A DNA stretch of 64,000 nt from Anaerolineales bacterium (GTDB taxonomy: Bacteria; Chloroflexota; Anaerolineae; Anaerolineales; DRKV01). A program made the position numbers and the translations under genes. Shown piece after piece: positions 1 to 64,000 of the stretch. Positions within the stretch are counted from its first letter, which is position 1. The number at the start of each line of letters is the position of its first letter. Where the stretch lies: the NCBI GenBank assembly GCA_024763355.1, contig JANTFR010000001.1, positions 6,259 to 70,258 of the forward strand, read 5' to 3'. The notes beneath the pieces are model-generated. The model did not search any database and was not told the DNA's origin. It worked only from the letters and a program-made list of their open reading frames with translations.

Positions 1-279
1 AAAGACAAAGCCTACTTTGCGGTTACGGATTTCCGCCAACTGGTCATCGTTCAACTCCGAGACGCGTTCCCCGTCCAGGTAATACTCGCCCGAAGTGGGA
101 CGGTCCAGACACCCCAGGATGTTCATCAAGGTGGATTTGCCGGAGCCGGAGGGTCCCATGATGGCGACCACCTCCCCCCTGTGAATCGTCACCGAAAGGC
201 CGCGCAGAGCGTGGACTTCCACCGTTCCCATGCGGTAGATTTTGGTCAGGTCTTGGGCAACCACGACTTCGTCGCGCAT
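1..279 (-). CDS. ABC transporter ATP-binding subunit (MacB/LolD-like), first 93 codons; gene runs off the left edge
   Basis: Own minus-strand translation from ATG at 279: [73 protein letters not shown]... with Walker [10 protein letters not shown]. Absent from the ORF track because it is open-ended. Starts 2 nt after the stop of the adaptor gene. Confidence 0.85.
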
Positions 280-281
280 GC

Positions 282-1685
282 CTACCTCCCGAAGGGCGGG
301 CCGCCCTGCTGCTCGAACTGGGAGGGCGGATTGAGAATGATGAGGTCGCCCTCCTGCAAATCGCCCCCTGCCACCTCGCTGTATGTATCCGACGAGGCTC
401 CCAGGGTGATGGTGACGGGCTGAGGCTCCCCGCCCTTGAGAACGTACACTACCCGCTCTCCATCCCGAAAGCGTACAGCCCGGTTGGGCACCAGCAGGAC
501 ATCCTCCAATTCGCTGACCACAATGGTGACCGCGGCGGTCATGGCGGGTTTGACTTCTTCATCGACATCTTTCAGTTCCACCGTAACCGTGAAGTTAACC
601 ACCCCTTGAGAGACCTGCCCCACGGGAGGCACCTCCACCACCTCGCCGCGGTACTCTTTGCCCAAAACGGCATCGAAAGTAAGTATCACCGGCTGCCCTA
701 CCTTCACGCGGTTGATGTCTACCTCCGAGATTTCCACGTCCACCAGCAGGTGGGAGAGGTCGTCCAGGCGGAAAGCGGTCGTACCGGGAGTGACCTGGTC
801 CCCGGTTTTAAGGTAAACCGCCGTCACGACAGCATCAAAAGGAGCCGTCAGCCGCGCCAGATTGACAGTAGCCTGAGCAGCAGCCACCCGCGCCCGGGCC
901 GCAGAGATGTCGTCGGCATCCGGCCCGGCCAGGAGGTCATCGTAAGTTTGCCGGGCATCGGCCAGTTGCGCCTGCGCGGTTTCCAGATTGGCCTGGGCAA
1001 CAGCCAGGTCCACCTCGTTCGCGGTTCCCAGCAGATTGTTGAGCCGCGCTACGGCGTTCTCGTATTCCCGTTGCGCATCGGCCAAACGGGACTGAAAATA
1101 GGCGCGCCGCAGGTTGTCCTCCGGCTTGTTCTCGTAGGGAGCAAAGTCTTCCTGCGCTTTGTCCCGCTTGTCCCGCGCCATCACCACGGCAGCCTGGGCA
1201 GCGTCAATATCCACCTGCCGGGCTTTGGATGTCAGGCTATCCAGGCGCTTTTGGGCGTCGTCCACGGCTTTTTGGGCATCGGCAATCGCTTTTTGCGCCT
1301 GGGCAAGGGTCAATTCGGAAGGCGGTTCAAGCAAGTCGTCCAGGGCTTTTTGCGCATTGACCAAATCGGCCTGGGCCAGGATAACATTTTGCGGCAGGGA
1401 AGTCTGTTCCAGGCTGGCAAGCACCTCGCCGCGGCGCACTGTATCCCCCACATCAACGTTCACCGTCTCAATCGTGCCGCTCGTCTGCCAGACCAGAACC
1501 GCTGTCTGATTGGCGCGCACACTCCCCGTAGCCCCGATAGTGGCCTGCAACGGCCCGCGGCGCGCCGCTTCGGTTTGATACGCGGTGGTGGATTGTTCTT
1601 GTTTCTGCACCTGATAACGGCGGAAAGCCCAAAATCCGCCTCCCAGGAGAACCAGCACCACTATCCAGCCGATAAATTTTTTCAT
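282..1685 (-). CDS. Efflux transporter periplasmic adaptor (HlyD/MacA membrane-fusion family)
   Basis: 467 aa: N-terminal TM helix ([16 protein letters not shown]), a long A/Q/L-rich coiled-coil hairpin, and C-terminal beta-barrel-like segments. Directly upstream of the ABC ATPase. Confidence 0.85.
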
Positions 1686-1842
1686 GCTTACTCCTCTTAT
1701 CTCGAATACCTGCCGCGCAGCGCAGCCCCATCAACAAATCGTCTGACCCGGCGCGGCCATGGTTCATTCCCGTAAATAGTTAAGTGCAGTTAGATTTTAG
1801 GCAGGATTTGATTTTTGTCAAGGGTAGAGGATTTTCCATTCA

Positions 1843-1875
1843 AGACCTCACAGGTCTTGAAGACCTGTGAGGTCT
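1843..1875. repeat. Palindromic hairpin element, copy 1 (AGACCTCACAGGTCT-tga-AGACCTGTGAGGTCT)
   Basis: Perfect 15-bp inverted repeat with a 3-nt loop, in the divergent spacer between the adaptor gene and the GltD-like gene. Same element at 57622 and 60630. Confidence 0.9.
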
Positions 1876-2088
1876 GCCAGGAACCCAAACCAAACAGCCG
1901 AAATCCGTGGTATATTGTACGCTGTTTTCCTTTCGCGATGCTTAATCGCATGTAAAACCCAAATATGACCATTGTCATCTTGATTGGTGACATCCGCGGG
2001 TAAACAAAAGCCTGCTTTCCCGTTAACATGGGTGCGCCATCATTAGCCCTGTTTTTGCGGAAGCGATGTGAGCGAGGAGGCCTCGATT

Positions 2089-3567
2089 ATGCAAACAATT
2101 CCCAGCGAATTTTTAGATATCAATCGCAAAGAGCGACTGCTTATTCCCTTTTTTGACCTGGATACCCGCCCCCCTGAAGAGCGGGTTTGCGATTTCAATG
2201 ACGTGGTTATCGCCTTCGATGAGGAGCGCGCCCGCATCGAAGCCGCCCGTTGTATTCATTGCCCCGACCCGGCCCCTTGCGTGGATGCCTGCCCGGTGCA
2301 CAACGACATCCCTTCAGCCATGTGGCTGATTGAGCAAGGCCGCTACCTTGAAGCAGCCGCCCTCTATCGCGAGACCAGCTCCATGCCTGAGATTTGCAGC
2401 CGGGTATGCCCGCACGAGCAGTTGTGTCAGGGGTCATGCGTCCGCAATAAGGAAGAGGAACCGGTGCTCACCGGCATGCTGGAAACTTTCGTCACCGATT
2501 ACGAGCGCCAGGTCAAGGGTGTGGAAGTTCCTGTACCGCCGCAAAAAAACGGGCATCAAGTCGCCATCGTCGGGGCCGGCCCTGCGGGGCTTTCCTGCGC
2601 AGAGCAGTTGTTGCAAAAAGGCTATGATGTCACCCTTTTCGATGCCAAGCCGGCCCCCGGCGGCTTGCTGACTTACGGTATTCCCAACTTCAAACTGCCG
2701 AAAGAAGTTGTCTTCGCCCGTTGGGAAGACCTGGAACGCGCCGGCGCCAAATTCGTGGGCAACACCTACATCGGGAAAGACAAGACGATTGACGACCTCT
2801 TCAATGAAGGCTTCGAGGCGGTCTTCATCGGCGTAGGCACCGAAATCGACGCTCCCATGAACGTGGAAGGCGAAGACCTGCCCGGCGTTTACAAGGCTAC
2901 TGAGTATCTCATCCGTGCCAACGTAGACCCTGCCATCCTGCCTCCGGAATTGCAGGGCAAACCGGAGATTGGCGATAAGGTGGTGGTGGTTGGCGGCGGC
3001 GACACCGCCTCCGATTGCTTGCGCTCCAGTCTGCGCCTGGGTGCCAAAGAAGTGACCTGCGTCTACCGCCGCACCGAGAAAGAGATGCCCGGCGGAGCGA
3101 AAGACCGCAAACTCGCCAAAGAAGAAGGCGCCCGGTATATGTTCCTCACCCAGCCGGTGCGCTTCATCGCCGGAGAAGACGGACGCGTCGGCGCGGTGGA
3201 ATGCATCCACATGGAACTGGGCGAGCCGGACGAATCGGGACGCCGCCGTCCCATTCCCATCGAAGGCTCCAATTTCATCCTGGAGGCCGACACCGTGGTT
3301 CTCGCGCTGGGCTATTGGCCGGACGAGACTATCGGGAAGACTACCCCAGGGCTGGAAACCCGCAAATGGGGCCTGATTGTGGCTGACCCCGAAACCGGCG
3401 CCACCACCCGCCCCGGCGTTTTTGCCGGCGGTGACGACGTAACTGGTCCCAGCCTGGTAGTAACCGCAGTAGCCGCCGGTCGTCGGGCAGCCAAAGGCAT
3501 AGACGAGTACGTCCGTTCCCAAGAAGAAGGCGCGAAATCCGGCGAAGCGCTCCCCGTCGCCGCCTGA
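2089..3567 (+). CDS. GltD-family NAD(P)H-dependent oxidoreductase (glutamate synthase small-subunit-like, Fe-S + FAD/NAD binding)
   Basis: Cys clusters CIHCPDPAPCVDACP and CSRVCPHEQLCQGSC; dinucleotide folds VAIVGAGPAGLSCA and VVVVGGGDTASD. I prefer ATG 2089 (GAGGAGG 8 nt upstream) over the track start GTG 2068. No large-subunit gene is adjacent. Confidence 0.8.
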   Translation: MQTIPSEFLDINRKERLLIPFFDLDTRPPEERVCDFNDVVIAFDEERARIEAARCIHCPDPAPCVDACPVHNDIPSAMWLIEQGRYLEAAALYRETSSMPEICSRVCPHEQLCQGSCVRNKEEEPVLTGMLETFVTDYERQVKGVEVPVPPQKNGHQVAIVGAGPAGLSCAEQLLQKGYDVTLFDAKPAPGGLLTYGIPNFKLPKEVVFARWEDLERAGAKFVGNTYIGKDKTIDDLFNEGFEAVFIGVGTEIDAPMNVEGEDLPGVYKATEYLIRANVDPAILPPELQGKPEIGDKVVVVGGGDTASDCLRSSLRLGAKEVTCVYRRTEKEMPGGAKDRKLAKEEGARYMFLTQPVRFIAGEDGRVGAVECIHMELGEPDESGRRRPIPIEGSNFILEADTVVLALGYWPDETIGKTTPGLETRKWGLIVADPETGATTRPGVFAGGDDVTGPSLVVTAVAAGRRAAKGIDEYVRSQEEGAKSGEALPVAA

Positions 3568-3764
3568 GGTGTTCCCTGCACCGGGATGTCTGCCTCCCCG
3601 GAAAGAATGTGACTTTTTTCACATTCTGCGCGTGACGGGAAAGACGCCGATTGTGATAAACGGAACTACCGCGACACACAAGAATCGTGTACGATGGAGT
3701 TGTCGGCGGTAAACAACCCGCCAGGGCAAAATCTTCCTCCCTACCTCCTTCCTCCTTTCGCTGT

Positions 3765-3794
3765 AATGAGCGGCCCGGCACCGGGCCGCTCATT
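3765..3794 (+). terminator. Perfect GC-rich hairpin (AATGAGCGGCCCGG-ca-CCGGGCCGCTCATT) downstream of the GltD-like gene
   Basis: 14-bp perfect inverted repeat. No U-tract follows, so terminator function is uncertain. Confidence 0.35.
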
Positions 3795-3808
3795 GATTCT
3801 ACCGGCTC

Positions 3809-3817
3809 TGGTAGAAT
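3809..3817 (+). promoter_or_regulatory. Candidate extended -10 promoter (TGgTAGAAT) for the dehydrogenase gene
   Basis: TGnTAGAAT motif about 105 nt upstream of ATG 3923. No clear -35. Confidence 0.35.
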
Positions 3818-3922
3818 GGCATCAATTCGGCTCCTGCCGCAAAAACCGGTCGGGGAGATGAGGGTCACTTCGGAAGTGCCATCACCTGTCACCTGCACAC
3901 TACTTCTACAGGAGAATTTACC

Positions 3923-4813
3923 ATGCAAGAAACAATCGGTTTCATCGGCCTGGGCATCATGGGGAGCGGCATGAGCCGCAATCTGCTCAAGGCCGGATTT
4001 CCTCTCATTGTCTGGAATCGCACAGCAAGCAAGATGACTCCGCTGGTAGAAGCGGGCGCACAAGCCGCCGCTTCACCCGCCGACCTGGCCTCCCGCTCCG
4101 GGGTCATCATCACCTGCGTCAGCAACACCGCCGACGTGGAGGCAGTCGTCCTGGGCGAAAACGGCGTCATTCACGGGGCGCGTCCCGGCGCGCTCGTCAT
4201 CGACATGAGCACCATCAGCCCGGATGCCACCCGCCAAATGGCCGCCCAACTGGAGCAGAAAGGCATCCACATGCTGGACGCCCCCATTAGCGGGGGCAGC
4301 GAAGGGGCGGCAAACGGCACGCTTTCCATCATGGTGGGCGGCGAGGCAGCCCAGGTGCAGCGCGCTATGCCGTATTTCCAGGCGATGGGGAAGACCATCA
4401 CCCACGTAGGCGGACACGGCGCGGGACAGATGGTCAAACTGGTCAACCAGATTCTGGTGGTAGGCAATGCCCTGGCGATGAGCGAGGCTTTGCTCTTCGC
4501 TCAGGCCGGCGGCGTAGACCTGGAGAAAACGCTGCAAGCAGTCAGCGGGGGCGCGGCGGGGAGTTGGATGCTCTTCCACCGCGGGCCGCAAATCATCGCC
4601 CGAGACTGGCGCCCCGGTTTCACCATTGACTTGCAGCAAAAGGACTTGCGTCTCGTTCTGGGAGAGGCCGACCGCATGGGCGTGCCTGCCCTGGTGACCG
4701 CCCAGGTCTTCAACCTGTACCGCACCTTGCAGCAGGCAGGGCTGGGGAGCGAGGGCAATCACGCCCTCATCAAGGCGCTGGAACGCCTGACCGGATTGGA
4801 AGTGGGCGCTTGA
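3923..4813 (+). CDS. NAD(P)-dependent beta-hydroxyacid dehydrogenase (3-hydroxyisobutyrate / 2-hydroxy-3-oxopropionate reductase family)
   Basis: N-terminal Rossmann motif IGFIGLGIMGSGMSRNL; family-typical length of 296 aa; SD AGGAGA upstream. Confidence 0.85.
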   Translation: MQETIGFIGLGIMGSGMSRNLLKAGFPLIVWNRTASKMTPLVEAGAQAAASPADLASRSGVIITCVSNTADVEAVVLGENGVIHGARPGALVIDMSTISPDATRQMAAQLEQKGIHMLDAPISGGSEGAANGTLSIMVGGEAAQVQRAMPYFQAMGKTITHVGGHGAGQMVKLVNQILVVGNALAMSEALLFAQAGGVDLEKTLQAVSGGAAGSWMLFHRGPQIIARDWRPGFTIDLQQKDLRLVLGEADRMGVPALVTAQVFNLYRTLQQAGLGSEGNHALIKALERLTGLEVGA

Positions 4814-5038
4814 ACCCCCAGAGACACAACTTTCCACGCAAAGTCTCAAAGAACTCTGACAATTAGCCGCCGGAGAGCGGCTTCGCAGGCGTTGATGCAG
4901 GTTCATCTGCCGCTTCTTGCCATATTTGCCGACATCCGCAGTCTTTTTCCTGCTATACCCCGCTCCAAATCTTGGGTATACTATGCTTGGTAACCGTGGC
5001 ATTCACCCTGTCCTGCTTCCAGCACAACCCCACAATTT

Positions 5039-5731
5039 ATGCTTCCCCTTCGCGACACCATCCGCTCCCATCGCTTCCCCATAATAACGTGGGCTTTGAT
5101 TGGCCTCAACACCCTCGTCTTTCTCTTCGAGGCCCAACTTTCCCCACAGGCGTTGACGCACTTCGTAAATACCTGGGGGCTGGTTCCGGCAGAATTCTCG
5201 CTGCTCTCCCCGCTCAGTTGGGGGCGCGTCCTGCTTTCCATGTTCCTGCACGGAGGCTGGTTCCACATCATCTCCAATATGTGGTTCCTGTACATCTTTG
5301 GCGACAACGTGGAGGACCGCATGGGGGCGGGACGCTACCTGTTGTTCTACCTGCTGGGGGGAGCAGCCGCCGCGCTGGGACAGGTACTTATCGCCCCCGG
5401 CAGCACCACCCCGGTCGTCGGGGCCAGCGGAGCCATCGCCGCCGTACTGGGAGGCTACTTCGTCCTCTACCCCACCGCCAAAGTCACCACCTTGGTTCCG
5501 GTTTTCTTCTTCATCACTTTCGTGGACATTCCCGCCGTGCTCTACCTGGGCTTCTGGTTTGTCATGCAGATATTTTCCGGCATGGCTGCCTTAGGCGCTC
5601 CTATGAACGCCGGGGTTGCCTGGTGGGCGCACATCGGCGGATTCCTGTTTGGGATGCTGGCGGTACACCTGTTCACGGAGAAAGAACCCGCCTACCACCG
5701 CACCTACCCGGACGAATACTGGCCCTGGTAG
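5039..5731 (+). CDS. Rhomboid-family intramembrane serine protease
   Basis: Multi-TM protein with WFHIISNMWFLYIFG, catalytic-Ser motif GASGAIAAVLG and catalytic-His region AHIGGFLFG. Confidence 0.85.
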   Translation: MLPLRDTIRSHRFPIITWALIGLNTLVFLFEAQLSPQALTHFVNTWGLVPAEFSLLSPLSWGRVLLSMFLHGGWFHIISNMWFLYIFGDNVEDRMGAGRYLLFYLLGGAAAALGQVLIAPGSTTPVVGASGAIAAVLGGYFVLYPTAKVTTLVPVFFFITFVDIPAVLYLGFWFVMQIFSGMAALGAPMNAGVAWWAHIGGFLFGMLAVHLFTEKEPAYHRTYPDEYWPW

Positions 5732-5821
5732 CAGACTTCCGAGATTTCCCCAGAGTGACGTTCATCCGGAGCGCCTCTCCTCAAAATCTCGGAAGTCTGG
5801 GTCACATTCAGGAGGTCGTGT

Positions 5822-6667
5822 ATGAACTTTATGGATATTTTCTGGCTAATTTTGCTATTGTCTTCCTTCCAGCCCTTGCTGCGGCAGCGCATGTTAGAAG
5901 CAGCGCGCCTCCGCCTGTTTCGCAAACTGGAAGCGAAACGCAAGAGCCGGGTGATTGCCCTTATTCACCGGCAAGAGACGCTCTCCTTTCTCGGCTTTCC
6001 GATTGCCCGCTACATCGACGTACACGATTCCGAGGAAGTTTTGCGCGCCATCAAGATGACCGACGACGAGATGCCCATAGACCTCATCCTGCACACGCCG
6101 GGGGGACTGGTGCTGGCTGCCGAGCAAATTGCCTACGCCCTCAGCAAACATCCTGCCAAAGTGACCGTTTTTGTGCCCCATTACGCCATGTCCGGCGGCA
6201 CATTGATTGCCCTGGCCGCCGACGAAATCGTCATGGACCCCAACGCCGTCCTCGGCCCGGTAGACCCCCAGTTAGGGCAGTTCCCCGCCGCATCTATCCT
6301 GAAGGCGGTGGAACAAAAAGACCCCAACAACGTAGATGATGAGACCCTCATCATGGCGGATATGGCCCACAAAGCTATCAATCAGGTCAAACAGACCGTC
6401 CACGCCCTGGCCGCCACCCACCTGGATGAGGAAACCGCCAGACGCCTTTCGGAAACGCTGCCGGTCGGCCTGTGGACGCACGATTACCCCATCACCGCCG
6501 AGGCCGCCCGCGACTTCGGGCTGAACATCAACACCGACCTGCCTCCGGAGATTTACCAGTTGATGAATCTCTTCCCGCAAACCGCCCAACGGCGTCCCTC
6601 CGTGGAATACATCCCCATACCGTACCACCGCCAGCCCAACTCATCCAACCAGAAGACCCTGATATAG
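5822..6667 (+). CDS. Membrane-anchored Clp-fold serine protease (SDH / NfeD-ClpP-like family)
   Basis: N-terminal TM helix, then LILHTPGGLVLAAEQIAYAL ... YAMSGGTLIALAADEIVM, typical of Clp-fold serine proteinases. SD AGGAGG. Confidence 0.7.
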   Translation: MNFMDIFWLILLLSSFQPLLRQRMLEAARLRLFRKLEAKRKSRVIALIHRQETLSFLGFPIARYIDVHDSEEVLRAIKMTDDEMPIDLILHTPGGLVLAAEQIAYALSKHPAKVTVFVPHYAMSGGTLIALAADEIVMDPNAVLGPVDPQLGQFPAASILKAVEQKDPNNVDDETLIMADMAHKAINQVKQTVHALAATHLDEETARRLSETLPVGLWTHDYPITAEAARDFGLNINTDLPPEIYQLMNLFPQTAQRRPSVEYIPIPYHRQPNSSNQKTLI

Positions 6668-6720
6668 TCTCACCTTGAATCCCCATCTGGCCGATTCTCA
6701 CCCCCCAAAGGAGGCCTACC

Positions 6721-7935
6721 ATGACCGACGATTATCCCATCTCCGAAACTCCCGAAGAAGCCGAGAACCCGCTCCCCGAGGAGCAGCCGGCAGAGACGGG
6801 AGATGCGGAAATCATCTCCCCGCCCCCGGAAGAAAGTGCGGAACCGATTGACCTCAACACGGCCACGAAAACGCAACTCGTCTCCCTGCCGCACATCGGA
6901 CGCAGGCTGGCACAGCGCATCATCGAAGCGCGCCCCATCCACGCTCTGGAAGACCTGGCCGCCCTTCGCGGCATCAGCCTGGCGGCCATCGAAGACCTGC
7001 GCCCCCTGGTGACGATTTCTCTCCCGGAGGAGGCTCCCCCTGAGCCAGAAGCATCCTCCGAGGCAGAGGAGGCGCTTCCCACCTTACGGGCTGCCGAGGG
7101 GCTGGAAGCCCTCGAAGAGGAACTCCTGGGAGATGCCGAACCCGAAGCGGAGCCACCCACCGAGGAGGAGGCCGAAACTGAGGCAGCAGAAGCCCTGGAG
7201 CGTCTGGAGGAGGCCGTCTTGGGGCAGGAAGACACCGAAGACCTCGGCCCCATTCCATCCGCCCCGCCACCCGAAGAACCGCCCGAACCCCCTGAAGAGC
7301 CCGCGCCTCCGCCGGACGAAGTCCCTGCCCCCGAACCCCGGCCCGCCCCAATGGGGATAACCCGTAGCCACGCCTGGTGGCTGGCTTTCATCAGTTCGCT
7401 GGTCACCCTCGTGTTGGCAATAATCTTTTCCCTAGCCGTGTTGGCGGGCATCAACGGCGGCTTGCGCTACGCTGGGCCGCAGGATATCCGTCAGGTATCC
7501 CATCAGATTGAAGGAGTCAACCAGCAAGCAGAAAGTCTCCGCCAGGATATAGAGGGGCTGCGCAGCCGCCTGGACAACCTGGAATCCATCAGCGGGCGGG
7601 TAGATAACCTGGAAAGGCAGTCCGACTCCATTCAGGGCGCGGTAAGCGACCTCCAGGAAAATCTTTCCACCATGGAAGGCGACCTGGAAACGCTGGACGA
7701 CTCCGTTGCATCCCTGCAAACCCAGGTGGATGAACTCTCCCAGGAGCAAGGCGCTTTCCAATCCTTCTTCCAGCAATTGGGCGACCTGATTGACGAATTC
7801 TTCGCTGGAGAAGGCGCGGTGGCAACTCCGGAAACGCCGGCCACGCCGCCCGTGGGCACTATCACCCCCACCCTCACGCCTACGAGTCACCCGCCTACCC
7901 CCACCGTTACCCCCTCCGCGACATCCGTTCCATAA
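6721..7935 (+). CDS. ComEA-like helix-hairpin-helix domain + acidic Pro/Glu-rich region + TM helix + coiled coil + Thr/Pro-rich tail protein
   Basis: HhH motif IDLNTATKTQLVSLPHIGRRLAQRIIEARP; long E/P/A low-complexity segment; TM WWLAFISSLVTLVLAIIFSLAVLAGI; heptad-like LESISGRVDNLERQSDSIQGAVSDLQENL; SD AAGGAGG. Confidence 0.6.
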   Translation: MTDDYPISETPEEAENPLPEEQPAETGDAEIISPPPEESAEPIDLNTATKTQLVSLPHIGRRLAQRIIEARPIHALEDLAALRGISLAAIEDLRPLVTISLPEEAPPEPEASSEAEEALPTLRAAEGLEALEEELLGDAEPEAEPPTEEEAETEAAEALERLEEAVLGQEDTEDLGPIPSAPPPEEPPEPPEEPAPPPDEVPAPEPRPAPMGITRSHAWWLAFISSLVTLVLAIIFSLAVLAGINGGLRYAGPQDIRQVSHQIEGVNQQAESLRQDIEGLRSRLDNLESISGRVDNLERQSDSIQGAVSDLQENLSTMEGDLETLDDSVASLQTQVDELSQEQGAFQSFFQQLGDLIDEFFAGEGAVATPETPATPPVGTITPTLTPTSHPPTPTVTPSATSVP

Positions 7936-7947
7936 GGGAGTCTCCCT

Positions 7948-8943
7948 ATGAGTACGCAAAAACCCCCCGCCCCTTCCTTCGGGCAACGTATCGGCAGAGC
8001 ATTTCTGGCCTTCGTACGCGCCATCGTCGTTCTGCTGATACTTGTCGCCATCGGCGCGCTGCTGGTCTGGAGCCTGCCGCGGCTCTACACGCAATTCATC
8101 CTGCCCGTGCAGGAACACGGCGCCCGCATCGAAGACCTGCAAACCCAGCAAGACGAACTGGCAGCACAACTCACCGAGCAAAATGCGGCGCTTCTGGAAC
8201 GCATTCAGACGCTGGAAGAACAACGGGACAGCGACAAACAGACCATCGACGAACTCAATGCCCGGATACGCGCTCTCAACGACGACCTGGGCAACCTTAC
8301 CCGGCAGCAAGAAGCCTCGCAAGCCGCGCTGGAAAATCTCCAGCAAGACCTCGATGCGCTCACCCAAACGCTGGATGCGCTTGAGTCCCAGTACGCCGCC
8401 TTGCAGGAAAGCGTAGATGCCAATCAGGAAGGCCTCACCTTGCTAAGTGATTATCTCACCTCGCAGGAGGCCCCCCTGGCCGTCGTGTATCGCGAGGTGC
8501 AACTGGTCAAGGCGATGGAACTGCTGACACGCAGTCGCATCTCTCTGGAATTGAGCGATGCCGGACAGGCCCGCAGCGCGGTGGAGGAAGCCCGCGCCCT
8601 GCTTCTCGATTTGCGCACTTTTACCTTCGGGGCGCAAACGGAGGCCCTGGATGCCATCATCGAGCGTCTCGACCTCACCCTGGACGACTTCGGCAAAGCC
8701 CCTTCGCTGGTATCCAACGACCTGGAGAGCGCCTGGCAACTTCTCCTGGCCGGCCTGCCCGACAACACCTTACCGCCTGCCGGCAGTCTGCAAATCGTAG
8801 TTACCCCCTCGGTGGAAATTTCCACGACAATGGGGTATCCGCCGGAACCCGGAGAAGAAATCACCGTTACGGTTCCACTGACTGACGAGCAAGAAAGCGC
8901 CCCGCCCGCCGAAGCGACGCCGGAGCCTACCGCTTACCCTTGA
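7948..8943 (+). CDS. N-terminally membrane-anchored coiled-coil protein (hypothetical; HemX-like layout)
   Basis: TM AIVVLLILVAIGALLVWSL, about 130 aa of Q/L/E/D heptads, then a helical C-terminal region. Resembles the next gene in layout. Confidence 0.55.
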   Translation: MSTQKPPAPSFGQRIGRAFLAFVRAIVVLLILVAIGALLVWSLPRLYTQFILPVQEHGARIEDLQTQQDELAAQLTEQNAALLERIQTLEEQRDSDKQTIDELNARIRALNDDLGNLTRQQEASQAALENLQQDLDALTQTLDALESQYAALQESVDANQEGLTLLSDYLTSQEAPLAVVYREVQLVKAMELLTRSRISLELSDAGQARSAVEEARALLLDLRTFTFGAQTEALDAIIERLDLTLDDFGKAPSLVSNDLESAWQLLLAGLPDNTLPPAGSLQIVVTPSVEISTTMGYPPEPGEEITVTVPLTDEQESAPPAEATPEPTAYP

Positions 8944-8972
8944 TGCACGCATGAAATTTCGGGAGATTACGC

Positions 8973-9713
8973 ATGACCGAACAAGACATTTCCCCCACGC
9001 CTGAAGAGGCGCTTCCCCCTCAAGAGGAAGCCATTCCCGAAGAAACCCCGGCAGCAGACTCCCTTCCGGAGGCCCCCGCCCCCCCGGAGGAGGTCAGCCC
9101 CCCGGATTCTTTCACGCCTCCGCCCGCCGAGGCCGAGAGTACCCCATCCCCCAGCCGGGCACGCACTTTTCTGCGAAAAGCCCTCCGCTGGCTTATCGGA
9201 CTCTTCATCGTCTTTGCCCTGGGGTACCTGACCGCCTTTTTCACCATCTACCAGCCCCTGGCAAACAAATACGCTCAGGTCACATCTGATGCCCAAAAAG
9301 CCGCCGACCAGATTACCTCGCTGCAAGCAGACCTGGAGGCCGCCAACGCCCAGGCAGACGCGCTTCAAGAGAAACTGAAGGCCCTCGCCGCAGAGCGAGA
9401 TACCCTTCAGGAAGAAGTGGATGCCGCCGAACTCCACTTTTACACCCTGCGCGCCCTCTCTGACGTGCAGGGTGCGCGCCTGGCCCTGGCTGGCGAAGAC
9501 CTCGACACCGCTCGCGTCTATCTCTCCAAGACGCCCACCTACCTGGAGACGATGCAATCCCTGGCCGACTCCGATATGCAGGATGCCATCAAGGATATGC
9601 AGCAGCGCCTCACCCTGGTGCGGGGCGAACTGGAGGACAACCCCGATACGGCCGCCACGGATTTGGCTATCCTGGCCGACTGGCTGCGCCAGTTCGAGAC
9701 CGCTTTGCCCTGA
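8973..9713 (+). CDS. Pro/Glu-rich N-tail + TM + coiled-coil protein (hypothetical; paralogous layout to 7948..8943)
   Basis: P/E-rich 60 aa, TM WLIGLFIVFALGYLTAFFTIY, coiled coil ITSLQADLEAANAQADALQEKLKALAAERDTLQEE, and a helical tail with the same L..A..L..D..A pattern as the previous protein. Confidence 0.55.
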   Translation: MTEQDISPTPEEALPPQEEAIPEETPAADSLPEAPAPPEEVSPPDSFTPPPAEAESTPSPSRARTFLRKALRWLIGLFIVFALGYLTAFFTIYQPLANKYAQVTSDAQKAADQITSLQADLEAANAQADALQEKLKALAAERDTLQEEVDAAELHFYTLRALSDVQGARLALAGEDLDTARVYLSKTPTYLETMQSLADSDMQDAIKDMQQRLTLVRGELEDNPDTAATDLAILADWLRQFETALP

Positions 9714-9722
9714 CCTGAATCT

Positions 9723-9764
9723 AAAAAAAGCAGCGGACGACGAAGAGTCGTCCGCTGCTTTTTG
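9723..9764. terminator. Bidirectional rho-independent terminator between convergent genes
   Basis: AAAAAAA-GCAGCGGACGAC-gaaga-GTCGTCCGCTGC-TTTTT: perfect 12-bp stem flanked by an A-run and a T-run. Confidence 0.85.
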
Positions 9765-9779
9765 ATTCTTAGCGAGACA

Positions 9780-10880
9780 TCAGTAACGCAGCAAAGCAGC
9801 CACCCCACCAACTTCCCGCAGTTTAGGCACATCCTGAACGATTTCCACCTCGCCGCTGGACTGCATCACGTGTCGGATGGCGTACTCCACGGCATCGGGC
9901 AAGAGGCTAAACTGCCCTCCGCAGAAGGGGCAGGCATCCATCTTTTTGGTGGTGGTATAGCCGCAACTCTTGCACACATAGCCGCTCTGGTGGTAATCGT
10001 CGCTGACCAGGAGGGTCAAGACGCGTCCGGCGCGGGCCGCTTCCAAAACGTCATCCAGGCCGACGGCTCCTTCGCGTCCTTTAGCCGCCGCGGTAATCAC
10101 GTCCTCTACTAGCACGGCCTCTTCTTGTCGGTCGTACGCTGCCACAAGACGGCGAGCCTCTTCCTGTATCTCGCTCGCGCCGGCATTCATACTCACCGAG
10201 AAGGTCTCCACAACCCGGCTCTGCCACTGCTTGGGGAGATGCTGCCGAAAGAGGGCGATATTTTCCTCCGTGCCGGCCAGCAAAACGTGGCGAATCTTGT
10301 TTTGGGAGAGAAAACGCACGGCAAACTCGGCGGCGCGTTTCATGTTCTGTTCTATCGTCTCTTCGACGCGGTCAGTCCTTCCGGGCGTACCGCCGCGGCT
10401 ATCCGGATATTGGGAACCGCCCCCTCGCTTCATGCGATGGACGGGTTTCCCCGTAAACCCCGGATGTTCTTGCAGCACCCCCAGATGGAAGGTGAACACT
10501 CGCGCCCGCTGGCTGTCCACCAGGATGATTCCATAGTAGCCATAGCGGTCCAGCAGGTTCGCCAGCGGCTTCACGTGCGGGCGGTCATGGACGCGCACCC
10601 GGTCCGGGACGGGGATAGCCAGCGAGTAGACGCGGAAGAAATCTTCCGAAGCGCAGGAAAACAAGGCCACACTGCGCCCTTTGCCGTCATACTCGCGTTC
10701 CATGTATCCCAGGACAACTTCCTTGTCTTGCGGTAAATCCACGCTGCGCAGCATGGCGCGCAGCCGCGGCAAAGCGCTCTCATCGTTTCCCGTAAGAGCA
10801 TCGGTATTCAGATACACGCTCAACACAGGATGCGATGCCTGATAAGCAAGCAGTTCCTCGAACTTCTGTTCCGTGAGCAT
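9780..10880 (-). CDS. Archaeo-eukaryotic release factor (aeRF1/Pelota/Vms1)-like protein with inserted Cys4 zinc ribbon
   Basis: Gly-rich loop with Gln (HRMKRGGGSQYPDSRGG) where aeRF1-type proteins carry GGQ/GxxQ; C-terminal CKSCGYTTTKKMDACPFCGG. I prefer ATG 10880 (AAGGAG 8 nt upstream) over GTG 10889. Family call is from memory of the baeRF/VLRF1 layout, not a search. Confidence 0.55.
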   Translation of the reverse strand: MLTEQKFEELLAYQASHPVLSVYLNTDALTGNDESALPRLRAMLRSVDLPQDKEVVLGYMEREYDGKGRSVALFSCASEDFFRVYSLAIPVPDRVRVHDRPHVKPLANLLDRYGYYGIILVDSQRARVFTFHLGVLQEHPGFTGKPVHRMKRGGGSQYPDSRGGTPGRTDRVEETIEQNMKRAAEFAVRFLSQNKIRHVLLAGTEENIALFRQHLPKQWQSRVVETFSVSMNAGASEIQEEARRLVAAYDRQEEAVLVEDVITAAAKGREGAVGLDDVLEAARAGRVLTLLVSDDYHQSGYVCKSCGYTTTKKMDACPFCGGQFSLLPDAVEYAIRHVMQSSGEVEIVQDVPKLREVGGVAALLRY

Positions 10881-10905
10881 GGGTGACACTCCTTTGGTGC
10901 TACCG

Positions 10906-12021
10906 TTACGGACGTTTCCCCAGGGTCAGGTCCAGGTCGCGTTCCGTCCCGTTGCGCAGGATGGTGACCTGAACCGTATCGCCAGGGGATTTGAACTTGA
11001 ACAGGTAACTAATCAACTGATTGAAGTCTTGCACCTCCTTTCCGTCGAGGGCAGTGATGATATCTTCTTCCCGCAGCCCCGCCTCATCCGCCGGGCTGCC
11101 GGGGGTTACGCCGGTGATATACACACCCCAATACTGGGGCAGACCGAGTTCTTCCTGGGTCATCAGGGTAATTTCCGGCAGGGCGGCAATGCCCAGGTAA
11201 GGGTAATCAAACTTGCCATCTGTAATCAGCGCGGGCACAACACGCTTGACGATGTTGGAGGCCACCGCAAACCCCACCCCGCTGTTCATCGGCGTCCCGT
11301 CGAAGGCAAAGGAGTTGGTACGGATAGCGCGGTTGACGCCGACGACCTCCCCCCGCATATTGAGCAGCGGCCCGCCGGAATTGCCCGGATTGATGGCGGC
11401 ATCCGTTTGCAGAATTTCGCCGCTGGTGAAGAAGCCCCCGCTGTTGGCCTCGCGCATGGAATCCAGCGTGCGCCCCTTGCCGGAGATGATGCCCACCGTC
11501 ATCGTGCCGCTGTACCCGAAGGGATTGCCGATGGCGACCACCGTCTCGCCGGTCTTCACCGCGTCAGAATCGCCCAGGGGGATGGGGTGCAGTTCGGCGG
11601 CAGGGGCATCCACTTTGAGCACGGCCAGGTCGGAATCCAGGTCGGTGCCCACAATCTCGGCAAAGACCTTGTACCCGGAGGGAAAATCCACCTCCACTTT
11701 TTGGGCGCCGTCCACTACGTGAAAATTCGTAATGATATGCCCCTGCGTGTCATATACAAAACCGCTGCCCTGTCCTCCGCCGTTCTCCGTCACCACGCGG
11801 ATAGACACCACACCGGGGTCTACGCGTTCGTAAAGCGCCGCCAGGACATCTTGCTGACTGGAAAAAGCAGGCGCATCATAGGGCGGAGCGGTCAATTGCG
11901 GCTGCGGCACACCGGAGGGGTTTTCCATCGCCGGGCTGGTTCCCAAAATCGTCTGACAGGCCAGACTATTGAGGGCAATAACTGCGATGAGCAGGCCAAA
12001 TACCTTTAAAACGGATTTCAT
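10906..12021 (-). CDS. HtrA/DegP-type trypsin-like serine protease with C-terminal PDZ domain
   Basis: Signal/lipobox-like N-terminus (LIAVIALNSLACQ), catalytic-Ser motif GNSGGPLLN, His region ITNFHVV, and a PDZ-like tail. SD AAGGAG. Confidence 0.85.
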   Translation of the reverse strand: MKSVLKVFGLLIAVIALNSLACQTILGTSPAMENPSGVPQPQLTAPPYDAPAFSSQQDVLAALYERVDPGVVSIRVVTENGGGQGSGFVYDTQGHIITNFHVVDGAQKVEVDFPSGYKVFAEIVGTDLDSDLAVLKVDAPAAELHPIPLGDSDAVKTGETVVAIGNPFGYSGTMTVGIISGKGRTLDSMREANSGGFFTSGEILQTDAAINPGNSGGPLLNMRGEVVGVNRAIRTNSFAFDGTPMNSGVGFAVASNIVKRVVPALITDGKFDYPYLGIAALPEITLMTQEELGLPQYWGVYITGVTPGSPADEAGLREEDIITALDGKEVQDFNQLISYLFKFKSPGDTVQVTILRNGTERDLDLTLGKRP

Positions 12022-12085
12022 GATGCGGGTCTCCTTGAAAATAACCTGGGGGTTCGGTTCTGTGCAGGGGAGGCCAATCTCACCC

Positions 12086-13069
12086 CTACCGTGATGCGCT
12101 AGCAGCCAGTTCCTCGAAAAGTTTTTTCTGCTTTGGGGTGAGATTGCGCGGTAACTCCACCTGAATTTTCGCCAGCAAATCGCCGCGCTGAGAAGGATTT
12201 TTCAGGTGAGGCATGCCGCGTCCGCGCAGGCGGAAGGTCTGCCCCGGCTGCGTGCCCGGCGGGATGGTCAACACCAGGCTGCCGCCGGTGGGCGTAGGAA
12301 CGTGTACCTCCCCGCCCAGAACGGCGGTGTAAAGGTCCACCGGCACGGTGGTGTGCAGATTGTACCCTTTGCGCTTGAAACGCGGGTCTTCGGCGACCTC
12401 CACGCGCAGGTACAGGTCGTGCGACTGCCCGGATGCGTCCCTGATGGCTCCGGGGACGCGCACTTTGGTGCCCGTCCGCGCTCCGGCAGGGATTTTCACT
12501 TCCAGGCGACGACCATCCACCTCAAAAGTGCGACTTGTGCCCTGGTATGCCTCCGCCAGACTGATGGTGACGGCCTGCTCGTAGCGGCGGAGTGGTGCAT
12601 TGCGCTGCTGCGCCCGGCTCCCCCCGCGGCGGGCGCCCCCCGCCTGGCGGAACAAATCTTCCATGTTGATGCCCTGCTGCGCTCCCCCCATGCCCCCTCC
12701 AAAAATGGTGCGGAAAAAGTCAGAGAAGCCGCCCGCGCCGCCAAACAGGTCATCTAAATTACCGACTTCGACGCGCACGCCACCAGGAGTACCGGTAGCC
12801 CATTGAGACCAGTTGAAATCCCCGGGGCCGCCGCGGCTTTGCCACGACTGGTACGCGCTGCCCAACTGGTCATAGCGGGCGCGTTTTTCAGGGTCGCTGA
12901 GCACCTGGTATGCTTCGTTTATTTCTTTGAATTTTTCTTCTGCGGTCTTATCGTCTGGGTTGCGGTCGGGATGATATTGCATTGCCAGTTTGCGATAGGC
13001 TTTTTTGATATCCTCTTCACTGGCATTTTTGTCTACACCAAGAATTGCATAATAATCTCTATATTCCAT
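12086..13069 (-). CDS. DnaJ-class co-chaperone without zinc-finger domain (CbpA-like)
   Basis: J-domain [35 protein letters not shown]-rich linker, two C-terminal beta domains, no CxxCxGxG repeats. Start moved to the internal MEYRDYY (ATG 13069). Confidence 0.85.
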
Positions 13070-13149
13070 AACCTCGTCGCCTTGTACGGTCCCCTCACGG
13101 CAGAAACGCGGCACGTCTCGTCGCTCCGGAACCGAAATAGTATAGTGAT

Positions 13150-13206
13150 GGGATACGCTTTTCCCCGCCAAGGCGTGGAAAAAGACGCCTCACGTTCTGG
13201 TATCCC
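13150..13206 (-). other. Nested hairpin in the predicted 5' leader of the dnaJ-like/htrA/aeRF1-like operon
   Basis: On the minus strand GGGATAC...AGGCGT-ctttttcc-ACGCCT...GTATCCC: outer 7-bp and inner 6-bp stems, starting about 9 nt after the predicted TSS. Confidence 0.35.
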
Positions 13207-13221
13207 AATCGGGGTGTTTTC

Positions 13222-13250
13222 ATTGTAGAAAGCAATAGCGCACGAGTCAA
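13222..13250 (-). promoter_or_regulatory. Near-consensus sigma-70-type promoter for the dnaJ-like operon
   Basis: Minus strand TTGACT (13250-13245), 17 nt spacer, TACAAT (13227-13222), about 150 nt upstream of ATG 13069. Confidence 0.6.
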
Positions 13251-13371
13251 GCGTATCGCGCTTCTTTTTATACAACTCTAACTGTAGATAGCCACCATCC
13301 ATCCCCCAGATTCCCCGGTAACGCACCGTCTCACCCCCGCGTCGCAAAACAAGCCGGCTTCCGGCAAGGCG

Positions 13372-14379
13372 CTAGAAATGGGTCAAACGCCAATGCAATT
13401 GCGGCAAGGTCATCCTCTTCCAAACCCCAATGCGCGGCAGTTGCAAGGGGTTGTGCTGCGCCAGGTCCGCCTGTTCATTCATCATTGTGAAGGCGAGTTC
13501 AATACCCTCCAGGCGCAGCGCATCCTCGACGGCTTGATTGAAAGTCTCGATTTTCCCATCCGGATAAGCAAAGACCGGCAAAGCCGTCCTAATGTGCTGG
13601 GCAATCAATTGCTGAGAGAAATGTATCTCCTGGTAGGCTCTGTCCAGGTCAACTCGCGTCAGGATGGAATGTGTGTGGGTATGCGCGGCGATGGTTACAC
13701 CCTGCCCGGCCAGGTCACGCAGTTCATCCCAGGTTAAGGTGCTGTTTTGCGGTTCAAAAGGAGGCTCCGCCTGTTCGTATAACTCCTGCACCAGAGCAAG
13801 CGCAGCCTCATTCTCCTGGGATTTCACAAACCGCGCCAGAGACTCCACCGCCGCCCGCTTGTGCTCCGGCGTATCCACAAGGTAGATGCCTGCGGGGGTA
13901 GAAATGGATTCCTTCCGCGACCAGAAAATCGCCTGATACAACTTATCCCACCAAAACAATTCCCTGCCGCCAACGAAAGCAGTAGGGACAAAAAGCGTTG
14001 GCTGGATACCGTACTCCCGAACAATGGGGTGGATGATTTCTGCAAAATCCCGATATCCATCGTCCACGGTAACCAGGACAGCATCGGGCGGCAGTTGTGC
14101 ATCTCCCCGCGCTGCAGCCAGAACATCAGCCATGCTGACCGGATGATATTGGTTGGCAATCAGGCGCATATGCGCCCGGAAAGCATCAGGAGACGCGCTG
14201 ATATGCACCGGATCGAGCCAGGGACGATGCTCCGGGCTATCCACACGATGATAAACAAGGACGTACACCCTTTGCCCGGTATGCGGGAGCCGTTGCGATA
14301 CCATGCGGAAGAGGCCGGCTTGTTCCGCCAGCCCCATCAGCCCGTGTTTGATTTTCTTATGCCAGGGTTTCCGCCTCAT
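13372..14379 (-). CDS. Polysaccharide deacetylase (carbohydrate esterase 4 / NodB-type) family protein
   Basis: VLVTVDDGYRDF (DD metal/catalytic motif) and a later HTHTH region. ATG overlaps the stop of the upstream gene (ATGA coupling at 14376-14379). Confidence 0.75.
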   Translation of the reverse strand: MRRKPWHKKIKHGLMGLAEQAGLFRMVSQRLPHTGQRVYVLVYHRVDSPEHRPWLDPVHISASPDAFRAHMRLIANQYHPVSMADVLAAARGDAQLPPDAVLVTVDDGYRDFAEIIHPIVREYGIQPTLFVPTAFVGGRELFWWDKLYQAIFWSRKESISTPAGIYLVDTPEHKRAAVESLARFVKSQENEAALALVQELYEQAEPPFEPQNSTLTWDELRDLAGQGVTIAAHTHTHSILTRVDLDRAYQEIHFSQQLIAQHIRTALPVFAYPDGKIETFNQAVEDALRLEGIELAFTMMNEQADLAQHNPLQLPRIGVWKRMTLPQLHWRLTHF

Positions 14380-16640
14380 AGAGAATCACGTTTTGCAGAG
14401 CGAATGATGACACTGACGAGCACTGCCAGCGCCAGAACCGATGATACTGCAATCGCCGGGATAATCCAGCCCGGCTTCTGGGCAACCTGTCCTTCAGGGA
14501 AAGGAGTAATGACCTGTGCGGGAAGGGAAGTAAGGCCAGGCACGGCTGTCGCTGCCAGATTGCCAGACCCAAGCCCCAGGCGCGTGTCCGCGGTAAAGAG
14601 GCGGTCTTCTCGCACGACGGCGAAATTCCCGTTCAGTTTGCCGCGTAAAGTGCTATCCAACAAGGCATTGACTGCCCAGGAAAGCCCATCCGGAGTGCTG
14701 CCCAAGACCCCTAACATAGTGCGCTGAGAATCCCACGGCGGAGTGAACAATTCCAGATACCCCAGAGAAGTTCCTTTCGGAATGCGGTAGGTAATTTGCA
14801 ACCCGCTCTCGGCGGCGATATCTTCTCCGGAAGGGAATGGCACCGGCATGGCATCGCCCACGTCCGAGAGCACCGGCAATTTACTGGGCTGCCCAATGAC
14901 AATCCAGTCGCGCTGGCGGAACGTTTCCGGAATATCGTCTGCAAAAGCCAGGCCAAACTCCAAAATGGCTCCGCCCCGCCGACGGGCAAGGTCCGCTCCC
15001 AGCGAGGCCCCCAGTTTCCAGGCTTGAGGGTCATCGGGAGGCAGAATGAACGCCAAGGAGGAGAGCGTGGGGCTGGCAACAAAGAGACTGGGGTAATTTC
15101 CCAGATTGCGAAAATCCATCAAGGCGATTTGCATCGGCATCAAAGGCATGTGGATAAGCGAATCCGGGGTCAAGGTAATCCACAAGTTAGAAAGCACCAG
15201 GTTGGAGCAGTAATCCGTGGGAATAAGGTCTGCAGCAATGACCAGACGATTGACGCCGGGGAGCAGCGCGTAGCGCGACAGGACGAAATCTTCCACTCCC
15301 TGTTTGGCGGTGTTCTCGTCAAAGCGTGCACTACCGATAATCTGGTCGTTGAGATACACCAACATTCCGGAGCGGGCAAAATCTATCATCGCCGAGTGGT
15401 TGAAACGCAGGCGGAGATAGGCGTCTTCGCTAGTGGTCATCCCCGGCGGCACATAAAGCTGGATGTCGAAATAATGCACCCCAAAGCCGTTGGCGGTCTG
15501 GACGGAGTATCCCAGGTCGCTGAAAGTGCGGTCATCCGGCACATTGGAGATAACGACGCTGGATTCCACATCACTAATCAATGCCAAATCGGGACGCCCG
15601 CTGGTGCGTAAAGCCCCCGAACTGAAGGCCTGCGCCGCTTTTTGTAAACCGGCCTCGTCGTTTCCAGAGACCATCACCCACACCAGAGTATCGTTTGCCG
15701 GGTTCAACGCCATTTGAATCACACCGTCACCGGCCTGTAAATCAGGGTGCTGCAATGCCCCTCCAGCGAAGGAAACCGGCCACGCCGCGCTGGTAAAAGA
15801 CCGAAATGCAGCCGGCTTACCCACAAAAACAACGTGATTTGCCGCCATAATCTGCGGGGTGACTTCACCGGCGAACAACAACTCCGGAACCAGGGTGTTG
15901 CGAGTCATGCGCGCCATGCCGCCCACAGCGAGGTAAGCGGCTTCCAGTTCTTCTCTGGATGGGTCATCGGGAGCCACCACAACCACAGATTCGGTCTGGA
16001 AGGAATCCAACTGGTAGATGGGCCGCGGCAGGAGAGCGAGGTCCAGGGCGGGAGGTTGGATATCGTGCGGAAAGTAGAATTGCGAATCAGCCTGCACGGT
16101 AATCGCCGTCTGGTTGTCGTAGGCGCAGTCTATGGCCGCGTTGAGGAACAGATACAACTCATGCCGCCCGTCGTTGCGAGGGGATTGCAGAACTTCATCC
16201 GGGAGGGGAATGCGCACCGTGCGCTCGCCAATCCAGTCGAATACCACCGTAGCAATCAATTGTCCATTAAAAGACACCTCCAAAGTCCCCCCATTGGCCG
16301 CCCGAATTCCTTCAACGCCCCCGCCGCGCGCGGTGGAGAAATAGGCGTTCAGGTGCAGGTACAACTCCGCGCCGGGTTGCAACGCCCAGGTGGAGGGCAG
16401 CCCAAAGCGCAAACGTTTGGAATCATACGGCCCGTGGAGCACTTCTGGGGAGGGCATACCTATCATGGAGAAGGGTACCAGGTCTTCCGCCGAAATCAGC
16501 ATCGGTACGGCGGGCGCCGTCGGCGTGGGCGCAGGGACGGGCGGCGTCCCGCTTTGTGCGAAGGCGCCTTTCCCCGCTGGAGCCAGAACGGTAAAGACCA
16601 ACCCTAAGGTAACAAGGATGACTGTTGTGCGTCGCGACAT
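14376..16640 (-). CDS. BcsB-like polysaccharide-synthase accessory subunit (large extracytoplasmic protein with N-terminal signal anchor and C-terminal TM)
   Basis: 754 aa from the internal MSRRTTVILVTLGLVFTVLAP; two similar halves (EVSFNGQLIATVVF... / MLVYLNDQIIGSARF...); C-terminal TM WIIPAIAVSSVLALAVLVSVII. This topology and length are typical of BcsB. Assigned by pattern only. Confidence 0.55.
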   Translation of the reverse strand: MSRRTTVILVTLGLVFTVLAPAGKGAFAQSGTPPVPAPTPTAPAVPMLISAEDLVPFSMIGMPSPEVLHGPYDSKRLRFGLPSTWALQPGAELYLHLNAYFSTARGGGVEGIRAANGGTLEVSFNGQLIATVVFDWIGERTVRIPLPDEVLQSPRNDGRHELYLFLNAAIDCAYDNQTAITVQADSQFYFPHDIQPPALDLALLPRPIYQLDSFQTESVVVVAPDDPSREELEAAYLAVGGMARMTRNTLVPELLFAGEVTPQIMAANHVVFVGKPAAFRSFTSAAWPVSFAGGALQHPDLQAGDGVIQMALNPANDTLVWVMVSGNDEAGLQKAAQAFSSGALRTSGRPDLALISDVESSVVISNVPDDRTFSDLGYSVQTANGFGVHYFDIQLYVPPGMTTSEDAYLRLRFNHSAMIDFARSGMLVYLNDQIIGSARFDENTAKQGVEDFVLSRYALLPGVNRLVIAADLIPTDYCSNLVLSNLWITLTPDSLIHMPLMPMQIALMDFRNLGNYPSLFVASPTLSSLAFILPPDDPQAWKLGASLGADLARRRGGAILEFGLAFADDIPETFRQRDWIVIGQPSKLPVLSDVGDAMPVPFPSGEDIAAESGLQITYRIPKGTSLGYLELFTPPWDSQRTMLGVLGSTPDGLSWAVNALLDSTLRGKLNGNFAVVREDRLFTADTRLGLGSGNLAATAVPGLTSLPAQVITPFPEGQVAQKPGWIIPAIAVSSVLALAVLVSVIIRSAKRDSL

Positions 16641-16747
16641 AGAATTCCACGCTTCCTTTGGAGCCCGACATTGCAAACCGGGCATCGAAACGACTTTCTC
16701 TTGAACAATGATAACCCCGCTTCGGGATAGAAAGGCTCCAAGCGCCC

Positions 16748-17962
16748 TCATTCCCGGCGGGATACCCTCCGCCATGCTGCCGGCTGCTCCCCATGCAGGA
16801 AACGCCACAGCCCTTGCAGCGCGGCAAGGTTGCTATCCACAAGAAATGCGGGCAGGTAAAGAGCCTTTCCTATTTTCCCAGGGATTTGGAAAAACTTGCC
16901 TGACAATGCTGCGAGGTAAAAAAGTACCTGCCCTCCAAAAGCCAGGGCGTTGCAAGGAGGCCCCAGCCGCCACCAGGCTCGCCGCCCCCCAGATGGCGGA
17001 CATAGAACGGCCCCCAAAGCCCCTGTCAGTGCGGCGAGCATCCCGAAAGGGACCAGCGGGCGGGTAAATTTGTGGGAGACCACTTGCCAGACACGCAAGG
17101 GCTGCCGCCACGGGAGCCAGCGCGGCGCGTAACGCATGGCCTGATAGCGCCCCGCCACGATACGGCTGCGGCGCTCCACCTCGTCCCGCGCCGAGGCAGA
17201 GGCACGTTCCACGGAACGCGCCTGGGGCTGATACACAATCCGGTATCCCCGCCTGAGAATTTGCATCATCAGGTAAAAATCATCATTGATAATCCCCCGC
17301 GGGGCAGGCACGAAGAGTTCCCGCCGGATGGCAAAAATCTCTCCCGCCACACCGGTACACGTTCCCAGGCGGCTTTCCTGCGCCTTGACGAAGGACTCGT
17401 ATTTCCAGTACAGGCCCTCTGAAGCCCCCAGTGAATCCTCCTCTTCCAGCAGCGACTTGGCCCCGCTCACCCCGCCCACGGAGGGGTCGCCAAAGGGCGC
17501 GGCCAGGTGCAGCAAAGCGTCCGCTTCGTACAGATTGTTGGCATCCGAGAAAACCACGATTTCGCCGCGCACAAAGGGCATGGCGCGGTTGATAGCCGCC
17601 ATCTTGCCGGCACGCCGCGGTTCGTAGAGCACCTCCACCCCGCGTTGGGCATAGCCGCGGGCGATGTCCACGGTGGCATCATCGCTCCCATCGGCTGCAA
17701 TCAAAATCTGGAGGCGTTCCGGCGGGTATTTCAAGGCCAGGACGTTCTCGATTTTGCGGGCAATCACCTTTTCCTCATTGTAAGCCGCAATCAAGAGCGT
17801 CAGCACGGGCCATTCGGAGGGAGGAGCAAAGCGCGGCGCAGGGCGCAAACGAGCGAGAAGGGTCACCAGCAAGGGATATCCCAGGTAGGAATACGCTACC
17901 AGCCCCGCGCCGCCCCAAAACAAGGCCCCGCTCCAGCGATTACGGCCGGCTCCTTTGTCCAT
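16748..17962 (-). CDS. Family-2 glycosyltransferase, membrane-embedded (processive synthase-like)
   Basis: N-terminal TM, LTLLIAAYNEE, ILIAADGSDDAT, VVFSDANN (DxD-like), and C-terminal TM helices. Start taken at the internal MDKGAGRNRW (ATG 17962), 4 nt after the stop of the upstream GT4 gene. Confidence 0.75.
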   Translation of the reverse strand: MDKGAGRNRWSGALFWGGAGLVAYSYLGYPLLVTLLARLRPAPRFAPPSEWPVLTLLIAAYNEEKVIARKIENVLALKYPPERLQILIAADGSDDATVDIARGYAQRGVEVLYEPRRAGKMAAINRAMPFVRGEIVVFSDANNLYEADALLHLAAPFGDPSVGGVSGAKSLLEEEDSLGASEGLYWKYESFVKAQESRLGTCTGVAGEIFAIRRELFVPAPRGIINDDFYLMMQILRRGYRIVYQPQARSVERASASARDEVERRSRIVAGRYQAMRYAPRWLPWRQPLRVWQVVSHKFTRPLVPFGMLAALTGALGAVLCPPSGGRRAWWRLGPPCNALAFGGQVLFYLAALSGKFFQIPGKIGKALYLPAFLVDSNLAALQGLWRFLHGEQPAAWRRVSRRE

Positions 17963-17966
17963 ACGG

Positions 17967-19106
17967 TCACAGCCTCCTTTCGGCCAGAATCTCCCGGTAC
18001 ACATCCGCCAGTTCTTCCACCACCACGTCCAGGGCGTAAGATGTCTCCACCCGCCGGCGGGCGGCCTTGCCCAGGCGGGCGCGCAAGGCATCATCACCCA
18101 GCAGGTGCAACAAGGCAGCCTCCAAAGCGGGTCGGTCATCGGGCGGAATCAGCCAACCAGTCTCCCCATGGGAGACGACCTCCGGCGCAGCGCCCACCCT
18201 CGTGAGCAGAACGGCCAGACCGGTGCTCATCGCCTCCAGCATAGCCCCGGAAATGCCCTCGGCAATGGAAGGCAGCACGAACAAATCAGCCGCCGCCAGA
18301 AATTCATCCACATTTTGGACGTACCCGTGGAAGAAAACTTCCTCCCCCGCGGCGGATTGCAGGGCTTCTTGCTGGTCCCCCTCCCCCAAAATGTGGAGGC
18401 TCGCTTTGGGGTGAGCGCGGCGCACCCGAGGCCAGGCATCCACCAGAAAGTTCACCCGCTTCTCGGCGGCCAGCCGCCCGCTGAAGACGACCATCAGAGC
18501 ATCCGCGGGGACCCCCAAATGGCGGCGTAACGCCGCCCGCGCCTCCGGCGGACGCGGGTAAAAACGGGCGATGTTCACGCCATTGGGGATGTGCACCAGA
18601 CGCTTCGGAGGCACACCCGCCGACTGCAATTCGTCGGCAATCTCCCGGCTGATGCAGATGAAGCGCTCCCCCTGTGAAGCAATGGCGGCCATGCGCCGCG
18701 CTCCCAGGAATTTTTGCTGCAAGCGCTGCACGTCGCCGATAGAACCACCGCGATGGGGCGTGAAGAGCAACGGCCAGCCCCACAAACGCTTTGCCAGCAA
18801 GCCGATAGTAGCCGCAGAGAACAATTCATGGGCGTGCAAGATGTCGGGCTGGATGCGTCCCAAAACGCGCAGGGCGTGGAAGGTGTAACTCAGCGAAGCG
18901 GTAGCCTTTGGCCCGAAAATGGGGACGCGGTGTACGGATACGCCATCCATGTGCTCGAAGGCGGGCAGTCCGGCGTGCCGCCGCGTGATGATGTGGACAT
19001 CGAAGCCCAGGCGTACCAGCCGGGATGCCTGCGCGTGCGTCTGGCGCTCCATGCCCCCCAGGAGGGGCAGATAGCGCTGAATGGTAACGGCTAGGGTTGG
19101 TTGCAT
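17967..19106 (-). CDS. Family-4 (GT-B) glycosyltransferase
   Basis: C-terminal EGISGAMLEAMSTGLAVLLTRVGAAPEVV (the E-x7-E region of GT4). Start taken at MQPTLAVTIQRY (ATG 19106); residues upstream in the track ORF are translated micro-repeats. Confidence 0.75.
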   Translation of the reverse strand: MQPTLAVTIQRYLPLLGGMERQTHAQASRLVRLGFDVHIITRRHAGLPAFEHMDGVSVHRVPIFGPKATASLSYTFHALRVLGRIQPDILHAHELFSAATIGLLAKRLWGWPLLFTPHRGGSIGDVQRLQQKFLGARRMAAIASQGERFICISREIADELQSAGVPPKRLVHIPNGVNIARFYPRPPEARAALRRHLGVPADALMVVFSGRLAAEKRVNFLVDAWPRVRRAHPKASLHILGEGDQQEALQSAAGEEVFFHGYVQNVDEFLAAADLFVLPSIAEGISGAMLEAMSTGLAVLLTRVGAAPEVVSHGETGWLIPPDDRPALEAALLHLLGDDALRARLGKAARRRVETSYALDVVVEELADVYREILAERRL

Positions 19107-19300
19107 TGGTTCATCGGTTGCATTGGTTGCATTGGTTGCGTTGGTTGCATTGGTTGCATTGGTCGGATTGGTCGGATTGGTCAGGTAGTCGCCTGGTCGG
19201 GTAGTCTGTCGTCCGCCGTCCGTGGTCCGTGGTCTGTCGTCCGTCGCACGCCGCACGCCGCACGGTCTACCGTCCACCGTCTACGGTCCGTTGTCCGTCG
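19096..19300 (-). repeat. Micro-repeat array filling the whole spacer from the helicase-like stop to the GT4 start (about 14 x 7-mer, then about 10 x 9-mer)
   Basis: Minus-strand reading: GACGACGGACAACGGACC GTAGACGGTGGACGGTAGACC GTGCGGC GTGCGGC GTGCGAC GGACGACAGACCACGGACCACGG... CTACCCGACC..CTACCTGACC AATCCGACC x2 AATGCAACC x5-6, with the ATG inside the last units. Heptamer phase is constant 19206-19296; 9-mer phase 19098-19187. Confidence 0.9.
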
Positions 19301-21436
19301 TCAGTTTCCTGTCTCCATCAAAATGCGCGCCAGGGCGCGGAAGAGAGGGCCGCGCTGTTCGTAGCCCTGTTCGTTGAGTTCGCTGATGCCCAGGTAGATG
19401 CCTTTGCGGCAGCGGCGTACCAGCCCCAGCGCCAGACGCGCCAGGGTCTCGCGGTTGGTGTCGGCTTCGTCGAAATCCGTCCACGGGCGGCCAAATTCCC
19501 ACCGGCGGTTGAGGATGTAGGGATGGGTGAGAGGTTGGGCGATGCGGGTGAACCACTGCATGCTGCCGATGTCCAGCCAGAATTGGTAGTCCACGGCGCG
19601 GTTTTGCATCAGGAAGGTGTACGCCGGGGAGAGGAAGACGGCATCCGCCTCCGGCGACTGCCAGCGGCCCAGGTATTGGGCGGCAATCACGCCGTCCTCC
19701 ACCATGCGGAGGTATTCCTTTCCCACCGGCACGCCTTCGGCTTCCAGCACATCCCCCACCGCCCAGCGGAATTTGCGCACAGATTCCACCAGCATGGCCG
19801 CGGTTTGGGCGGCGTCGTAATCGCTGTGGAAGCCGTACCCCGGCTGGGAGAGCACCTCCCCGAACAGGCGGCGAATGAAGTGGTCGAGGGGCTGCGGCGC
19901 GCCGTCCTGATAAACTACCAGCCATTGGCGCAGGTTTTCGTAGGCCATCCCCAGACGGTAGGTAATCCGTTCGCGGGCGGCTTCCTCCAGGTTCTCGAAA
20001 GGCGTCAGGCGGGGACCTTCCGGGCCGAGGCGGTAGACGATGTCAGTCAGGAGGCGGGCGCGCACCAGGTCCATCGCCTCGATGGACTGCATGAGAGCGG
20101 CGCTGAAGTCGAAGGCGGCGGGATAGATGCCCCAATCGGGGTGCGCCAGGGCAGCCAGGGTCAGGAGGGAGCGGGTGGCGGGTTCTTCCCGCAGGGCGCG
20201 GGAGGGGCGGTGAGAGCGCGTCGGGAGGCCGGCATCTTCCAGGCGCGTCGTCAGGGCAAAGCGCAGCGAATCGATCAGGAAGGGGGCCAGGACGACAATC
20301 TCCCCGGGGGGGACTCCATCATCCACCAGGGCGGCGATTTGCTCCGTGACCCAGTCGAGCATCTGGGGGTAGTAGCGCAAATCGGGGGGGTAGGCAAGGT
20401 AACGGGAGACGCTCCCCCTCCGAATGGGGGGAGGCGGTTCTTTGGGGTCTGCATCCCCCTCCGAGGGGGGGCGGAGGCGCACCCAATGGGCGAGATGTTC
20501 CCCCAAATCGAGCAATTCACCGGGGGTAACGTGCGATTCCGAAAAGCGCACCGTTTCCCCGCACAGTTCCGCCAGGGGGAGCATACTTTGGGGGTCGGCA
20601 CCCAGGAAACGGCGGTATCCGGCTTCTTCGTCGAAAATCAGGAGGGCGCTCTCGAAATCGGGCAGCCATTCGGAGAGCAGGTCGGCCACGAGAGGCGGGT
20701 TTTCTTCCAGGTTGTCGGCAATCAGGTGGCGGTAGGTGTCCTGAAGGTACTCGCGGCACAGGGGCGTATCCCACAGGTGGCGGCGAAAGACCTCCAGTTG
20801 GAGGGAGAAGTCGAGCAGGTTGTGCTCCAGGCAAAAGCGGCGGAAGTCGTCTATGCAGGTTTGCGTCTCGTCGAAGATGTGGGCGTGACCGCTTTCCACG
20901 GGCCAGGAGGCTTTGAGGCGCCGGGAGACCTCGGCGAGGGGATAGGCGTTGAAGGCGGCTTTGTTGAGGTTATCGACCAACTGGCTATAGAGGCGATTGC
21001 GGCTGATGGTCAGGCCGGTGAACATCCCCTCCTGCAGACGCGGACGGACGAGATGCGCCATGTAGTACTGGGCGGTCTCCAGGGTGAGGAAGACGGGGGG
21101 CAGGTCGGGGCGGGCGAAGCCGGCCTCCTCGGCCACCAGGGGCCAGAAGAGTTCCGTCATGCGGCGCGCCAGGCCGCCGATGGTGAGCAAATCGGGGGCA
21201 GTGCCGTTGATGACGCCGGGGGTTTGCAGCGCCAGGGTGTACGGCTCTCCCAGGGTGCGTTGCGGAACGAGGATGAGAATTTGTCCGCCGGGGATGCCCT
21301 GCGCCATGAGGTGCAGCATCCGCTCCACGCCGACGGTGGTTTTTCCGCTCCCCGCCGGCCCGCGCAGGAAGACGGCGCCGCGAGGCGGGGCTTCGATAAG
21401 GGTGCGCTGGGAGGGGGTGAGGGGGAAAGTGGGCAA
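19301..21436 (-). CDS. UvrD/Rep-like superfamily-1 helicase-related P-loop protein
   Basis: LTPSQRTLIEAPPRGAVFLRGPAGSGKTTVGVERMLHL (Walker A) and ILILVPQRT. The start is uncertain: no ATG/GTG after the repeat array, so I chose the in-frame TTG at 21436. The longer track ORF (to 21838) runs through the 8-mer array and overlaps the acd gene start. Confidence 0.6.
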   Translation of the reverse strand: MPTFPLTPSQRTLIEAPPRGAVFLRGPAGSGKTTVGVERMLHLMAQGIPGGQILILVPQRTLGEPYTLALQTPGVINGTAPDLLTIGGLARRMTELFWPLVAEEAGFARPDLPPVFLTLETAQYYMAHLVRPRLQEGMFTGLTISRNRLYSQLVDNLNKAAFNAYPLAEVSRRLKASWPVESGHAHIFDETQTCIDDFRRFCLEHNLLDFSLQLEVFRRHLWDTPLCREYLQDTYRHLIADNLEENPPLVADLLSEWLPDFESALLIFDEEAGYRRFLGADPQSMLPLAELCGETVRFSESHVTPGELLDLGEHLAHWVRLRPPSEGDADPKEPPPPIRRGSVSRYLAYPPDLRYYPQMLDWVTEQIAALVDDGVPPGEIVVLAPFLIDSLRFALTTRLEDAGLPTRSHRPSRALREEPATRSLLTLAALAHPDWGIYPAAFDFSAALMQSIEAMDLVRARLLTDIVYRLGPEGPRLTPFENLEEAARERITYRLGMAYENLRQWLVVYQDGAPQPLDHFIRRLFGEVLSQPGYGFHSDYDAAQTAAMLVESVRKFRWAVGDVLEAEGVPVGKEYLRMVEDGVIAAQYLGRWQSPEADAVFLSPAYTFLMQNRAVDYQFWLDIGSMQWFTRIAQPLTHPYILNRRWEFGRPWTDFDEADTNRETLARLALGLVRRCRKGIYLGISELNEQGYEQRGPLFRALARILMETGN

Positions 21437-21470
21437 GGGGGAAGTTGGGAGGGAGTGAAGTGGAAGCGGA
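21403..21470 (-). repeat. Pyrimidine-rich CCACTT-family leader repeats at the helicase-like gene start
   Basis: Minus strand: CCGCTTCCACTTCACTCCCTCCCAACTTCCCCCTTGCCCACTTTCCCCCTCACCCCC. Shares CCCACTT(T/G)C cores with 30846-30905 and 46274-46321. Confidence 0.7.
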
Positions 21471-21499
21471 TGACGGGCGTAGACGGAGGACGACAGACC

Positions 21500-21587
21500 G
21501 ATGAACCGATGAACCGATGAACCGATGAACCGATGAACCGATGAACCGATGAACCGATGAACCGATGAACCGATGAACCGATGAACC
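21500..21587 (+). repeat. Perfect tandem array, 11 x GATGAACC
   Basis: 88 nt with no mismatch, preceded by GATGACGGGCGTAGACGGAGGACGACAGACC. Lies in the divergent spacer upstream of the acd promoter. Confidence 0.95.
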
Positions 21588-21645
21588 AATTGTAACCCAA
21601 ACCAAAGGGGGAAGAATGACACTTTCCACAGGCAGGCCTCGCGGC

Positions 21646-21651
21646 TATAAT
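21646..21651 (+). promoter_or_regulatory. Candidate -10 box (TATAAT) for the acyl-CoA dehydrogenase gene
   Basis: GGCTATAATGG 38 nt upstream of ATG 21690, followed by SD GAAGGAGAA. The -35 is poor (TTCCAC). Confidence 0.45.
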
Positions 21652-21689
21652 GGCGCACAAGGTCTATCGTTTGACGAAGGAGAACATTC

Positions 21690-22904
21690 ATGGATTTCAA
21701 CCTGTCCGAAGAGCATCGCATGGTGCAAAAAATGGTACACGACTTCGCCCAACGGGAAGTCGCTCCCATCATCAAAGAGTGGGACCGCAAACAGGATATG
21801 GCCCCCTTCATCCTGCCGCGCATGGGGGAACTGGGCATCCTGGGGATTTGTATTCCGGTCCGCTACGGAGGCGCGGGGATGGATTACGTCTCCCTGGGGC
21901 TGGCCTGCGAGGAACTGGAAGCGGTGGACACCACCCTGCGGGTGGTCATGTCCGTCCACACGGGGCTGTGCAGCATGACTCTGCTGCAATGGGGCAGCGA
22001 GGAGCAGAAGCAAAAATTCCTCGTGCCGCTGGCAAAAGGCGAAAAAATCGGCTGCGGGGCTTTCACCGAACCGGGAGCAGGCTCCGATTTCGCCCACATT
22101 CGCGGCAGCGCCCGCCGCGAAGGGGATTACTACATCCTGAACGGCGAGAAAATGTGGATTTCGCTGGCGAACAAGGCCGATTACGCCATGGTGACAATGC
22201 GTACCAATCCCAATGCAGAGAAAGCCAGCCGCGGCCTGACCTCCTTCATCGTGGATTTGCACAGTCCCGGCGTGACCCGCGGCGACATCCACGGGAAACT
22301 GGGGGTGCGCGCCGGCTCAACGGGCTGGATTCACTTCCAGGATGTGCGCGTCCCCGCGGAAAATCGCATTGGCGAGGAGGGCGAGGGCTTCAAAATCACG
22401 ATGTCGGCTTTCGACAACGGGCGTTACACCGTAGCCGCCGGCGCCACCGGCCTCATTCGTGCCGCGCTGGAGGAAAGCGTCAAATACGCCCGCGAGCGGC
22501 AGGCCTTCGGCAGCCCTATTGCCCAGCACCAACTCATCCAGGCAAAAATCGCCCGCATGGCAGTGGATTACGAGGCAGCGCGCCTGCTCTACCTGCAAGC
22601 CGGCTGGATGAAAAACGCGGGCAGCCGCAACACGCGGCAAACCTCGGCGGCCAAGTGGTTCGCCACGGATGCGTCCTTCGAGGCGGCCAGCGAGGCGGTG
22701 CAAATTCACGGGGGTTACGGCTTCAGCGACGAATACAACGTGGAACGCTACCTGCGGAATTCCAAAGGCGCGGTAATTTACGAGGGCAGCAACGAGATTC
22801 AGCGTCTCATCCAGGCCAGTTACGCCCTCGGATGGCGCACCGACAAACCCCTGCGCCGCGAACTTCCGCCTTACGACCCCGATTTCTGGCAGGAAGAAGC
22901 CTGA
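21690..22904 (+). CDS. Acyl-CoA dehydrogenase
   Basis: 404 aa: [53 protein letters not shown] (C-terminal catalytic Glu region). Followed by etfBA. Confidence 0.9.
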
Positions 22905-22920
22905 GAGCGTGGTAAAATTC

Positions 22921-22976
22921 AGTATCCGCCCGACCGGTCGGTAGGGACACCTACCCGCAGAGCGGATACTTTTTTA
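22921..22976 (+). terminator. Rho-independent terminator after acd (branched stem + T6)
   Basis: AGTATCCGC ... GCGGATACT TTTTTT, with internal palindromes CCGACCGGTCGG and GGTAGG-gaca-CCTACC. Confidence 0.7.
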
Positions 22977-23104
22977 GTCCTGTGTGGAAACGGTACCACG
23001 TCTCTATGTGAAGAAATCATGGACGAAAGAACGCAGATTTCCGTAGATTCCTTTTTCCGTCCATCTGTGTCCATCCGTGTCAAGGAGTTCAAGGAGGTGC
23101 CATT

Positions 23105-23872
23105 TTGAACATTGTCGTATGTGTCAAACAAGTGCCCGATACCGCCGCGCAGGTCGTGGTGGAAAACGGGCAGGTGACCTGGGGCGACGCGCCCCTCGTC
23201 ATCAACCCGTGGGATGAGTTCGCCGTAGAGGCCGCCCTGCAACTGGCAAAGGAACACGGCGGCAGCGTGACGGTGCTCACCATGGGAGACGAAAGCGCCA
23301 AAGAGGCCATCAAGCATGCCCTGGCTATGGGCTGCAAACAGGCCGTGCGCATCGAAGGCCCCGCCGACGCCGATACGCTGGTCACGGCGCAAGTGCTGGC
23401 CGCCGCCATCCAGAAAATCGGCGATGTGGACCTGGTCACTTTCGGGCGGCAGGCCATCGACGGCGATAACGGCGTCACCCCCGCCATGGTCGGACGTTTC
23501 CTGGGCTGGCCGGTCTTCAGTTTGAGCGCCACCATCCCCGAAATCGCCGACGGAGTCGTCACCGTGCAGCGCGCCACGGAGGAAGGCCGTCAGGTGGTGG
23601 AGGGCAAGTTGCCCGCCATCTTCAGTTTCGGGAAGGACATCGGCGAACCGCGCTATCCCTCCTTCATGGGCATCCGCAAGGCATCGCGGGCCAAAGTCCC
23701 CGTGTGGACGCTGGACGACCTGGGATTGAGCGCCCTGCTACCGGCGGTCTCCTGGCCTGAGGTGATGAATCCGCCCAAGCGGGAAATCACCACCGAAATC
23801 ATCGAGGGCGACAGCCCGGCAGATATCGCCGAAAAACTGGCCGACAAGATTATGGCGGAGAAGGTGCTGTGA
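23105..23872 (+). CDS. etfB: Electron transfer flavoprotein beta subunit
   Basis: MNIVVCVKQVPDTAAQV..., the classic EtfB N-terminus. TTG start with SD AAGGAGG. 4-nt overlap with etfA. Confidence 0.9.
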   Translation: MNIVVCVKQVPDTAAQVVVENGQVTWGDAPLVINPWDEFAVEAALQLAKEHGGSVTVLTMGDESAKEAIKHALAMGCKQAVRIEGPADADTLVTAQVLAAAIQKIGDVDLVTFGRQAIDGDNGVTPAMVGRFLGWPVFSLSATIPEIADGVVTVQRATEEGRQVVEGKLPAIFSFGKDIGEPRYPSFMGIRKASRAKVPVWTLDDLGLSALLPAVSWPEVMNPPKREITTEIIEGDSPADIAEKLADKIMAEKVL

Positions 23873-24918
23873 TGAGCGAGAAAATCTGGGTTTACGTTGA
23901 CCAATTCAAAGGCGAGGCCCTGCCGGCCTCCTGGGAAGCCGTCCATGCTGCCCGCGCTCTGGCGGAAAACCTGGGCGGCGGCGTTACCGCCCTGGTCTTC
24001 GGGCAGGGCGTGGAATCCCTGGCGCAAACCGCTATCCACTACGGAGCGGATGAGATTCTCCTGGCCGACGACTCCACGCTGGCCGACTACCGCGGGGAAG
24101 CCTACGCGGCTACTCTGGCGAAACTCGCTTCCGAGGGCAAGCCGCAGGCCATCCTCTTCCCCACCACGACTCGCGGGCGCGAACTGGCCGCCATGACGGC
24201 TGCCGACCTGAAGGTGGGCGTGATGCCCGATGTGACCGCCCTGGAAGTGCAGGATGGACGGATTGTCGCCACCCGTCCCGTCTACGCCGGCAAGTTGCTG
24301 GCAAAGGTCGTCTCCCGCACCGACCCGCAAATCTTCACCCTGCGCGTGCGCGCCTTCGGCAAGCCTGCCCTGGATGAAAGCCGCACGGGAACGGTCACAT
24401 CTGTGGAAGCGGTGCTCTCTGAGGAGGAGATTCCCACCCGCGTGGTGAATTACCTGCAATCCGAGGGCGGCGTCAGCCTGACAGACGCCAGCGTGATTGT
24501 CTCCGGCGGACGCGGCACCTCCAACAATCCATCCCTGACCCCGCCGCCGGACATCACCGACGAGAAAGAACAGGAAATTTGGCGCGCCCAACAGGGCTTC
24601 AAGTTGATTGGCGAACTGGCCGATACGCTGGGCGGAGCCGTAGGCGCCAGCCGCGCCGCGGTGGATGCCGGATACATCCCCTACAGCCACCAGGTAGGGC
24701 AAACCGGCAAGGTCGTCTCCCCCGACCTGTACATCGCCTGCGGCATCTCCGGCGCTATCCAGCACCTGGCGGGAATGCGCACCAGCAAGGTGATTGTCGC
24801 CATCAACAAAGACCCCGAAGCCCCCATCTTCAAGGTGGCCCGCTTTGGTGTGGTCGGCGACCTGTACGACATCGTCCCCGCCCTGAACGAGGCCATGAAG
24901 AAACGACTGGGCAAATAG
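23869..24918 (+). CDS. etfA: Electron transfer flavoprotein alpha subunit
   Basis: C-terminal FAD-binding region VSGGRG...[19 protein letters not shown]...[14 protein letters not shown]. Confidence 0.9.
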
Positions 24919-24953
24919 CAGTTTGTCCGAGGGAATCTTCAAGTGCATTGAAA

Positions 24954-24993
24954 ACACAGGTACAAGCCGTTGGCTTGTACCTGTGTCATTTTT
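24954..24993 (+). terminator. Rho-independent terminator after etfA
   Basis: ACACAGGTACAAGCC-gtt-GGCTTGTACCTGTGT followed by CATTTTT. Confidence 0.85.
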
Positions 24994-25214
24994 GGGGTCT
25001 CTGAGATTTTGCAAGGTAACGGGAAGATGTGGGGATGACATTTTTCGTGCAAGAGGCATAATGCATGGGAAATTAGAGCCAAATCCAAACTCTGGGACCT
25101 TGCCGGAAAGGACAATAGAGTACAATACGTAAAGAAGAACGCCTGCTTCCTGATGAGAAATCTCACCTGGAAGAACGAAAGCGCTGGAGAAACAGCACCA
25201 CTAAGGGAACCCGC

Positions 25215-26858
25215 ATGGACGACAAGGAAAACATCTGGGTTGTCGAACACGACCCGGAAATCACCGCAGTACTTCGGAGTGCCTTGCAAGCCACCGGACA
25301 TACTGTTCGCGTTGTACCGGATTCTGGCAGCGCGTTGTCGCAGATAAGGGAGGAAATTCCAACCCTCGCCATCGTGGATTTACATTTACCGGGCTTGAGC
25401 GGCAAAGATTTATTGGCTGCCTGGCGCGCTCAGAACATCCAGATACCGGCCATAGCCATTGCACGACAGGGAGAGCAAGAAGACATCATTCAGGCATTCC
25501 GCCTGGGCGCAGCAGATTACCTGGCGTGGCCTATGCGGGAGGCCGAGGTAGTATCCGCCGTGGAACGCGTTTTGGGGCAACACAGTGTACAGCGCGAACG
25601 CGATAGCCTGCTCCAGAAGATGCAGCGTACCAATCAGGCACTCCAACAGCAGGTACGCGATTTACAGACCCTCACAGCACTCGGTAAAGCGGTCGTTTCC
25701 ACGGCAGACCAGAAAGATTTGTTAGAGAAAATTGTCGAGGGGGCCGTATTCGTTTCCCAAGCCAACCGCGGCTGGTTCATGCTGTATAACGCCCACCAGA
25801 AGAACTTGCTATTGGCAGCCCAACACGGCTTGCCAAAAGCGCTGCTGCGCAACCTGCACCGCCCCTGGAATGACGGTATCAGCCGGAAAGCATTCCAACG
25901 CGGCAAACCGCTACACCTTTTCGGGAAAGACCTCGCCTCAAACCAGGTCCTCGCCAGCCTTGGGCAATCTGTCCTCGCCATGCCGGTATCCATCAAGGGA
26001 GACGCAGCCGGAGTCCTGGTAACCGTGCGACAGAGCAAACAACCCTTCTCGAAGCATGAACAAGCCATGTTGAGTGCCGTGGCGGATTATGCATCTATCG
26101 CCCTGGTCAACGTCCGCATGATGCATGTATTGCAAGAGAGAGCACAACGTCTGGAGCACCTGGCCGAGAGCGTTCGTCTCAACGAGCAAATCAAGGCCGA
26201 GATTTTGGAAAACGTCAGCATGATATTGCGCGAACCACTCACCAGCGCCCTGGGATATGCCGAAATGCTGGCAGAGGAGCAACTGGGTGCGCTCAACACC
26301 GAACAAAGCCAGGCTGTCATAGTCATTCGCCAAAAATTACAGGTCACCAGTCAGGTGGCCGAGCATCTAACTGTCCTCAGCGAACAAGAAAAACTGGTGA
26401 ACCAGGGCGAGGCGACCTTGCAATCCGTGGTGCAGCAGGTACTGAACCGCTTGCAAAGAGTGGCGCAACAGCAAGGCATCGGCTTTGTCATCGGGTATCA
26501 TCAACGCACCGATGTTTTGCAGTTCAACCCTGCCCACCTGGAACGCGTTGTGGAATCCATGCTGGTATACGCCTTGCACATTGCTCCGCGCGGGGCACAA
26601 ATGACCATCAGCACGCTGGCCGACAAGGACGGCCGCACCTTGCTCCGCATACGCAGCAAGGCGACCGAATTGACAACCAGGCAGGTACAACGGTTGGTCA
26701 ATGCAGACACGGAAGGGTTATTGAAAAATCAAACCCGCTTTACCGGGGTAAGCATTAGTTTATCCCTGGCCAAGCAGATAGCGGCTCTCTACGGGGCGGC
26801 GTTGAGCATCACAAACAACGATAAAGAAATCACTTTCGCACTCAAATTTGCAGAATAA
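25215..26858 (+). CDS. Hybrid regulator: receiver domain + GAF + degenerate (pseudo) histidine-kinase module
   Basis: REC with LAIVDLHLPG, but the conserved Lys position reads ADYLAWP. GAF-like middle. The HisKA position reads NVSMILREPLTSALGYAEML (phospho-His replaced by Met). N, G1 and G2 boxes are not recognisable in the C-terminal domain. Confidence 0.7.
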   Translation: MDDKENIWVVEHDPEITAVLRSALQATGHTVRVVPDSGSALSQIREEIPTLAIVDLHLPGLSGKDLLAAWRAQNIQIPAIAIARQGEQEDIIQAFRLGAADYLAWPMREAEVVSAVERVLGQHSVQRERDSLLQKMQRTNQALQQQVRDLQTLTALGKAVVSTADQKDLLEKIVEGAVFVSQANRGWFMLYNAHQKNLLLAAQHGLPKALLRNLHRPWNDGISRKAFQRGKPLHLFGKDLASNQVLASLGQSVLAMPVSIKGDAAGVLVTVRQSKQPFSKHEQAMLSAVADYASIALVNVRMMHVLQERAQRLEHLAESVRLNEQIKAEILENVSMILREPLTSALGYAEMLAEEQLGALNTEQSQAVIVIRQKLQVTSQVAEHLTVLSEQEKLVNQGEATLQSVVQQVLNRLQRVAQQQGIGFVIGYHQRTDVLQFNPAHLERVVESMLVYALHIAPRGAQMTISTLADKDGRTLLRIRSKATELTTRQVQRLVNADTEGLLKNQTRFTGVSISLSLAKQIAALYGAALSITNNDKEITFALKFAE

Positions 26859-26871
26859 AAAAGGGATTTGT

Positions 26872-28809
26872 ATGGCAGGTACATTGGTTCTTTTGGCGCT
26901 CAAAGATACATACGTCGCTAAATTGATGGCTCAAGGAGCCTTGATGCCCGCTGGATACCAGCACGTAGTAGCCGAGAACGGCGCAGATTTATCTCTTTTG
27001 GCAGAGAAACATGCCGCCGATATTCTCGTATTGGACGTCAATTTTGGGGAACCAGACCCGTTTGCTGCCCTGGCACGCATCCACAAGCGACATCCTCTCC
27101 TGAGCACCATCCTGCTTTCCTCGCGTCCCGAACAGGTCGCCTTGCGCAGTCTGCGTTTAGGGGTAGCGGACATTTTGAAGCCTCCTTTACGCACCTCCGA
27201 TTTGCTGCGCTCCCTCAGATACATTCAAGAAGAACGCGCCCTGGTAGAGAATAAAGTCATTCTCCCCCTCAAGCGAGACACGCGTTCCCTGAAACAGCGT
27301 GCCCAGGCTTTCCAAAAATTGGCCGAAGTCGGTCAGATGATAACCGGTTCGTTGTCTCTGGACCAGGTGCTCAAAGCCGCTGTGGATGCCGCCGTCTCGC
27401 TTACTGACGCCCAAGAGGGCAGTTTGCTCCTGCTGGATGAGCAAACCGGCGAACTGTACGTGCGGGCCGAGCGCAACCTGGACGACCATTTCACCAAGAC
27501 ATTTCGCCTGCGCGTGGACGACAGTCTGGCCGGCAAAGTATTAGCCACTGGAGAGCCTTTGTTGATTTCCCGCCAGGGACCGCAAAAAATCAAGACGGCT
27601 TACCTGGTACATTCCCTGATTTACGCCCCCCTGCGCATCGGGGAAAAGGTCATCGGCGTGCTGGGCGTAGACCACCGCGACCAGGTCGGCGATTTCACCC
27701 AGGAACATCTGCTGCTGGTTTCTGCCCTGGCAGATTTTGCCGCCATCGCCATTCAGAACGCACACCTGTATGCGACCACCGAGGCTGAACGAGACAAATT
27801 AAACACAATCCTGACCAGCGTTCGCGATGGCGTCCTCGTTATGGATAATGAGAAACGTATCATTTTCATCAATGCCATGGCCGCCGAGATTTTCAATATC
27901 AACGGACAGCAAGCGGTCGGAGAACACGTTTCCCGCCTGATTTATCACGACACTTTTCTCTCGCTGGTGGAAAACGCTCCCCAGCAATTGCCGGAGCAAG
28001 AGGAAATTCACACTCTCGATGGGCGTTTTTTCAGTGTCCAGGGAGCCGATATTCCCCGCGTGGGAGTGGCCTTCACCCTGCACGATATCACCCACCTCAA
28101 AGAACTGGACCGTCTCAAAAGCGAATTCGTCAACACCGTATCCCATGATTTGCGTTCTCCCCTCACTGCCATCATGGGATACACCGAATTGCTCGGACGC
28201 ATCGGCCCTCTCACCGAGCAGCAGCAAATTTTCGTCGAGCGGGTGCAAAACAGCGTAGCAAATATCACCGCGTTGGTCAATCAATTACTGGACCTGGGAC
28301 GAATCGAGGCCGGTTTCGATACGCACAAAGAATTGATAGACATTGGCCCGGTGGTGCGCTTCGCGGTCGACTCAATGCAATTGCAAGCCGAAGAGAAAAG
28401 CCAGGACCTTGTCACCCACATCGAGCAGGAGTTACCTGCTATCATGGCAAATCCTGCCCGCATCCAGCAAGTAGCCGAAAATTTGATTGGCAACGCCATC
28501 AAATATACGCCAAGTGGAGGCCGCATTGAAGTACGTGTATACTCCGAAGAACATCAAATTATTCTCCAGGTGAGCGACAACGGCCCGGGGATTCCCTCTC
28601 CAGACCAGCCCTACGTTTTTGACAAATTCTACCGGGGAAGCAATGTGGCCGAGGAGACCTCCGGCACTGGCCTGGGACTGGCAATCGTCAAATCCATAGT
28701 GGAGGCACACAACGGCCGGGTATGGGTCGAATCAAAATTGGGGGAGGGCAGTACCTTTACTGTTGTTTTCCCCTCAGAATTGCCCTACGCACCGAACACG
28801 CCCCCTTAA
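26872..28809 (+). CDS. Sensor histidine kinase (REC-like N-domain + GAF + PAS + HisKA + HATPase_c)
   Basis: H-box FVNTVSHDLRSPLTAIMGYTELL, N-box LIGNAIKYTP, G1 VSDNGPGI, G2 GTGLGLAIVKSIVEAHNG. I prefer ATG 26872 over TTG 26848. Confidence 0.85.
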   Translation: MAGTLVLLALKDTYVAKLMAQGALMPAGYQHVVAENGADLSLLAEKHAADILVLDVNFGEPDPFAALARIHKRHPLLSTILLSSRPEQVALRSLRLGVADILKPPLRTSDLLRSLRYIQEERALVENKVILPLKRDTRSLKQRAQAFQKLAEVGQMITGSLSLDQVLKAAVDAAVSLTDAQEGSLLLLDEQTGELYVRAERNLDDHFTKTFRLRVDDSLAGKVLATGEPLLISRQGPQKIKTAYLVHSLIYAPLRIGEKVIGVLGVDHRDQVGDFTQEHLLLVSALADFAAIAIQNAHLYATTEAERDKLNTILTSVRDGVLVMDNEKRIIFINAMAAEIFNINGQQAVGEHVSRLIYHDTFLSLVENAPQQLPEQEEIHTLDGRFFSVQGADIPRVGVAFTLHDITHLKELDRLKSEFVNTVSHDLRSPLTAIMGYTELLGRIGPLTEQQQIFVERVQNSVANITALVNQLLDLGRIEAGFDTHKELIDIGPVVRFAVDSMQLQAEEKSQDLVTHIEQELPAIMANPARIQQVAENLIGNAIKYTPSGGRIEVRVYSEEHQIILQVSDNGPGIPSPDQPYVFDKFYRGSNVAEETSGTGLGLAIVKSIVEAHNGRVWVESKLGEGSTFTVVFPSELPYAPNTPP

Positions 28810-28816
28810 ACGCCCA

Positions 28817-28843
28817 GCCCCCGCTAAACAAAGTAGCGGGGGC
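28817..28843 (+). terminator. Hairpin after the kinase gene (GCCCCCGCTA-aacaaag-TAGCGGGGGC)
   Basis: Perfect 10-bp stem 8 nt after the stop. No U-tract. Confidence 0.4.
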
Positions 28844-29040
28844 CTTCGCCAAAGGAGGAAACAGCGATGAAAGTGTTTGGGAAACGGGCATTTCCAAACG
28901 TGGATGTATTGTAGTCCAAGGCGGGGGATTGACCACTGTCAAATGTCACATCTCACCAGTGACGTAAGACACACAGAATTGCCTTTTTTGTTTTTCTTGC
29001 AACAAGTATAGCAACAAAAGTAGCGGGGATTCAAGAATTT

Positions 29041-30177
29041 TTAAACGCGCCCGGAAGTATCCTCTCCCGACCTTGCCGCGGGCAGCCACACGCGGAAGGT
29101 CGTGCCTTCTTCCGGGCGGGTCTCAAACGTGAGACGGCCTCCTTGTAAACGCGCCAGCATTTGGGCGACGCTCAACCCCAGCCCCCATCCGGGATGGTCG
29201 CGCACCCGCTGGTCCTCCGAGCGGAAAAATTGCTCGAAGACGCGGGGAGCATCCTCTTCAGCGATGCCCATGCCGGTATCCTCCACAATGAAGGTTACGC
29301 CCTCCCCATCCTCCTGCGCCGTGAGGCGGATGTTACCGCCCTCCGGGGTATAGAGCACCGCGTTGCGCAGCAAAATCGTCAAGATTTCCGCAGCCCGCCC
29401 CGCATCGGCCTGCAAGCGCGGCAGGTCAGCGGGGATGTCTTGTTCGAGGTGCTGCTTGCGTTCCACCGCAATGTCCTCCACAGCGAGAAGCCCCTTTCGG
29501 GCAACTTCGGCGGGCGCAACCGCCGCGATTTGCAGTTTCAGACGGCCTTCTTCCGCCTTCGAGAGGTCGGAAAGGTTGGCAATCAGGCGCGACATGCGTT
29601 CCACGTTGTTGCGGATGACGCCCAGGAAGTTGGTCTGCATTTCGTTGACTTCTCCGGCCATGCCCTTGAGCATCAGGTCAGTGTAGCCCTTGATAGAAGT
29701 CATCGGCAGGCGCAACTCGTGGGAAATCACCGAGACGTAAGCAGATTTTTCTTTGCGGGCGCGCTCGTAGGCCGTTTTCCAGCGCCGTTTTTCGTAGAGG
29801 AGCCCGACAATTGTGCCGAAGGTCTCCGCCAGGGTGCGCCCGGCTTCGCCGAGGGGATGCCCGGCCTCCAGATACAGACGCCCTTCCGGCGGCTCCTGCA
29901 TGGAGAGCAGGAGGACGCCCAAGGGCATTTCCCGCTCCCCAGAGAGCAGGGCCTCCCAATGCGGAATATCGCCGGTGGAGAAAGGCGCACCCTCGGCGGT
30001 GAGGCCCACTTCCAGGGGCGGAGATTTCTCATCCATAGCGGGAGCCACAAAAAGGGCGCGGCTTCCCCCGGTACTCTTCAACAGGCGGCGCAGTCCTTCT
30101 CTCAGGGAAATTTCCAGGGGTTCGTCCTCCTGCGGGAGGCGGTTCCAGGTTTGCAAAGCGCGCAAAATCGTATTCAT
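29041..30177 (-). CDS. Sensor histidine kinase (GAF-like N-domain + HisKA + HATPase_c), cytoplasmic
   Basis: H-box YVSVISHELRLPMTSIKGYTDLM, N-box LLRNAVLYTP, G1 VEDTGMGI, G2 GWGLGLSVAQ. Confidence 0.85.
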   Translation of the reverse strand: MNTILRALQTWNRLPQEDEPLEISLREGLRRLLKSTGGSRALFVAPAMDEKSPPLEVGLTAEGAPFSTGDIPHWEALLSGEREMPLGVLLLSMQEPPEGRLYLEAGHPLGEAGRTLAETFGTIVGLLYEKRRWKTAYERARKEKSAYVSVISHELRLPMTSIKGYTDLMLKGMAGEVNEMQTNFLGVIRNNVERMSRLIANLSDLSKAEEGRLKLQIAAVAPAEVARKGLLAVEDIAVERKQHLEQDIPADLPRLQADAGRAAEILTILLRNAVLYTPEGGNIRLTAQEDGEGVTFIVEDTGMGIAEEDAPRVFEQFFRSEDQRVRDHPGWGLGLSVAQMLARLQGGRLTFETRPEEGTTFRVWLPAARSGEDTSGRV

Positions 30178-30180
30178 GGG

Positions 30181-30843
30181 TCATTCGCTTTCGGTAGTCT
30201 GCGCCGCATAAGGACACACATCCCGCAAGGGGCAGGCGGCGCAACGGGGGCGGCGGGCGGTGCAAATCTCCCGTCCCAGGCGGATGAGGTTGAGATGGGC
30301 GGCGTAATAGGCGTCGGGAGGGAATTGTTTCTCCAGGTAGGCGTGCGCTTTTTCTACGCTCATCTTTGGCGGGCGCAGCCCCAGGCGTCCGGTGACGCGA
30401 TAGACGTGCGTGTCCACCGGAAAAGCGGGCATCCCCAGCGAAAAGCACATCACGATGGCTGCCGTCTTGGGGCCGACCCCTTTGAAGCGGGTCAGCCAGG
30501 CGCGCACATCTTCGGGCGGCAGTTCCCGCAGGAAATCCAAATCCAGGGTTCCCCGCTCGGCGGTGATTTGCCGCAAGACGCCCTGAATGCGCGGCCCTTT
30601 CTGGTTTGCCAGCCCCGCCACGCGGATGGCAGCGATGACGTCCTCCTCAGGCGCATCGCGCACGGCCTCCCAGGTGGGGTAGCGCTTCCGGAGCGCATCA
30701 AAGGCCTTGTCGCGGTTGGTGTCGTTGGTGTTTTGCGAAAGGATGGTGGAAACCAGTTCATCCAGCGGAGGAAGCGGATTACGCCATTCAGGTTTGCCGT
30801 AGAATTCCAGCAAGCGGTTGTGAACTTGAAGAGCAGTGGGCAT
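30181..30843 (-). CDS. Endonuclease III-like HhH-GPD base-excision glycosylase with 4Fe-4S cluster
   Basis: HhH GVGPKTAAIVMCFSLG, catalytic region PVDTHVYRV, Cys cluster CTARRPRCAACPLRDVC. Start at the internal MPTALQVHNRL (ATG 30843). Confidence 0.8.
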   Translation of the reverse strand: MPTALQVHNRLLEFYGKPEWRNPLPPLDELVSTILSQNTNDTNRDKAFDALRKRYPTWEAVRDAPEEDVIAAIRVAGLANQKGPRIQGVLRQITAERGTLDLDFLRELPPEDVRAWLTRFKGVGPKTAAIVMCFSLGMPAFPVDTHVYRVTGRLGLRPPKMSVEKAHAYLEKQFPPDAYYAAHLNLIRLGREICTARRPRCAACPLRDVCPYAAQTTESE

Positions 30844-30845
30844 GG

Positions 30846-30905
30846 GGGAAAAATTTGCAAGCAGACAAGTGGGGAAGTGGGAAAGTAGGCAAGTTTGCAA
30901 GTGAG
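30846..30905 (-). repeat. CCACTT-family pyrimidine-rich leader repeats abutting the endonuclease III-like start codon
   Basis: Minus strand: CTCTCACTTGCAAACTTGCCTACTTTCCCACTTCCCCACTTGTCTGCTTGCAAATTTTTCCCC-ATG. CACTTGCAAACTT is identical to 46276-46288. Confidence 0.85.
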
Positions 30906-30942
30906 AGCGGGGCGCGGAGGCTGTGCTTTATGGCGGGTTCGT

Positions 30943-30991
30943 CATTCCGCATTCACCATTTTGCACTCTGCATTCCGCATTCTGCATTTTC
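30943..30991. repeat. 7 x heptamer array CATTNNG (minus strand CNNAATG / GAATGCG-type), abutting the asparaginase stop codon
   Basis: CATTCCG CATTCAC CATTTTG CACTCTG CATTCCG CATTCTG CATTTTC in constant 7-nt phase. Confidence 0.9.
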
Positions 30992-32038
30992 TCACTCTCC
31001 ATCCCGCACGGCAAACACGGGGTAGCCTTCTCCAACTTGCAGTTTGCGCCAGTTATAGATGGGAAAGCGCGGCCCGAAAGAGGCCAGGGTTTGCATCTGG
31101 ACGTCGCTCAGGGCTCCCAGTTGGCGCAAGATTTCCAGTGCTACGGCGGAGCGGACTTTCTTGCGGGCGTCGCCATCCGAAATTTTGAAGGCGATACCCA
31201 GCGCTGGAGAGTTCTCGCCCAACGCACCCGGCAGGAGACCGATGCCCTGGTATCCCTCCGCGCCCCCCTTGCTGAGAATTTTTCCGCCGCCAACCCGCAT
31301 GAGAGCGGTATCAAAGCGTCCGGGGCCGCCCACCATCTCGGGATAGGAGGTCATGGCATGGGTAATCTTGCGGCAGGCGGCGGCGCGTTTCTCGGGCAAG
31401 GCAGAGGGGTCGCACAGCCGGGCGTAGGCCTGCGCCGCGTTTCGCAAGGGAACAGCAAAATTGGGGGCAGAGCAGCCGTCCGTACCCAGGGCAACCGCTT
31501 CGGGCGGGAGGCCGCACATTTCGGCAAAGGTGCGCAGGATGCGCTGCTGGACGGGATGCGCCGGATTGACGTAATCAGCGGTGGGTGTGCCCAACATACG
31601 GGCAAAGGCTAACATGCCGCTGTGTTTCCCGGAGCAATTGTGCCGGTTGGGGGTGGGTTCTTCCCCGGCGGCCTCGAGCCGCTCGGCGGTCTCCTGGTGG
31701 TAGGGAGGGTGCGTGCCACACAGGAGGTCGTCCTCCGTAACGCCGGCCTTGCGCTGAATGGCGGAGGCCACGGCGACGTGCTCATCCGTGCCGGAGTGAG
31801 AGGCGCAAATCAGGGCTGTTTCTCGGGCGGTCAAACCAAAATGCTCGAGGCCGCCCGCCTCCACAAAAGGCAGCGCCTGGAATGGTTTTGCCGTGGAGCG
31901 CAGGAATGTGACCGTGTCGGGATTTCCGTAATGCCACAGGAGGTTTCCCTGGTTGTCGCAAACGGTTATCGCCCCAAAGTGGATGGACTCGACCGTCTGC
32001 CCGCGGGTCAGGGCAAATACAGGCTGATAATTATTCAT
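30992..32038 (-). CDS. L-asparaginase II family protein
   Basis: N-terminus VFALTRGQTVESIHFGAITVCD...FLRSTAKPFQALPFVE and CSGKHSGMLA, as in the Rhizobium-type asparaginase family. Confidence 0.75.
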   Translation of the reverse strand: MNNYQPVFALTRGQTVESIHFGAITVCDNQGNLLWHYGNPDTVTFLRSTAKPFQALPFVEAGGLEHFGLTARETALICASHSGTDEHVAVASAIQRKAGVTEDDLLCGTHPPYHQETAERLEAAGEEPTPNRHNCSGKHSGMLAFARMLGTPTADYVNPAHPVQQRILRTFAEMCGLPPEAVALGTDGCSAPNFAVPLRNAAQAYARLCDPSALPEKRAAACRKITHAMTSYPEMVGGPGRFDTALMRVGGGKILSKGGAEGYQGIGLLPGALGENSPALGIAFKISDGDARKKVRSAVALEILRQLGALSDVQMQTLASFGPRFPIYNWRKLQVGEGYPVFAVRDGE

Positions 32039-32886
32039 TTTCTACGCTTCTCTTCCTTGAGATAGTGACGGCGGTAGTAGGCTTCCAGCCCGTATTCCAG
32101 GCGCAAGGTATAGAAACCGCGACGGTTAGCGGGTGTAGTCAGCGTCTCAAGCAATTCAGGAGCCAGGGAACGCACCTGTTTGGGCGGTGTTTTCTGGGCG
32201 TGTAAGTCCGCCAGGCGTTCCTGCACTTGCAGCAAAAACTCTCGTTGCGCGTGGACATCCTCCTGCACTGCGGTGCCGCTCCGCCCAATAATGATGACGA
32301 AGCCATCACGGGTCATTTCTTCGAGCGCGTCCAGCGTCTCCAGCCAGGCGGGGATGTCGGCGTTGGCAAGGAAAGGCGGTTGGTTCTTAAAAACCGCATC
32401 TCCTACAAAGGCCACTTTGCGCTGGGGAATAACCACCCAGGCAGCCCCTTGCATAGGACCGGGATGAGATTCGATGTTCACATCGCTTTCTCCCCAATGC
32501 AAGGTAACCTGCGCCGTAAACGTAAAATCGGGTTGCAACCAACGACGGCTGCCCAGGGGAGCGCACAGTTCCCATTCCGCTCCCGATTCGTCGCCCTGTC
32601 CCTTGAAGAGGCCGGTACGCTTTTTCAACACAGCAGCCGTTTTGTGCTGCGTAATTACCGGCGCTTCCATCATCCGCAATCCCAGGGTGCGGTCGTAGTG
32701 TGCATCCAGGGCAACAAGCATGCGCTCTCCACCGCCGCGGCTATGCAGCACGGAACGCCAGTTGCGGATATCTTCCGTTCGGAGGGGGGTGTCAATCAAA
32801 AGCAGTCCGTGAGGCTGACTGATAGCCCCTACCGTTACACCAGGGTAACAGTCTTCGTAGAAAATTCCTTCGTCAATTGTGTGCAT
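32035..32886 (-). CDS. MBL-fold metallo-hydrolase family protein (divergent)
   Basis: Beta-lactamase-fold-like pattern (LLIDTPL ... ALDAHYDRT ... FVGDAV). The HxHxDH motif is degenerate. 4-nt overlap with the asparaginase gene. Confidence 0.5.
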   Translation of the reverse strand: MHTIDEGIFYEDCYPGVTVGAISQPHGLLLIDTPLRTEDIRNWRSVLHSRGGGERMLVALDAHYDRTLGLRMMEAPVITQHKTAAVLKKRTGLFKGQGDESGAEWELCAPLGSRRWLQPDFTFTAQVTLHWGESDVNIESHPGPMQGAAWVVIPQRKVAFVGDAVFKNQPPFLANADIPAWLETLDALEEMTRDGFVIIIGRSGTAVQEDVHAQREFLLQVQERLADLHAQKTPPKQVRSLAPELLETLTTPANRRGFYTLRLEYGLEAYYRRHYLKEEKRRK

Positions 32887-33015
32887 AAGAAATGGTCACC
32901 ACGTTTATTCTTCGGTTGCCATAAATTGTACCAATGTGCTTCTCTCAAATTTCTCAGTCGGTACAGACTGACTAAGCAATTCCTTTGAGCAATTTGCGGG
33001 AAAACGCACAAGACG

Positions 33016-35139
33016 CTAGTTGCCCGCAACCTCGGCAGAATGGGTTAGCAGCGATTCGGGAGGTGCAGAAGGCAGGGTTATCGAGAAGCGGGAGCCTACG
33101 CCCACCTGACTCTTGACCCAGATGCGCCCGCCGTGCCCTTCCACTGCCAGCCGGCAAAATGTCAACCCCAGCCCTAGGCCCTTGCTTCCAGGCCGGGAAC
33201 GCAGGCGAGTAAACTTATAGAAGATGTGTTCCTGTTCAGAAGAAGGAATACCCGGGCCAGTGTCAATCACCGAGATTTCAACCATTTCATCCCTGGGCCT
33301 GGCTTCAATACGGATGCGTCCTTGCGAGGCGGTGTATTTGACGGCGTTATCCAGCAAGTTGATGAGTACCCGGCGAATCATGTCTTTATCTACGTACAGG
33401 GCGGGCAAGTCGGGGGGAATAGCCACCTCCAGACTTTGCTGTTTGGCTTCCAGAGAAAGCCTCACCGCTTCAATGGCATCATCCACCAGGGGCACAACAC
33501 CCACAATTTCCTGCGAGAGCATCGGTTTCCCGGATTCCAGACGGTGGACGTCCAGGAGGGAATTCGTCAAGCGTTGAATGCGCTCGGTAGAGCGCTCGGC
33601 AATTTGCACCACGCTTTCGATGGTCTCATCGTTTTGCGGCAACATACTGCGCAATATCTCCAGGCTGGAGATAATGTTGGAAAGAGGCGAGCGCAGGTCG
33701 TGATAAATCATGGAAATCAAGTCATTACGCAGACTGTCAATATGCTTGCGTTCCGTGATATCACGCAAAATCCACTGGATATGAGGCCTGCTTTCAATGG
33801 AGACGCGACGTGCCAGCACTTGCACGGGAATGGTCTCTCCCCCTTGCAGGTGCATTACTGATTCGTAGATAATCGTCCGAGCGCTTTCTTGCAACGCTTC
33901 CAGGCGCTCCCCGGTGTGTTGTTCGTCTACCTGGTGCAAATCAGCAATGGACATACGGTACAGTTCATCTTGCGAGAAACCGCTTGTCTCAATCGCCTGG
34001 CGGTTAGCCTCCACAATGCGACCTTCCATATCTGTGATGATGATGGGGGACAGACTATCTTCGAATAAATCCCGATAGCGCTGATGGGCAGCCTGCAATT
34101 GGACAAAGAGTTGGGCATGGGAGATGGCCGTCCCTGCAAGATTGCAGATGCCATTGAGCACCATGAGGGTATCCCGTTCAAAGCGGCCGTGTTGGGGGTT
34201 GAGAGCCTCCAGCACCCCAATGATTTTCCCATCCTGAGAAATAGGGGAGCAGGCTATCGCGCTGGTATAAAAGCCGGTGCGCCGGTCTGTTTCGGGCTGG
34301 AAGCGAGGGTCGCCATGGGCATGGTGAACGATAACGGGCTGCCCTCTCCTGGCTACCCACCCCGCAATGCCCTCCCCCACCTTGAGACGCATCCCGACAA
34401 GTTGCGAGCCAGCGCCCCCGTCTACGGCTCGGAAAACGAGTTCGCCCGTCTCTTCGTCCAGCAAAGCCAGGGAACTTGCCTGAACGTTGAGCGCCTGTCG
34501 GGTCTGGGCCGCGATGCGCTGCAAGACTTCATCCAGTTTGATGGTGGCATTGATAACCGAGGCTGTCTCTGCCAGGGCGCCCATTACTCTTGCCTGCCGC
34601 TTGCTCTCGGCATAGAGACGGGCGTTGAGCACGGCTACGCCGGCCTGGTCGGCAATGGCCTGTACCAGAGAAAGGTGCTGTCTCCCAAATTTCCCGGGCG
34701 TGCTATTGACCAACGTGATAACCCCTACCAATTGTTCGCGGGCTATCAAAGGGGTGCTGATGGCCGATTTCGGCCCTGTCCGGTCAACGGCATCGTCGGG
34801 ACGGCGCAGCCAGCGGGGGTCTTTGCTGGTGTCTTTTACCAGCGCCGCCGTGCGGTTACGCATCACCCACCCGGCCAGCCCTTGCTCCGTGGTGATGCGG
34901 AGTTGCTGGGTGGTTTGCGAGAGAATATTGCTCCCGTGAATGATGGCCGATTCTATCGGCTCACCGTGTTCATCAACCACGATGATGCTCCCACTTTGCG
35001 CCCCGATATTCCGCATCGTCAAAAACAAGACCCGCTGCAATACAGTGCGTAAATCCAGGGCACTGTTGAATTCGCGGCTGACATCATACAGCAGTTTGAG
35101 TGTCTCTTGCGGGCTACGGAGCGGTTGCGTGGAACTCAT
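33016..35139 (-). CDS. Sensor histidine kinase (2 x GAF + PAS + HisKA + HATPase_c), cytoplasmic
   Basis: H-box ISMIYHDLRSPLSNIISSLEIL, N-box LLDNAVKYT, G1 VIDTGPGI, G2 GLGLGLTFCRLAVEGHGG. Confidence 0.85.
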   Translation of the reverse strand: MSSTQPLRSPQETLKLLYDVSREFNSALDLRTVLQRVLFLTMRNIGAQSGSIIVVDEHGEPIESAIIHGSNILSQTTQQLRITTEQGLAGWVMRNRTAALVKDTSKDPRWLRRPDDAVDRTGPKSAISTPLIAREQLVGVITLVNSTPGKFGRQHLSLVQAIADQAGVAVLNARLYAESKRQARVMGALAETASVINATIKLDEVLQRIAAQTRQALNVQASSLALLDEETGELVFRAVDGGAGSQLVGMRLKVGEGIAGWVARRGQPVIVHHAHGDPRFQPETDRRTGFYTSAIACSPISQDGKIIGVLEALNPQHGRFERDTLMVLNGICNLAGTAISHAQLFVQLQAAHQRYRDLFEDSLSPIIITDMEGRIVEANRQAIETSGFSQDELYRMSIADLHQVDEQHTGERLEALQESARTIIYESVMHLQGGETIPVQVLARRVSIESRPHIQWILRDITERKHIDSLRNDLISMIYHDLRSPLSNIISSLEILRSMLPQNDETIESVVQIAERSTERIQRLTNSLLDVHRLESGKPMLSQEIVGVVPLVDDAIEAVRLSLEAKQQSLEVAIPPDLPALYVDKDMIRRVLINLLDNAVKYTASQGRIRIEARPRDEMVEISVIDTGPGIPSSEQEHIFYKFTRLRSRPGSKGLGLGLTFCRLAVEGHGGRIWVKSQVGVGSRFSITLPSAPPESLLTHSAEVAGN

Positions 35140-35255
35140 ACAGGAGGCTTTCTGTAAAAAGGATTGCCGGGGATAAAGAAAACAACAGTTTGGTGAATTA
35201 TCAAACCATCCCTGACTTCTCTACCTGTGTAGGGAAAATTGCAATGCGAGTGGTT

Positions 35256-35292
35256 ATACTCTGTTTTATAGAGTATCTGTTTTGTAGAGTAT
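35256..35292. promoter_or_regulatory. Candidate operator: tandem 16-mers CTGTTTTATAGAGTAT / CTGTTTTGTAGAGTAT plus inverted half-site ATACTCT
   Basis: Two adjacent 16-bp units (15/16 identical) at 35261-35292. ATACTCT (35256-62) is the reverse complement of AGAGTAT in both units. AT-rich spacer about 120 nt upstream of the kinase ATG (35139, minus strand). Confidence 0.4.
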
Positions 35293-35365
35293 AGCATATT
35301 TACCCCCGTAAAGATGTTGCTAAAATGTGACGGGTACGCGTCTCCATCGCGAAAAAGGGAGCGTC

Positions 35366-36391
35366 TCAGCCGGCTCGGCTGCCTTCCACCTGCCCGGCAA
35401 GACGCAGTCGCGGCATATCCAGCAGAAGCGTTTCGACGGTCAACCTGGGGTTGACGTATTTTTCCAGGCGCTCGATGGCACGCTGTACCGCCCGCACACA
35501 TTCCCCGCTTGTCTCGAACGTTATCTGTGCGGCAATGCTGCGGACTGCTTCCGCGTAATCCAGATTGGTGATGGGGACTTCCGCTCCGCTGGTGACGAAG
35601 AAAACATCCCGCCAGAAAGAGAGCCAGGCACGGAGCGCTCCCGGCAGCGTAGAGCGGTCTTTGGCGAGACGCTCGGCGACGGCGAAACGCTCCACGCGGG
35701 GAGCGGGCAGCAACGCGAGCAGGGTTTCGATGGATTGGCGGCGGTCTTCCATCAAGGACGGGTCTTCCAGCAGGCGGAGGGCAAAGCCGGGGCGTCCTTC
35801 GCTGATGTGAGCAGCAAGACGGGCTTCTTCAGCGGGGATGTCTCGAAGGGCCGCTATCCCCTGGGCAACGGTATCCACCGGAAGAGGGCGCAGCCGCAAG
35901 ATTTCACAACGGGAGGCAATCGTGGGGAGCAGGGATTCCGCATCGCTGGCGGTCATCAGGGCAATCACATTGGGCGGCGGTTCTTCCAGCGTTTTGAGCA
36001 AGGCGTTAGCCGCGCTGGGATGGGCTTCTTCAAAACGCAGCAGAAGGGCGATTTTGTAAGGCGCTTCGTAAGGGGCCAGGGAAAGGCCGCGCTGCAAATC
36101 CCGGATTTGTTCCACTTTGAGCGTGCCGCCGGCGCGCTCGGCCTGGACGATGTACAGGTCAGGGTGCTGCATGGCGGCAATCTGCCGACAGGCGCGGCAC
36201 GTTCCACAGGGCACGCCGGGGGCGAGGGGCGCGGTGCAGTTGAGCGCCTGGGCAAAACGCAGCGCCAGCGTGCGGCGGCCTACTCCCGGAGGGCCGGTAA
36301 ACAGGTAGGCGTGCCGCACGTTATCATGCCGGATGTGCGCTTGCAGGAGGCGGACAGCCCAGGTGTGTCCGATGAGATTCCAGGCATTCAT
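35366..36391 (-). CDS. holB: DNA polymerase III delta-prime subunit
   Basis: HAYLFTGPPGVGRRTLALRFAQALNC and the zinc module CGTCRACRQI. Confidence 0.85.
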   Translation of the reverse strand: MNAWNLIGHTWAVRLLQAHIRHDNVRHAYLFTGPPGVGRRTLALRFAQALNCTAPLAPGVPCGTCRACRQIAAMQHPDLYIVQAERAGGTLKVEQIRDLQRGLSLAPYEAPYKIALLLRFEEAHPSAANALLKTLEEPPPNVIALMTASDAESLLPTIASRCEILRLRPLPVDTVAQGIAALRDIPAEEARLAAHISEGRPGFALRLLEDPSLMEDRRQSIETLLALLPAPRVERFAVAERLAKDRSTLPGALRAWLSFWRDVFFVTSGAEVPITNLDYAEAVRSIAAQITFETSGECVRAVQRAIERLEKYVNPRLTVETLLLDMPRLRLAGQVEGSRAG

Positions 36392-36460
36392 GAGGGGAAA
36401 GAGGGTAGCGTGAACCCCCGCGAGGCTTTGCCGTCTCGCGGGGGCTCACAGGGAAGAAGG

Positions 36461-37417
36461 TCAACTTTCGGAGGTAATTTTGGCGGCCTTGCGCTTGCGC
36501 CGCCAGCGGATGATGCCGCGCACGATGAGGTAAATGGGCAGCAAGATGACTACGCCAACGGGAATGGCGTACAGCGCCAGCCAGATGAGTACATCCACGA
36601 TGTTCTGGTAAGTTTTCAACAGGGCGCGGATGGCTTCTTTGGCGACCCCGCTCGGCTCCCAGCCGCCGATAGAGATGGGCTGCACAGCGGCATCGGCAAT
36701 CAAATCCACGCTGATGGCGGAGAGCGCCGAAGACTGCTCCAGGTATTGCATGCGCCCCTTGATGACCTCAATTTCCTGGCGCACGTTGGTCAATTCCTGA
36801 TAAACCCGCAGCACATCCTCGGTTTTGTAGGCCTCCTCCATGATTTTTTGCAACTGGGCTTCGGCGGCTTCCAGGTTGCGCAGGCGGGAGTTCAGGTCGG
36901 TGTATTCGCTGGTGACATCCTGGCTGGAGATGTCTTCCCGCAAAGGCAATTGGTCGCTGTGGGCTTTGATTTGCTCCAGGGCATCGTTGAGTTTCTCGGC
37001 AGGGACGCGCACAGTGATGGAGGCTCGCGGCACTTTGACGCCGCCTTCCAGGGTTGTCTGATACAGGTTGGCGCTGACCACGTAGCCGCCCATGCTCTCT
37101 GCCATCTGACCGATAGCATCCATCACAGCAGGCGGGTCTTCCACGACCAGTTGCAGGTCGGCGTTCTTGATGACCAGACGCTCGACGGAGGGGGCGGCGG
37201 CATCGGCGGCGAAATCACCTTCGCCGGTTTCCGGGAAGGCCATCGGCGCAGGGGCGGCTTCCTCGGCGTAGGAGGGCGCTCCCATACCTCCGACGGTCTT
37301 CCCAGTAGGCATCTCCACGACGCCGGGGTATACCGCTTCCTGGTTGGCGGAGCGGGCAGCGCAGGCGCTCAGGGTAAGAGCAAGCAATACAAGCGCAACA
37401 GTGATACGTTTCCACAT
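36461..37417 (-). CDS. DUF4349-type lipoprotein (coiled-coil, C-terminal TM helices)
   Basis: Lipobox LALTLSAC after the internal start MWKRITVAL; TSEYTDLNSRLRNLEAAEAQLQKIMEEA; two C-terminal TM helices. The layout matches my memory of DUF4349. Confidence 0.65.
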   Translation of the reverse strand: MWKRITVALVLLALTLSACAARSANQEAVYPGVVEMPTGKTVGGMGAPSYAEEAAPAPMAFPETGEGDFAADAAAPSVERLVIKNADLQLVVEDPPAVMDAIGQMAESMGGYVVSANLYQTTLEGGVKVPRASITVRVPAEKLNDALEQIKAHSDQLPLREDISSQDVTSEYTDLNSRLRNLEAAEAQLQKIMEEAYKTEDVLRVYQELTNVRQEIEVIKGRMQYLEQSSALSAISVDLIADAAVQPISIGGWEPSGVAKEAIRALLKTYQNIVDVLIWLALYAIPVGVVILLPIYLIVRGIIRWRRKRKAAKITSES

Positions 37418-37556
37418 GGCGATTCTCTCCTTGTTTGTGACCCCATCCGGGCAAGGGAGGGGTGCGTTGATTGTACCAGTGTTTGTCATAACGCAAGGGA
37501 GCAGGAAAGAGTTCCCGGCGGCAATTCGGAGACACAGATGAGTACAGATGTTTTGT

Positions 37557-37606
37557 TTCGTGCCCATTCGTGTTTCTTCGTGTCCATTCGTGGACATTCG
37601 TGGACA
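37557..37606 (+). repeat. 5 x decamer array TTCGTGNNCA directly upstream of the pcrA -10 box
   Basis: TTCGTGCCCA TTCGTGTTTC TTCGTGTCCA TTCGTGGACA TTCGTGGACA, then CGTGC-TATAAT. Confidence 0.9.
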
Positions 37607-37611
37607 CGTGC

Positions 37612-37617
37612 TATAAT
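37612..37617 (+). promoter_or_regulatory. -10 box TATAAT 9 nt upstream of the pcrA ATG (near-leaderless transcript predicted)
   Basis: GCTATAATCACCGCGCTATG; no SD is possible in the 9-nt gap. Confidence 0.5.
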
Positions 37618-37626
37618 CACCGCGCT

Positions 37627-39783
37627 ATGGACATCCTGGCAGGTCTCAACATTCAACAGCAGCAGGCCGTCACCGCCGGGCTGGGCCCCGTCATCGTGCT
37701 TGCCGGCCCCGGTTCCGGCAAAACGCGCGTCCTCACCCACCGCATCGCCTACCTGATTGGCTATCTGGGGGCGCGCCCCTACAACATCCTGGCGGTGACC
37801 TTCACCAACAAGGCTGCCCGAGAGATGAACCGCCGGGTAGAAGACCTGCTCGGCGGACAGACGCGCGGCCTGACGGTGGGTACGTTTCACGCCTTCTGCG
37901 CCCGTCTGCTGCGCCGCGAGGCCGAACACTTGCCCGTGGACGCCAATTACGTCATCTTCGACGCCGACGACCAGATTGGACTCGTCAAACAGGCCCTCAA
38001 AGACCTCAATCTGGATGACAAACGCTACCGTCCCTACGGGGTGCACGCCGCCATCTCCAACGCCAAGAACGAATTGCGCGGTCCGGACGAATATCCGGTG
38101 CAAAATTACCGCGATGAAGTCGTCCGCCGCGTCTACGAGCAGTACCAGAAATTGCTCCTTGCCAGCAACGCCGTGGATTTCGACGACCTGCTGCTTTACA
38201 CCGCCCGTCTGCTGGAAATGCACCCCGCGGTGCGCGAGCGCTACGCCCGCCGCTTCGAGCACGTCCTGGTGGACGAATTTCAGGACACCAACATGGCGCA
38301 ATACAGCCTCCTGCGCCATCTGGCCTCCTTCCACGGCAACATTTTCGTGGTGGGTGACGCCGACCAGTCCATTTACCGCTGGCGGGGCGCAGATTACCGC
38401 AACGTGCTGCGCTTCGAGAAGGACTACCCCGACGCCCAGGTAATTTTGCTGGAACAAAACTACCGTTCCACGCAGACCATTTTAGACGTAGCGATGGCGG
38501 TCATTGACCAGAATCCGCACCGCACCCCCAAGAAACTCTTTACCGACCGCGGCAGCGGCCTTCCCGTGACCATCAAGGAAATCGCCACCGACCGCCAGGA
38601 AGCCCAGTACGTCATCGAGACGATTGCCTCCCTGATTGCCCGCCACAAGGCACAGCCCGGCGATTTCGCCGTCATGTACCGCACCAACGCCCAATCCCGT
38701 ATTTTGGAGGAAACCTTCCTGCAGGCCGGCCTGCCCTACAAAATCGTGGGGGCGCAGCGTTTCTACGGACGGCGGGAAATCAAGGACATGATTGCCTACC
38801 TGCGGCTGGTGCACAATCCGCACGATGAAGTCAGCCTGATGCGCGTCATCAACGTGCCTCGCCGCGGCATCGGGGCAAAAACCGTCGCCGCTTTGCGGAC
38901 TGCGGCGCAGAAGGCCGGCCTCTCGATGGGCGCGCTGCTTTTAGAACTGGCGCAGAACCCCGAATCGCCCCACGCGGCGGCCTTCAGCGGACGCGCCCTG
39001 GGACTGTTGCGCGCTTTTGGCGATGCTCTCGCCTCCTGGCGCGCCGCCGGCCTCTCCCCCCGCCCCCTGCTGGACCGCATTCTGGACGACATTGACTACC
39101 GTCCCTACATTGACGACGGCTCCGACGAAGGCTACAGCCGCTGGGAGAACGTGATGGAATTGCGCCGCCTGGCCGCCGAGCAGGACGAAGCCGGACTGGA
39201 AGCCTTTCTGGAGCAAATTGCCCTCGTCGCCGACCAGGATACCCTCGACGAAAAGAGCAACGTCCCTACCCTGCTGACCTTCCACGCCGCCAAAGGGTTG
39301 GAGTTTCCGATTGTCTTTCTCGTCGGCCTCAACGACGGCATCCTGCCTCACCGTCGTTCCTTCGACGACCCCGAAGCCATGATGGAGGAACGCCGTCTGT
39401 TCTACGTGGGAATCACCCGCGCCAAAGACCGCCTTTATCTGCTCTATTCGGAGGAGCGCTACACTTACGGATATCCCGATTACGCCGAACCATCCCGTTT
39501 TTTGGCGGATATCCCCGAAGATTTGCTCACCGATGGGAAAAAGAGAACCTCCCGCGGCCCGCGGCGGGCGCGGCAAACCCGTTGGGAATCCTCCTCCAAA
39601 AAATCCCGCCCTCCCTCCAAGCCCCGCTACGCTGCCGGTCAGCGGGTGCGGCATCCCAAATTCGGGGAGGGTCTCATCCTCAGCACCCGTCTCGACGGCG
39701 AAGACGAAATCCTGGATGTCTTCTTCGAGAACGTCGGCATGAAGCGCGTCATCGCCTCCCTGGCGCGTCTCGAAAGCGTCTAA
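37627..39783 (+). CDS. pcrA: ATP-dependent DNA helicase PcrA/UvrD
   Basis: LNIQQQQAVTAGLGPVIVLAGPGSGKTRVLTHRIAYL, VDEFQDTN, YRSTQTIL, VTFHAAKGLEFPIVFL, LFYVGITRAK. Start at the internal MDILAGL. Confidence 0.9.
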   Translation: MDILAGLNIQQQQAVTAGLGPVIVLAGPGSGKTRVLTHRIAYLIGYLGARPYNILAVTFTNKAAREMNRRVEDLLGGQTRGLTVGTFHAFCARLLRREAEHLPVDANYVIFDADDQIGLVKQALKDLNLDDKRYRPYGVHAAISNAKNELRGPDEYPVQNYRDEVVRRVYEQYQKLLLASNAVDFDDLLLYTARLLEMHPAVRERYARRFEHVLVDEFQDTNMAQYSLLRHLASFHGNIFVVGDADQSIYRWRGADYRNVLRFEKDYPDAQVILLEQNYRSTQTILDVAMAVIDQNPHRTPKKLFTDRGSGLPVTIKEIATDRQEAQYVIETIASLIARHKAQPGDFAVMYRTNAQSRILEETFLQAGLPYKIVGAQRFYGRREIKDMIAYLRLVHNPHDEVSLMRVINVPRRGIGAKTVAALRTAAQKAGLSMGALLLELAQNPESPHAAAFSGRALGLLRAFGDALASWRAAGLSPRPLLDRILDDIDYRPYIDDGSDEGYSRWENVMELRRLAAEQDEAGLEAFLEQIALVADQDTLDEKSNVPTLLTFHAAKGLEFPIVFLVGLNDGILPHRRSFDDPEAMMEERRLFYVGITRAKDRLYLLYSEERYTYGYPDYAEPSRFLADIPEDLLTDGKKRTSRGPRRARQTRWESSSKKSRPPSKPRYAAGQRVRHPKFGEGLILSTRLDGEDEILDVFFENVGMKRVIASLARLESV

Positions 39784-39798
39784 ACTCCTGCATTCACC

Positions 39799-40296
39799 AT
39801 GTCTCCCGTCCTGCCTCCCAACGCCCTGGAAGTCATCAGCCACAGCGCCGAACAGACCCGCCGCGTAGGTGTGCGCCTGGGAACTTTGCTGCAAGCCGGC
39901 GACCTGATTTGTCTCCACGGCGACCTGGGCACGGGCAAGACGACCTTCGTGCAAGGCGTGGCCCGCGGCTGGGGCGCATACGACCCGGTGACCAGCCCGA
40001 CTTTTGTGCTCATCAACGTCTATCGCCGCACCGATGGCGGACAATTGTTCCACGTGGATGCCTACCGTCTCAGCGGCCCGCAAGAAGCCTGGGACCTCGA
40101 CCTGGATGCCTATCTGGAGCGCGGCCCCCTGGTGGTGGAGTGGGCGGAGCGCATTGACGAGGCCCTCCCCGCCGAGCGTCTAGACGTGGCCTTCACCTGG
40201 CGGGACGACACGCAACGCGACTTGCTTCTCACCGCCCGCGGCTCGCATTACGAAACCCTGCTCACCGAACTCCGTCGCCGCACCTTTGGGAGGTAG
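39799..40296 (+). CDS. tsaE: tRNA t6A37 biosynthesis ATPase TsaE
   Basis: LHGDLGTGKTTFVQGVARG and SPTFVLINVY, characteristic of TsaE/YjeE. Confidence 0.85.
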   Translation: MSPVLPPNALEVISHSAEQTRRVGVRLGTLLQAGDLICLHGDLGTGKTTFVQGVARGWGAYDPVTSPTFVLINVYRRTDGGQLFHVDAYRLSGPQEAWDLDLDAYLERGPLVVEWAERIDEALPAERLDVAFTWRDDTQRDLLLTARGSHYETLLTELRRRTFGR

Positions 40297-40416
40297 ACGA
40301 CAGACCACAGACCACGGACGACAGACGACAGACCGCGGACGACGGGCGACAAACCACGCGACCACCCGACCACCCGACTACCTGACCACGCGACTACCCG
40401 ACCACCCGACTACCTC
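40297..40416 (+). repeat. Micro-repeat array filling the entire tsaE-tsaB spacer (9 x 7-mer GACSACR, then 7 x 8-mer CNGACYAC)
   Basis: GACGACA GACCACA GACCACG GACGACA GACGACA GACCGCG GACGACG GGCGACA AACCACG, then CGACCAC CCGACCAC CCGACTAC CTGACCAC GCGACTAC CCGACCAC CCGACTAC CTCCC-ATG. Confidence 0.9.
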
Positions 40417-40418
40417 CC

Positions 40419-41087
40419 ATGCTCCTTGCCCTCGACACATCCACCCGTTATAGCGGCATCGCCCTGTACGCAGAGGGGCGCGTCCTGCTGGAGCACACCT
40501 GGCAGAGCGCCCACTACCACACCCGCCACCTGGCCCCGGCGGTGGAGGGAGCCTTGTCCATAGTCGGGGCGCAGCCCGCCGACCTGAAGGGCATCGTTGT
40601 GGCGCTCGGCCCCGGCTCCTTCACCGGACTGCGTATCGGGCTGGCATTCGGCAAAGGGCTGGCGCTGGCGCGGCACATCCCGATTGTCGGCATCTCCACC
40701 CTGGATTTCCTCGCCGCCGCCCAGATGCCCTCGGAATTGCCTCTCCTGGCAGTTTTGCGGGCCGGCAGAGGACGCTACTCCCTGGGCGAATATCGCTGGG
40801 AGAATGGGGGCTGGCATCCCGCCGGCGCTTTGAGCGTTCTCACCCTCCCGGAACTGACCCGGCGCGCCCAATCTCCCTGCGTGATATGCGGGGAATTTCC
40901 GCCAGAAGCGCGTCAAACCTTGCGGAAGGAAGCCCCGCAAGCGCGGCTGGTCTCTCCGGCCGCATCCCTGCGCCGCCCGGCCTACCTCGCCGAACTCGGC
41001 TGGCAGCGCCTCCGGAACGGCGAACGCGACGACCCCGTGACCCTCGCCCCCATCTACCTGCACTTCCCGACCGCGGGCAAAGGATGA
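40419..41087 (+). CDS. tsaB: tRNA t6A37 biosynthesis protein TsaB
   Basis: MLLALDTSTRYSGIALY... and VVALGPGSFTGLRIGLAFGKGLA. Confidence 0.85.
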   Translation: MLLALDTSTRYSGIALYAEGRVLLEHTWQSAHYHTRHLAPAVEGALSIVGAQPADLKGIVVALGPGSFTGLRIGLAFGKGLALARHIPIVGISTLDFLAAAQMPSELPLLAVLRAGRGRYSLGEYRWENGGWHPAGALSVLTLPELTRRAQSPCVICGEFPPEARQTLRKEAPQARLVSPAASLRRPAYLAELGWQRLRNGERDDPVTLAPIYLHFPTAGKG

Positions 41088-41109
41088 TGGACAATAGGCG
41101 GTGGACGGT

Positions 41110-41181
41110 GAACCAATGCAACCGATACAACCGATGTAACCAATGCAACCAATGCAACCAATCCAACCGATGCAACCACCT
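41110..41181 (+). repeat. 8 x 9-mer array (C/G/T)AACC(A/G)AT(G/A/C) in the tsaB-rimI spacer
   Basis: GAACCAATG CAACCGATA CAACCGATG TAACCAATG CAACCAATG CAACCAATC CAACCGATG CAACCACCT, preceded by GGCGGTGGACGGT. Contains several in-frame ATGs. Confidence 0.9.
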
Positions 41182-41199
41182 CCCCCCACCATCCGCCCC

Positions 41200-41688
41200 A
41201 TGACCGTCGAAGACATTCCGCAAGTGATGGCGGTGGACGAAGCCTCCTTCGCCATGCCCTGGCCGGAGCACGCTTACAAATTCGAGGTGCTGGAGAATCG
41301 CGTCTCCGTCGCCCTGGTAGCCGAAGCGCCGGAGAGCGGCCAGGTCATTGGTATGGTGGTGGTATGGGTCTTGCTCGACGAAGCGCACATCGCCACCATT
41401 GGCGTTCATCCCGCCTGGCGTCGCCGCGGCCTGGGAAGGCTACTGCTGGCCTCCGCTCTCATCGAGAGCATTCGGCGCGGGGCGACGACGGCAACCCTGG
41501 AAGTGCGGGTCAGCAACGAACCGGCTCAGGCGCTCTATCGCCAGTTCGGATTCGAGGTAGTGGGACGCCGACCCCGCTACTACAACGATAACAACGAAGA
41601 CGCCCTCCTGATGACCGCTTCCTCGCTGGACGAAACCTTCCTGCGCCAACAAACGGAGGCCCTGCCCTCCTCGATGGACTTTCGGTAG
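41200..41688 (+). CDS. rimI: Ribosomal-protein-alanine N-acetyltransferase (GNAT)
   Basis: IRPMTVEDIPQVMAVDEASF and the acetyl-CoA motif VHPAWRRRGLGRLLL. The start is ambiguous: in-frame ATGs at 41143, 41152, 41170 and 41200, the first three inside the repeat array. Confidence 0.75.
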   Translation: MTVEDIPQVMAVDEASFAMPWPEHAYKFEVLENRVSVALVAEAPESGQVIGMVVVWVLLDEAHIATIGVHPAWRRRGLGRLLLASALIESIRRGATTATLEVRVSNEPAQALYRQFGFEVVGRRPRYYNDNNEDALLMTASSLDETFLRQQTEALPSSMDFR

Positions 41689-41743
41689 TATTCACCCGCC
41701 TGTATCCCATCTGCGTCATCTGTGTTCCCCCGGAGGCTGTTCC

Positions 41744-42358
41744 ATGACCCCTGAAGAAATTTTGCAGCAAGTCGCCCAGGAAGTGTCTGTCTGCACGCGC
41801 TGCCCTCTCCACCATTCCCGCAAAAACCCCGTCCCCGGCGAAGGCCCTGCCGATGCCGACATCATGCTGATTGGCGAAGGCCCCGGCTTCCACGAGAACG
41901 AGCAGGGACGCCCCTTCGTAGGGGCTTCCGGCAGATTTCTGGAGCAACTGCTGGCGAGTATCGGTCTCAAACGCGAAGATGTTTTCATCGCCAACGTAGT
42001 CAAATGCCGTCCGCCGGGCAACCGCGACCCCCAGCCCGAAGAACTGGCGGCCTGCGCGCCCTATCTCGACCGCCAGATTGAGGCCATCAATCCCAAAGTG
42101 ATTGTCACCCTGGGACGTTTCTCGATGGCGAAATTCATCCCCAACGCCCGCATCAGCCGCATCCACGGGCAGCCGCATCGCGTCGAGGGACGGCTGGTTG
42201 TCCCCATGTTCCATCCCGCCGCCGCGCTCCACCAACCCCGTTGGCGCCCTCTCATCGAAGAGGACTTTGCTCGCCTGCCGGAACTGATTGCCGCCGTGGA
42301 AAAGGAACGCCTCGCCGCGGAGCCTCCGCCCGAACCGAAACAACTTTCCCTGTTTTAG
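41744..42358 (+). CDS. Family-4 uracil-DNA glycosylase (Fe-S)
   Basis: CTRCPLH..., GEGPGFHENEQGRPFVG, VKCRPPGNRDP, HPAAAL. Confidence 0.85.
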   Translation: MTPEEILQQVAQEVSVCTRCPLHHSRKNPVPGEGPADADIMLIGEGPGFHENEQGRPFVGASGRFLEQLLASIGLKREDVFIANVVKCRPPGNRDPQPEELAACAPYLDRQIEAINPKVIVTLGRFSMAKFIPNARISRIHGQPHRVEGRLVVPMFHPAAALHQPRWRPLIEEDFARLPELIAAVEKERLAAEPPPEPKQLSLF

Positions 42359-42384
42359 GGAGACGCCGGGCGACAATGCCCTGT

Positions 42385-42452
42385 GAACCAATGAACCAAT
42401 GCAACTAATGCAACCGATGCAACTAATGAACTAATGAACTAACCAACCAATG
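42385..42452 (+). repeat. 8-/9-mer array (G/C)AAC(C/T)AATG running into the dehydrogenase start codon
   Basis: GAACCAATG AACCAATG CAACTAATG CAACCGATG CAACTAATG AACTAATG AACTAACC AACCAATG-AACCAA. The ATG at 42450 is part of the last unit. Confidence 0.9.
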
Positions 42453-43763
42453 AACCAAACTACGCTCCTCTCCAAAATCCAATCCAAAGACCTGCGCATC
42501 GTCGTGCTCGGCATGGGATACGTTGGCCTGCCGCTAGCGATGGTCTTTGCCGAGGCCGGTTTCGACGTCACCGGCGTTGACCCCATCGAAGAAAAAGTCG
42601 CCCGCCTCAATCGCGGCGAGAGTTACGTCAAGGATGTCCCCTCGGAGCAGGTCGCCCGCTGGGTGCAGGCCGGCACTTTTCGCGCCACCGCCGATTTCTC
42701 CGTCATCCGGGAGGCTGACGCGGTCAGCATCTGCGTCCCTACCCCGTTGCGGAAGACCGGCGACCCCGATTTGTCATTCATCATCTCGGCCACGGACGAA
42801 CTGGCGCGCTACGTCCACCCCGGCATGGTAGTCGTCCTGGAATCCACCACCTACCCCGGCACCACCCGCGAGATTCTGCTCCCCAAACTGGAAGCATCTG
42901 CCAATTTGAAAGTGGGCGAAAACTTCTTCCTGGCCTTCTCCCCGGAGCGCGTCGACCCCGGACGCGAGGACTGGACGACGGTCAACACCCCCAAAGTGAT
43001 GGGCGGCATCACCCCCGCCTGCACCGAAGTGGCCTCCGCCTGGTACGGACAGGCCATCCAGACCGTCGTGCCGGTCACTTCCGCCGAGGTAGCCGAAATG
43101 GCAAAACTGCTCGAAAACACCTTCCGGATGATAAACATCGGGCTGGTCAACGAACTGGCGCTGATGTGCGACCGTCTGGGCGTGGACGTGTGGGAAGTCA
43201 TTGAAGCCGCGGCCACCAAACCCTTCGGCTTCATGAAGTTCACCCCAGGCCCCGGCCTGGGCGGGCACTGCATCCCCATTGACCCGCTCTACCTCTCGTG
43301 GAAACTGCGCTCCCTCAACTACACCGCCAAATTCATCGAACTGGCATCCGAAATCAACACCGGCATGCCGCGCTACGTGGTCGGCAAGGTGCAGGACGCC
43401 CTCAACGAACATCGCAAACCGCTCAAAGGCAGCCGCGTGCTCGTTTTGGGGGCGGCTTACAAGCCCGATATTGACGACCTGCGCGAATCTCCCGCCCTGG
43501 ATGTGATTGGTCTCCTGGCGCAGAAGGGCGCCGAGGTCTCTTACCACGACCCCTACATCCCCCACTTCCGGCACGACGGCTTCACCATGCGCTCGGTGGA
43601 CGACCTGATGGAGGCGGTACACGCCGCCGACTGCGTGGTGATTGTCACCAACCACAGCGACTACGATTACGCCGCCATTCTGGAAAACGCCCGCCTCATC
43701 GTGGATACCCGCAACGCCCTCGGCCCCGCCGGGCGCAACAACCCCAAAGTAATCCGTCTCTGA
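42450..43763 (+). CDS. Nucleotide-sugar dehydrogenase (UDP-GlcNAc/ManNAc 6-dehydrogenase, WbpA/WecC-like)
   Basis: IVVLGMGYVGLPLAMVFAEAG, ICVPTPL, SPERVDPG, GLGGHCIPIDP. Confidence 0.85.
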   Translation: MNQTTLLSKIQSKDLRIVVLGMGYVGLPLAMVFAEAGFDVTGVDPIEEKVARLNRGESYVKDVPSEQVARWVQAGTFRATADFSVIREADAVSICVPTPLRKTGDPDLSFIISATDELARYVHPGMVVVLESTTYPGTTREILLPKLEASANLKVGENFFLAFSPERVDPGREDWTTVNTPKVMGGITPACTEVASAWYGQAIQTVVPVTSAEVAEMAKLLENTFRMINIGLVNELALMCDRLGVDVWEVIEAAATKPFGFMKFTPGPGLGGHCIPIDPLYLSWKLRSLNYTAKFIELASEINTGMPRYVVGKVQDALNEHRKPLKGSRVLVLGAAYKPDIDDLRESPALDVIGLLAQKGAEVSYHDPYIPHFRHDGFTMRSVDDLMEAVHAADCVVIVTNHSDYDYAAILENARLIVDTRNALGPAGRNNPKVIRL

Positions 43764-43767
43764 CCCC

Positions 43768-43872
43768 CCGTCACCCACCGCCCACCGCCCACCGTCAGCC
43801 CTTCAGCCGTCAGGCGTCAGGCATCAGCTACCGTCCACCGTCTACCATCAACCCTTCACCATTCAGCCACTC
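43768..43872 (+). repeat. About 15 x heptamer array (CCCACCG / GTCAGGC / ACCGTCY / ACCMTTC families) filling the dehydrogenase-epimerase spacer
   Basis: CCCGTCA CCCACCG CCCACCG CCCACCG TCAGCCC TTCAGCC GTCAGGC GTCAGGC ATCAGCT ACCGTCC ACCGTCT ACCATCA ACCCTTC ACCATTC AGCCACT. The complement of 43764-43790 fits a G3+N4 x4 quadruplex pattern. Confidence 0.9.
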
Positions 43873-43885
43873 TCCGGAGTTTTCC

Positions 43886-44863
43886 ATGTCCCGATATCTT
43901 CTCACTGGCGCCGCTGGCTTCATCGCCGCCCGCACGGGCGAAATGCTGCTCGAAAACGGCCACACCGTCTTTGGCGTGGACAACATCAACGACGCCTACG
44001 ACGTCCGTATGAAGCAGCACCGTCTGGAAAAACTGCAAACCTACCCCAATTTCACCTTCCGGCGGATGGATATCGCCGACAAGGAAGATGTCCTCTCCCT
44101 GGCGGAGCAGGCCCCCTTCGATGCGGTCATCAACCTGGCCGCCCGCGCCGGGGTGCGCGCCAGCGTCCAAAATCCCTGGGTGTACGTGGATACCAACCTG
44201 ACCGGCACCCTCAACCTGCTGGAGCTCAGCCAGCGCGCCGGCATCCCTAAATTCATCCTGGCCTCCACTTCCAGCATCTACGGGCAGGACGCCCCCCTCC
44301 CCACCCCGGAAACCGCCGACAGCAGCCGCCCTCTCCAGCCCTACGCGGCCAGCAAGAAGGCCGCCGAAGCCATGAGCCACGCCTATCACTACCTGTACGG
44401 CATTGACGTCAGCGTGGTGCGTTTCTTCACCGTCTACGGCCCGGCGGGACGCCCCGATATGTCCGTCTTCCGCTTCATCCGCTGGATTAGCGAGGGCGAA
44501 CCCCTGCACCTCAACGGGGACGGCAGCCAGTCCCGCGGCTTCACCTACGTGGACGACATCGCCCGCGGCGTGGTTCTCGCCCTCCAGCCGGTGGGCTACG
44601 AGATTTTCAACCTCGGCGGGCACGAAAACCTCACCATCAAAGAACTCATCGAGCGCATCGAGGCCCTCACGGGGCGCAAAGCGAACATCGTGCAGCACCC
44701 CTTTCCCCAGGCGGATATGAAAGCCAACCTGGCCGACATCAGCAAGGCGGGAAAGATGCTGGGCTGGGAGCCGGGCGTCAGCCTGGATGAGGGCCTGCGC
44801 CGCACGGTGGCATGGTACAACGAAAACCGCGCCTGGGCGAAGGAACTCTCGCTCAATGTTTGA
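43886..44863 (+). CDS. NAD-dependent sugar-nucleotide epimerase/dehydratase (UDP-glucuronate 4-epimerase-like)
   Basis: LLTGAAGFIAARTGEMLL (GxxGxxG) and YAASKKAAE (YxxxK). Confidence 0.85.
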   Translation: MSRYLLTGAAGFIAARTGEMLLENGHTVFGVDNINDAYDVRMKQHRLEKLQTYPNFTFRRMDIADKEDVLSLAEQAPFDAVINLAARAGVRASVQNPWVYVDTNLTGTLNLLELSQRAGIPKFILASTSSIYGQDAPLPTPETADSSRPLQPYAASKKAAEAMSHAYHYLYGIDVSVVRFFTVYGPAGRPDMSVFRFIRWISEGEPLHLNGDGSQSRGFTYVDDIARGVVLALQPVGYEIFNLGGHENLTIKELIERIEALTGRKANIVQHPFPQADMKANLADISKAGKMLGWEPGVSLDEGLRRTVAWYNENRAWAKELSLNV

Positions 44864-44946
44864 CCACGGATGACGGACCACGGACGACGGACGACTGACC
44901 GCGGACGACGGATGCCCCGCACGTCGCGCTCCGCACCCCGCACCCA
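44862..44946 (+). repeat. Heptamer array (GACSACG x7, then CCGCAC-type units) filling the epimerase-flippase spacer
   Basis: GACCACG GATGACG GACCACG GACGACG GACGACT GACCGCG GACGACG GATGCCC CGCACGT CGCGCTC CGCACCC CGCACCC-ATAC-GTG. Confidence 0.9.
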
Positions 44947-44949
44947 TAC

Positions 44950-46251
44950 GTGAACACCCTCCTGAGCCGCATCCTCAAAAACTCCGGTTATCTCTTCAGC
45001 GCCACGGGGATTACCGCCGCCCTGAGCATGGTGCAGGGCATCCTGGCAGCGCGCCTCTTGGGCGTGACCCAATTCGGCATGTTGGGGGTCATCACCATGT
45101 TTGCCACGGTGGTCAACAAACTGGCCTCCTTCCGCATGAACGAACTGGTGGTCAAATACGTCGCCCAGCGCACGGCGGAGGACGACCACCGCGGCGCGGC
45201 AACCGTCTTCAAGGCTGCCGTCCTGGTGGAAGGCGGCACCTCGCTGGTCGCCTTTGCCGTCCTGATGGCGCTTGCTCCCCTCGGAGCGCGCTACTTCGCC
45301 CACGACCCGGCCACCACTGCCTGGTTTCGACTCTACGGCGGCGGCATCATCCTTGCCAACCTGGTTTTCGAGAGCGGCACCGGGCTGCTCCAGATTGCCG
45401 ACCGCTTCCGGCGCATCGCCTTCATCCAGGTCGGCCAAAGCGTCTTGACCCTGCTGCTGATTAGCGCGGCCTACTGGAAGGGTGCAGGTCTCTTTGCGGT
45501 AGTGCTGGCCTACATGACGGGGAAGGCCCTCGGCTCCCTGGGGATGACCGCGGCCGCTCTTTGGGAAGCGCGTACCCGCTGGGGGGGCGGTTGGTTCCGT
45601 CTCCCTTTGAGGGGCTTGCGCTCCCAATGGCGGGAACTGGCCCGTTTCGCGGTCAGCACCAACCTGAGCGGCACGCTCAGTCTCATCAACAAAGACAGCG
45701 AACTCCTGTGGGTTTCCCTGCTGCGCTCTCCCACCGAGGCTGGCTACTACAAACTGGCGCTGGCGCTTGCCAACCTCGTCCAGATGCCCATCAGCCCCCT
45801 GCCGCGGGCCACCTACCCCGAACTCTCCCGCGAGGTCGCCCGCCGCAACTGGCGCAACGTGCGCTACGTGCTGAAACAAGGTTCGCGAGTAGCCTTTGCA
45901 TACACCGCGGCGGTCGTTGCGGGGCTGGCGCTCCTGGGACGTCCGTTGATTGCCGCCCTGTACACACCGGAATACCTGCCCGCTTACCCCGCTCTGCTTA
46001 TCCTGCTGGCCGGTTTCCTGGTCGCCAACACTTTTTACTGGAACCGGGTCGCCCTGCTCTCCCTGGGACGCGCCGACCTGCCCGCCAAAATCAATTTCGG
46101 GTTGGCGCTCTTCAAAGTTGCGGGCGTCCTGTTGCTGGTTCCCATTTGGGGCTACCTGGCGAATGCCGGTCTGCTGGCCGCCTCCTACATCATCGGCGTT
46201 GCTCTGGCCGTGACACTTTTCTACCGCCAGTTGAAGAAGATGGATGGCTGA
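44950..46251 (+). CDS. Polysaccharide flippase (Wzx / MOP superfamily), about 12 TM
   Basis: 433 aa, highly hydrophobic, N-terminus LLSRILKNSGYLFSATGITAALSMVQGILAARLLG, typical of oligosaccharide flippases. GTG start. Confidence 0.75.
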   Translation: MNTLLSRILKNSGYLFSATGITAALSMVQGILAARLLGVTQFGMLGVITMFATVVNKLASFRMNELVVKYVAQRTAEDDHRGAATVFKAAVLVEGGTSLVAFAVLMALAPLGARYFAHDPATTAWFRLYGGGIILANLVFESGTGLLQIADRFRRIAFIQVGQSVLTLLLISAAYWKGAGLFAVVLAYMTGKALGSLGMTAAALWEARTRWGGGWFRLPLRGLRSQWRELARFAVSTNLSGTLSLINKDSELLWVSLLRSPTEAGYYKLALALANLVQMPISPLPRATYPELSREVARRNWRNVRYVLKQGSRVAFAYTAAVVAGLALLGRPLIAALYTPEYLPAYPALLILLAGFLVANTFYWNRVALLSLGRADLPAKINFGLALFKVAGVLLLVPIWGYLANAGLLAASYIIGVALAVTLFYRQLKKMDG

Positions 46252-46321
46252 CGTACCACGTACCTCGTACTTGCCCACTTGCAAACTTTCCACTTGCTCA
46301 CTTTCCCACTTGCAAACTTTC
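46252..46321 (+). repeat. CGTACYN x3, then 3 x about 16-mer CCACTTGCAAACTTTC-family repeats abutting the GT4 start codon
   Basis: CGTACCA CGTACCT CGTACTT GCCCACTTGCAAACTTTC CACTTGCTCACTTTC CCACTTGCAAACTTTC CTC-ATG. Confidence 0.9.
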
Positions 46322-46324
46322 CTC

Positions 46325-47485
46325 ATGCGTCTCGCCTACATCCTCCCCTCCCTGCAAACCTCCGGGTGGCGGCGTTATGCCGAGAGTCTGCTGCCACGGC
46401 TGGCCGAACACGTAGAGCCGCACCTGATTGTCTCTGCCGCCGATGCCGGCCTTGCCGCCGACCTCTTCCCCGATTGGCCGCGCTACACCCTCCCCACCGT
46501 GCAGGAGGCATCCCTGAGCGGACGGCGCTCCCGCTGGGCGCTGTTGCGCTCCCTGTGGCAAGTACGGCGTCTTCCGCTCCCTCCTTTGAGCCTGGTACAT
46601 TCGCTGGAGGCCTACCCCGCCGGTCTGGTGGGGCACGTTTTGGGGCGGCATCTGGGATTGCCGCATTTGCTCACCGCCCACGGGACGTATGCCGTCCTAT
46701 GGGCGCGTTACCCCCTCGACCGTTGGGCCTATCGGCGGGTACTGCGCGGCGCGGCGGCGGTGTGCCCCGTCTCCCGCGGCACCGCGGCCCTGATACAACG
46801 GATGTTCCCCGAAGCCATCACCTCACAGCAGGTGCGCGTTATTCCCAACGGCAACGATTTCTGGCGCAATATCCCCCGTACCAAGGCACTGGAACGCCCC
46901 CGGCCTGCCATCCCAACCCTGCTTACCGTAGGCGACATCAAACCGCGCAAAGGACTGCACCGCAGTCTGGCCGCGTTTGCCCGTCTGCACGAGGAAATGC
47001 CCCAGGCGCGCTATTGGATTGTTGGCAAGTACCGCCCGCAGGATGCTTACTTCCGCTCTTTGCAGGATTTCGTGCGCCGGCGCGGCCTGGAGGAGGCGGT
47101 CACCTTCTGGGGGCGCGTGGACGATACCCAACTGGACGCCCTCTATCGGGGCGCGTCGCTCTTCGTGCTGGCCTCTCAGGAGGAGAACCTGCACTTCGAG
47201 GGCTTCGGACTGGTCTATCTGGAGGCCGGGTCGTACGGCCTGCCCGTCATCGGGACGCGCTCCGGCGGCATCCCCGACGCCGTGCGGGACGGAGAAACCG
47301 GCTTGCTGGTCGCTCCCGGCGACGTGGAGGCGCTCTTCCAGGCCATGCGCCGCCTGCTGAACGATGAAACCCTCGCCCGCCGTCTGGGGAGGGCCAACCG
47401 CCGTCTCGCCGAGAGCCTCACCTGGGAGCGCACCGCCCAGGCCTGGCTGGAGACTTACGCTGCGCTCTCCAACGCGGAGGGGTGA
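46325..47485 (+). CDS. Family-4 (GT-B) glycosyltransferase
   Basis: EGFGLVYLEAGSYGLPVIGTRSGGIPDAV (E-x7-E). Start at the internal MRLAYILPSLQ. Confidence 0.8.
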   Translation: MRLAYILPSLQTSGWRRYAESLLPRLAEHVEPHLIVSAADAGLAADLFPDWPRYTLPTVQEASLSGRRSRWALLRSLWQVRRLPLPPLSLVHSLEAYPAGLVGHVLGRHLGLPHLLTAHGTYAVLWARYPLDRWAYRRVLRGAAAVCPVSRGTAALIQRMFPEAITSQQVRVIPNGNDFWRNIPRTKALERPRPAIPTLLTVGDIKPRKGLHRSLAAFARLHEEMPQARYWIVGKYRPQDAYFRSLQDFVRRRGLEEAVTFWGRVDDTQLDALYRGASLFVLASQEENLHFEGFGLVYLEAGSYGLPVIGTRSGGIPDAVRDGETGLLVAPGDVEALFQAMRRLLNDETLARRLGRANRRLAESLTWERTAQAWLETYAALSNAEG

Positions 47486-47606
47486 CAGATTGACAAAACG
47501 CGCAAATGCCTGATGTATTCACCCAGAGACGCGGCGAGCACAGAGTTTCCTTGATGTTTTGTGGCGATTTCCCGTGTTCTCCGTGGCTCCGTGTGCCACA
47601 AACGGG

Positions 47607-48209
47607 CTACCCTTTCCCGTCTGTCCCCTGCGCCTCCCGCTCCACCCAGCGCTCCAGGCCTGCCGGCGGGGTGTAGGTCGTCAGCGCATCCAGCAAAGCA
47701 TCCGGCTGAGATTCACACTGGAACAGGGCGCGGTGTTCCTCGTAGATGAAGCCTTCGGAGCGGGCGTGTTCCACCATCGCCAGCAGGGAGTCGTAGTATC
47801 CGGCCACGTTCAGCAAGCCAATCGGCTTGCGGTGCAGCCCAATCTGCGCCCAGGTCAAAATCTCGAAGAACTCCTCGAAAGTGCCGAAACCGCCCGGCAG
47901 AGCGATGAAAGCATCCGCTATTTCGGCCATGCGCGCCTTGCGGGTGTGCATATCGGGGGTGATTTCCAAACTCGTCAGCCCGGCGTGCGCCAGCACCGGC
48001 GTGTAAAACATCTCCGGGATGACGCCGATTACCTTTCCGCCGTTTTCCAAAACTGCATCGGCTACCGCGCCCATCAGGCCGGTGCGCCCTGCGCCATAAA
48101 CCAGCGTCAGGCCGCGCCGCGCCAGCGCCGCTCCCAGCGTTCTGGCCCCTTCCAGGTAGCGGTCGGGAAGATTATCCGCCGAACCGCAATAGACACAAAT
48201 CTTTTCCAT
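47607..48209 (-). CDS. LOG-family (TIGR00730-type) nucleotide phosphoribohydrolase
   Basis: ICVYCGS..., LVYGAGRTGLMGAVA, ALPGGFGTFEEF (PGGxGTxxE). SD GGAGGAGG before ATG 48209. Confidence 0.85.
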   Translation of the reverse strand: MEKICVYCGSADNLPDRYLEGARTLGAALARRGLTLVYGAGRTGLMGAVADAVLENGGKVIGVIPEMFYTPVLAHAGLTSLEITPDMHTRKARMAEIADAFIALPGGFGTFEEFFEILTWAQIGLHRKPIGLLNVAGYYDSLLAMVEHARSEGFIYEEHRALFQCESQPDALLDALTTYTPPAGLERWVEREAQGTDGKG

Positions 48210-48220
48210 ACCTCCTCCAT

Positions 48221-48250
48221 CCACGAATGGTCACGAATGAGCACGAATAG
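48221..48250 (-). repeat. 3 x decamer (minus strand CATTCGTGNN), same TTCGTG family as 37557-37606, facing the LOG gene
   Basis: Plus strand CCACGAATGG TCACGAATGA GCACGAATAG; minus strand reads CTATTCGTGC TCATTCGTGA CCATTCGTGG just upstream of the SD. Confidence 0.85.
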
Positions 48251-48257
48251 CATCAAC

Positions 48258-48313
48258 GCACTTGGCACTTGGCACTTGACACGTGATACATGATACGTGA
48301 TACGTGACACGTG
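48258..48313 (+). repeat. 8 x heptamer array (GCACTTG x3, then AYACRTG x5) upstream of the TPR gene promoter
   Basis: GCACTTG GCACTTG GCACTTG ACACGTG ATACATG ATACGTG ATACGTG ACACGTG in constant phase. Confidence 0.9.
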
Positions 48314-48331
48314 ATTATACCCCTCGGCAGG

Positions 48332-48337
48332 TATAAT
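48332..48337 (+). promoter_or_regulatory. -10 box TATAAT exactly 6 nt upstream of the TPR gene ATG (leaderless mRNA predicted)
   Basis: CAGGTATAATCTCATCATG. Confidence 0.5.
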
Positions 48338-48343
48338 CTCATC

Positions 48344-49732
48344 ATGTCTCGCCGCCGCGCCCTCCTTTTCGTTTTCCTGATTTTCCTCCTCGGAGACTTT
48401 GTCTGGTGGCAGGCCGGCGCGCAAAACCGCGCCGCCCGCCGCGCCCTGGCACAGCGTGGCGAAGGCTATTCCCTGAGCGAACTGACCACCCTGGCACAGA
48501 CCGTCCCCGCGCCTGCCCTGTGGGAGGTGGCCGCCTGGCGAGCGGAGGAACGGGAACAATTCTCCATCGCGCGGGCCTGTCTGCTGCGCGCCCGCGCCGA
48601 GGGGATGCTCTCCTCCCAGGGGTACGGGCTGCTGGGCGACCTCACCGCCGAAACGGGCAACCTGGAAACCGCAGTCTCCTTCTGGGAGCAGGCTGTGGAA
48701 CAGGACGCCCCCCAGGCGGACATCTGGCGGCGCAAACTGGCGCAAGTGGCCGAAAGCCGCGGGGATTGGGAGGCCGCCCTGGAGCACTACCGCATTCTCT
48801 CGCAGCACGCCCCCGCAGATGCAGAACTTCTCTGCAAGGTAGCCACGCTGCTTTCCGTCCTGCACCCCGCCGAAGCCCCCGCATATCTGGAACTCGCTGC
48901 CGCCTCGTCTTCTCCCTGCGCCGCGTTGGCCGCATCCCTGCGCGATGCCCTCGTGCAGGGTAGTTTGCAGGACGACCCCGCTTACATCGCCGTGCTGACG
49001 GGACGAGCATTGGGGGCGCATGGGGAATGGGCGCTGGCCGCCGAAGCCTTCCGCCGCGCCGTGGAGCGCAATCCCGATTACGCCGAAGGTTGGGCTTTCT
49101 GGGGACAGGCCCTCGAAACCCTCGGCCTGGACGGAAGTCGCGCCCTGGAAACCGCGCTGCGTCTCGACCCCGCTTCGCTCACCGCGGCCAGTTTGAACGC
49201 CCTCTACTGGCGCAACCGCGGGCAACCCGAAAAAGCGCTGGTCTATTTCTACCGCGCCGCCCGCAGCGAGCCGGAAAACCCGCTGTGGGAGATGGAAATC
49301 GGGGCGACTCTGGCGCAGATGGGGAATATCTCCAATGCGCTGGAACACTACCGCAAAGCGACCTCCCTGGCGTCCAACGACCCCGCTCCCTGGCGCGCCC
49401 TGGCGGAGTTTTGCCTGCAATACGGTCTGGAAATCAAGGAAACCGCCCTGCCCGCCGCCCGCCAAAGCGTTCTGCTGGCCCCTCAGGAGGCCGCCTCCCC
49501 GGAAATCCTGGGACGCGTGTACCTGCGCCTGGGCGACCTGACCAGCGCCCGCCGCCTCGCCCGCCGCGCCCTCGCCCTGGATTCCGGTTACACCCCGGCC
49601 TACCTGGATTTAGGGCTGATTGCATCCCTGCAAGGGGACGACGCCCTTGCCCGCCGCATGTACCAGACCGTTATCTCCCTCGCTCCGGATTCCCCCTGGG
49701 CTGCCCAGGCCCGCCGCCTGCTGGGGCCATAG
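48344..49732 (+). CDS. Tetratricopeptide-repeat protein with N-terminal TM/signal anchor
   Basis: N-terminus RRRALLFVFLIFLLGDFVWW, then repeated A/L/Y-rich 34-aa units (e.g. GWAFWGQALETLGLDGSRALETALRLDP). Confidence 0.7.
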   Translation: MSRRRALLFVFLIFLLGDFVWWQAGAQNRAARRALAQRGEGYSLSELTTLAQTVPAPALWEVAAWRAEEREQFSIARACLLRARAEGMLSSQGYGLLGDLTAETGNLETAVSFWEQAVEQDAPQADIWRRKLAQVAESRGDWEAALEHYRILSQHAPADAELLCKVATLLSVLHPAEAPAYLELAAASSSPCAALAASLRDALVQGSLQDDPAYIAVLTGRALGAHGEWALAAEAFRRAVERNPDYAEGWAFWGQALETLGLDGSRALETALRLDPASLTAASLNALYWRNRGQPEKALVYFYRAARSEPENPLWEMEIGATLAQMGNISNALEHYRKATSLASNDPAPWRALAEFCLQYGLEIKETALPAARQSVLLAPQEAASPEILGRVYLRLGDLTSARRLARRALALDSGYTPAYLDLGLIASLQGDDALARRMYQTVISLAPDSPWAAQARRLLGP

Positions 49733-49875
49733 CGCAGCCCCTCTTGCGGTACAATAATGAACCATTTTCGTGAAACGCGAGGCTTGATTGAGAGAAGTAA
49801 GTCGCGATGTTCTCTGCGGCTTCGTGTGACAATCGCATCTGCCCATTTTATTCCCCTTTCCCCCGGAGGTTCCCC

Positions 49876-50538
49876 ATGAAACGATTTGCCCGTCCCGCCC
49901 TTGCCCTGATAGTCGTTTTGCTCTCTTCGCTGGCCTGCCAGACCCTGACAGGCGGCGGAAGCCCTTCCGCGGGGGGCGCATCGGGTTCGCAAGTTCTCTT
50001 CCAGGATGATTTCTCCGATTCCAACAGCGGATGGGATAGCGTGCGCACCGAGGATGGGGTCACAGATTACGAAAACGGCGCTTACCGCATCTTCGTCAAC
50101 ACGGACAACATGGATGTCTGGGCCAATCCCAGCCTGTCCTTCACCGATGTCCACATTGAAGTGGATGCCACCAAAGCAGGCGGCCCGGACGACAACGATT
50201 TCGGCATCATCTGCCGTTACAAGGACGTAGACAACTTCTACTTCTTCATCATCAGCAGCGACGGCTATTTCGGCATCGGCAAGACCGTGGATGGGGAACA
50301 ACAACTCATCGGCGCGGAGAGCATGGATACCAGCGATGCCATTCGGCAAGGCAATGCCACCAATCACATCACGGTGGATTGCGTCGGCTCTACGCTCTCT
50401 CTTTCGGTCAACGGTACCCATCTCCAGACCGTCGAGGACGCCGATTTTTCATCCGGCGACGTGGGACTGCTGGCCGGAACCTATGACGAACCCGGCACGG
50501 ACATCCTTTTCGACAACTTCGTCGTCACCGCCCCCTGA
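49876..50538 (+). CDS. Secreted lipoprotein, jelly-roll/LamG-like domain (hypothetical)
   Basis: Lipobox LLSSLACQ after the internal MKRFARPAL. Beta-rich body ending DILFDNFVVTAP, as in lectin-fold DUFs. SD GGAGG. Confidence 0.5.
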   Translation: MKRFARPALALIVVLLSSLACQTLTGGGSPSAGGASGSQVLFQDDFSDSNSGWDSVRTEDGVTDYENGAYRIFVNTDNMDVWANPSLSFTDVHIEVDATKAGGPDDNDFGIICRYKDVDNFYFFIISSDGYFGIGKTVDGEQQLIGAESMDTSDAIRQGNATNHITVDCVGSTLSLSVNGTHLQTVEDADFSSGDVGLLAGTYDEPGTDILFDNFVVTAP

Positions 50539-50541
50539 ACC

Positions 50542-51819
50542 GTGAAGATCTATCTCGACACCATCGGCTGCCGCCTCAACCAGAGCGAAATCGAGCGCAT
50601 GTCCCGCCAGTTTCGCGCCGCAGGACATGAGATTGTAGCGCGCCCCGAGGCCGCCGACCTGGCCGTGGTCAACACCTGTGCGGTGACCACCCAGGCGGCA
50701 GCCGACTCGCGCAAAGTGATTCGGCGGGCGGCACGCGCCGGCGTGGAGGAGGTAATTGCCACCGGCTGCTGGGCGACCCTGGAGCCGGAAGCGGCAGCCG
50801 CCCTCCCCGGAGTGCGCCGCGTGGTGCCGAACCCCCGTAAAGAGGCCCTCGTTCCCGAGGTGCTGCACCTCCCCCCGGAGGTCTTCGACCTGGAGCCGGT
50901 GGAGCGTCAGCCCCTGCCCGGCGCGCGGCTGCGCACCCGCGCCTTCATCAAGGCACAGGACGGCTGTGACAACCGCTGTACCTTCTGCATCACTACGATT
51001 GCCCGCGGGCCGGCGCGCAGCCGTCCCGTGGAGGCCGTCACAGAGGACATTGCGGCTGCACTGGCCGGCGGGGCGCAGGAGATTGTCCTTACCGGCGTCC
51101 ATCTCGGCTCCTGGGGAGCGGATTTCTCGCCGCGGCGTCATCTCCGGCATCTGGTCGAGCACATCCTGACGCATACCACCGTCCCCCGCCTGCGGCTTTC
51201 CTCCCTCGAACCCTGGAACCTGGACGCCGCTTTCTTCGAGTTATGGCAGGAGCCGCGCCTATGCCGGCATCTCCATCTGCCGCTGCAATCCGGCTGCGAT
51301 GCCACCCTGCGCCGCATGGCCCGCAAGACGACCCGTAAATCCTTCGCCGCCCTGGTGGAGGCCGCCCGTAAGGTCGCTCCCGACATCGCCATCACCACCG
51401 ACATCATCGTGGGCTTCCCCGGCGAGAGCGAAGATGAGTTCGAGGCCAGCCTGGATTTCGTTCGCCGCATGGAGTTCGCCGCCGGGCACGTCTTCACCTA
51501 TTCGCCGCGGCCCGGCACCGCCGCCGCCCGCATGAAGGGGCAGGTTCCCCACGCGGTACGCAAGGCGCGCAACGCCCGCATGCAAGCCGTCTTTGCAGAG
51601 AGCGGAGCGCGCTATCGGGCGCGCTTCCTGGGCGCGACCCGGCAGGTGCTTTGGGAAAGCGCCGTCTCCCTCGGCCCCGAAGGCTGGACGCTCAGCGGCC
51701 TGACCGACAACTACCTGCGCGTCCACGCCCAGGCCCCGCAAAACCTGTGGAACCGTCTTTCTGCCGTGCGTCTCACCGCCCTGGAAGGCGGCGCGCTGCG
51801 CGGCGTCCTGGCCGGATAA
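50542..51819 (+). CDS. mtaB: Radical-SAM methylthiotransferase, MiaB-like (MtaB type)
   Basis: N-terminal UPF0004 domain IYLDTIGCRLNQSE...VVNTCAVT and radical-SAM cluster CDNRCTFCITTIARG. GTG start. Confidence 0.75.
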   Translation: MKIYLDTIGCRLNQSEIERMSRQFRAAGHEIVARPEAADLAVVNTCAVTTQAAADSRKVIRRAARAGVEEVIATGCWATLEPEAAAALPGVRRVVPNPRKEALVPEVLHLPPEVFDLEPVERQPLPGARLRTRAFIKAQDGCDNRCTFCITTIARGPARSRPVEAVTEDIAAALAGGAQEIVLTGVHLGSWGADFSPRRHLRHLVEHILTHTTVPRLRLSSLEPWNLDAAFFELWQEPRLCRHLHLPLQSGCDATLRRMARKTTRKSFAALVEAARKVAPDIAITTDIIVGFPGESEDEFEASLDFVRRMEFAAGHVFTYSPRPGTAAARMKGQVPHAVRKARNARMQAVFAESGARYRARFLGATRQVLWESAVSLGPEGWTLSGLTDNYLRVHAQAPQNLWNRLSAVRLTALEGGALRGVLAG

Positions 51820-51823
51820 TCTC

Positions 51824-52195
51824 ATGTCCTTGCGCGTCGGCACCGACCTGGTGGAAATCGCCCGTCTGGAGCAAATCATCGCCCGGCACGGGGAGCGCTT
51901 TCTGCGGCGCATCTACACCCCGCAGGAACTGGAAGACTGCGCCGGCAAACTGCCCTCCCTGGCGGCGCGTTGGGCGGCCAAAGAAGCGGTCGCCAAAGCC
52001 CTGGGAACAGGCATCGGGCCGGTGGCCTTCCGCGAAATCGAAGTGCGCCGCGGCCCACAGCGGGAGCCCACCCTGCACCTGCACGGCAACGCCGCCGCTC
52101 TCTCCGCCGACCTCGGCCTGACGGAGTGGGCCGTCAGTTTGAGCCACACCGACCGCTACGCCGTGGCGATGGTCGCCGCGGTGGGAGGACGGTAG
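51824..52195 (+). CDS. acpS: Holo-[acyl-carrier-protein] synthase
   Basis: VGTDLVEIARLEQ..., AARWAAKEAVAKALGTG, SLSHTDRYAVAMV. Confidence 0.85.
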   Translation: MSLRVGTDLVEIARLEQIIARHGERFLRRIYTPQELEDCAGKLPSLAARWAAKEAVAKALGTGIGPVAFREIEVRRGPQREPTLHLHGNAAALSADLGLTEWAVSLSHTDRYAVAMVAAVGGR

Positions 52196-52204
52196 ACGGT
52201 GGAT

Positions 52205-52239
52205 AGTGCGGAGTGCGGAGTGCGGGGTGCGACGTGCGG
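52205..52239 (+). repeat. 5 x heptamer array (A/G/C)GTGCG(G/A)
   Basis: AGTGCGG AGTGCGG AGTGCGG GGTGCGA CGTGCGG, preceded by GGACGGTAGACGGTGGAT, which starts inside the acpS 3' end and spans its stop codon. Confidence 0.9.
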
Positions 52240-52270
52240 TAGACTACCTGACCACCCGCCCCTGACTAAT

Positions 52271-52450
52271 CCGACCAATTCGACCAATCCGACCACTTCG
52301 ACCAATCCGACCACTTCGACCACTCCGACCACTCCGACCACTCTGACCAATCAGACCACTTCGACCACTTCGACCACTCCGACCAATCAGACCACTTCGA
52401 CCACCCCGACCAATTCGACCAATCAGACCACTCCGACCAATCAGACCAAC
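52271..52450 (+). repeat. 20 x 9-mer array, consensus YNGACCAMT, ending 6 nt before the HerA-like ATG
   Basis: CCGACCAAT TCGACCAAT CCGACCACT TCGACCAAT CCGACCACT TCGACCACT CCGACCACT CCGACCACT CTGACCAAT CAGACCACT TCGACCACT TCGACCACT CCGACCAAT CAGACCACT TCGACCACC CCGACCAAT TCGACCAAT CAGACCACT CCGACCAAT CAGACCAAC. Confidence 0.95.
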
Positions 52451-52456
52451 CGACCC

Positions 52457-54145
52457 ATGAACCAACTCGCCTACATCATCGGCGGGGGACTGAAAGAGAA
52501 CTTTCGCGCCCGCCTCAACGTCTCACCGCAGGAAGTACAGGAGGGGGCTTTTGTCGTCATCGAGAGCGGGGAATGGCTGTTCTACGGGCTAGTCACCGAC
52601 ATCCAGTTGGGGGCCACCGACCCTCGTTTTGCGGATGAGCAAACCGAAGACCGCCTGCCCCCCGTGCTGGCGCGCGCCCTCCACGGGCAGACCCTCTACA
52701 CCAATCTGGAAATTCTGCCCGCCCTGATGCTGGAACGCGGTCCGCAGGAGGAGGCGGCATTTGCCCGCTGGCTGGATGAAATCGAGAGCGGCTTGCGGGA
52801 GAAGCCGCGCCCCATGCCGGTCAAGACCGTCCCGCCGCACCACGCGCCCGTGCGCCTGGCAACCGAGGGCGACATCGCCGAAATTTTCGGCAAGGCCGAG
52901 AAGAGCAACTTCGTCATCGGGCACACCCGCGAGCAGGGACATCCTGTGCGCGTCAACCTGGAGAAGTTCGTCCAGCGTTCCGCCGGCATCTTCGGGGCCA
53001 CCGGCACGGGCAAATCCTTTCTGACGCGTCTCGTCCTGGCGGGGTTGATGAAGCACAACGTGGCCTCCGTGCTGGTCTTCGACATGCACAACGAATACGG
53101 CTTCGACGACACCGCCTCGGATACGGGAGCGCGGGTCGTCGGGCTGCGTACCAAATTCCGGAGCAAGGTGCGCGTCGTCGGGCTGGGGGCGGGAGCCACC
53201 ATCCGGGGGCAGGTTCCCGATTTCAACCTGGAAATCCCGATGAGCGCCATCCGCCCGGCGGATATCGAGATGCTGACGCGGGAACTCAATCTCAAAGAGA
53301 CCACCCCTACCACGCTGGAAGCCCTGGTGCATACCTTCGGGGCGCAGGGCTGGTTCAAGGCCTTCAAGGAAATGACCACCGAAGTGTGGACGGAGGAGGA
53401 AACAGGCAAGAAATTCCCCGCGCCGGGCAGCGTGGCAGCCTGGGCCAACAAGCACGGCGTCAACGTGATGGCTGCCGAGGGGCTGCACAGCAAATTGCGC
53501 CGCCTGTTCAACAAACCCTACATCGTGGAAAACCCCGCCAGCGACGGCATCGCCGAGGTGATTAAGGCCCTGGAGGCCGGGCAGCACGTCATCCTCTCCT
53601 TCGGTAAACACGAGAGCGACCTGGATTACCTCCTGGTCAGTAACCTGCTGACCCGACACATCCGCGAGCGCTGGGAGCAGACCACCAACCGCTTCCGCAC
53701 CCACGGAGAGCAGGAGCCGCGTCCACTGGTGATTGCCGTCGAGGAGGCCCACAAACTGCTCAATCGCGAGATGGCCGCCCAGACGACTTTCAGCACGATT
53801 GCCCGCGAACTGCGCAAGTACTACGTCACCCTGCTGATTATTGACCAGCGCCCCTCGCAGATTTACGACGAGGTCATGTCCCAACTGGGGACGCGCATCT
53901 CCGGCTGGCTGGGGGACGAGGACGACATCCGGGCGGTGCTCTCCGGCCTGGCAGGACGGGATGCCCTGCGGGGGATGCTGGCGCGTTTGCAGCCCAAGGA
54001 GGAAGTCCTGCTCCTGGGGTGGGGCGTCCCCATGCCGCTGCCGGTGCGCTCCCGCCGCTACGACGATGCCTTTTGGAAGGAATTACTGGGGGGGAAAAGC
54101 GGGGGAGATACGGTGGGGAAAACGATAAAGGAATTAGGGTTCTAA
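52457..54145 (+). CDS. HerA/FtsK-like (DUF87-type) P-loop ATPase
   Basis: Walker A GIFGATGTGKSFLTRLVLAG, Walker B-like PLVIAVEEAHKLL, YYVTLLIIDQRPSQI. Start at MNQLAYIIGGG (ATG 52457); the track ORF start at 52199 reads through the repeat array. Confidence 0.75.
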   Translation: MNQLAYIIGGGLKENFRARLNVSPQEVQEGAFVVIESGEWLFYGLVTDIQLGATDPRFADEQTEDRLPPVLARALHGQTLYTNLEILPALMLERGPQEEAAFARWLDEIESGLREKPRPMPVKTVPPHHAPVRLATEGDIAEIFGKAEKSNFVIGHTREQGHPVRVNLEKFVQRSAGIFGATGTGKSFLTRLVLAGLMKHNVASVLVFDMHNEYGFDDTASDTGARVVGLRTKFRSKVRVVGLGAGATIRGQVPDFNLEIPMSAIRPADIEMLTRELNLKETTPTTLEALVHTFGAQGWFKAFKEMTTEVWTEEETGKKFPAPGSVAAWANKHGVNVMAAEGLHSKLRRLFNKPYIVENPASDGIAEVIKALEAGQHVILSFGKHESDLDYLLVSNLLTRHIRERWEQTTNRFRTHGEQEPRPLVIAVEEAHKLLNREMAAQTTFSTIARELRKYYVTLLIIDQRPSQIYDEVMSQLGTRISGWLGDEDDIRAVLSGLAGRDALRGMLARLQPKEEVLLLGWGVPMPLPVRSRRYDDAFWKELLGGKSGGDTVGKTIKELGF

Positions 54146-54251
54146 TGCGCTCAGAACCTGTAAGCGCAGGCAGGCGCGCTTACCCCGTCGCCGGTTTCTC
54201 CCTCGTCAGGTCGGAGAATTCCGAATCTTTTCTCACTTTCAAGTAGTTTGT

Positions 54252-54257
54252 TACAAT
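54252..54257 (+). promoter_or_regulatory. -10 box TACAAT exactly 6 nt upstream of the methyltransferase ATG (leaderless mRNA predicted)
   Basis: GTTTGTTACAATCAAGGCATG; no SD. Confidence 0.45.
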
Positions 54258-54263
54258 CAAGGC

Positions 54264-55136
54264 ATGAACGAACCAATCATCCGCCCGCTGCTTGGTGACT
54301 GCCGCGAGGTGCTCCGTACCCTGGACGACGAATCGATTGACCTGATTGTTACTTCGCCGCCCTACGCCGACCAGCGCAAAAACACCTACGGGGGCATCCA
54401 TCCCGACGATTATGTGGCCTGGTTCCTGCCGATTGCGGCGGAATTGCAACGCGTCCTCAAACCCACGGGAACTTTCATCCTGAACATCAAAGAACGCGTT
54501 GTCAAGGGGGAACGCCACACCTACGTCCTCGAGTTGATACTTGCCATGCGCCGCCAGGGGTGGCTCTGGACGGAAGAATTCATCTGGCACAAAAAGAATT
54601 CCTACCCCGGCAAGTGGCCTAATCGTTTTCGGGATGCCTGGGAACGCTTGCTGCAATTCAACAAACAACGGCAGTTCCACATGTACCAGGAAGCCGTGAT
54701 GGTACCCATGGGGGACTGGGCCAGGAAACGCCTCAAGAATCTGAGCGATACGGACAAAATTCGGGACGAATCACGGGCCGGCAGCGGCTTTGGGAAACGG
54801 GTTGCCAACTGGGTGGGACGCGAGAAGGTGTATCCCACCAACGTCCTGCACATGGCTACCGAGACACGCAACCGCAACCACAGCGCGGCTTTCCCCGAAG
54901 CGCTTCCGGCATGGTTTATCAAACTGTTTACTCAGGAGGGCGACTGGGTGCTGGACCCCTTCATGGGTTCCGGCACAACTCTGCGGGCGGCGTACCGCCT
55001 GCGCCGCAACGCGATTGGGATTGACATCATGGAAACCTATTACGAGCAGGTCAAGGCCAGTTTGAAAGACCTGCAAACCCCACAACTCTCCCTTTTCGAG
55101 GCACAGGAAGCCTATGAACCCCCTCGACCTGAATGA
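54264..55136 (+). CDS. Beta-class DNA methyltransferase (N4-cytosine or N6-adenine; SPPY suggests m4C)
   Basis: Motif IV DLIVTSPPYADQR near the N-terminus and motif I VLDPFMGSGTTLRAA near the C-terminus (IV-before-I order). Confidence 0.85.
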   Translation: MNEPIIRPLLGDCREVLRTLDDESIDLIVTSPPYADQRKNTYGGIHPDDYVAWFLPIAAELQRVLKPTGTFILNIKERVVKGERHTYVLELILAMRRQGWLWTEEFIWHKKNSYPGKWPNRFRDAWERLLQFNKQRQFHMYQEAVMVPMGDWARKRLKNLSDTDKIRDESRAGSGFGKRVANWVGREKVYPTNVLHMATETRNRNHSAAFPEALPAWFIKLFTQEGDWVLDPFMGSGTTLRAAYRLRRNAIGIDIMETYYEQVKASLKDLQTPQLSLFEAQEAYEPPRPE

Positions 55137-55842
55137 TGTGCGCGATTTCGTGGCCGAAAACATTGGAGCCTTCCACAACCGCCGCCTGGAAAGACTCCAA
55201 TCCCTGCAACTCCGGCAAATTCTGAAGCGTAAGAACCCGTACCTGTTCCGCGCCAAGAACATCGATACCTCCCAAGCACTGGTAAGGGAGTTGCTGGACG
55301 CGCATCTCTCCTCGCAAGAGGAAACCATCTTCGGCCAATTTCTGGAAGAATTAGCCGTTTTCGTATGTCAGCGCGTTTACGGTGGACGAAAATCCACCGC
55401 CGAAGGGATTGACCTGGAATTCGAGAAGGACGGCGTGTACTACATCGTGGCCGTCAAGTCCGGCCCCAACTGGGGCAACAGCAGCCAGATTGCCCGCATG
55501 AAAAACAACTTCAAACAGGCCCGCCGGCGGCTGCGTCAAAACCGGCAAATGGGCAATGTCGTGGCCGTCAACGGGTGCTGTTACGGAAAAGACAACAAGC
55601 CGGACAAAGGCGATTACCTGAAATTGTGCGGGCAGCGCTTTTGGGAGTTCATTTCCGGCAACGACCGTCTCTACCTCGAAATCATCGAGCCGTTGGGGCA
55701 CCAGGCGGAAGAGCGCAACGCGGCTTTTCGGCGGGAATACGCCCGCATCGTCAACCTGTTCACAATGGACTTCGGAGCCGAATTCTGCACCGAAGGTCTG
55801 ATTGACTGGGAAAAACTGGTGCGTTTCAATTCTGCCCTCTGA
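55114..55842 (+). CDS. Putative type II restriction endonuclease (TdeIII/PmeII-like by recollection)
   Basis: 23-nt overlap with the methyltransferase gene. LKRKNPYLFRAKN, GIDLEFEKDGVYYIVAVKSGPNWGNSSQ (candidate D..ExK nuclease core). Family name is from memory only. Confidence 0.55.
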   Translation: MNPLDLNDVRDFVAENIGAFHNRRLERLQSLQLRQILKRKNPYLFRAKNIDTSQALVRELLDAHLSSQEETIFGQFLEELAVFVCQRVYGGRKSTAEGIDLEFEKDGVYYIVAVKSGPNWGNSSQIARMKNNFKQARRRLRQNRQMGNVVAVNGCCYGKDNKPDKGDYLKLCGQRFWEFISGNDRLYLEIIEPLGHQAEERNAAFRREYARIVNLFTMDFGAEFCTEGLIDWEKLVRFNSAL

Positions 55843-55876
55843 CTGTCCATCTCCCTTCATAGGAGACACCAAAACC

Positions 55877-56695
55877 ATGAAGACTTACCCTCTCCCCGAC
55901 GGCACCTCCCTTCCCCCCCTGGGGCTGGGAACCTGGCGCATGGGCGGCGGGATGAACGCCGATACATCCCGCGACGCCGAGGTGCTGGAGGCTTTGCGTT
56001 ACGCTCTCCAAATCGGCTACCGCCATTTCGATACTGCCGAAATCTACGGCAACGGGCACGCCGAAGAACTTCTCGGACGGGCGCTGCGCGAGAGCGGCAT
56101 CCCGCGGGAGGAAATTTTCATCACCTCCAAAATCTGGCCCAACCACCTGACCTACGACGGAACGCGGCGCGCCTGCGAGGGCAGTTTGCGCCGCCTGGGA
56201 ACGGATTATCTCGACCTGTACCTCATCCACTGGCCGCCCTCTTTGCCGCTGGAAGATGGTTTTCGCGCCCTCAACGCCCTCGTGCGGGAGGAACGGGTGC
56301 GTTACCTGGGGGTCAGCAATTTCGATGTGCCCCTCATGCGCCGCGCCGAGGCCCTCAGCGAGACGCCTCTGCTGACCAACCAGGTTCCGTACAGCCTCTT
56401 CAACCGCGATTACGCCCGCAACGGGGTACTGAAGCACTGCCAGGAGCACGGCATCCTGCTAACGGCCTACACCCCGCTGGAAAAAGGCCGGCTGGCGAAT
56501 TCTCCCGTCCTGGCTTCGATTGCCGCGGCCCGCGGGGCCACTCCCGCCCAGATTGCGCTGGCCTGGCTGCTGGCACAGCCCGGCGTGATTACCATCCCAA
56601 AGGCGGTGCAGCGCCGCCATCTGGAGGAGAATTTGGCCGCGGCGGACATCCAACTCACCCCCGAAGAAATGCGCGCTCTGGACGCGCTGGCCTGA
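55877..56695 (+). CDS. Aldo/keto reductase
   Basis: LGLGTWRMGG, HFDTAEIYGNG, DLYLIHWP. Start at the internal MKTYPLPDG with SD AGGAGA. Confidence 0.85.
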   Translation: MKTYPLPDGTSLPPLGLGTWRMGGGMNADTSRDAEVLEALRYALQIGYRHFDTAEIYGNGHAEELLGRALRESGIPREEIFITSKIWPNHLTYDGTRRACEGSLRRLGTDYLDLYLIHWPPSLPLEDGFRALNALVREERVRYLGVSNFDVPLMRRAEALSETPLLTNQVPYSLFNRDYARNGVLKHCQEHGILLTAYTPLEKGRLANSPVLASIAAARGATPAQIALAWLLAQPGVITIPKAVQRRHLEENLAAADIQLTPEEMRALDALA

Positions 56696-56704
56696 GGAAA
56701 ACTC

Positions 56705-57610
56705 GTGAGTGCTCAGAAATCACATCCCATAGAAGTGCGCGTCCCGGCGACGACCGCCAACCTGGGTCCGGGCTTCGACAGCCTGGCGCTGGCGCTGGAC
56801 TTATGGAACAAGACGCGCTTCACCCTCAGCGATACACCGGGGGTGCACTGCGAGATTACGGGGGAGGGGGCCGGCAATCTCCCCAAAGGGGAGGAGAACC
56901 TAATTTGGCGCGCCCTCACCCGTCTGTACGCCGAGGCAGGCGCGGCGCCGCCATCCGGGGTGCGGATTGCCTGTGAAAACGGTATCCCTCTGGGGTCCGG
57001 GCTGGGTTCCAGCGCCGCCGCGGTGGTGAGTGGTCTCCTGGGGGGCAACGCCCTCCTGGGGGAACCGTTCTCCCCGCGGGACATCATCCGCCTGGCGGCC
57101 TCCATCGAGGGACATCCCGACAACGCCGCCGCGGCCCTGCTCGGCGGGCTGGTGATTGTCAGCGAAAAACATCTGCGGCAAGTGCCCATTCCTCCCTGGG
57201 CGGTGGTGTACGTCCTCCCGCAGGTGAAATTCTCGACGGAGCAGGCGCGGGCCGCCCTCCCCGCGCAGGTGACGTTTTCCGCCGCGGCGGAGAGCATCGG
57301 GCGCGCCCTGCTGGTCGTGGAAGCCCTGCGAGACCGGGATTTGCCCCTCCTGCGGGAGGCCACCCGCGACGTACTGCACCAGCCTTACCGCCTGCCGCAC
57401 CTCCCCGGCATGGAGGCCGCCCTGGAGGCCGCCCGGCAGGCAGGCGGAGCGGCCGCCCTCTCCGGGGCAGGGCCGGGGATGGTCGTCTTCTGCGAGAGAA
57501 GGCAGACCGCCGCCATCGCAGAGGCCGCCCAGGCCGCTTTCCGCGCCGCCGGTGTGGAGAGCCGCGTCTGGCTGCTGCGCGATTCGGCCCAGGGAGCGAT
57601 TGTGGTATAG
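56705..57610 (+). CDS. thrB: Homoserine kinase
   Basis: VRVPATTANLGPGFDSLALAL and the GHMP motif GIPLGSGLGSSAAAVV. GTG start. Confidence 0.85.
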   Translation: MSAQKSHPIEVRVPATTANLGPGFDSLALALDLWNKTRFTLSDTPGVHCEITGEGAGNLPKGEENLIWRALTRLYAEAGAAPPSGVRIACENGIPLGSGLGSSAAAVVSGLLGGNALLGEPFSPRDIIRLAASIEGHPDNAAAALLGGLVIVSEKHLRQVPIPPWAVVYVLPQVKFSTEQARAALPAQVTFSAAAESIGRALLVVEALRDRDLPLLREATRDVLHQPYRLPHLPGMEAALEAARQAGGAAALSGAGPGMVVFCERRQTAAIAEAAQAAFRAAGVESRVWLLRDSAQGAIVV

Positions 57611-57621
57611 TGGACGTATGC

Positions 57622-57654
57622 AGACCTCACAGGTCTGAGAGACCTGTGAGGTCT
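57622..57654. repeat. Palindromic hairpin element, copy 2 (AGACCTCACAGGTCT-gag-AGACCTGTGAGGTCT)
   Basis: Perfect 15-bp inverted repeat 12 nt after the thrB stop and 17 nt before the response-regulator ATG. Could act as a terminator/attenuator, but has no U-tract. Confidence 0.9.
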
Positions 57655-57671
57655 CCTCAAAGGAGAATGCC

Positions 57672-58349
57672 ATGGGCACCAGAATTCTGGTTATCGAAGA
57701 TGACGAGGCCATCGTCCGTTTTGTGCGCCGGGGGCTGTCGTATGAAAATTACGAAGTGGAGGTAGCCACCGACGGGTTGACCGGCCTGCAAAAGGCCCAG
57801 CAAGACCCGCCCGACCTGGTGGTGCTGGATTTGATGCTCCCCGGCCTGGACGGGATGGAGGTCTGCCGCCGGCTGCGGGCAGGCAGCAACGTGCCCATCC
57901 TGATTTTGACGGCGCGGGATTCGGTCAACGACCGCGTTATGGGGCTGGATATGGGCGCGGACGATTACATGGTCAAACCCTTCAATCTGGACGAACTCCT
58001 GGCGCGCATCCGCGCCCTCCTGCGGCGCACCAAGCCCGCCGTCCCCCAGGTGCTGCGCTTTGCCGACCTGGAACTGGATACCGGCACGCGGCAGGCGCGG
58101 CGCGGCGAGCGTACCATTTCCCTGACCTCCAAAGAATACGACCTGCTGGAGTTGTTTCTCCTCCACCCCCGTCAGGTGCTGACCCGGGATTTCATCTTCG
58201 ACCGCGTCTGGGGCTACGATTTCGGCGGGGCCAGCAACATCATCGAAGTGTACATGCGCTATCTGCGGCAAAAACTGGAAGAAGGGGGCGAGCCGCGCCT
58301 GCTCCATACCGTGCGGGGGGTAGGTTACGTGCTGAGGGAACCCGACTAG
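57672..58349 (+). CDS. OmpR/PhoB-family response regulator
   Basis: [31 protein letters not shown], and a winged-helix C-terminus [19 protein letters not shown]. Confidence 0.9.
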
Positions 58350-59759
58350 ATGACGCTGCGCTCCCGCTTCACCCTGCTCTACACGCTGCTCCTGGGCGGG
58401 TTGCAATTGGTACTCGGCATCGTCCTTTACCAGGTCATCTCCGGAACCATCTTGCAGCAGGTGGATGACGTTTTGCTGGATACCTCCCAACGGGTAGTCC
58501 GCTACATCAACGCTACCGCCGCGCAGCCCCTCACCGCCGCATCTTTCGAGCCGCTAGAGCAGGAACTGGAAACGGAGCGCACCGGCATCAGCAGCATCCA
58601 ATTGTGGGGAACATCCGAAACGCTCATCTGGGCCTGGCCGCGGCGCATCGGGCCGCTGGTCAAACCCCTTTCGCGCCCCGCGCTCTACGCCAACCGCTCG
58701 GAATTCGTCTCGGCCACCTTGAACGGGGAACGCCTGCGGGTGCTCTCCCTCGTTCTGCGGCGCGGCGGCGAACCTTTCGGGGTGCTCCAAATCGGGATGG
58801 GGCTGACCTTTTTGGAGCGGTTGCGCTCTTCGGTTTTGCAGATTCTCCTCTTGTGGAGCATAATTACCGCTTTGGGAGCCGGCCTGATTGTGTGGTTCGC
58901 CACCCAAAGGCTGCTCGCCCCCGTGGAAAGCGTCACCCGCGTCGCCTTGCAAATCACCCGCGCTGACGACCTTTCCCGGCGCATCCCCCCCTACGGGCTG
59001 CCGCCCAACGATGAAATCGGCCAGTTGATTATGGCCTTCAACCAGACTCTGGAGCGCCTGGAACGCCTGTTCCTTGTCCAGCGGCGCTTTCTGGCCGACG
59101 TGAGCCACGAACTGCGGACTCCCCTGACGGTCATCAAGGGCAACGTGGCCCTCCTGCGCCGCCTCCCTGGGCAGGATGTGGAATCGCTGGACAGCATCGA
59201 AAACGAAGTTGACCGTCTCACCCGGCTGGTGGGCGATTTGCTGGTGCTCTCCCGCGCCGAGAGCGGCAATCTGCCCCTGACGCGCACGCCCACCGAACTC
59301 GATGCCCTGGTGCTGGAGGTCATCGGCGAATTGCAGGTGCTGGCGAAAGACCACGTGCGCCTGGAAATCGGGGATTTCGACCAGGTGCAGGTATGCGCAG
59401 ACCGCGACCGTCTCAAACAGGTTCTCGTCAACCTGGTGGGCAACGCCCTGCGCTACACGCCGGCGGGCGGCACGGTGCGCGTGGGCATCGGCAAAAGTGA
59501 AGGGCAGGCGCACCTCAGCGTGCAGGATAGCGGCCCCGGCATCGCTCCCGAAGATTTGCCCCACATTTTCGAGCGTTTTTATCGGGCGGAGAAGGCCCGG
59601 ACGCGCGGCAAAGACGGGCAGGGATTCGGCCTGGGACTTTCCATCGCCTATTGGATTGTGCGCGCCCACGAAGGCCGCATTACAGTGGATTCTCGTCCCG
59701 GAGAGGGCACCACCTTTCACATCTGGTTGCCCCTCTCCCACCCCGATTGTGCTACCTGA
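58350..59759 (+). CDS. Sensor histidine kinase (2 TM + HAMP + HisKA + HATPase_c)
   Basis: H-box FLADVSHELRTPLTVIKGN, N-box LVGNALRYTP, G1 VQDSGPGI, G2 GFGLGLSIAYWIV. Starts immediately after the regulator stop. Confidence 0.9.
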   Translation: MTLRSRFTLLYTLLLGGLQLVLGIVLYQVISGTILQQVDDVLLDTSQRVVRYINATAAQPLTAASFEPLEQELETERTGISSIQLWGTSETLIWAWPRRIGPLVKPLSRPALYANRSEFVSATLNGERLRVLSLVLRRGGEPFGVLQIGMGLTFLERLRSSVLQILLLWSIITALGAGLIVWFATQRLLAPVESVTRVALQITRADDLSRRIPPYGLPPNDEIGQLIMAFNQTLERLERLFLVQRRFLADVSHELRTPLTVIKGNVALLRRLPGQDVESLDSIENEVDRLTRLVGDLLVLSRAESGNLPLTRTPTELDALVLEVIGELQVLAKDHVRLEIGDFDQVQVCADRDRLKQVLVNLVGNALRYTPAGGTVRVGIGKSEGQAHLSVQDSGPGIAPEDLPHIFERFYRAEKARTRGKDGQGFGLGLSIAYWIVRAHEGRITVDSRPGEGTTFHIWLPLSHPDCAT

Positions 59760-60585
59760 CCCCCAAAACGTTCCGCGCCTGTGCACACAGGCTGGCGCCC
59801 CCTGCATTCAACCACTCTTGCAGGCGGGCGCTTTGCTTTTTCCCGGCCCGCGCGTCGGCATAGATGCCCGCTCCCCAGTAAACGTAACGGACGGTTTCCG
59901 CCGCCCACAGCGATTCGGGACGGCTGGCCCCCCCGATGCCGCCGTTGTACCCGGCCAGCGCCAGCCGGGCCTCTTGCCCAAAGGCATCCAGGGCGCGGCG
60001 CAGATACCCCATCCCCCGCAAAGCATTGATATCCGGGTCGTAGGGGTTTTCTCCGCTCTTGAAGTGGAACGGCATGACCTGAAACAGCCCCATCGCTCCG
60101 GCGCGAGAAGTGGCCTGCGGGTTGCCGCAGGATTCAATCTGCATCACCGTGGCAACCAGATTGGGGTCCATGTCCCACTGGCGTGCCCAGCGCAGGATGT
60201 CCTTCTTCCAGTATTGCACTTCGGGGGTGAAGAGAGGGGCCAAATTTTTCTTCTTCCCGCCGGGAGCGGCCTCCGCCTCCGGTGAGGGCGCCTGTGCCGC
60301 AACAACGGCTGCTGCTTGTTTCTGTGCGGCGGGAGCAGGCGTAGCCGCGGGGAAAAAGGCGTACACGAAGAAAGCCAGCAATCCCCCAAAGAAGAGCACT
60401 AGCGCAGGCGGGAGCAGGACGGGGAACAAGAAAATCCCGTCTTCGGAGGCGTACCAGGGGAAAGATGCCCCCTCGTCGTATTCCTCCGAAAGGAGATAGG
60501 TTTCCTCCCAGGTTTCTGCTCCCCAATCCGGCGGATATTCGACCGCAGGGAGGAAATCAGCCTCCCAAAATTCGTTCTCAGGCAT
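59752..60585 (-). CDS. Membrane-anchored lytic transglycosylase (SLT domain)
   Basis: VMQIESCGNPQATSRAGAMGLFQVMPFHF (catalytic E-S region + GLMQ-like motif) and N-terminal TM FLFPVLLPPALVLFFGGLLAFFVYAFF. I prefer ATG 60585 over GTG 60615. Confidence 0.8.
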   Translation of the reverse strand: MPENEFWEADFLPAVEYPPDWGAETWEETYLLSEEYDEGASFPWYASEDGIFLFPVLLPPALVLFFGGLLAFFVYAFFPAATPAPAAQKQAAAVVAAQAPSPEAEAAPGGKKKNLAPLFTPEVQYWKKDILRWARQWDMDPNLVATVMQIESCGNPQATSRAGAMGLFQVMPFHFKSGENPYDPDINALRGMGYLRRALDAFGQEARLALAGYNGGIGGASRPESLWAAETVRYVYWGAGIYADARAGKKQSARLQEWLNAGGASLCAQARNVLGVR

Positions 60586-60629
60586 CGGGTGAACCCTTGC
60601 GCGACGCTCGAACACCTTAGTCGCCGTCG

Positions 60630-60667
60630 AGTCCTCACAGGTCTATCAAGGCAGACCTGTGAGGACT
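60630..60667. repeat. Palindromic hairpin element, copy 3 (AGTCCTCACAGGTCT-atcaaggc-AGACCTGTGAGGACT)
   Basis: 15-bp perfect stem. Relative to copies 1 and 2 the A>T change in the left arm is matched by T>A in the right arm (compensatory). Lies between the membrane-protein gene and the SLT gene. Confidence 0.9.
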
Positions 60668-60694
60668 GTCAGGGAGAGGAAAGGGAGCGGCACA

Positions 60695-61447
60695 TCATCG
60701 GCGGTATTGCCCCCGGCCTTCCGGCGCACTCATCGAGACGGGATGATAGGTCGGTTCGGGGCGGGTGTATCCGCCGTCCAGGGGGGCATATTCGGGTTCA
60801 TCCCGATATTGCTGCCTGCGAGCAGCCGCTTTGGGCGCTGGGCGGAAAGAAGTCGCTGCGGCAGGCTTCGGGCGGCGGGTCGTCGCCGGAGAGGGGCGGT
60901 AGGTGCCGCGTCCGCTCCTCGGAGCGTAGGAAGAACGCGTCGCGTTCTTTTCCGCCTGGCTGAAGAGGCGGTCTCCCGCCACAGAAAAGGTGCCGATGAT
61001 AAGCACCCGGATGAGCCACACCATGATAGCCACGAAGACGGGCACGACCTTGAGCAGAGTCTGGCGGGCAATGACCGCATTTCCCAGCGTCTCATGGTTG
61101 AGGATGGCAATGGAAACGCCCCACCAGGTCAGCATGGCGTTCATGGCGGCGGCCAGCAGCCAGGCGCCGAAGAGATACCAAACTTCGGTGGGTTCATCCG
61201 CCCCTTGTTCGGGGGTAAAAATGCGGGCGATACCGGCGAAATCGATGCCGCAAAAGGCAATTGCCAGGATGCTGGACCAGCGCAGACCGGCAAAACTCAA
61301 TTCACCGAGCAAATCGCCGAGGGCAAACTGGGTGGTACTGAAGTTGAAAATTTCAAACGCCAGCAGCGCAGCGATGATGAGCAGACCGAACAGCAAGCCG
61401 CGCTGGAGTCGCAGATGGGCAAAAGATGCAGGGAGAGCGCGATTCAT
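60695..61447 (-). CDS. Hypothetical 4-TM membrane protein with basic/Pro-rich disordered C-tail
   Basis: TM segments (LLFGLLIIAALLAFEIF; ILAIAFCGIDFAGIA; WYLFGAWLLAAAMNAMLTWW; VVPVFVAIMVWLIRVLIIG), then RSSYAPRSGRGTYRPSPATTRRPKP.... SD GGAGG. No family recognised. Confidence 0.6.
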   Translation of the reverse strand: MNRALPASFAHLRLQRGLLFGLLIIAALLAFEIFNFSTTQFALGDLLGELSFAGLRWSSILAIAFCGIDFAGIARIFTPEQGADEPTEVWYLFGAWLLAAAMNAMLTWWGVSIAILNHETLGNAVIARQTLLKVVPVFVAIMVWLIRVLIIGTFSVAGDRLFSQAEKNATRSSYAPRSGRGTYRPSPATTRRPKPAAATSFRPAPKAAARRQQYRDEPEYAPLDGGYTRPEPTYHPVSMSAPEGRGQYRR

Positions 61448-61570
61448 GGGAAACCTCCAAAAGGGGGATTTGCGAGGACCGGAAAAGGCGGCAAATCCAA
61501 AACGGCTGAGAAAATCTCGGCGCGCAGGTACCTGAAAGTACGGTTTTCAGGGCATTGCAATGGCAAGCAC

Positions 61571-61600
61571 ATTATAGAACAGATGTTCTAATTTTGTCAA
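61571..61600 (-). promoter_or_regulatory. Consensus sigma-70-type promoter (TTGACA-18-TATAAT) reading toward the 60695..61447 gene
   Basis: Minus strand cTTGACAaaattagaacatctgttcTATAATg: -35 at 61600-61595, -10 at 61576-61571. Confidence 0.7.
61575..61590. promoter_or_regulatory. Candidate LexA (SOS / Cheo-type) box TAGAACAGATGTTCTA overlapping the -10
   Basis: Perfect palindrome with a GAAC-N4-GTTC core inside the promoter spacer, overlapping 2 nt of the -10 hexamer. Confidence 0.5.
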
Positions 61601-61648
61601 GGAGATTTTTACTCATGGAGGTAAAACGCAAGGATAGAAGTCCCCCAC

Positions 61649-62107
61649 TCAATAAAACGTCACCTCGTGGCTTTGCAAAATTCCATTTTTGTACACAAAA
61701 CGGGCCGAAAAGCAGTGCGGTTCGTCCAGCCAGGGGATGAAAATGCGGTCGCCCTCCCACAGGGGCAGGGAAAGTACTTCATCGTTCGGCACCCAGCGCA
61801 AAACGCCCTCGCGGGAATCAATCAACTCCCCATCGAATTCGGTGGCAGTGAAGAGGAAGACGTACCAATCGTCGAAACCGTCAAAGGCGGGAAAAGTGAT
61901 GACCCCATGCAGACGCGGATTGCGGATACGCAGCCCGCTCTCCTCCTCCACCTCCCGGATGACACACGCCTCAGGGCTTTCGCCGGGCTCCAGTTTGCCG
62001 CCCAGGCCGTTCCATTTACCCTGGTGCATATCGTTCTTTTTCTTGATGCGGTGGAGCATGAGGGTATGCCCGTTTTTCCGCAGGTAACACAAGGTAGCAA
62101 GTTTCAT
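61649..62107 (-). CDS. NUDIX hydrolase (MutT/8-oxo-dGTP diphosphatase-like)
   Basis: Nudix box GGKLEPGESPEACVIREVEEESGL. Start at the internal MKLATLCYL. Confidence 0.85.
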   Translation of the reverse strand: MKLATLCYLRKNGHTLMLHRIKKKNDMHQGKWNGLGGKLEPGESPEACVIREVEEESGLRIRNPRLHGVITFPAFDGFDDWYVFLFTATEFDGELIDSREGVLRWVPNDEVLSLPLWEGDRIFIPWLDEPHCFSARFVYKNGILQSHEVTFY

Positions 62108-62279
62108 TGTACGGTCTCTTTCGTCATCACTTCCGGAATTTTGCCAAAGCGACGGCATTCTAACACAATTGCACAGCTATCTAGTCTCCCGCCTGCAGCA
62201 AGACATTCCCTTGCGGCCGGATGCCGCCCGTCCGGCAGGGAGAAATATCAGCGTTTTGTAAGAATCGCAGATGCGTCCC

Positions 62280-62309
62280 TTGACTATACCCCCGTCCAAC
62301 GTGTAAGAT
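62280..62309 (+). promoter_or_regulatory. Candidate groEL promoter (TTGACT-18-TAAGAT)
   Basis: -35 at 62280-62285, -10 at 62304-62309, 10 nt upstream of CIRCE. Confidence 0.5.
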
Positions 62310-62319
62310 TTGCACGTAA

Positions 62320-62346
62320 TTAGCACTCTCTTTTTCTGAGTGCTAA
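62320..62346. promoter_or_regulatory. CIRCE operator (HrcA binding site)
   Basis: TTAGCACTC-tctttttct-GAGTGCTAA, an exact match to the CIRCE consensus TTAGCACTC-N9-GAGTGCTAA, 92 nt upstream of the groEL ATG. Confidence 0.9.
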
Positions 62347-62437
62347 TTGCGTTTTGCACCTGACGGAAAACGGAAACACAGTTTAGCACTTCATCAACCC
62401 AAAATCCTTCTCAAACTGGAAAAAGGAGTAAGCAGTT

Positions 62438-64000
62438 ATGGCAGCGAAACAACTGGCCTTCTCTGAGGAAGCCCGCCGCAAACTTCAAAAAGGTATGGAT
62501 ATGCTCGCCAACGCGGTCATCACCACCCTGGGTCCCAAGGGCCGCAACGTGGCAATTGACCGCAAATTTGGTTCTCCCACCATCACGCACGATGGTGTGA
62601 CCGTGGCCAAAGAAATCGAACTGGAAGACCCCTTCGAGAACATGGGCGCCCAGTTGCTCAAAGAGGCGGCCACCAAGACCAATGACATCGCCGGTGACGG
62701 CACCACCACCTCCACCGTCCTGGCGCACGCTATCGTCGCCGAGGGCATGAAGAACCTCGCTGCGGGCGCCAACCCCATGCTGCTGAAGCGCGGCATTGAA
62801 GCCGCCACCAAGGCTGTGGCCGAAAACATCAGCGCGCAGGCCATTGAGGTCACCACCAAAGAAGAGATTGCCAACGTGGCTTCCATTTCCGCGCAAGACC
62901 GCGAAATCGGCGAACTGATTGCCGAGGTGATGGACAAAGTCGGCAAGGACGGCGTCATCACTGTGGAGGAATCCAAAGGGCTGGCTTTCGAAACCGAATA
63001 CGTCGAAGGTATGCAGTTCGACCGCGGCTACATCTCCCCTTACTTCATCACCGACCCCGAATCGATGGAAGCCGCCATCGAAAATCCCTACCTGTTGATT
63101 TACGACAAGAAAATCTCCGCCGCCACCGACATCGTGCCCTTGCTGGAGAAACTGGTACAGATTGGCAAACGCGAACTGGTCATCATCGCCGAGGATGTGG
63201 ACGGCGAAGCGCTGGCAACTTTGGTGCTGAACAAACTGCGCGGGATGCTCAACGTGCTGGCCGTCAAAGCTCCGGGATTCGGCGACCGCCGCAAGGCCAT
63301 GCTGCAAGACATCGCCATCCTGACCGGCGCGACCGTGATTTCCGAGGAAACCGGCCGCAAACTCGATAGCGTCACCGTTGCCGACCTGGGCCGCGCCGAG
63401 AAGGTGTCCTCCACCAAAGAGGAAACCACCATCGTGGGCGGTCAGGGCGACCCCGAAGCCATCAAGGGACGCATTGAGCAAATTCGTGTGGAGATTGACA
63501 AGAGCACCAGCGACTACGACCGCGAGAAACTCCAGGAACGCCTGGCGAAACTCTCCGGCGGCGTCGCCATCATCCGTGTGGGTGCGGCCACCGAGACCGA
63601 ACTGAAAGAGAAGAAGCACCGCGTGGAAGATGCCCTCTCCGCCACCCGCGCTGCGGTGGAAGAAGGCATCGTCCCCGGAGGCGGCGTGGCGTTGATTAAT
63701 GCCCTCTCCGCGGTGGATGGCATTGAGATGGACAACGAAGACGCCCAGATTGGCGTCAACATGGTACGCAAGGCTCTCTCCGTGCCGATGCGCAAAATTG
63801 CCGAGAACGCCGGTAAGGATGGCTCGGTTATCATCGAGAACGTGCGCCGCGAGCAGGAAAAGAGCGGCAAGCACACCATCGGCTACAACGTGCTTACCGA
63901 TGAATACGTGGACATGATTGAAGCCGGCGTGATTGACCCCGCCAAAGTCACCCGCGGCGCGCTCGAGAACGCGGCCTCCATCGCGGCTATGATTCTCACC
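62438..64000 (+). CDS. groEL: Chaperonin GroEL (60 kDa), first 521 codons; runs off the right edge
   Basis: Own translation: [96 protein letters not shown]... SD AAGGAG. Not in the ORF track because open-ended; the track shows only its antisense shadow (62411..63874). Confidence 0.95.

Follow-up and report, generated by a model that had tools for sequence, protein, structure and literature searches.

The 64-kb window (the whole stretch of Anaerolineales DNA analyzed) contains a composite tandem array that fills the spacer between a helicase gene and a GT4 gene, reaching from the helicase stop to the GT4 ATG (19097–19303, minus strand), and a further array between the ACPS and HerA genes (52187–52456, plus strand). 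An earlier reading, made from the sequence only, noted that both arrays follow the same module order and share a 17-nt anchor, and took this as an argument for a functional leader or promoter cassette or for templated copying. The question was what the shared order consists of and which process would account for it.

Composition of the two arrays

Read on the sense strand of the downstream gene, the two arrays resolve into the following modules.

19290–19303, minus strand: helicase stop codon TGA (19303–19301) inside the first two heptamers, TGACGAC GGACAAC
19264–19289, minus strand: module A (the anchor), GGACCGT AGACGGT GGACGGT AGACC, 3.7 copies of the heptamer RGACSGT
19243–19263, minus strand: module B, GTGCGGC GTGCGGC GTGCGAC
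19208–19242, minus strand: module C, five RGACSRC heptamers (GGACGAC AGACCAC GGACCAC GGACGGC GGACGAC)
19183–19206, minus strand: module D (the linker), three 8-mers, GACTACCC GACCAGGC GACTACCT
19097–19182, minus strand: modules E and F, GACCAATCC twice, then AATGCAACC-type 9-mers and one 8-mer
52187–52205, plus strand: module A, GGACGGT AGACGGT GGATA, holding the ACPS stop codon TAG (52193–52195, inside GGTAGAC)
52206–52240, plus strand: module B, five GTGCGRN heptamers
52241–52263, plus strand: module D, A GACTACCT GACCACCC GCCCCT
52264–52456, plus strand: module E, approximately 20 NNCGACCAM 9-mers up to the HerA ATG at 52457

Tandem Repeats Finder (TRF) gave periods of 7, 7, 7, and 9 for the helicase–GT4 array, whose spacer measures 194 nt by the gene map; the ACPS–HerA spacer measures 261 nt. 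Over the modules, the periods increase in the order 7, 7, 7, 8, 9 toward the start codon. The stop codons of the upstream genes are part of the first repeat units (TGA in TGACGAC for the helicase, TAG in GGTAGAC for ACPS), and the GT4 start codon (ATG, 19106–19104) lies within the last F units. The HerA array has neither the GGACGAC block present at 19 kb nor a AATGCAACC block. The common module order at 19 and 52 kb was borne out; both arrays run from the upstream stop to the downstream ATG. The match of the 17-nt anchor at 16 of 17 positions was also real, but it marks no unique site: the anchor amounts to the heptamer RGACGGT repeated 2.4 times, and tandem arrays of this heptamer are present in many phyla. 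The linker, too, is repetitive, being made of three 8-mers.

Arrays elsewhere in the window

Instead of the two arrays first described, the window was found to hold about 14 (approximately 12–14 within the 64 kb), with common units and a G-rich-to-C-rich polarity. They occur in 13 of the approximately 35 spacers longer than 50 nt, amount to about 1.4 kb (2.1% of the window), and lie outside the ORFs called in the gene map. TRF listed periods of 7, 8, and 9 with 3–20 copies; such head-to-tail copies in excess of chance are as in long simple-sequence repeats (LSSRs, 5–11-nt units; Mrazek, Guo and Shah 2007, as summarised in PMC4679880). Those used in the comparisons below are as follows.

21475–21590, plus strand: spacer between the divergent helicase and ACAD genes, GTAGACGG AGGACGACAG, then perfect ACCGATGA in 11.4 copies
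40295–40415, plus strand: tsaE-to-tsaB spacer, RGACSAC heptamers, then GACYACSY 8-mers, then ATG
41089–41178, plus strand: tsaB-to-rimI spacer, anchor-like GGACAATAGGCGGTGGACGGTG, then AACCRATGC 9-mers
42384–42458, plus strand: array of AACYRATGM 8/9-mers, within which the UDP-glucose dehydrogenase gene starts
43774–43850, plus strand: counter-example, three CCCACCG, GTCAGSC units, then CTACCGTCCACCGTCTACC (the anchor in reverse complement)
44862–44945, plus strand: counter-example, RGACSAC heptamers, then CCCCGCA units (inverted GTGCGGG, 44915–44945) before the flippase start

Gene starts at 19106, 40419, 42450, 46310, and 52457 are abutted by arrays. Genes for surface polysaccharides are flanked by them (two GT4, GT2, BcsB, UDP-glucose dehydrogenase, epimerase, and flippase), as are the housekeeping genes tsaB, rimI, HerA, and endonuclease III, and the genes downstream of the arrays in the window have no function in common.

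If the arrays were debris of slippage that arose independently at each site, their likeness would be a low-complexity coincidence. The units are indeed all short and compositionally alike, with GAC/ACC cores, and the statistics of low-complexity matches are hard to evaluate. Against this, the anchor had seven matches in the window at up to three mismatches, compared with 0.15 expected from shuffled sequences; CTACCTGACC had ten matches at up to one mismatch, compared with 2.1 expected. The order A<B<C<D<E<F was violated nowhere among the sense-oriented modules of six window arrays and three arrays of relatives, and the rough joint probability of the shared order over five further arrays was about 0.003. 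These results support a module order common to the arrays that is non-random and not due to chance. Together with a polarity seen in all nine spacers and a paralogous identity in a related genome, both described below, they make the coincidence barely credible, and we disfavor it.

The order of sense modules held, but two module blocks are inverted. A fixed orientation to the gene is unsupported because the anchor is inverted at 43821–43850, 36 nt before the ATG of the plus-strand epimerase gene, GTGCGG is inverted at 44915–44945, and the array at 21475–21590 is antisense to the helicase. Since CTACCGTCCACCGTCTACC is the anchor in reverse complement, it is C-rich on the sense strand.

Promoter and RNA signals

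No sigma-70-like −35/−10 pair with 16–18-nt spacing was found in 19097–19303 or 52187–52456, which leaves the promoter cassette proposed for the two arrays unsupported. The sole sigma-70 match (21623–21651) lies downstream of the 21.5-kb array, which is thus placed upstream of the ACAD promoter. No terminator was found in the arrays at 19 and 52 kb. Fold z-scores of +0.81 and −1.25 for the two arrays indicated no significant RNA structure, Rfam gave no match at gathering thresholds, and a tRNA scan was empty. With the sequence also not conserved in orthologs, these results did not uphold a structured leader.

Turnover between relatives

The arrays were compared with the same loci in related genomes (L123–L127 and L249). 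The L125 ortholog of the helicase–GT4 spacer (approximately 92% DNA identity) is 285 nt long compared with 194 nt in the window, with 16 C heptamers compared with 5 and approximately 17 F units compared with 8; it has neither module A nor module B (GTGCGG), and the module D 8-mers are largely kept with few substitutions. In L126 and L127 (81% protein identity), the helicase–GT4 spacer is 44 nt long and has no array. The ACPS–HerA spacer is 104 nt in L123 and 58 nt, with different, CATCACC-type units, in L124, and the ACPS and HerA genes overlap by ATGA in L249. At 81–87% protein identity, relatives are free of arrays, with either a 44-nt spacer or genes that overlap, and no such arrays were found in syntenic regions of approximately 22 kb each in L126 and L249. 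This polymorphism of length and sequence at the same locus (window compared with L125, L123, L124, L126, and L249) is as in LSSRs. A conserved functional cassette is contradicted by the absence of A and GTGCGG from the ortholog at approximately 92% DNA identity, by copy numbers that differ 2–3-fold, and by the array-free relatives. As judged from these genome comparisons, the arrays are not conserved; the spacer before the GT4 gene is a stack of tandem repeats with 7-, 8-, and 9-base units that is young and changes fast. The graded ACPS–HerA series (no spacer where the genes overlap, then 58, 104, and 261 nt) represents a dated natural experiment, which shows arrays that arise at gene junctions and are copied from one locus to another, with a strand-specific G-to-C polarity sorting them.

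The same comparisons bear on a sequence-specific regulatory leader, in which the units would be tandem mRNA or DNA sites for S1, a cold-shock protein, or a CsrA-like regulator, with copy number tuning translation. Sense-oriented arrays reach to the start codon or into it and take the place of a Shine-Dalgarno (SD) sequence, one unit vocabulary recurs at many loci, and a similar proposal was made for TAACTGA heptamers in Beggiatoaceae (PMC4679880). However, whole modules are gained or lost between orthologs at approximately 92% identity, the same genes have no array or overlap in close relatives, and the units vary between loci and orthologs, as with the CATCACC-type units of L124. The downstream genes share no function, and the 21.5-kb array lies upstream of a promoter and thus outside any leader. 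We consider this explanation unlikely.

A single Logan contig from the same strain covers an array; its tsaB–rimI array was identical to that of the window, and this single contig gave no evidence of population-level hypervariability. It also weighs on a role as contingency (phase-variation) loci, in which 7- or 8-nt slippage would shift upstream ATGs, uORFs, and N-terminal extensions and switch genes for surface polysaccharides and others. Several array-flanked genes do make surface polysaccharide, the frame of the ATGs shifts from one F unit to another, and a repeat uORF overlaps the GT4 start; in contrast, arrays also occur at the housekeeping genes named above, the sole same-strain comparison showed identity, and the arrays lie outside promoter spacers and annotated ORFs. 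Such switching seems most improbable.

Copying between loci

In L125, a non-periodic D-E-F stretch of approximately 80 nt is identical, in inverted orientation, in the two composites on either side of the helicase gene; the orthologous copy in the window differs from it at several positions. This pair indicates that array-to-array copying (gene conversion) occurs. Of the earlier reading, copying between arrays is supported. No gene linked to the window arrays is a candidate for a copying enzyme.

A dispersed cassette, either a MITE-like element or the product of enzyme-driven templated copying, might insert an ordered composite at stop–start junctions. It would fit the order repeated at several loci, the inverted 80-nt identity around the L125 helicase gene, the de novo spacers where genes once overlapped, and the RGACGGT heptamer in several phyla. 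However, the arrays have no terminal inverted repeats, target-site duplications, fixed element length, or near-identical full-length copies of the MITE/REP type; the copies differ in module subset, copy number, and length, and their boundaries fall on stop and start codons. The L125 pair is explained by ordinary homologous recombination between long identical repeats, no enzyme gene accompanies the arrays, and viral contigs gave a single match (see below). An inserted cassette is thus very unlikely.

Polarity and translation start

In all nine array spacers, GC skew was higher in the first half than in the last half (sign test, p = 0.004). On the sense strand, G-rich units adjoin the upstream stop, and G-poor, C/A-rich units without an SD sequence adjoin the start (9/9 spacers); the inverted A and B modules follow this rule too. 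The mean G fraction in the last 40 nt was 0.117 in array spacers and 0.248 in array-free spacers. Polarity is an invariant feature of the arrays. An SD-like motif was present in none of eight array-abutted genes and in 22 of 46 others (Fisher, p = 0.016). As in TAACTGA/STRR-type repeats, forward repeats end a few nucleotides from the start codon, with no canonical RBS. If translation initiation on SD-less leaders imposes the polarity, the arrays would provide a handle on SD-less starts in Chloroflexota.

Origin of the arrays and comparison with known repeats

The arrays are a variant of known bacterial simple-sequence repeats and are not promoters, folded RNA leaders, or conserved binding-site cassettes. 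We consider it probable that they are slippage-generated composite LSSRs (7, 8, and 9 nt) of recent origin in one Anaerolineales (Chloroflexota) sublineage, homogenized by recombination and passed through a selection filter at the mRNA level. Arrays would grow and shrink by slipped-strand mispairing, and they would diversify as units that have mutated are amplified in turn. Recombination or gene conversion would exchange them between loci, as in the L125 pair. They are located in SD-less spacers inside operons, from stop to start, and are presumably co-transcribed with the flanking genes, with putative SD-independent initiation at the array-abutted genes. The order shared by the arrays at 19.1–19.3 and 52.2–52.5 kb may then reflect (i) common descent or copying of one composite and (ii) a filter on polarity at the level of the mRNA or of translation start, with selection as the putative cause. 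Sense G-rich units (RGACGGT, GTGCGGN, and GGACGAC) would be tolerated nowhere but beside the upstream stop, and the 40–100 nt before the start would have to be G-poor, C/A-rich, and unstructured, as with GACTACCY, GACCAATCC, AACCAATGC, or inverted G-rich units. G content alone does not account for the fine order (A ahead of B; D, then E, then F), which is supported by only three or four composites, some of them related by copying.

Intergenic heptamer repeats have been on record in bacteria since 2007 (Mrazek, Guo and Shah 2007, as summarised in PMC4679880); in that summary, heptamers are the most abundant class of LSSRs and polymerase slippage is proposed as their source. The present arrays resemble LSSRs so described in their head-to-tail 7–9-nt units, dominant heptamers, mostly intergenic location, sporadic phylogeny, and attribution to slippage. 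They differ from that description in stacking several unit types in a recurrent order, with periods rising toward the start codon, and in filling whole stop-to-start spacers within operons.

The same rule of position and strand has been reported for the GGGAATC heptamers of Xanthomonas and the GGGGAYT heptamers of Nostoc, whose length varies extensively among close relatives (Rehm et al. 2015, PMC4692102). They are likewise intergenic, with the G-rich strand coding after stops and non-coding before starts, form inverted pairs, and vary in length and sequence between close relatives at conserved positions. In contrast, the units of the window (GGACGGT, GTGCGGN, and GGACGAC) contain GG at most and no runs of GGG or longer, and are therefore no classical three-tetrad G-quadruplex formers; moreover, the arrays here are composites of several units and belong to another lineage (Anaerolineales).

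TAACTGA repeats of Beggiatoaceae, Cyanobacteria, and Bacteroidetes (MacGregor 2015, PMC4679880) are also forward-oriented a few nucleotides from start codons, precede genes without a common function, and show one heptamer across distant phyla. Whereas those repeats have one unit type, with 2–6 copies in most sets, the present arrays have several types and up to 20 copies, and their turnover between relatives speaks against a fixed regulatory role. Neither TAACTGA nor a cyanobacterial STRR heptamer appeared in the TRF table of the window. The (GATAGRA)n satellites of Chloroflexus aurantiacus (Subirana and Messeguer 2019, PMC6749651) likewise make a Chloroflexota genome rich in intergenic heptamer-derived arrays, but they belong to the class Chloroflexia, have another unit, and are described there without ordered composites.

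(RGACGGT)n arrays in other phyla

A scan of a genome collection with the anchor gave arrays from many phyla among the matches listed, including (RGACGGT)n arrays of Bacteroidota (Saprospiraceae, Lewinellaceae, and Chitinophagales), Gemmatimonadota, and Chloroflexota. Among these matches, (GGACGGT)n followed by (ACCGTCC)n within 400 nt occurred at at least 25 loci and the opposite order at none. Gene ends adjoining an (RGACGGT)n array were G-sense in 43 cases and C-sense in 8, and adjoining gene starts were C-sense in 28 and G-sense in 6, among the matches listed and in the version of the ORF-adjacency test that allowed read-through on both strands. A stricter version showed no orientation bias among the matches listed. 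The cross-phylum orientation signal depends largely on stop codons inside the first repeat units. A first ORF-adjacency test had been discarded because TAG codons inside the repeat are a confounder. The counts are suggestive of a cross-phylum polarity rule for (RGACGGT)n. It is conceivable, although distinctly unlikely, that an active lineage-specific process seeds ordered 7-to-8-to-9-nt composites and copies them into stop–start junctions, splitting overlapping genes, under such a cross-phylum rule, the recurrence of (RGACGGT)n then reflecting a common recognition factor or horizontal spread rather than slippage at each place independently. The scan of viral contigs gave one match, and phage carriage was therefore rejected. 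A metagenome scan with two F units gave mostly unrelated coding repeats and no usable test of the module grammar, and GGACGGTGGACGGT was found in none of the papers searched.

Coding potential and annotation

The arrays were also considered as coding N-terminal extensions, with GTG starts at 19277 and 52199. This was rejected because differences in heptamer copy number between orthologs break the frame and the homologs are 562–586 amino acids long. Several out-of-frame ATGs from F units precede the GT4 and UDP-glucose dehydrogenase starts, which is odd for a leader that owes its shape to nothing but selection for efficient initiation; those before GT4 open a 22-codon MQP-repeat uORF that the GT4 start overlaps. 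In annotation, the arrays yield long spurious ORFs and ambiguous starts, such as the 436- and 648-amino-acid readings of GT4 and HerA.

Anatomy of the GT4 and HerA arrays

Between the UvrD-like helicase stop codon and the GT4 glycosyltransferase start (19303–19097, minus strand), 100% of the bases lay within a tandem array. Its repeat blocks (modules A–F), and the array between the ACPS and HerA genes, were as follows.

Features of the two arrays
19303–19301, minus: helicase stop codon TGA
Stop-proximal, minus: first units of the GT4 array, TGACGAC GGACAAC
Module A, GT4 array, minus: GGACCGT AGACGGT GGACGGT AGACC
Module B, GT4 array, minus: GTGCGGC GTGCGGC GTGCGAC
Module C, GT4 array, minus: five RGACSRC heptamers
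Module D, GT4 array, minus: three 8-mers, GACTACCC GACCAGGC GACTACCT
Module E, GT4 array, minus: GACCAATCC twice
Module F, GT4 array, minus: 9-mers of the AATGCAACC type and one 8-mer, with the GT4 ATG inside the last units
19106–19104, minus: GT4 ATG (Pfam Glyco_transf_4 and Glycos_transf_1)
52187–52456, plus: HerA array, with A, B (5 units), D and ~20 E-type 9-mers, then the ATG of the HerA/DUF87 ATPase gene

The sequence-only reading had described a common module order and a shared 17-nt anchor. The order was confirmed (A B C D E F before GT4, A B D E before HerA), and the match at 16 of 17 positions was real, with seven anchor-like matches (≤3 mismatches) against 0.15 expected. The anchor was not a distinct site, however, since it consisted of 2.4 copies of the RGACGGT-type heptamer of module A, and the proposed linker was present but was really an 8-mer array (module D). 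The arrays did run from stop to start, with the correction that the upstream stop codons fell within the first repeat units; the ACPS stop codon TAG was embedded in the unit GGTAGAC. The F units (19089–19157, minus strand) contained five out-of-frame ATGs upstream of the GT4 start, opening a 22-codon uORF (MQPMQPTQPMQPMQPMNQCNQP) whose stop codon TAG overlapped GT4 codons 4–5. It was not credible that the arrays are translated as N-terminal extensions, since heptamer copy numbers differed among orthologs and HerA homologs were 562–586 aa.

Order and polarity of the modules

On a crude gene map of the window, arrays occupied 13 of the ~35 spacers longer than 50 nt (~1.4 kb summed) and none of the three convergent spacers.

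Module strings of further spacers, read along the coding strand of the downstream gene
tsaE to tsaB: C D
tsaB to rimI: A F
UDP-glucose dehydrogenase: F
Helicase/ACAD, divergent: (A) C F
Epimerase to flippase: C, then inverted B (CCCCGCA)
UDP-glucose dehydrogenase to epimerase: inverted A (CTACCGTCCACCGTCTACC)

Sense-oriented modules showed zero order violations, with a rough probability of 0.003 for the further arrays; the order was thus non-random, as had been claimed, the alternative being coincidence. The claim of a single orientation relative to the downstream gene failed: two module blocks (A and B) were inverted, and the array of the divergent spacer, upstream of the promoter of the acyl-CoA dehydrogenase gene ACAD (TTTCCA-17-TATAAT, 21623–21651, then SD GAAGGAGA), was antisense to the helicase gene. 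This spacer held a perfect octamer array (ACCGATGA x11.4, 100% match, 21497–21587), which is presumably the most recent expansion in the window. At 35260–35292, an AT-rich 16-mer direct repeat unlike the other arrays (TCTGTTTTATAGAGTA x2.1) lay between two minus-strand genes and is a possible operator.

Modules A, B and C were G-rich on the sense strand and adjoined the upstream stop, and modules D, E and F were C/A-rich and adjoined the start; where A or B lay near a start it was inverted, so that the sense strand was C-rich. GC skew was higher in the first half than in the last half of all nine co-directional array spacers (sign test, p=0.004), and over the 40 nt preceding the start, mean G content was 0.117 in array spacers versus 0.248 in array-free ones. 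The asparaginase/endonuclease III spacer had the same polarity with other unit families (GAATGCG-type first, CACTTGC-type second). A leader of specific binding sites is a rival reading of the arrays; the invariant was polarity, not module identity.

Promoter, folding and initiation signals

Neither the proposed promoter cassette nor a structured leader was borne out. Neither the GT4 nor the HerA array contained a sigma-70-like promoter or an internal terminator-like site, their sense RNAs folded no better than shuffles (z = +0.81 and −1.25, respectively), and Rfam and tRNA scans gave no matches. An SD-like motif preceded 0 of 8 array-abutted genes versus 22 of 46 others (p=0.016). Orthologous array-free spacers were also C-rich and SD-less, so array growth appears to take place in leaders that lack an SD and face the same limits on composition.

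TATAAT/TACAAT boxes were located ~8–12 nt before the PcrA/UvrD, TPR and methylase ATGs (37610–37629, 48330–48346 and 54250–54266), with SD absent, an arrangement suggestive of mRNAs that are leaderless or nearly so in this organism. A hairpin with a T-run (GTATCCGCC...GGCGGATACTTTTTT, 22925–22980) 3' of ACAD is likely an intrinsic terminator; stem and T-run were kept in the relative L125, and in the relative L126 a similar hairpin was followed by a shorter T-run.

Turnover among relatives and copying between arrays

The window comes from an Anaerolineales (Chloroflexota) MAG. Relatives formed a graded series from array-bearing to array-free loci.

Spacers in the window and in relatives
Helicase–GT4, window: 194 nt (gene map); A, B, 5 C heptamers, D, E, ~8 F units
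Helicase–GT4, L125 (GCA_054037075.1, ~92% DNA identity): 285 nt; A and B absent, 16 C heptamers, D 8-mers nearly the same, ~17 F units
Helicase–GT4, L126/L127 (helicase 81% identical): 44 nt; array absent
ACPS–HerA, window: 261 nt; A, B, D, ~20 E units
ACPS–HerA, L123: 104 nt; AGACCAC heptamers replace GTGCGG; 9-mers 4 vs 20
ACPS–HerA, L124: 58 nt; unrelated CATCACC-type units
ACPS–HerA, L249 (HerA 87% identical): no spacer; genes overlap by ATGA

The LOG/TPR and asparaginase/endonuclease III spacers showed similar turnover, and ~22 kb syntenic regions in L126 and in L249 had no such arrays. Because spacer content and length differed, or the array was absent, across relatives, the arrays are young, fast-evolving and specific to the lineage, and the downstream genes presumably function in relatives without them. 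A phase-variable switch is another reading; turnover was between species-level relatives and so far none within the strain, the tsaB–rimI array being identical in one same-strain Logan contig.

The divergent LOG/TPR spacer carried related arrays in three genomes (window 48222–48315, L123 5710–5763, L124 2056–2133), with CACGAAT and ACGTGAT/ACTTGGC/ACGTGGT units whose variants and copy numbers differed by genome, adjoining the TPR gene's −10 box on its upstream side. A type II restriction-modification pair (54264–55842; N6_N4 DNA methylase and EcoO109I-family endonuclease) was a strain-specific insertion 3' of HerA, ahead of a response-regulator/kinase block, and was missing in the 92%-identical L123. 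Short-read assemblies broke off inside arrays at the end of L251 (window 42384–42437) and at contig ends of L013, L037, L047 and L103, so MAGs will under-represent or truncate array-rich spacers.

In L125, the divergent ACAD/helicase spacer contained another complete composite, A B C D E F (~400 nt), versus ACCGATGA x11 only in the window, so that composites formed an inverted pair on both sides of the helicase gene. Its D-E-F was identical to the L125 GT4-side array over ~80 non-periodic bases, whereas the window ortholog of that array differed at several positions, which demonstrates duplication or conversion of composites between loci. Templated copying, as proposed earlier, thus stands in the ordinary recombinational sense, the rival being a dedicated mobile or copying system.

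For the observed anatomy, turnover, paralogous identity, polarity and absence of SD, promoter and structure, the best-supported explanation is composite simple-sequence repeats that would be generated by slippage, homogenised by recombination between arrays and filtered by sense-strand G-to-C polarity. Array spacers would be co-transcribed with the flanking genes, and the polarity probably reflects a requirement that the initiation region be unstructured, G-poor and SD-independent.

Known repeats and the RGACGGT heptamer elsewhere

The locus qualified as long simple-sequence repeats by their defining features. In Xanthomonas and Nostoc, G-rich heptamers follow the same positional and strand rule (PMC4692102), and TAACTGA repeats (PMC4679880) share the start-proximal, RBS-poor setting, but the units of both were absent here. 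Several unit types stacked in recurrent order (periods increasing as 7, 7, 7, 8, 9), whole spacers born between formerly overlapping genes, and recurrence of (RGACGGT)n across phyla seem to be new; the RGACGGT heptamer array was not found in the literature searched.

When species-representative genomes were scanned with GGACSGTAGACGGTGGA, at least 120 loci matched. Among the matches listed, 94 of 120 carried a tandem run of three or more strict RGACSGT units, and titles were mostly Saprospiraceae, Lewinellaceae, Chitinophagales, Gemmatimonadota and Chloroflexota MAGs, with a few chance singletons besides; Thermoanaerobaculia MAGs also had such arrays. (GGACGGT)n preceded (ACCGTCC)n within 400 nt in 25 of the matches listed, and the opposite order occurred in none. 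Among listed loci with GC ≤0.56, long ORFs ending beside the array were G-sense in 43 and C-sense in 8, and ORFs starting beside it were C-sense in 28 and G-sense in 6. A stricter test ignoring stops inside the array gave no orientation bias, and a cross-phylum polarity rule is therefore only suggestive. Viral contigs yielded a single instance of the (RGACGGT)n array. In some genome loci, L114 and L115 among them, the pair grew into a longer inverted repeat (GGACGGTTTGCAC...GTGCAAACCGTCC). Two unrelated metagenome contigs (L132, ~280–470, and L230; GC 0.43–0.51) carried 9-mer arrays of the AACCAATGA/AACTAATGA type, spanning stop codon to ATG 3' of genes with similar C-terminal sequences.

Follow-up and report, generated by a model that had tools for sequence, protein, structure and literature searches.

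Long simple sequence repeats (LSSRs) are a known class of bacterial tandem arrays with units of 5-11 nt (Mrazek et al. 2007, as reported in PMC4679880 and PMC11868660). By these two accounts, heptamers are the commonest units, the arrays are mostly non-coding with a sporadic phylogenetic spread, and they are attributed to polymerase slippage rather than to classical phase variation. The GGGNATC and GGGGA(C/T)T heptamers of Xanthomonas and Nostoc include the cyanobacterial STRR (Rehm et al. 2015, PMC4692102). They are in excess in intergenic regions, adjoin genes of all functional classes and have no known function; the G-rich strand lies just after stop codons and the C-rich strand just before start codons, and the same gene pairs carry them in close relatives with large variation in length and sequence (PMC4692102).

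Two further systems are relevant for the position of their repeats. In marine Beggiatoaceae, TAACTGA direct repeats are oriented and stand directly before start codons without a Shine-Dalgarno (SD) sequence, starts inside operons among them (MacGregor 2015, PMC4679880). For the published repeat analogues with the same features, no function has been demonstrated (PMC4692102, PMC4679880). The hmw1A and hmw2A genes of H. influenzae are preceded by (TGAAAGA)13-38 and (GCATCATC)12-15 (PMC2651432, where Dawid et al. 1999 is cited); as summarised in that source, these are perfect tracts of 7-8-nt units, in 12-38 copies and 70-210 bp upstream, whose copy number modulates expression.

The window analysed here, a stretch of 64,000 nucleotides from an Anaerolineales bacterium (strain L001), contains a perfect array in the spacer between two divergent genes, a helicase-like gene starting at TTG 21436 on the minus strand and an acyl-CoA dehydrogenase (ACAD) gene starting at ATG 21690 on the plus strand. 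The features of this region are:

19301-21436, minus strand: helicase-like P-loop gene, 711 aa, with a weak UvrD N-terminal match
21437-21469, minus strand: degenerate, C-rich CCACTT / CAACTT helicase leader, directly upstream of the TTG
21479-21499, plus strand: GTAGACGGAGGACGACAGACC, a remnant of the GACGG / GACGACAGACC 7-mer family, collinear with array S6 of the window and with S5 and S6 of the related locus L083
21500-21587, plus strand: perfect tandem array (GATGAACC)x11, to which TRF adds a partial unit back to 21497
21588-21689, plus strand: conserved ACAD promoter and leader block, from alignment A1 of seven orthologues and a promoter scan
21690-22904, plus strand: ACAD gene, with three Acyl-CoA_dh domains, followed by ETF beta and alpha genes

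A regular expression recovers exactly 11 units over 88 nt with zero mismatches, and the TRF row for the array (21497-21587, period 8, 11.4 copies, 100% matches, score 182) agrees, bearing out the eleven error-free copies claimed in an earlier, sequence-only reading. A perfect 8-periodic run of this length cannot arise by chance. That reading had also called it the only perfectly homogeneous array in the window, which holds among arrays of at least four copies: no further TRF row with 100% matches exceeds 3.0 copies, and the matches in the other long arrays are 68-96%. The array contains 22 G and 24 C and so has no GC skew, while A greatly exceeds T; it lies 102 nt from the ACAD ATG and, on the other strand, 64 nt from the helicase TTG. 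Rfam covariance models gave zero matches in the window at gathering thresholds and in 21300-21800 at E<=1, and folding of both array strands as RNA gave structure not above that of shuffled sequence (z +0.6 and +1.8). A coding role within the ORF open from 21838 was rejected, since homologues align only downstream of TTG 21436, the position at which orthologues begin. The public gene call P0122 translates the array; the call is wrong.

It is extremely improbable that the array, or its number of copies, was created by metagenome assembly of a repeat. The sequence does come from a MAG contig, and a k=31 Logan assembly breaks within the array. Against this, the one Logan contig recovered by exact-protein look-up of ACAD for more strains with the array, although it ends inside the array, carries an identical ACAD gene and, as the single further contig from the strain, independently shows at least 3.75 identical GATGAACC units running into the right flank seen here. 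At this place, six independent assemblies have arrays of the same class, and typical final assembler k-mers and read lengths exceed the 88 nt of the array. The same look-up had neither the helicase call nor P0122 on record, the ACAD and GT4 protein clusters had no further member, and one metagenome scanned with the conserved flank yielded only an L004-like strain. More generally, such arrays break short-read assemblies and mislead gene callers.

Composed of head-to-tail units within the 5-11-nt range and far above chance length, the GATGAACC array is an additional instance of the LSSR class, in Anaerolineae; literature searches for tandem repeats in Anaerolineae and Chloroflexota (Chloroflexi) found no report. 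The arrays of the window resemble LSSRs in their head-to-tail 7-9-nt units, in exceeding chance length by far, in the prevalence of heptamers, in being mostly non-coding, phylogenetically sporadic and ascribed to slippage, and in varying in length and sequence at one locus between close relatives. They differ in that many unit families coexist, strung in recurring order. The likeness to the Xanthomonas and Nostoc heptamers extends to intergenic enrichment, assorted neighbour genes, variation at the same locus in relatives and, at same-strand junctions, strand polarity about stops and starts, and STRR-like CCCCAAT units are present in the orthologous spacer of L004. GATGAACC itself departs from those heptamers: its unit is 8 rather than 7 nt, it has no G-tracts or GC skew and hence no quadruplex potential, and it sits between divergent genes, where the heptamers are under-represented.

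A census of arrays in the 64-kb window and in 22-kb related loci places it in a large population. Arrays cover 16% of intergenic and 0.8% of coding bases in the window, a contrast that is understated because one 192-nt array was miscounted as coding; period 7 is the most frequent, followed by 8 and then 9 (TRF). In syntenic loci the share of intergenic bases is 20-28% in L083, L086 and L087 and 0% in L084, and three spacers bear arrays in both sub-lineages. The neighbours are assorted housekeeping genes (tsaE, tsaB-like, GNAT, UDG and sugar-nucleotide enzyme genes). Around the GATGAACC array they are ACAD, ETF and the helicase-like gene, with no surface, host-interaction or restriction-modification association.

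On the ACAD side, the array borders a block with the following elements:

21589-21594, plus strand: ATTGTA
21610-21616, plus strand: GGAAGAA
21623-21628, plus strand: TTTCCA, the ACAD -35 from the promoter scan
21646-21651, plus strand: TATAAT, the ACAD -10, 17 nt downstream of TTTCCA
21676-21684, plus strand: GAAGGAGAA, a strong ACAD SD

The TTTCCA-17-TATAAT pair is the lone sigma-70-like match in 21300-21800, and the 3' end of the array lies 35 nt upstream of its -35 hexamer, outside the -35/-10 interval. Orthologous spacers from related Anaerolineae MAGs, seven in number, all keep this block of about 100 bp, and conservation begins at the 3' edge of the array. From 21588 to 21653 the window and L083 are identical at 66/66 positions, against a neutral divergence of K=0.18. 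The block is unaltered whether the DNA upstream is the GATGAACC array, unrelated arrays or, as in L084, no array at all. The constraint in the spacer is thus in the promoter block and not in the array, and the earlier placement of the array as promoter-distal for ACAD is upheld by both the scan and the alignment.

Everything between the block and the helicase start has been replaced among the orthologous spacers. The segment upstream of the conserved edge is 152 nt long in the window and about 400 nt in L083, whose ACAD has 93.9% nucleotide identity; there it contains GACGGTG x3, a GACGACG run (22 copies, TRF), AATGAACC x2, AATGCAACC x2 and AATCCAACC x5, with the GACGG / GACGACAGACC family at about 22-25 units in the position matching 21479-21499. 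At about 90% ACAD nucleotide identity, L004, L082, L087 and L086 have unrelated CCCAATC / GGGTTAGGGGTTGC / CACCCA arrays, and in L084 and L085 (87%) the segment is 71 nt and array-free. The GATGAACC array is absent or replaced in all of them. Between L004 and L082 (98.8%) copy numbers are equal and there are point changes only; between L087 and L082 (97.4%) copy number differs in each array. The spacer is therefore hypervariable among relatives, and the invariant copy number that would have counted against the earlier reading is not seen. At the neutral rate, eight substitutions would be expected in the 88 sites on one lineage and 0 are seen (P=3.5e-4), so the array is young. Among the relatives it turns over and is dispensable; its absence from L084 makes it dispensable there, which does not deny an effect in the window strain.

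The most probable account, to which we give a probability of roughly 0.65, is that the GATGAACC array is the youngest, a dispensable and slippage-prone expansion in a lineage-specific, genome-wide population of 7-9-bp arrays, and has no role as a switch. Replication slippage would create and reshape such arrays, together with exchange between copies and the duplication or deletion of several units at once, and the arrays would last only where function is undisturbed. In the present spacer, only the stretch that separates the invariant promoter block from the helicase start region would be free of constraint, and neither gene would need the array. Slippage is the presumed mechanism, and a dedicated regulatory role is presumably lacking. 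As the array is outside the ACAD -35/-10, a change in copy number cannot alter the geometry of that promoter; at most it would move the helicase start closer to or farther from the shared promoter block. A perfect repeat beside a promoter need not be a switch, and a tempting over-interpretation is removed at this locus.

The sequence-only reading had suggested that a change in copy number could alter promoter spacing or phasing, a proposal that the position of the array outside -35/-10 and the invariance of the block with any upstream DNA do not support. In its wider form, a tunable or phase-variable cis-regulator would change the ACAD or helicase promoter by slippage in copy number, through spacing, phasing or upstream-element effects. 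A contingency locus has its tract within a reading frame, in the -35/-10 interval or over a regulator site, changes in its units switch expression, and the switching is reversible and frequent within a population; the present array is non-coding and upstream of the lone predicted promoter, although it may conceivably cover a regulator site. A perfect 11-copy tract is highly slippage-prone, array content varies strongly between relatives, and the tract precedes the ACAD ATG by about 100 bp, comparable to the expression-modulating hmw heptamer tracts as that source describes them (PMC2651432, citing Dawid 1999). Those tracts are the best precedent for a cis-regulator, and GATGAACC is likewise a perfect tract of 8-nt units upstream of a gene. 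The hmw tracts, however, keep one unit and vary its number between strains of a host-adapted pathogen, whereas here relatives swap the unit itself; they control surface adhesins, whereas the genes here are metabolic or housekeeping and neither surface nor restriction-modification genes; and the window organism is free-living, environmental and full of such arrays, which are present in many spacers. A cis-regulator is accordingly judged quite unlikely.

Array orientation is not random. The AACCAATGC / TGAACCAA / GACCAATCC arrays have the A-rich strand as the sense strand of the gene directly downstream at 5/5 sites in the window and 2/2 in L083, sites that are partly orthologous and to that extent non-independent. 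The GATGAACC array does read toward ACAD, as had been noted, matching the orientation of these relatives to their genes. AACC-type arrays always offer the same strand to the adjacent gene, which implies a directional constraint. GC skew flips inside divergent spacers, and the polarity of G-rich after stops and C-rich before starts holds at 15/15 same-strand junctions, although the GATGAACC array itself has no skew. The directional constraint counts against the filler reading, and selection at the mRNA level fails to explain it for an array upstream of the ACAD promoter. The arrays in the same three spacers of both sub-lineages count against it too, as they may reflect selection for something such as length or low structure rather than mere tolerance. 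The array as a functional, orientation-dependent regulator, as suggested earlier, is unsupported, given the invariant block, the housekeeping neighbours and the like arrays in many other spacers.

The helicase TTG (21436-21434), correctly picked as the start in the earlier reading, is in frame, and orthologues use TTG or ATG at the matching position. It falls within a CACTTGC-type repeat unit, and the leader before it has no G in its last 30 nt and no SD sequence. The CCACTT/CCCACTTTCC family described at 21403-21470 does face the helicase and contain the TTG; it is degenerate, the first 11 helicase codons make up its left part (21403-21436), and TRF makes no call there. It is a real family despite this degeneracy, because orthologues have clear ACTTTCAC / ACTTGCA arrays at the same place, and relatives of it sit just upstream of two more start codons in the window (30867-30894 and 46269-46322). 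ACTTGCA arrays were considered as donors of a -35 and rejected, there being no -10 at the right distance. One further element lies on this strand:

21589-21594, minus strand: TACAAT, candidate helicase -10 hexamer, the reverse complement of the invariant ATTGTA

The alignment shows TACAAT unchanged in 7/7 orthologues, and it is the only helicase-strand TANNNT hexamer in the spacers of the window, L087, L084, L004 and L082. The sigma-70 scan of 21300-21800 found no helicase-strand promoter and no good -35 paired with TACAAT, so it is conservation that carries the proposal. Should TACAAT be used, the helicase mRNA would begin at about 21582 and open its 5' UTR with ~88 nt of array, read as (GGUUCAUC)n; the array may in this way form the beginning of the helicase leader, and copy-number change would then alter the length of the 5' UTR.

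An array that is transcribed could give scanning ribosomes, cold-shock proteins or ribosomal protein S1 an unstructured platform, as the C/A-rich arrays next to SD-less starts elsewhere in the window would; the length of the array would then tune translation or mRNA stability. The likelier route would be as the 5' end of a helicase leader from TACAAT rather than toward ACAD from an unseen upstream promoter. The invariant TACAAT, the only helicase-sense -10-like hexamer in 5/7 spacers, is consistent with this, as are the helicase leader without SD or G near the start, the structure-poor strands of the array and the stop-proximal versus start-proximal polarity. Start codons abutted by arrays also often lack an SD (10/11 array-adjacent genes vs 13/41 others, Fisher p=6e-4). 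A similar proposal has been made for the TAACTGA repeats (PMC4679880), and the other arrays of the window and the CCACTT family before the helicase adjoin SD-less starts as those repeats do. The GATGAACC array does not: it is separated from the helicase start and from an ACAD ATG with a strong SD, and the window has longer arrays and many unit families rather than one. TACAAT has no acceptable -35, the orientation in the helicase mRNA is 'wrong' compared with AACC-type arrays elsewhere, and L084 expresses the same gene pair with no array. SD-less C-rich leaders also occur without arrays, which may just conform to a pre-existing constraint. On balance, a role of the array in RNA is unlikely.

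A broader version would make the arrays lineage-specific mRNA-level modules for expressing SD-less genes, with the GATGAACC tract as a hypermutable knob in a helicase leader from TACAAT. Purine- or G-rich arrays after stops and unstructured C/A-rich arrays before starts would carry ribosomes, or a protein of S1/CSP type, across operon junctions; start codons would sit within repeat units, and gene conversion would maintain the likeness of the copies. This is a speculative extension that we consider improbable. The array-rich loci (the window, L083, L086 and L087) and the array-free L084 share gene order and promoters and form a natural comparison. Such a comparison across the clade could help explain the role of 7-9-nt intergenic repeats and why only some lineages accumulate them, a question that the cyanobacterial STRR and the repeats of Xanthomonas and Beggiatoaceae raise as well.

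The array of identical units could also be thought of as a set of sites for a DNA-binding protein (nucleoid-associated, a regulator or iteron-like) that organises or insulates the divergent promoters. Eleven identical direct repeats do adjoin a conserved promoter block, and the orientation of the family is consistent. In iteron and operator arrays, a cognate protein whose gene lies nearby binds units of ~17-22 bp or repeats that keep helical phase; here the unit is 8 bp, out of helical phase and non-palindromic, and there is no adjoining replication or regulator gene or other candidate binding protein gene nearby. Of the 87 loci fetched, only L001 and L083 show the ATGAACCRATGAACC pattern, and the orthologous spacers have unrelated units or none. 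A protein-binding array is therefore very unlikely.

A related arrangement lies at the other end of the helicase gene:

19107-19300, minus strand: paralogous composite array S6, filling the junction from the helicase stop to the GT4 start

S6 runs through GACGG / GACGACAGAC units, a GACTACCYGACC linker, (GACCAATCC / AACCAATGC) units and one GATGAACC (19108-19115) to the ATG, in the opposite orientation to the ACAD-facing part of the divergent spacer. The GACGG / GACGACAGACC 7-mer family stands ahead of AACC-type arrays in other spacers too. In the window the S5/S6 relationship is seen by gapped alignment, an inverted-repeat search of 19050-21650 with seed 12 finding nothing; in L083, the S5 and S6 copies form a 228-nt inverted repeat of 85%.

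The GATGAACC tract between the divergent helicase-like and acyl-CoA dehydrogenase (ACAD) genes is a young member of a fast-evolving, genome-wide class of repeats and lies outside the core promoter of ACAD. Positions 21500-21587 are 11 units without error, a count confirmed by regular expression, and TRF calls the array at 21497-21587 (period 8, 11.4 copies, 100% matches, score 182). As the sequence-only reading had noted, it is the only perfectly homogeneous array in the window: by TRF, no other array of at least four copies is perfect. The spacer that holds it measures 253 nt and is framed by the following features:

19301-21436, minus strand: helicase-like P-loop protein, 711 aa, with a weak UvrD N-terminal match
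21623-21651, plus strand: sigma-70-like site TTTCCA-17-TATAAT, the sole such site in 21300-21800
21676-21684, plus strand: strong Shine-Dalgarno sequence (SD) of ACAD, GAAGGAGAA
21690-22904, plus strand: ACAD gene, followed by the ETF beta and alpha genes

Relative to this sigma-70-like site of ACAD, the array does lie in a promoter-distal position, as proposed. Folding of either strand of the array is no more stable than that of shuffled sequence (z +0.6 and +1.8), Rfam gives no family matches for it, and the tract itself shows no GC skew.

The frame of the helicase stays open across the array and on to 21838. The in-frame start closest to the conserved helicase N-terminus is TTG 21436, the next in-frame ATG, GTG or TTG being TTG 21589, past the array; orthologues begin at an equivalent TTG or ATG, and the earlier choice of this start holds. 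In the window the repeats of the pyrimidine-rich CCACTT family are degenerate and get no TRF call; the left third of the family is helicase codons 1-11. A public 785-aa gene call, P0122, is identical to the window frame from GTG 21658 (minus strand), overlaps the ACAD promoter (21437-21658, minus strand) and turns the array into a series of VHRFIGSS repeats. No homologue matches its N-terminal extension and the orthologues start at the equivalent of 21436; the start at GTG 21658 is therefore an annotation artefact. Several start codons lie within repeat units: the helicase TTG (21434-21436) sits in an ACTTGC-type unit, likewise in L083, L004 and L087, and the ATGs of GT4 (19104-19115) and UDP-glucose dehydrogenase (42447-42452) both sit in AACCAATG units. 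In a more distant orthologue of the helicase-like gene (L002, 73% amino-acid identity), a C/T-rich (CTGCCTT)x7.7 array at 280-333 reaches the SD-less ATG.

By its helicase-like protein, the window belongs to Chloroflexota, class Anaerolineae. Protein search and exact-protein look-ups found the same divergent gene pair in six other assemblies of related Anaerolineae.

Orthologous loci, with ACAD nucleotide identity to the window and the variable segment of the spacer
L083 (GCA_054037075.1): 93.9%; ~400 nt, with GACGGTG x3, a GACGACG/GACGATG run (TRF 22 copies), a GACTACCC...GACC linker, AATGAACC x2, AATGCAACC x2 and AATCCAACC x5, in this order
L004, L082, L087 (several assemblies, with L086): about 90%; AAGTGTGA, TATCACGTG and GGGTTAGGGGTTGC plus CCCAATC/CCCTGCT arrays
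L086: about 90%; ~430 nt, further repeat families
L084 (GCA_054028915.1; same gene pair on Logan contig L085): 86.8%; 71 nt in both, array-free, helicase start ATG

Alignment of the orthologous spacers shows conservation setting in at ATTGTA (21589-21594), one base past the array, and continuing through GGAAGAA, CACTTT(C/G)CAC, GCGGCTATAAT and the SD sequence as far as the ATG. Window and L083 agree at every one of the first 66 nt of the block, while the four-fold degenerate sites of ACAD differ with K=0.18. From ATTGTA to the helicase start the spacer is variable throughout, and array turnover scales with divergence. Within the 90% group, whose members are 96-99% identical among themselves, L004 and L082 (98.8%) have equal copy numbers and only point changes, and L087 and L082 (97.4%) differ in copy number in every array; at 94% identity the array content is different. 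The spacer is thus hypervariable among relatives, and this part of the interpretation holds. One relative has the same promoter block and does without the tract, which is dispensable there, and a dedicated regulatory role finds no support; the observation is confirmed and its interpretation partly supported. The left edge of the block (21586-21607, AACCAATTGTAACCCAAACCAA) resembles terminal AACC-type units (AACCAATGCAACCAACAAACCAA; L083 ~12375-12410), which could reflect arrays seeded from native sequence or coincidence; L084 carries ATTGTAACCCA but no arrays. In L087 (~9880-9935) and L086 (~9716-9770), the orthologous spacer contains (GGGGTTAGGGGTTGC)n arrays that are telomere-like and G-quadruplex-prone and lie on the helicase-antisense strand.

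On the helicase strand, the invariant ATTGTA becomes TACAAT, and in five of the seven genomes the spacer has no other TANNNT hexamer on this strand. It is possible, at somewhat less than even odds, that TACAAT is the helicase -10 element; transcription would then start near 21582 and the variable segment would be the helicase 5' UTR, carrying the array as (GGUUCAUC)n. A sigma-70 scan gave no convincing -35 to accompany it, and ATTGTA may just as well serve the ACAD promoter as an upstream element.

Since the split of the window and L083, about 8 substitutions are expected on one lineage in 88 neutral nt; none is observed (P=3.5e-4), and the tract is therefore recently expanded or continually homogenised. 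It may stem from a composite array that lost its middle part and whose terminal GATGAACC unit then multiplied by slippage. The side of the spacer facing ACAD is collinear with the junction between helicase and GT4 (19107-19300, opposite strand), which ends in ...CAACCGATGAACCAATG and one GATGAACC unit, and, compared with this junction, the joint of GACGACAGACC with GATGAACC fits such a deletion. The tract is probably tolerated because the rest of the spacer is constrained and this part alone is not.

Towards the gene, the unit families follow one recurring order: GACGG/GACGACAGACC, then GACTACCYGACC, then GACCAATCC/AACCAATGC/GATGAACC. In L083, the composite arrays at 9642-9869 and 12124-12351 flank the helicase gene as the two arms of an inverted repeat (228 nt, 85%). 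A 46-nt linker variant is identical in both arms and absent from the window's copy, which suggests exchange between copies, or concerted evolution of the arms. AACC-type arrays turn their A-rich strand towards the adjacent downstream gene at 5/5 sites in the window and 2/2 in L083, sites that are not independent because they are partly orthologous; the proposed orientation of the tract towards ACAD is supported in this respect. At same-strand junctions, arrays extend from stop codon to start codon; on the sense strand, C strongly exceeds G in the start-proximal half (GC skew -0.38 to -0.76), and the stop-proximal half is less negative in all 15 of 15. In divergent spacers the sign of the skew flips from one half to the other. 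Lack of an SD sequence accompanies arrays that abut a start codon: it is seen in 10/11 array-adjacent genes, against 13/41 genes with no array next to them (Fisher p=6e-4). C-richness also marks the array-free L084 junctions and those SD-less genes that have no array, so the leader composition seems to have been there first, with the arrays following it instead of producing it.

Between 19 kb and 52 kb, most spacers of the window hold 7-10-nt arrays by TRF. With genes taken from a self-trained map, arrays account for 16% of intergenic and 0.8% of coding bases, a contrast that is understated because a 192-nt array (52264-52455) was miscounted as coding, the true start of its gene being ATG 52457 (MNQLAYIIGGG...) and not the upstream GTG of the longest ORF. 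This array belongs to the largest of the window (52196-52456: AGTGCGG x5, a GACTACCTGACC linker and ~20 GACCAMTYC copies), which fills the entire stop-to-start junction. In syntenic 22-kb loci, the array share of intergenic bases is 20-28% for L083, L086 and L087 and zero for L084. The three array-bearing spacers common to the former (asparaginase to HhH-GPD, ACAD/helicase, helicase to GT4) measure 27, 173 and 44 nt in L084. Among 88 sequences (the window and 87 loci, mostly other Anaerolineae), 69 have no array of period 6-10 with at least 4 copies; array load is 14.5 bp/kb in the window versus 1.2 outside the clade; short-read MAGs may under-report such arrays. The neighbours of arrays are housekeeping genes of various kinds: tsaE, a TsaD-family gene, GNAT, UDG, UDP-glucose dehydrogenase, an epimerase and glycosyltransferases.

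The tract belongs to an already known class of repeats. The arrays match the features of long simple sequence repeats with 5-11-nt units (Mrazek et al. 2007), as these are summarised in PMC4679880 and PMC11868660. The closest described system is the GGGNATC heptamers of Xanthomonas and Nostoc, with the same intergenic bias, polarity around stop and start codons, variation among close relatives and neighbours from all gene classes, and without demonstrated function (PMC4692102). The TAACTGA repeats of Beggiatoaceae (PMC4679880) are similar to those arrays elsewhere in the window that abut SD-less start codons. A precedent for the regulatory model is found in the hmw genes of H. influenzae, where 7- and 8-nt tracts 70-210 bp upstream modulate expression; unlike the GATGAACC tract, these keep a single unit and control adhesins in a host-adapted pathogen (PMC2651432). 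The GATGAACC tract lacks the defining features of a contingency locus that are testable here. We found no description of such arrays in Anaerolineae or Chloroflexi in the literature. The clade-wide phenomenon, with array-rich genomes paired with an array-free relative, is of somewhat wider value than the tract itself.

TATAAT lies 9 nt before the ATG of the UvrD/PcrA gene (37612-37629) and 6 nt before that of the 48344 gene (48332-48346), which suggests leaderless mRNAs; 7-10-nt arrays precede both promoters (TTCGTGGACA; GCACTTG and ACGTGAT). Three intergenic spacers (1846-1872, 57625-57651, 60633-60664) contain a REP-like palindrome (CCTCACAGGTCT, short loop, AGACCTGTGAGG), with 6 half-sites against 0.16 expected.

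Follow-up and report, generated by a model that had tools for sequence, protein, structure and literature searches.

Tandem 7-9-nt repeats in the spacers of a tsaE-tsaB-rimI operon: probable local cases of a repeat proliferation in one Anaerolineae lineage

In a 64,000-nt stretch of DNA from an Anaerolineales bacterium (the window, meant here at its whole length), both spacers of the tsaE-tsaB-rimI operon are occupied by tandem micro-repeats. What are such arrays doing between housekeeping genes that are commonly tightly packed? The preferred answer, given a rough probability of 0.55, is that both spacers are local instances of a lineage-wide, rapidly evolving proliferation of 7-9-nt repeats, which would fill most gene-to-gene gaps in this Anaerolineae lineage as slippage-expanded, co-transcribed and composition-filtered linkers.

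The tsaE-tsaB-rimI operon and its two spacers

The three genes are adjacent and co-directional. Their order is kept by each of the six close relatives (6/6) and at 33 of 50 loci from Chloroflexota; most of the loci that depart from it lack one flank, many owing to a contig end. Pfam TsaE is matched by the tsaE ortholog of locus L051, and the TsaB N-terminus MLLALDTST is kept in all relatives. The features of the operon are as follows.

39799..40296, + strand: tsaE, 165 aa, stop codon TAG (ORF list; 44 relatives matched by tblastn)
40296..40358, + strand: stop-proximal heptamer array, nine GACSACR-type units with a 21-nt super-period, its first base being the last of the tsaE stop codon
40359..40414, + strand: start-proximal octamer array, seven CGACYACC units, then TCCC, then the tsaB ATG
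40419..41087, + strand: tsaB, 222 aa (PF00814; homologs named TsaB in their sources)
41086..41110, + strand: about three degenerate stop-proximal heptamers, GATGGAC AATAGGC GGTGGAC, then GGTG, overlapping the tsaB stop codon
41111..41182, + strand: nonamer array AACCRATGC, seven good units and one degenerate, holding in-frame ATGs
41143-41688, + strand: rimI ORF, a GNAT protein whose best solved-structure matches are RimI 5isv and 2cnm
41170..41688, + strand: rimI from its preferred start (MQPPPPTIRPMTVEDIPQV...), with alternative starts at 41152 and 41143 and ATG 41200 as an internal Met

The tsaE-tsaB spacer (spacer 1) covers 40297-40418, i.e. 122 nt with a composition of A36 C55 G26 T5. A preliminary description had read it as micro-repeats throughout, and this was borne out when the nine heptamers and seven octamers were re-read in register, in agreement with TRF (period 7, 7.9 copies; period 8, 7.8 copies). 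From G40296 onwards, the heptamers are GACGACA, GACCACA, GACCACG, GACGACA, GACGACA, GACCGCG, GACGACG, GGCGACA and AACCACG, six of the nine being exact GACSACR and three differing from it by one base. The octamers follow in the order CGACCACC, CGACCACC, CGACTACC, TGACCACG, CGACTACC, CGACCACC and CGACTACC, before TCCC-ATG. In addition, TRF gave a super-period of 21 nt with 3.0 copies at 85% matches and one of 32 nt with 2.0 copies at 96% matches, the octamer array being a 32-nt block in two copies of 96% identity, i.e. a multi-unit duplication. A single ORF (40286-40453) crosses spacer 1; its frame is not that of tsaB, and it is open because the array is almost T-free.

Up to ATG 41200, the tsaB-rimI spacer (spacer 2) covers 41088-41199 (112 nt), with a 9-nt unit in 7.6 copies detected by TRF at 41111-41178. 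The eight nonamers described earlier were found again, as seven good AACCRATNN units and the degenerate unit AACCACCTC, but the degenerate heptamers (about three) at 41086-41110 had been overlooked.

As had been assumed, the operon is normally compact: the tsaE-tsaB gap has a median of 11 nt and does not exceed 50 nt in 34 of 44 Chloroflexota loci, and the spacers of the relatives L054, L056 and L057 are short and array-free.

Distribution of the arrays in the window

The arrays are not peculiar to this operon: at least 14 occur in the window, and in the neighbouring cluster almost all co-directional spacers have one. Besides those of the operon, they are distributed as follows.

19097..19289, - strand: composite array preceding a GT4 glycosyltransferase gene; in sense orientation, heptamers GGACGRY/GTGCGGC, then CCGACCAAT, then AACCAATGC nonamers
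21497..21587, + strand: divergent spacer with a perfect ACCGATGA array (11.4 copies)
30847..30991, - strand: asparaginase-to-EndoIII spacer; on the sense strand, GAATGCR heptamers, a core, ACTTGCMM octamers, then CCCCC-ATG
37557..37606, unstranded: promoter region between divergent DUF4349 and uvrD, with 4.6 copies of a TTCGTGKMCA decamer
42384..42458, + strand: TGAACCAA/TGCAACTAA array reaching the UDP-glucose dehydrogenase start (ATGAACCAA)
43774..43863, + strand: CCCACCG, CCGTCAG and ACCGTCY heptamer arrays, dehydrogenase-to-epimerase spacer
44862..44945, + strand: GGACGAC-type heptamers, then CCCCGCA units, epimerase-to-polysaccharide-synthase spacer
46252..46324, + strand: CGTACC units, then ACTTGCMM octamers, up to a GT4 ATG
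48222..48315, unstranded: CACGAATGAG, GCACTTG and TGATACG arrays, divergent LOG/TPR spacer
52205..52455, + strand: AGTGCGG (5 copies), then TCCGACCAM (20 copies), filling the ACPS-to-HerA spacer

Altogether, the 14 arrays amount to 1009 nt, with a coding overlap of 30 nt only. About 97% of the array bases are therefore non-coding, even though about 89% of the window is coding and about 11% non-coding; this census is slightly circular, as the start positions of four window genes were set partly by Pfam or homolog N-termini, and the gene calls beside the arrays are based on Pfam and homologs. First-order Markov simulations of the window gave no array in nine of ten runs, against the 14 observed. 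The arrays end 0-5 nt ahead of the ATG of tsaB, GT4, HerA and UDPGDH, and the GT4 gene downstream of the 19097..19289 array begins (ATG-CAA-CCA) inside its last unit. As for the ACPS and HerA genes, they overlap by 4 nt in L056.

Comparison with relatives

The relatives were ranked by identity over six concatenated proteins, giving a series of six; all are MAG or metagenome assemblies, in which array copy numbers may be imprecise. A metagenome scan matched two short contigs. The number of units had been expected to vary, and it does: L051 (95.8% identity) has arrays as in the window, but with 13 heptamers and 27 octamers vs. 9 and 7. Among its tsaE-tsaB heptamers, the flanking units are the same as those of the window and the interior count differs, and its tsaB-rimI spacer reaches 254 nt, with 15 stop-proximal heptamers vs. 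about three. In L052 (91% identity), the tsaE-tsaB spacer has other units and the tsaB-rimI spacer carries no array.

Concerning the genus-level relatives L054, L056 and L057 (84-85% identity), their spacers are C-rich and array-free, with 36-57 nt between tsaE and tsaB and 28-82 nt between tsaB and rimI, as called. The co-directional spacers of the uvrD-to-GT4 cluster measure 3-45 nt in L054 and L057, and at most 82 nt as called in L056. The tsaE-tsaB spacer of L054 ends in ...CCGACCCGTACCTCTTC-ATG, a single, seed-like octamer copy. Short arrays of the same unit families are present at orthologous spacers in the most distant relative, L058 (82% identity), with 5-6 CCGACTAC units before tsaB, at the site of the window's octamers, and three ACTTGCC units before GT4, at the site of the window array 46252..46324. 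The comparison with orthologous operons proposed in the preliminary description thus yielded no long non-repetitive spacers in close relatives. The arrays had also been called insertions into the operon; the octamers are better described as an in-situ expansion of an ancestral linker.

L059 equals L052 and L053 across the aligned flanks, save for 50 nt of additional units immediately ahead of the ATG. Two spacers of L051 share a unique core of 26 nt with the same arrays on either side (heptamers, core, nonamers), a probable case of block copying; with up to three mismatches allowed, this core is absent from the window. The tsaE-tsaB spacer of L052 contains a hairpin-rich, non-repeat core of about 150 nt between GCAAGTG arrays, and the same core adjoins a different upstream gene in L059. 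Further away, GCAAGTGG/ACTTGCAA was found also in the distant locus L019, whereas a TTACTGA-like array was seen only in the distant locus L031. The recurrence of unit families, their occurrence in L019 and the persistence of the sites since the L058 split could mean a sequence-specific function and not a tolerated expansion.

The rimI start codon

The preliminary description took ATG 41200 as the conserved N-terminus of RimI, and this had to be given up, since the residues T-I-R-P immediately upstream of Met-41200 align to residues 3-6 of the RimI structures 5isv and 2cnm. Moreover, I/V-R-P/A is kept before the position of Met-41200 among the genus relatives, and in 45 of 45 relatives rimI starts 9-13 codons upstream of its equivalent. 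It follows from the conserved residues upstream of ATG 41200 that the start lies inside the array. The in-frame ATGs at 41143, 41152 and 41170, said to be supplied by the nonamer units, proved to be real, and a TAA at 41137-41139 closes the frame upstream. The most likely start, on sequence grounds, is 41170 (MQPPPPTIRPM), inside the nonamer array; a MxxPPPP motif is common to L014, L021 and the window RimI from 41170. The ambiguity of start and N-terminal length is thereby narrowed: 41200 is excluded and 41170 is the best candidate, with 41143 and 41152 remaining as alternatives.

As the nonamer period equals three codons, the tsaB-rimI array could be absorbed into rimI, to which it would donate the first residues as well as a start codon, in all likelihood that at 41170. 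The array-derived part of the RimI N-terminus differs among close relatives. Phase-variable switching was considered and rejected, the sole coding overlap being a 9-nt unit that preserves the frame.

Polarity, RNA folding and expression signals

The arrays are polar, with G/A-rich units beside the upstream stop codon and G-poor, C-rich units beside the downstream start codon. The G fraction amounts to 0.26-0.54 over the 35 nt that follow the stop codon in most array spacers, and to 0.00-0.17 over the 35 nt that precede the start codon. On the sense strand, unit families recur in either orientation, the version near the stop codon being G-rich and the one near the start codon C-rich. Shine-Dalgarno-like cores are almost absent from the last 20 nt of array spacers; among six relatives, such a core was found for only 27 of 94 called genes, and the upstream regions are C-rich even where arrays are lacking. 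The G-rich stop-proximal heptamers have no obvious origin in the ancestral spacer sequence.

The predicted fold of the spacer 1 sense RNA has -13.3 kcal/mol over 122 nt, vs. -36 for the antisense and -40 to -48 for coding pieces of equal length. The minimum free energies of the two spacers are no better than those of shuffled sequences (z = 0.25 and -1.1), and a specific RNA structure in them was rejected, the folding z-scores of 0.25 and -1.12 not being significant. A stem closing the nonamer array (41097-41111/41186-41199) was likewise dropped (z -1.1; not conserved in L051).

It had been proposed that the arrays might provide new internal expression signals, which found no support: on the sense strand of co-directional array spacers in three genomes, neither sigma-70-like promoter matches nor terminator-like hairpin-plus-T-runs were detected, although the simple promoter scan is insensitive, as it also missed the evident uvrD promoter and its -10 box. 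Spacer 1, with only 5 T in 122 nt, lacks the bases for a TATAAT-like box or a U-tract. An Rfam search of the whole window at gathering scores gave no match. Read-through transcription across the arrays is considered more likely, and we infer both co-transcription and Shine-Dalgarno-independent initiation at the array spacers.

Relation to known repeat systems

The STRR (short tandemly repeated repetitive) heptamers of cyanobacteria are tandem families scattered in the intergenic regions of a filamentous lineage; their consensus families include CCCCAGT, TTGGTCA and CAACAGT. The present arrays differ from them by phylum (Anaerolineae, Chloroflexota) and by unit sequences, and to our knowledge neither position-dependent polarity nor start-codon donation has been described for STRR. 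Mycobacterial interspersed repetitive units (MIRUs) are also intercistronic tandem repeats with one orientation relative to transcription and strain-variable copy number, but their units are of about 40-100 bp and contain small ORFs that overlap the flanking genes through their stop and start codons, whereas the units found here are of 7-9 nt and no such coupling ORF design was seen. CRISPR, iterons and coding repeats were set aside (contiguous units; lengths of 7-8 nt that cannot encode a repeat; no associated genes), as was a phase-variable contingency locus, the heptamers and octamers being located between stop and start codons and no flanking promoter hexamers being present.

Long simple sequence repeats of prokaryotic genomes, as summarised in PMC4679880, have units of 5-11 nt, for which slippage is the proposed generator (Mrazek et al. 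2007, via PMC4679880); heptamers are prominent among them and units in multiples of three extend into coding sequence. The likeness lies in the tandem 7-9-nt units far beyond chance (head-to-tail runs with TRF periods of 7, 8 and 9 and 7.6-7.9 copies), in nonamers that run into rimI and in copy numbers that are unstable between close relatives or strains. Compared with that summary, the arrays here are distinguished by their many families, their filling of spacers from stop to start and their position-dependent G/C polarity.

TAACTGA heptamer direct repeats are found in marine Beggiatoaceae, some Cyanobacteria and some Bacteroidetes (MacGregor 2015, PMC4679880). They overlap the expected ribosome-binding site, canonical Shine-Dalgarno sites being rare, and the downstream genes are unrelated and in some cases essential (PMC4679880). 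The arrays of the window likewise stand in forward orientation directly before start codons, in place of a recognisable Shine-Dalgarno site. Their units, however, are many and other than TAACTGA (GACSACR, CGACYACC, AACCRATGC); they are C-rich and G-poor with a bipartite architecture rather than A/T-rich, and reach 27-29 units in relatives vs. mostly 2-6 (PMC4679880). Within the same phylum, (GATAGRA)n heptamer satellites are scattered through the genome of Chloroflexus aurantiacus, the species richest in satellites of all those bacteria that were surveyed (Subirana and Messeguer 2019, PMC6749651). That family is also heptamer-derived, but C. aurantiacus belongs to the Chloroflexia and has a single dominant unit family; the relation of satellites to operon structure or start codons was not analysed there (PMC6749651). 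Finally, CA-rich ribosome standby tails, synthetic or natural, offer a functional analogy only: they are single-stranded C/A-rich RNA upstream of a start and promote initiation there with no need for Shine-Dalgarno pairing (Sterk et al. 2018, PMC5934652). Their effect saturates at 16-18 nt (PMC5934652), vs. array lengths of 50-316 nt. The arrays can be classed as members of the known group of 5-11-nt intergenic repeat arrays (STRR-like, TAACTGA-like).

Origin and possible roles of the arrays

According to the preferred explanation, the repeats would have begun as short seeds in linkers that were ancestrally rich in C and free of Shine-Dalgarno motifs, and would have expanded there, between co-directional genes of one Anaerolineae genus. 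The arrays would grow and shrink by replication slippage or unequal recombination, and whole blocks would now and then be copied between spacers. They would be transcribed within the polycistronic mRNA, and selection may filter them for orientation and composition, keeping the RNA in front of the start codon G-poor and unstructured. Such a start region would suit Shine-Dalgarno-independent (standby-type) initiation, apparently the usual mode in this lineage. As a precedent, translation initiation is greatly stimulated by single-stranded CA-repeat tails through ribosome standby, with saturation at 16-18 nt (PMC5934652). Array length beyond a few units is probably near neutral.

A tentative and rather unlikely alternative is that the arrays are adaptive cis-acting RNA elements, i.e. 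mRNA platforms for the ribosome (S1/standby) or for an RNA-binding regulator (Csp-, CsrA- or KH-like), by which translation of the downstream cistron would be set or regulated with copy number as a tuning knob. The strict sense-strand polarity, the abutment on start codons, the near absence of Shine-Dalgarno motifs and the unstructured sense RNA are all compatible with it, as are the reappearance of unit families from spacer to spacer and at L019 and the retention of arrays at the same spacers since the L058 split. CA-rich tails do enhance initiation in experiments (PMC5934652), and the same idea was put forward for TAACTGA repeats (PMC4679880). It is weakened by the wholesale replacement of the unit family at one orthologous spacer (L052 vs. 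the window), by three relatives that manage without any arrays, by array lengths (100-316 nt) far above standby saturation (16-18 nt), by the unrelated functions of the genes (tRNA modification, polysaccharide synthesis, HerA) and by the lack of any candidate binding protein among our findings. The arrays might also act as Rho-loading (rut-like) attenuators, recruiting Rho to C-rich, G-poor, untranslated and unstructured stretches and so causing regulated polarity in operons, which we consider improbable. Rut sites are typified by unstructured RNA that is rich in C and poor in G, over at least about 70-80 untranslated nt with C far in excess of G; the arrays strongly resemble them in composition, and their sense RNA is predicted to be unstructured. 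The seven highest C/G 78-nt windows of the 16.5-kb plus-strand gene block all fall in array spacers (C/G up to about 5 vs. a median of 1.2), and YC dinucleotides are plentiful and periodic. Yet tsaB, which is essential in most bacteria, lies downstream of an array with no detectable promoter of its own, so that strong termination before it should be deleterious, and the arrays of L051 are even longer and still precede housekeeping genes.

Slightly less probable still is a foreign origin, with the arrays as parts of small non-autonomous mobile elements targeting intercistronic sites. The L052 core with its GCAAGTG arrays, found beside a different upstream gene in L059, and the composite L051 block (heptamers, 26-nt core, nonamers) in two spacers would fit, but neither terminal inverted repeats nor target-site duplications nor a transposase were seen, and the L051 core is absent from the window. 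The octamer seed visible in array-free relatives and the short array of the outgroup L058 at the same site also count against mobility, and interior gain or loss of units between conserved edge units fits slippage better. That the arrays would be new internal promoters or terminators splitting the operon into independent transcription units is very unlikely: spacers of 82-316 nt leave room for signals, and the arrays of divergent spacers adjoin real-looking -10 boxes (37612-37617), but the sense-strand scans of co-directional spacers in three genomes were negative, and spacer 1 has five T in its 122 nt and no predicted stable hairpins. As for an artefact of assembly in low-complexity sequence, tandem units may be miscounted when short reads are assembled, but the units are in perfect register, the flanking genes are intact and similar arrays are shared by the window with assemblies made independently at four sources, namely NCBI (L051, L058), ENA (L052), Logan (L053) and JGI (L059), which leaves this explanation scarcely credible.

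A bolder proposal, which we regard as doubtful, is that the arrays form an evolvable intercistronic code, whose unit families bind a lineage-specific RNA-binding factor or act as a graded loading platform for Rho or ribosomes. If so, the stop-proximal G-rich module might uncouple from the upstream cistron and the start-proximal C-rich module recruit ribosomes, and changes in copy number would be a rheostat for the stoichiometry of operon products, with occasional rewriting of an N-terminus, while coding sequences are left untouched.

Intergenic heptamer-type repeats (STRR, LSSR, TAACTGA) have been known for decades without an established function. The present lineage offers an unusually clean natural series, with array-free, miniature, expanded and strain-level variants at the same orthologous spacers of housekeeping operons, and the role of the arrays (co-transcription, Rho polarity and Shine-Dalgarno-independent initiation vs. 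tolerated slippage) is therefore testable. On the practical side, the scarcity of T leaves every reading frame open across the arrays, which also contain ATGs; the result is an excess of ORF calls and misleading start-codon annotation, of which rimI, GT4 and HerA are examples. The arrays can also truly remodel the N-termini of proteins.

Micro-repeat arrays in the tsaE-tsaB-rimI operon

The gene identities proposed in the preliminary description agree with Pfam, homolog names and solved structures:

39799-40296, plus strand, tsaE (ortholog with Pfam TsaE)
40297-40418, tsaE-tsaB spacer
40419-41087, plus strand, tsaB (PF00814; homologs called TsaB by several sources)
41088-41199, tsaB-rimI spacer as first delimited
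downstream, plus strand, rimI, a GNAT acetyltransferase (closest solved structures: E. coli and Salmonella RimI, 5isv and 2cnm)

Read in register, the 122-nt tsaE-tsaB spacer consists, as previously claimed, of nine heptamers and seven octamers. The register begins at the final base of the TAG stop and runs through the heptamers GACGACA, GACCACA, GACCACG, GACGACA, GACGACA, GACCGCG, GACGACG, GGCGACA and AACCACG, then the octamers CGACCACC, CGACCACC, CGACTACC, TGACCACG, CGACTACC, CGACCACC and CGACTACC, followed by TCCC-ATG. TRF returned periods of 7 and 8 with a 21-nt super-period, as well as a 32-nt block whose two copies are 96% identical, so that the latest growth step was a duplication of four units together. 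As for the tsaB-rimI spacer, seven of the eight nonamers first counted are good AACCRATGC units, the eighth being degenerate (41111-41182). They are preceded by about three degenerate GGACNNT heptamers (41086-41110), absent from the earlier count, which overlap the tsaB stop codon. Both spacers thus follow a common plan, with heptamers after the stop and C/A-rich units before the start. Such arrays are essentially nil in Markov-simulated windows; the array observation was borne out as a whole, its interpretation only in part.

The string ACCTCC(C) is found near the downstream start in both spacers (40410-40418 and 41179-41190), directly abutting the tsaB ATG and lying just 3' of ATG 41170 in rimI. 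It matches the anti-Shine-Dalgarno core CCUCC, not its complement, and is probably a by-product of C-rich composition.

Distribution across the window

With TRF arrays of period 6-10 and at least 3 copies as the criterion, the window holds 14 arrays totalling 1009 nt, of which 979 fall within the non-coding part (about 11% of the window); the other 30 are coding, where arrays overlap stop or start codons. The arrays are no peculiarity of the tsaE-tsaB-rimI operon and occur all along the window:

19.1-19.3 and 30.85-30.99 kb, co-directional spacers, minus-strand genes
40.3, 41.1, 42.4, 43.8, 44.9, 46.3 and 52.2-52.5 kb, co-directional spacers, plus-strand genes
21.5, 37.6 and 48.2-48.3 kb, three further arrays in divergent promoter regions

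The convergent spacer 47486-47606 has none. Units recur between sites: AACCAATGC is found upstream of rimI and, on the opposite strand, upstream of the 19-kb GT4 gene, and GGACGAC occurs both after tsaE and after an epimerase gene.

Being T-poor, the arrays lack stop codons in any frame, and longest-ORF calls overextend through them. The longest ORFs 17967-19277, 19301-21838 and 52199-54145 overextend the gene starts by 60-130 codons, the real starts lying downstream of the arrays according to Pfam domain offsets; some window gene starts were set from domain and homolog positions.

A helicase-like gene (minus) and a divergent acyl-CoA dehydrogenase gene (plus, ATG 21690) are separated by a spacer with a perfect ACCGATGA array (11.4 copies, 100% identity, 21497-21587), which is followed by a -10-like box, GGCTATAATGG; the full identity of the array points to a very recent expansion. 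Concerning other promoter-like motifs, a TATAAT box within 37612-37626 stands 9 nt upstream of the uvrD ATG (37627), immediately downstream of a TTCGTGKMCA decamer array. Four relatives (L051, L054, L056 and L057) share the 17-mer GCTATAATCACCGCGCT plus ATG unchanged, and a fifth (L058) has it with 1 nt altered, which suggests a conserved promoter with a putatively leaderless or near-leaderless uvrD mRNA. Another 17-mer, TAGAGTATAGCATATTT (about 35285-35301), upstream of a GAF-PAS histidine kinase gene, is kept in L051, L054, L056 and L058; its minus-strand reading, TGCTATACT, resembles an extended -10 box, and part of it is tandemly duplicated in the window (TRF period 16, 35260-35292).

Comparison with relatives

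The host belongs to the Anaerolineae-class Chloroflexota, and the best species-representative match of its TsaB is only 53% identical. Six closer assemblies were found via a protein database and ranked by identity to the window over six concatenated proteins: L051 (95.8%), L052 (91.0%), L054 (85.0%), L056 (84.2%), L057 (83.9%) and L058 (82.4%), the last being the most distant from all others. Copy numbers in these assembled relatives are possibly imprecise.

That the operon is compact in relatives was confirmed: in 44 more distantly related Chloroflexota loci, tsaE and tsaB lie a median of 11 nt apart, the long exceptions being non-repetitive, palindromic sequence. Over the shared uvrD-to-GT4 cluster, co-directional spacers measure 3-45 nt in L054 and L057, and those of L056 are at most 82 nt as called. 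The spacers of all three are C-rich and free of arrays, L054 having none in the TRF census. ACPS and HerA overlap by 4 nt (ATGA) in L056 (20259-20262) vs. a 261-nt array spacer in the window (52196-52456), made of five AGTGCGG and then 20 TCCGACCAM copies.

For the octamers, the initial view of the arrays as insertions needs revision. In L058 the same orthologous spacers carry short arrays built of the window's unit families (5-6 CCGACTAC before tsaB, three ACTTGCC before GT4, CATTC-type units before tsaE), and the tsaE-tsaB spacer of the array-free L054 ends in ...CCGACCCGTACCTCTTC-ATG, resembling one unit. Judged from these sequences, the octamer array is an ancestral linker presumably expanded in situ, not foreign DNA.

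Unit number varies among close relatives (L051, L059), the point for which a comparison of orthologous operons had been proposed. L051 shares the edge units of the window but counts 13 heptamers and 27 octamers in perfect register, the array ending in a C run next to the ATG; between tsaB and rimI it has 254 nt with 15 heptamers. The tsaE-tsaB spacer of L052 is different, with GCAAGTG-type units around a non-repeat core of about 150 nt, and its tsaB and rimI overlap by 8 nt (ATGCCTGA), leaving no tsaB-rimI array. The JGI metagenome contig L059 is identical to L052 and to the Logan assembly L053 in aligned flanking sequence, the sole difference being 50 additional nt of CCTAACY/CGCAACY units immediately 5' of the tsaB ATG; copy number has thus changed where background divergence is essentially zero. 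At L059 880-1330, the L052-type core, array and tsaB adjoin a divergent rplS-like (ribosomal protein L19) gene instead of tsaE, which reflects either a chimeric contig or a true rearrangement that separates tsaE from tsaB. Two L051 spacers have in common a unique 26-nt core, not found in the window, with the same heptamer array on one side and the same nonamer array on the other, which points to occasional copying of entire blocks from one spacer to another.

Elsewhere in Anaerolineae, 7-8-nt arrays are sporadic and of lower density. In two distant loci, inverted arrays stand back to back, GAGATTG (6 copies) followed by CTCCAAT (3.6 copies) at L014 10674-10743 and CAGTAAT followed by TTACTGA at L031 310-377; these would form long hairpins, whereas the bipartite arrays of the window are non-complementary. 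In the Chloroflexota locus L019 (TsaB only 50% identical), arrays of GCAAGTGG and TGCAAACY/ACTTGCAA octamers stand at 10632-10699. Their unit family is also that of window 46269-46322 and of the tsaE-tsaB spacer in L052, which could reflect convergence, shared function or transfer.

The rimI start and other N-termini

The in-frame ATGs at 41143, 41152 and 41170 were recovered as described, and the frame is closed upstream by a TAA at 41137. ATG 41200 had been taken as the conserved N-terminus, but in all 45 relatives with rimI found, the frame is open upstream of the aligned Met and the initiator lies 9-13 codons earlier. This Met is preceded by conserved (L)PY(V/I)VEP-M in most relatives and by xRIRP-M, xRVRA-M or xxLRA-M in the closer ones, and the T-I-R-P of the window corresponds in the alignment to T-I-S-S/I, residues 3-6 in the solved structures of RimI; ATG 41200 is hence an internal Met. 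Upstream in-frame starts are limited to 41170, 41152 and 41143, all inside the nonamer array. Position 41170 is the preferred candidate, as its product MQPPPPTIRPM matches the N-termini MLKPPPPYRLRAM and MIQPPPPF... of two of the relatives (L014, L021).

In L051 the RimI N-terminus MQPTQPTQPIRPM is made of array units, so that the array has altered the first RimI residues between close relatives. Likewise, the 19-kb GT4 gene starts with ATG-CAA-CCA within its last nonamer unit (MQPTLAVTIQRYLPLLGGME), and the HerA N-terminus is MSTDNLAQIGY... in L056 vs. MNQLAY... in the window.

Base composition, polarity and RNA structure

In the window, L051 and L052, co-directional spacers with arrays have G = 0.00-0.17 and C = 0.26-0.63 in the 35 nt leading up to the start, and mostly G = 0.26-0.54 in the first 35 nt past the stop. 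Ranking the 78-nt windows of the 16.5-kb plus-strand block by C over G puts array spacers in the first seven places. Almost no array spacer has a GGAG/GAGG/AGGA core in its last 20 nt, whereas the array-free rimI-UDG spacer does. Over the six relatives, only 27 of the 94 called genes have an SD-like core, the array-free genomes being alike: start regions rich in C and poor in Shine-Dalgarno motifs characterise the lineage.

Unit families occur in both sense-strand orientations (GGACGAC/GTCGTCC, GTGCGG/CCGCAC, GAATGC/GCATTC, GCAAGT/ACTTGC). G-rich forms mostly occupy the half of the spacer next to the stop, and C-rich forms the half next to the start. This suggests strand-blind generation in DNA followed by a position-dependent filter.

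The sense RNA of the tsaE-tsaB spacer is nearly unstructured (-13.3 kcal/mol per 122 nt, vs. -40 to -48 for neighbouring coding pieces and -36 for its antisense strand). Compared with shuffled sequences, the z-scores are insignificant, so it is composition that keeps the structure weak, not a designed fold. An Rfam search gave no match. In L051, CCGTCGT (4 copies, 13684-13852) and GGACGAC (n copies, 12157-12369 and 14831-15048) are complementary on the sense strand in neighbouring spacers of a presumed transcript, and pairing across about 1.3 kb that would bracket a cistron is conceivable.

Origin and significance of the arrays

The window arrays belong to the long simple-sequence repeats with 5-11-nt units, mostly heptamers (Mrazek 2007, as summarised in PMC4679880). 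Their closest likeness is to the TAACTGA repeats of marine Beggiatoaceae, forward-oriented and abutting start codons where Shine-Dalgarno motifs are rare, for which a translational role was proposed (PMC4679880). Cyanobacterial STRRs are likewise similar, and Chloroflexus aurantiacus, of the same phylum, has scattered (GATAGRA)n satellites (PMC6749651). Membership of the TAACTGA, STRR or MIRU families was ruled out by unit sequence or size, and a phase-variation locus by geometry.

Our main reading, with a probability of roughly 0.55, is that slippage or unequal recombination would expand native C-rich linkers into arrays, with blocks occasionally copied from spacer to spacer. The arrays would be co-transcribed inside polycistronic mRNAs and tolerated because the RNA ahead of each start codon stays G-poor and unstructured, apparently serving Shine-Dalgarno-independent initiation in this lineage. 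CA-repeat tails are experimentally potent standby sites whose effect saturates at 16-18 nt (PMC5934652), so most of the array length is probably near neutral. In this picture the array census, its evolutionary dynamics, the polarity and the rimI start are direct results, and co-transcription, slippage and the translational rationale are inferred from them.

The arrays might instead be adaptive multi-site RNA platforms for the ribosome or a regulator; unit families do recur and sites are retained long-term, but units are replaced wholesale and some relatives are array-free, which makes this idea rather unlikely. The compositional fit to rut-like Rho loading sites is very good, yet strong termination ahead of the essential tsaB is hard to accept and we consider such a role improbable. 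Mobile-element insertion, plausible for the L052 core, is slightly less probable still as a general origin. The new internal expression signals once envisaged fared worse: promoter- or terminator-like sites were absent from the sense strand of every array spacer in three genomes, albeit with an insensitive promoter scan, and arrays acting as internal promoters or terminators are quite improbable. An assembly artefact is the most far-fetched explanation.

No paper on such arrays in Anaerolineae was found in the literature. Three features seem new: the multi-family filling of operon spacers from stop to start, the setting of unit-family orientation by position, and genes that take start codons and N-terminal codons from arrays.
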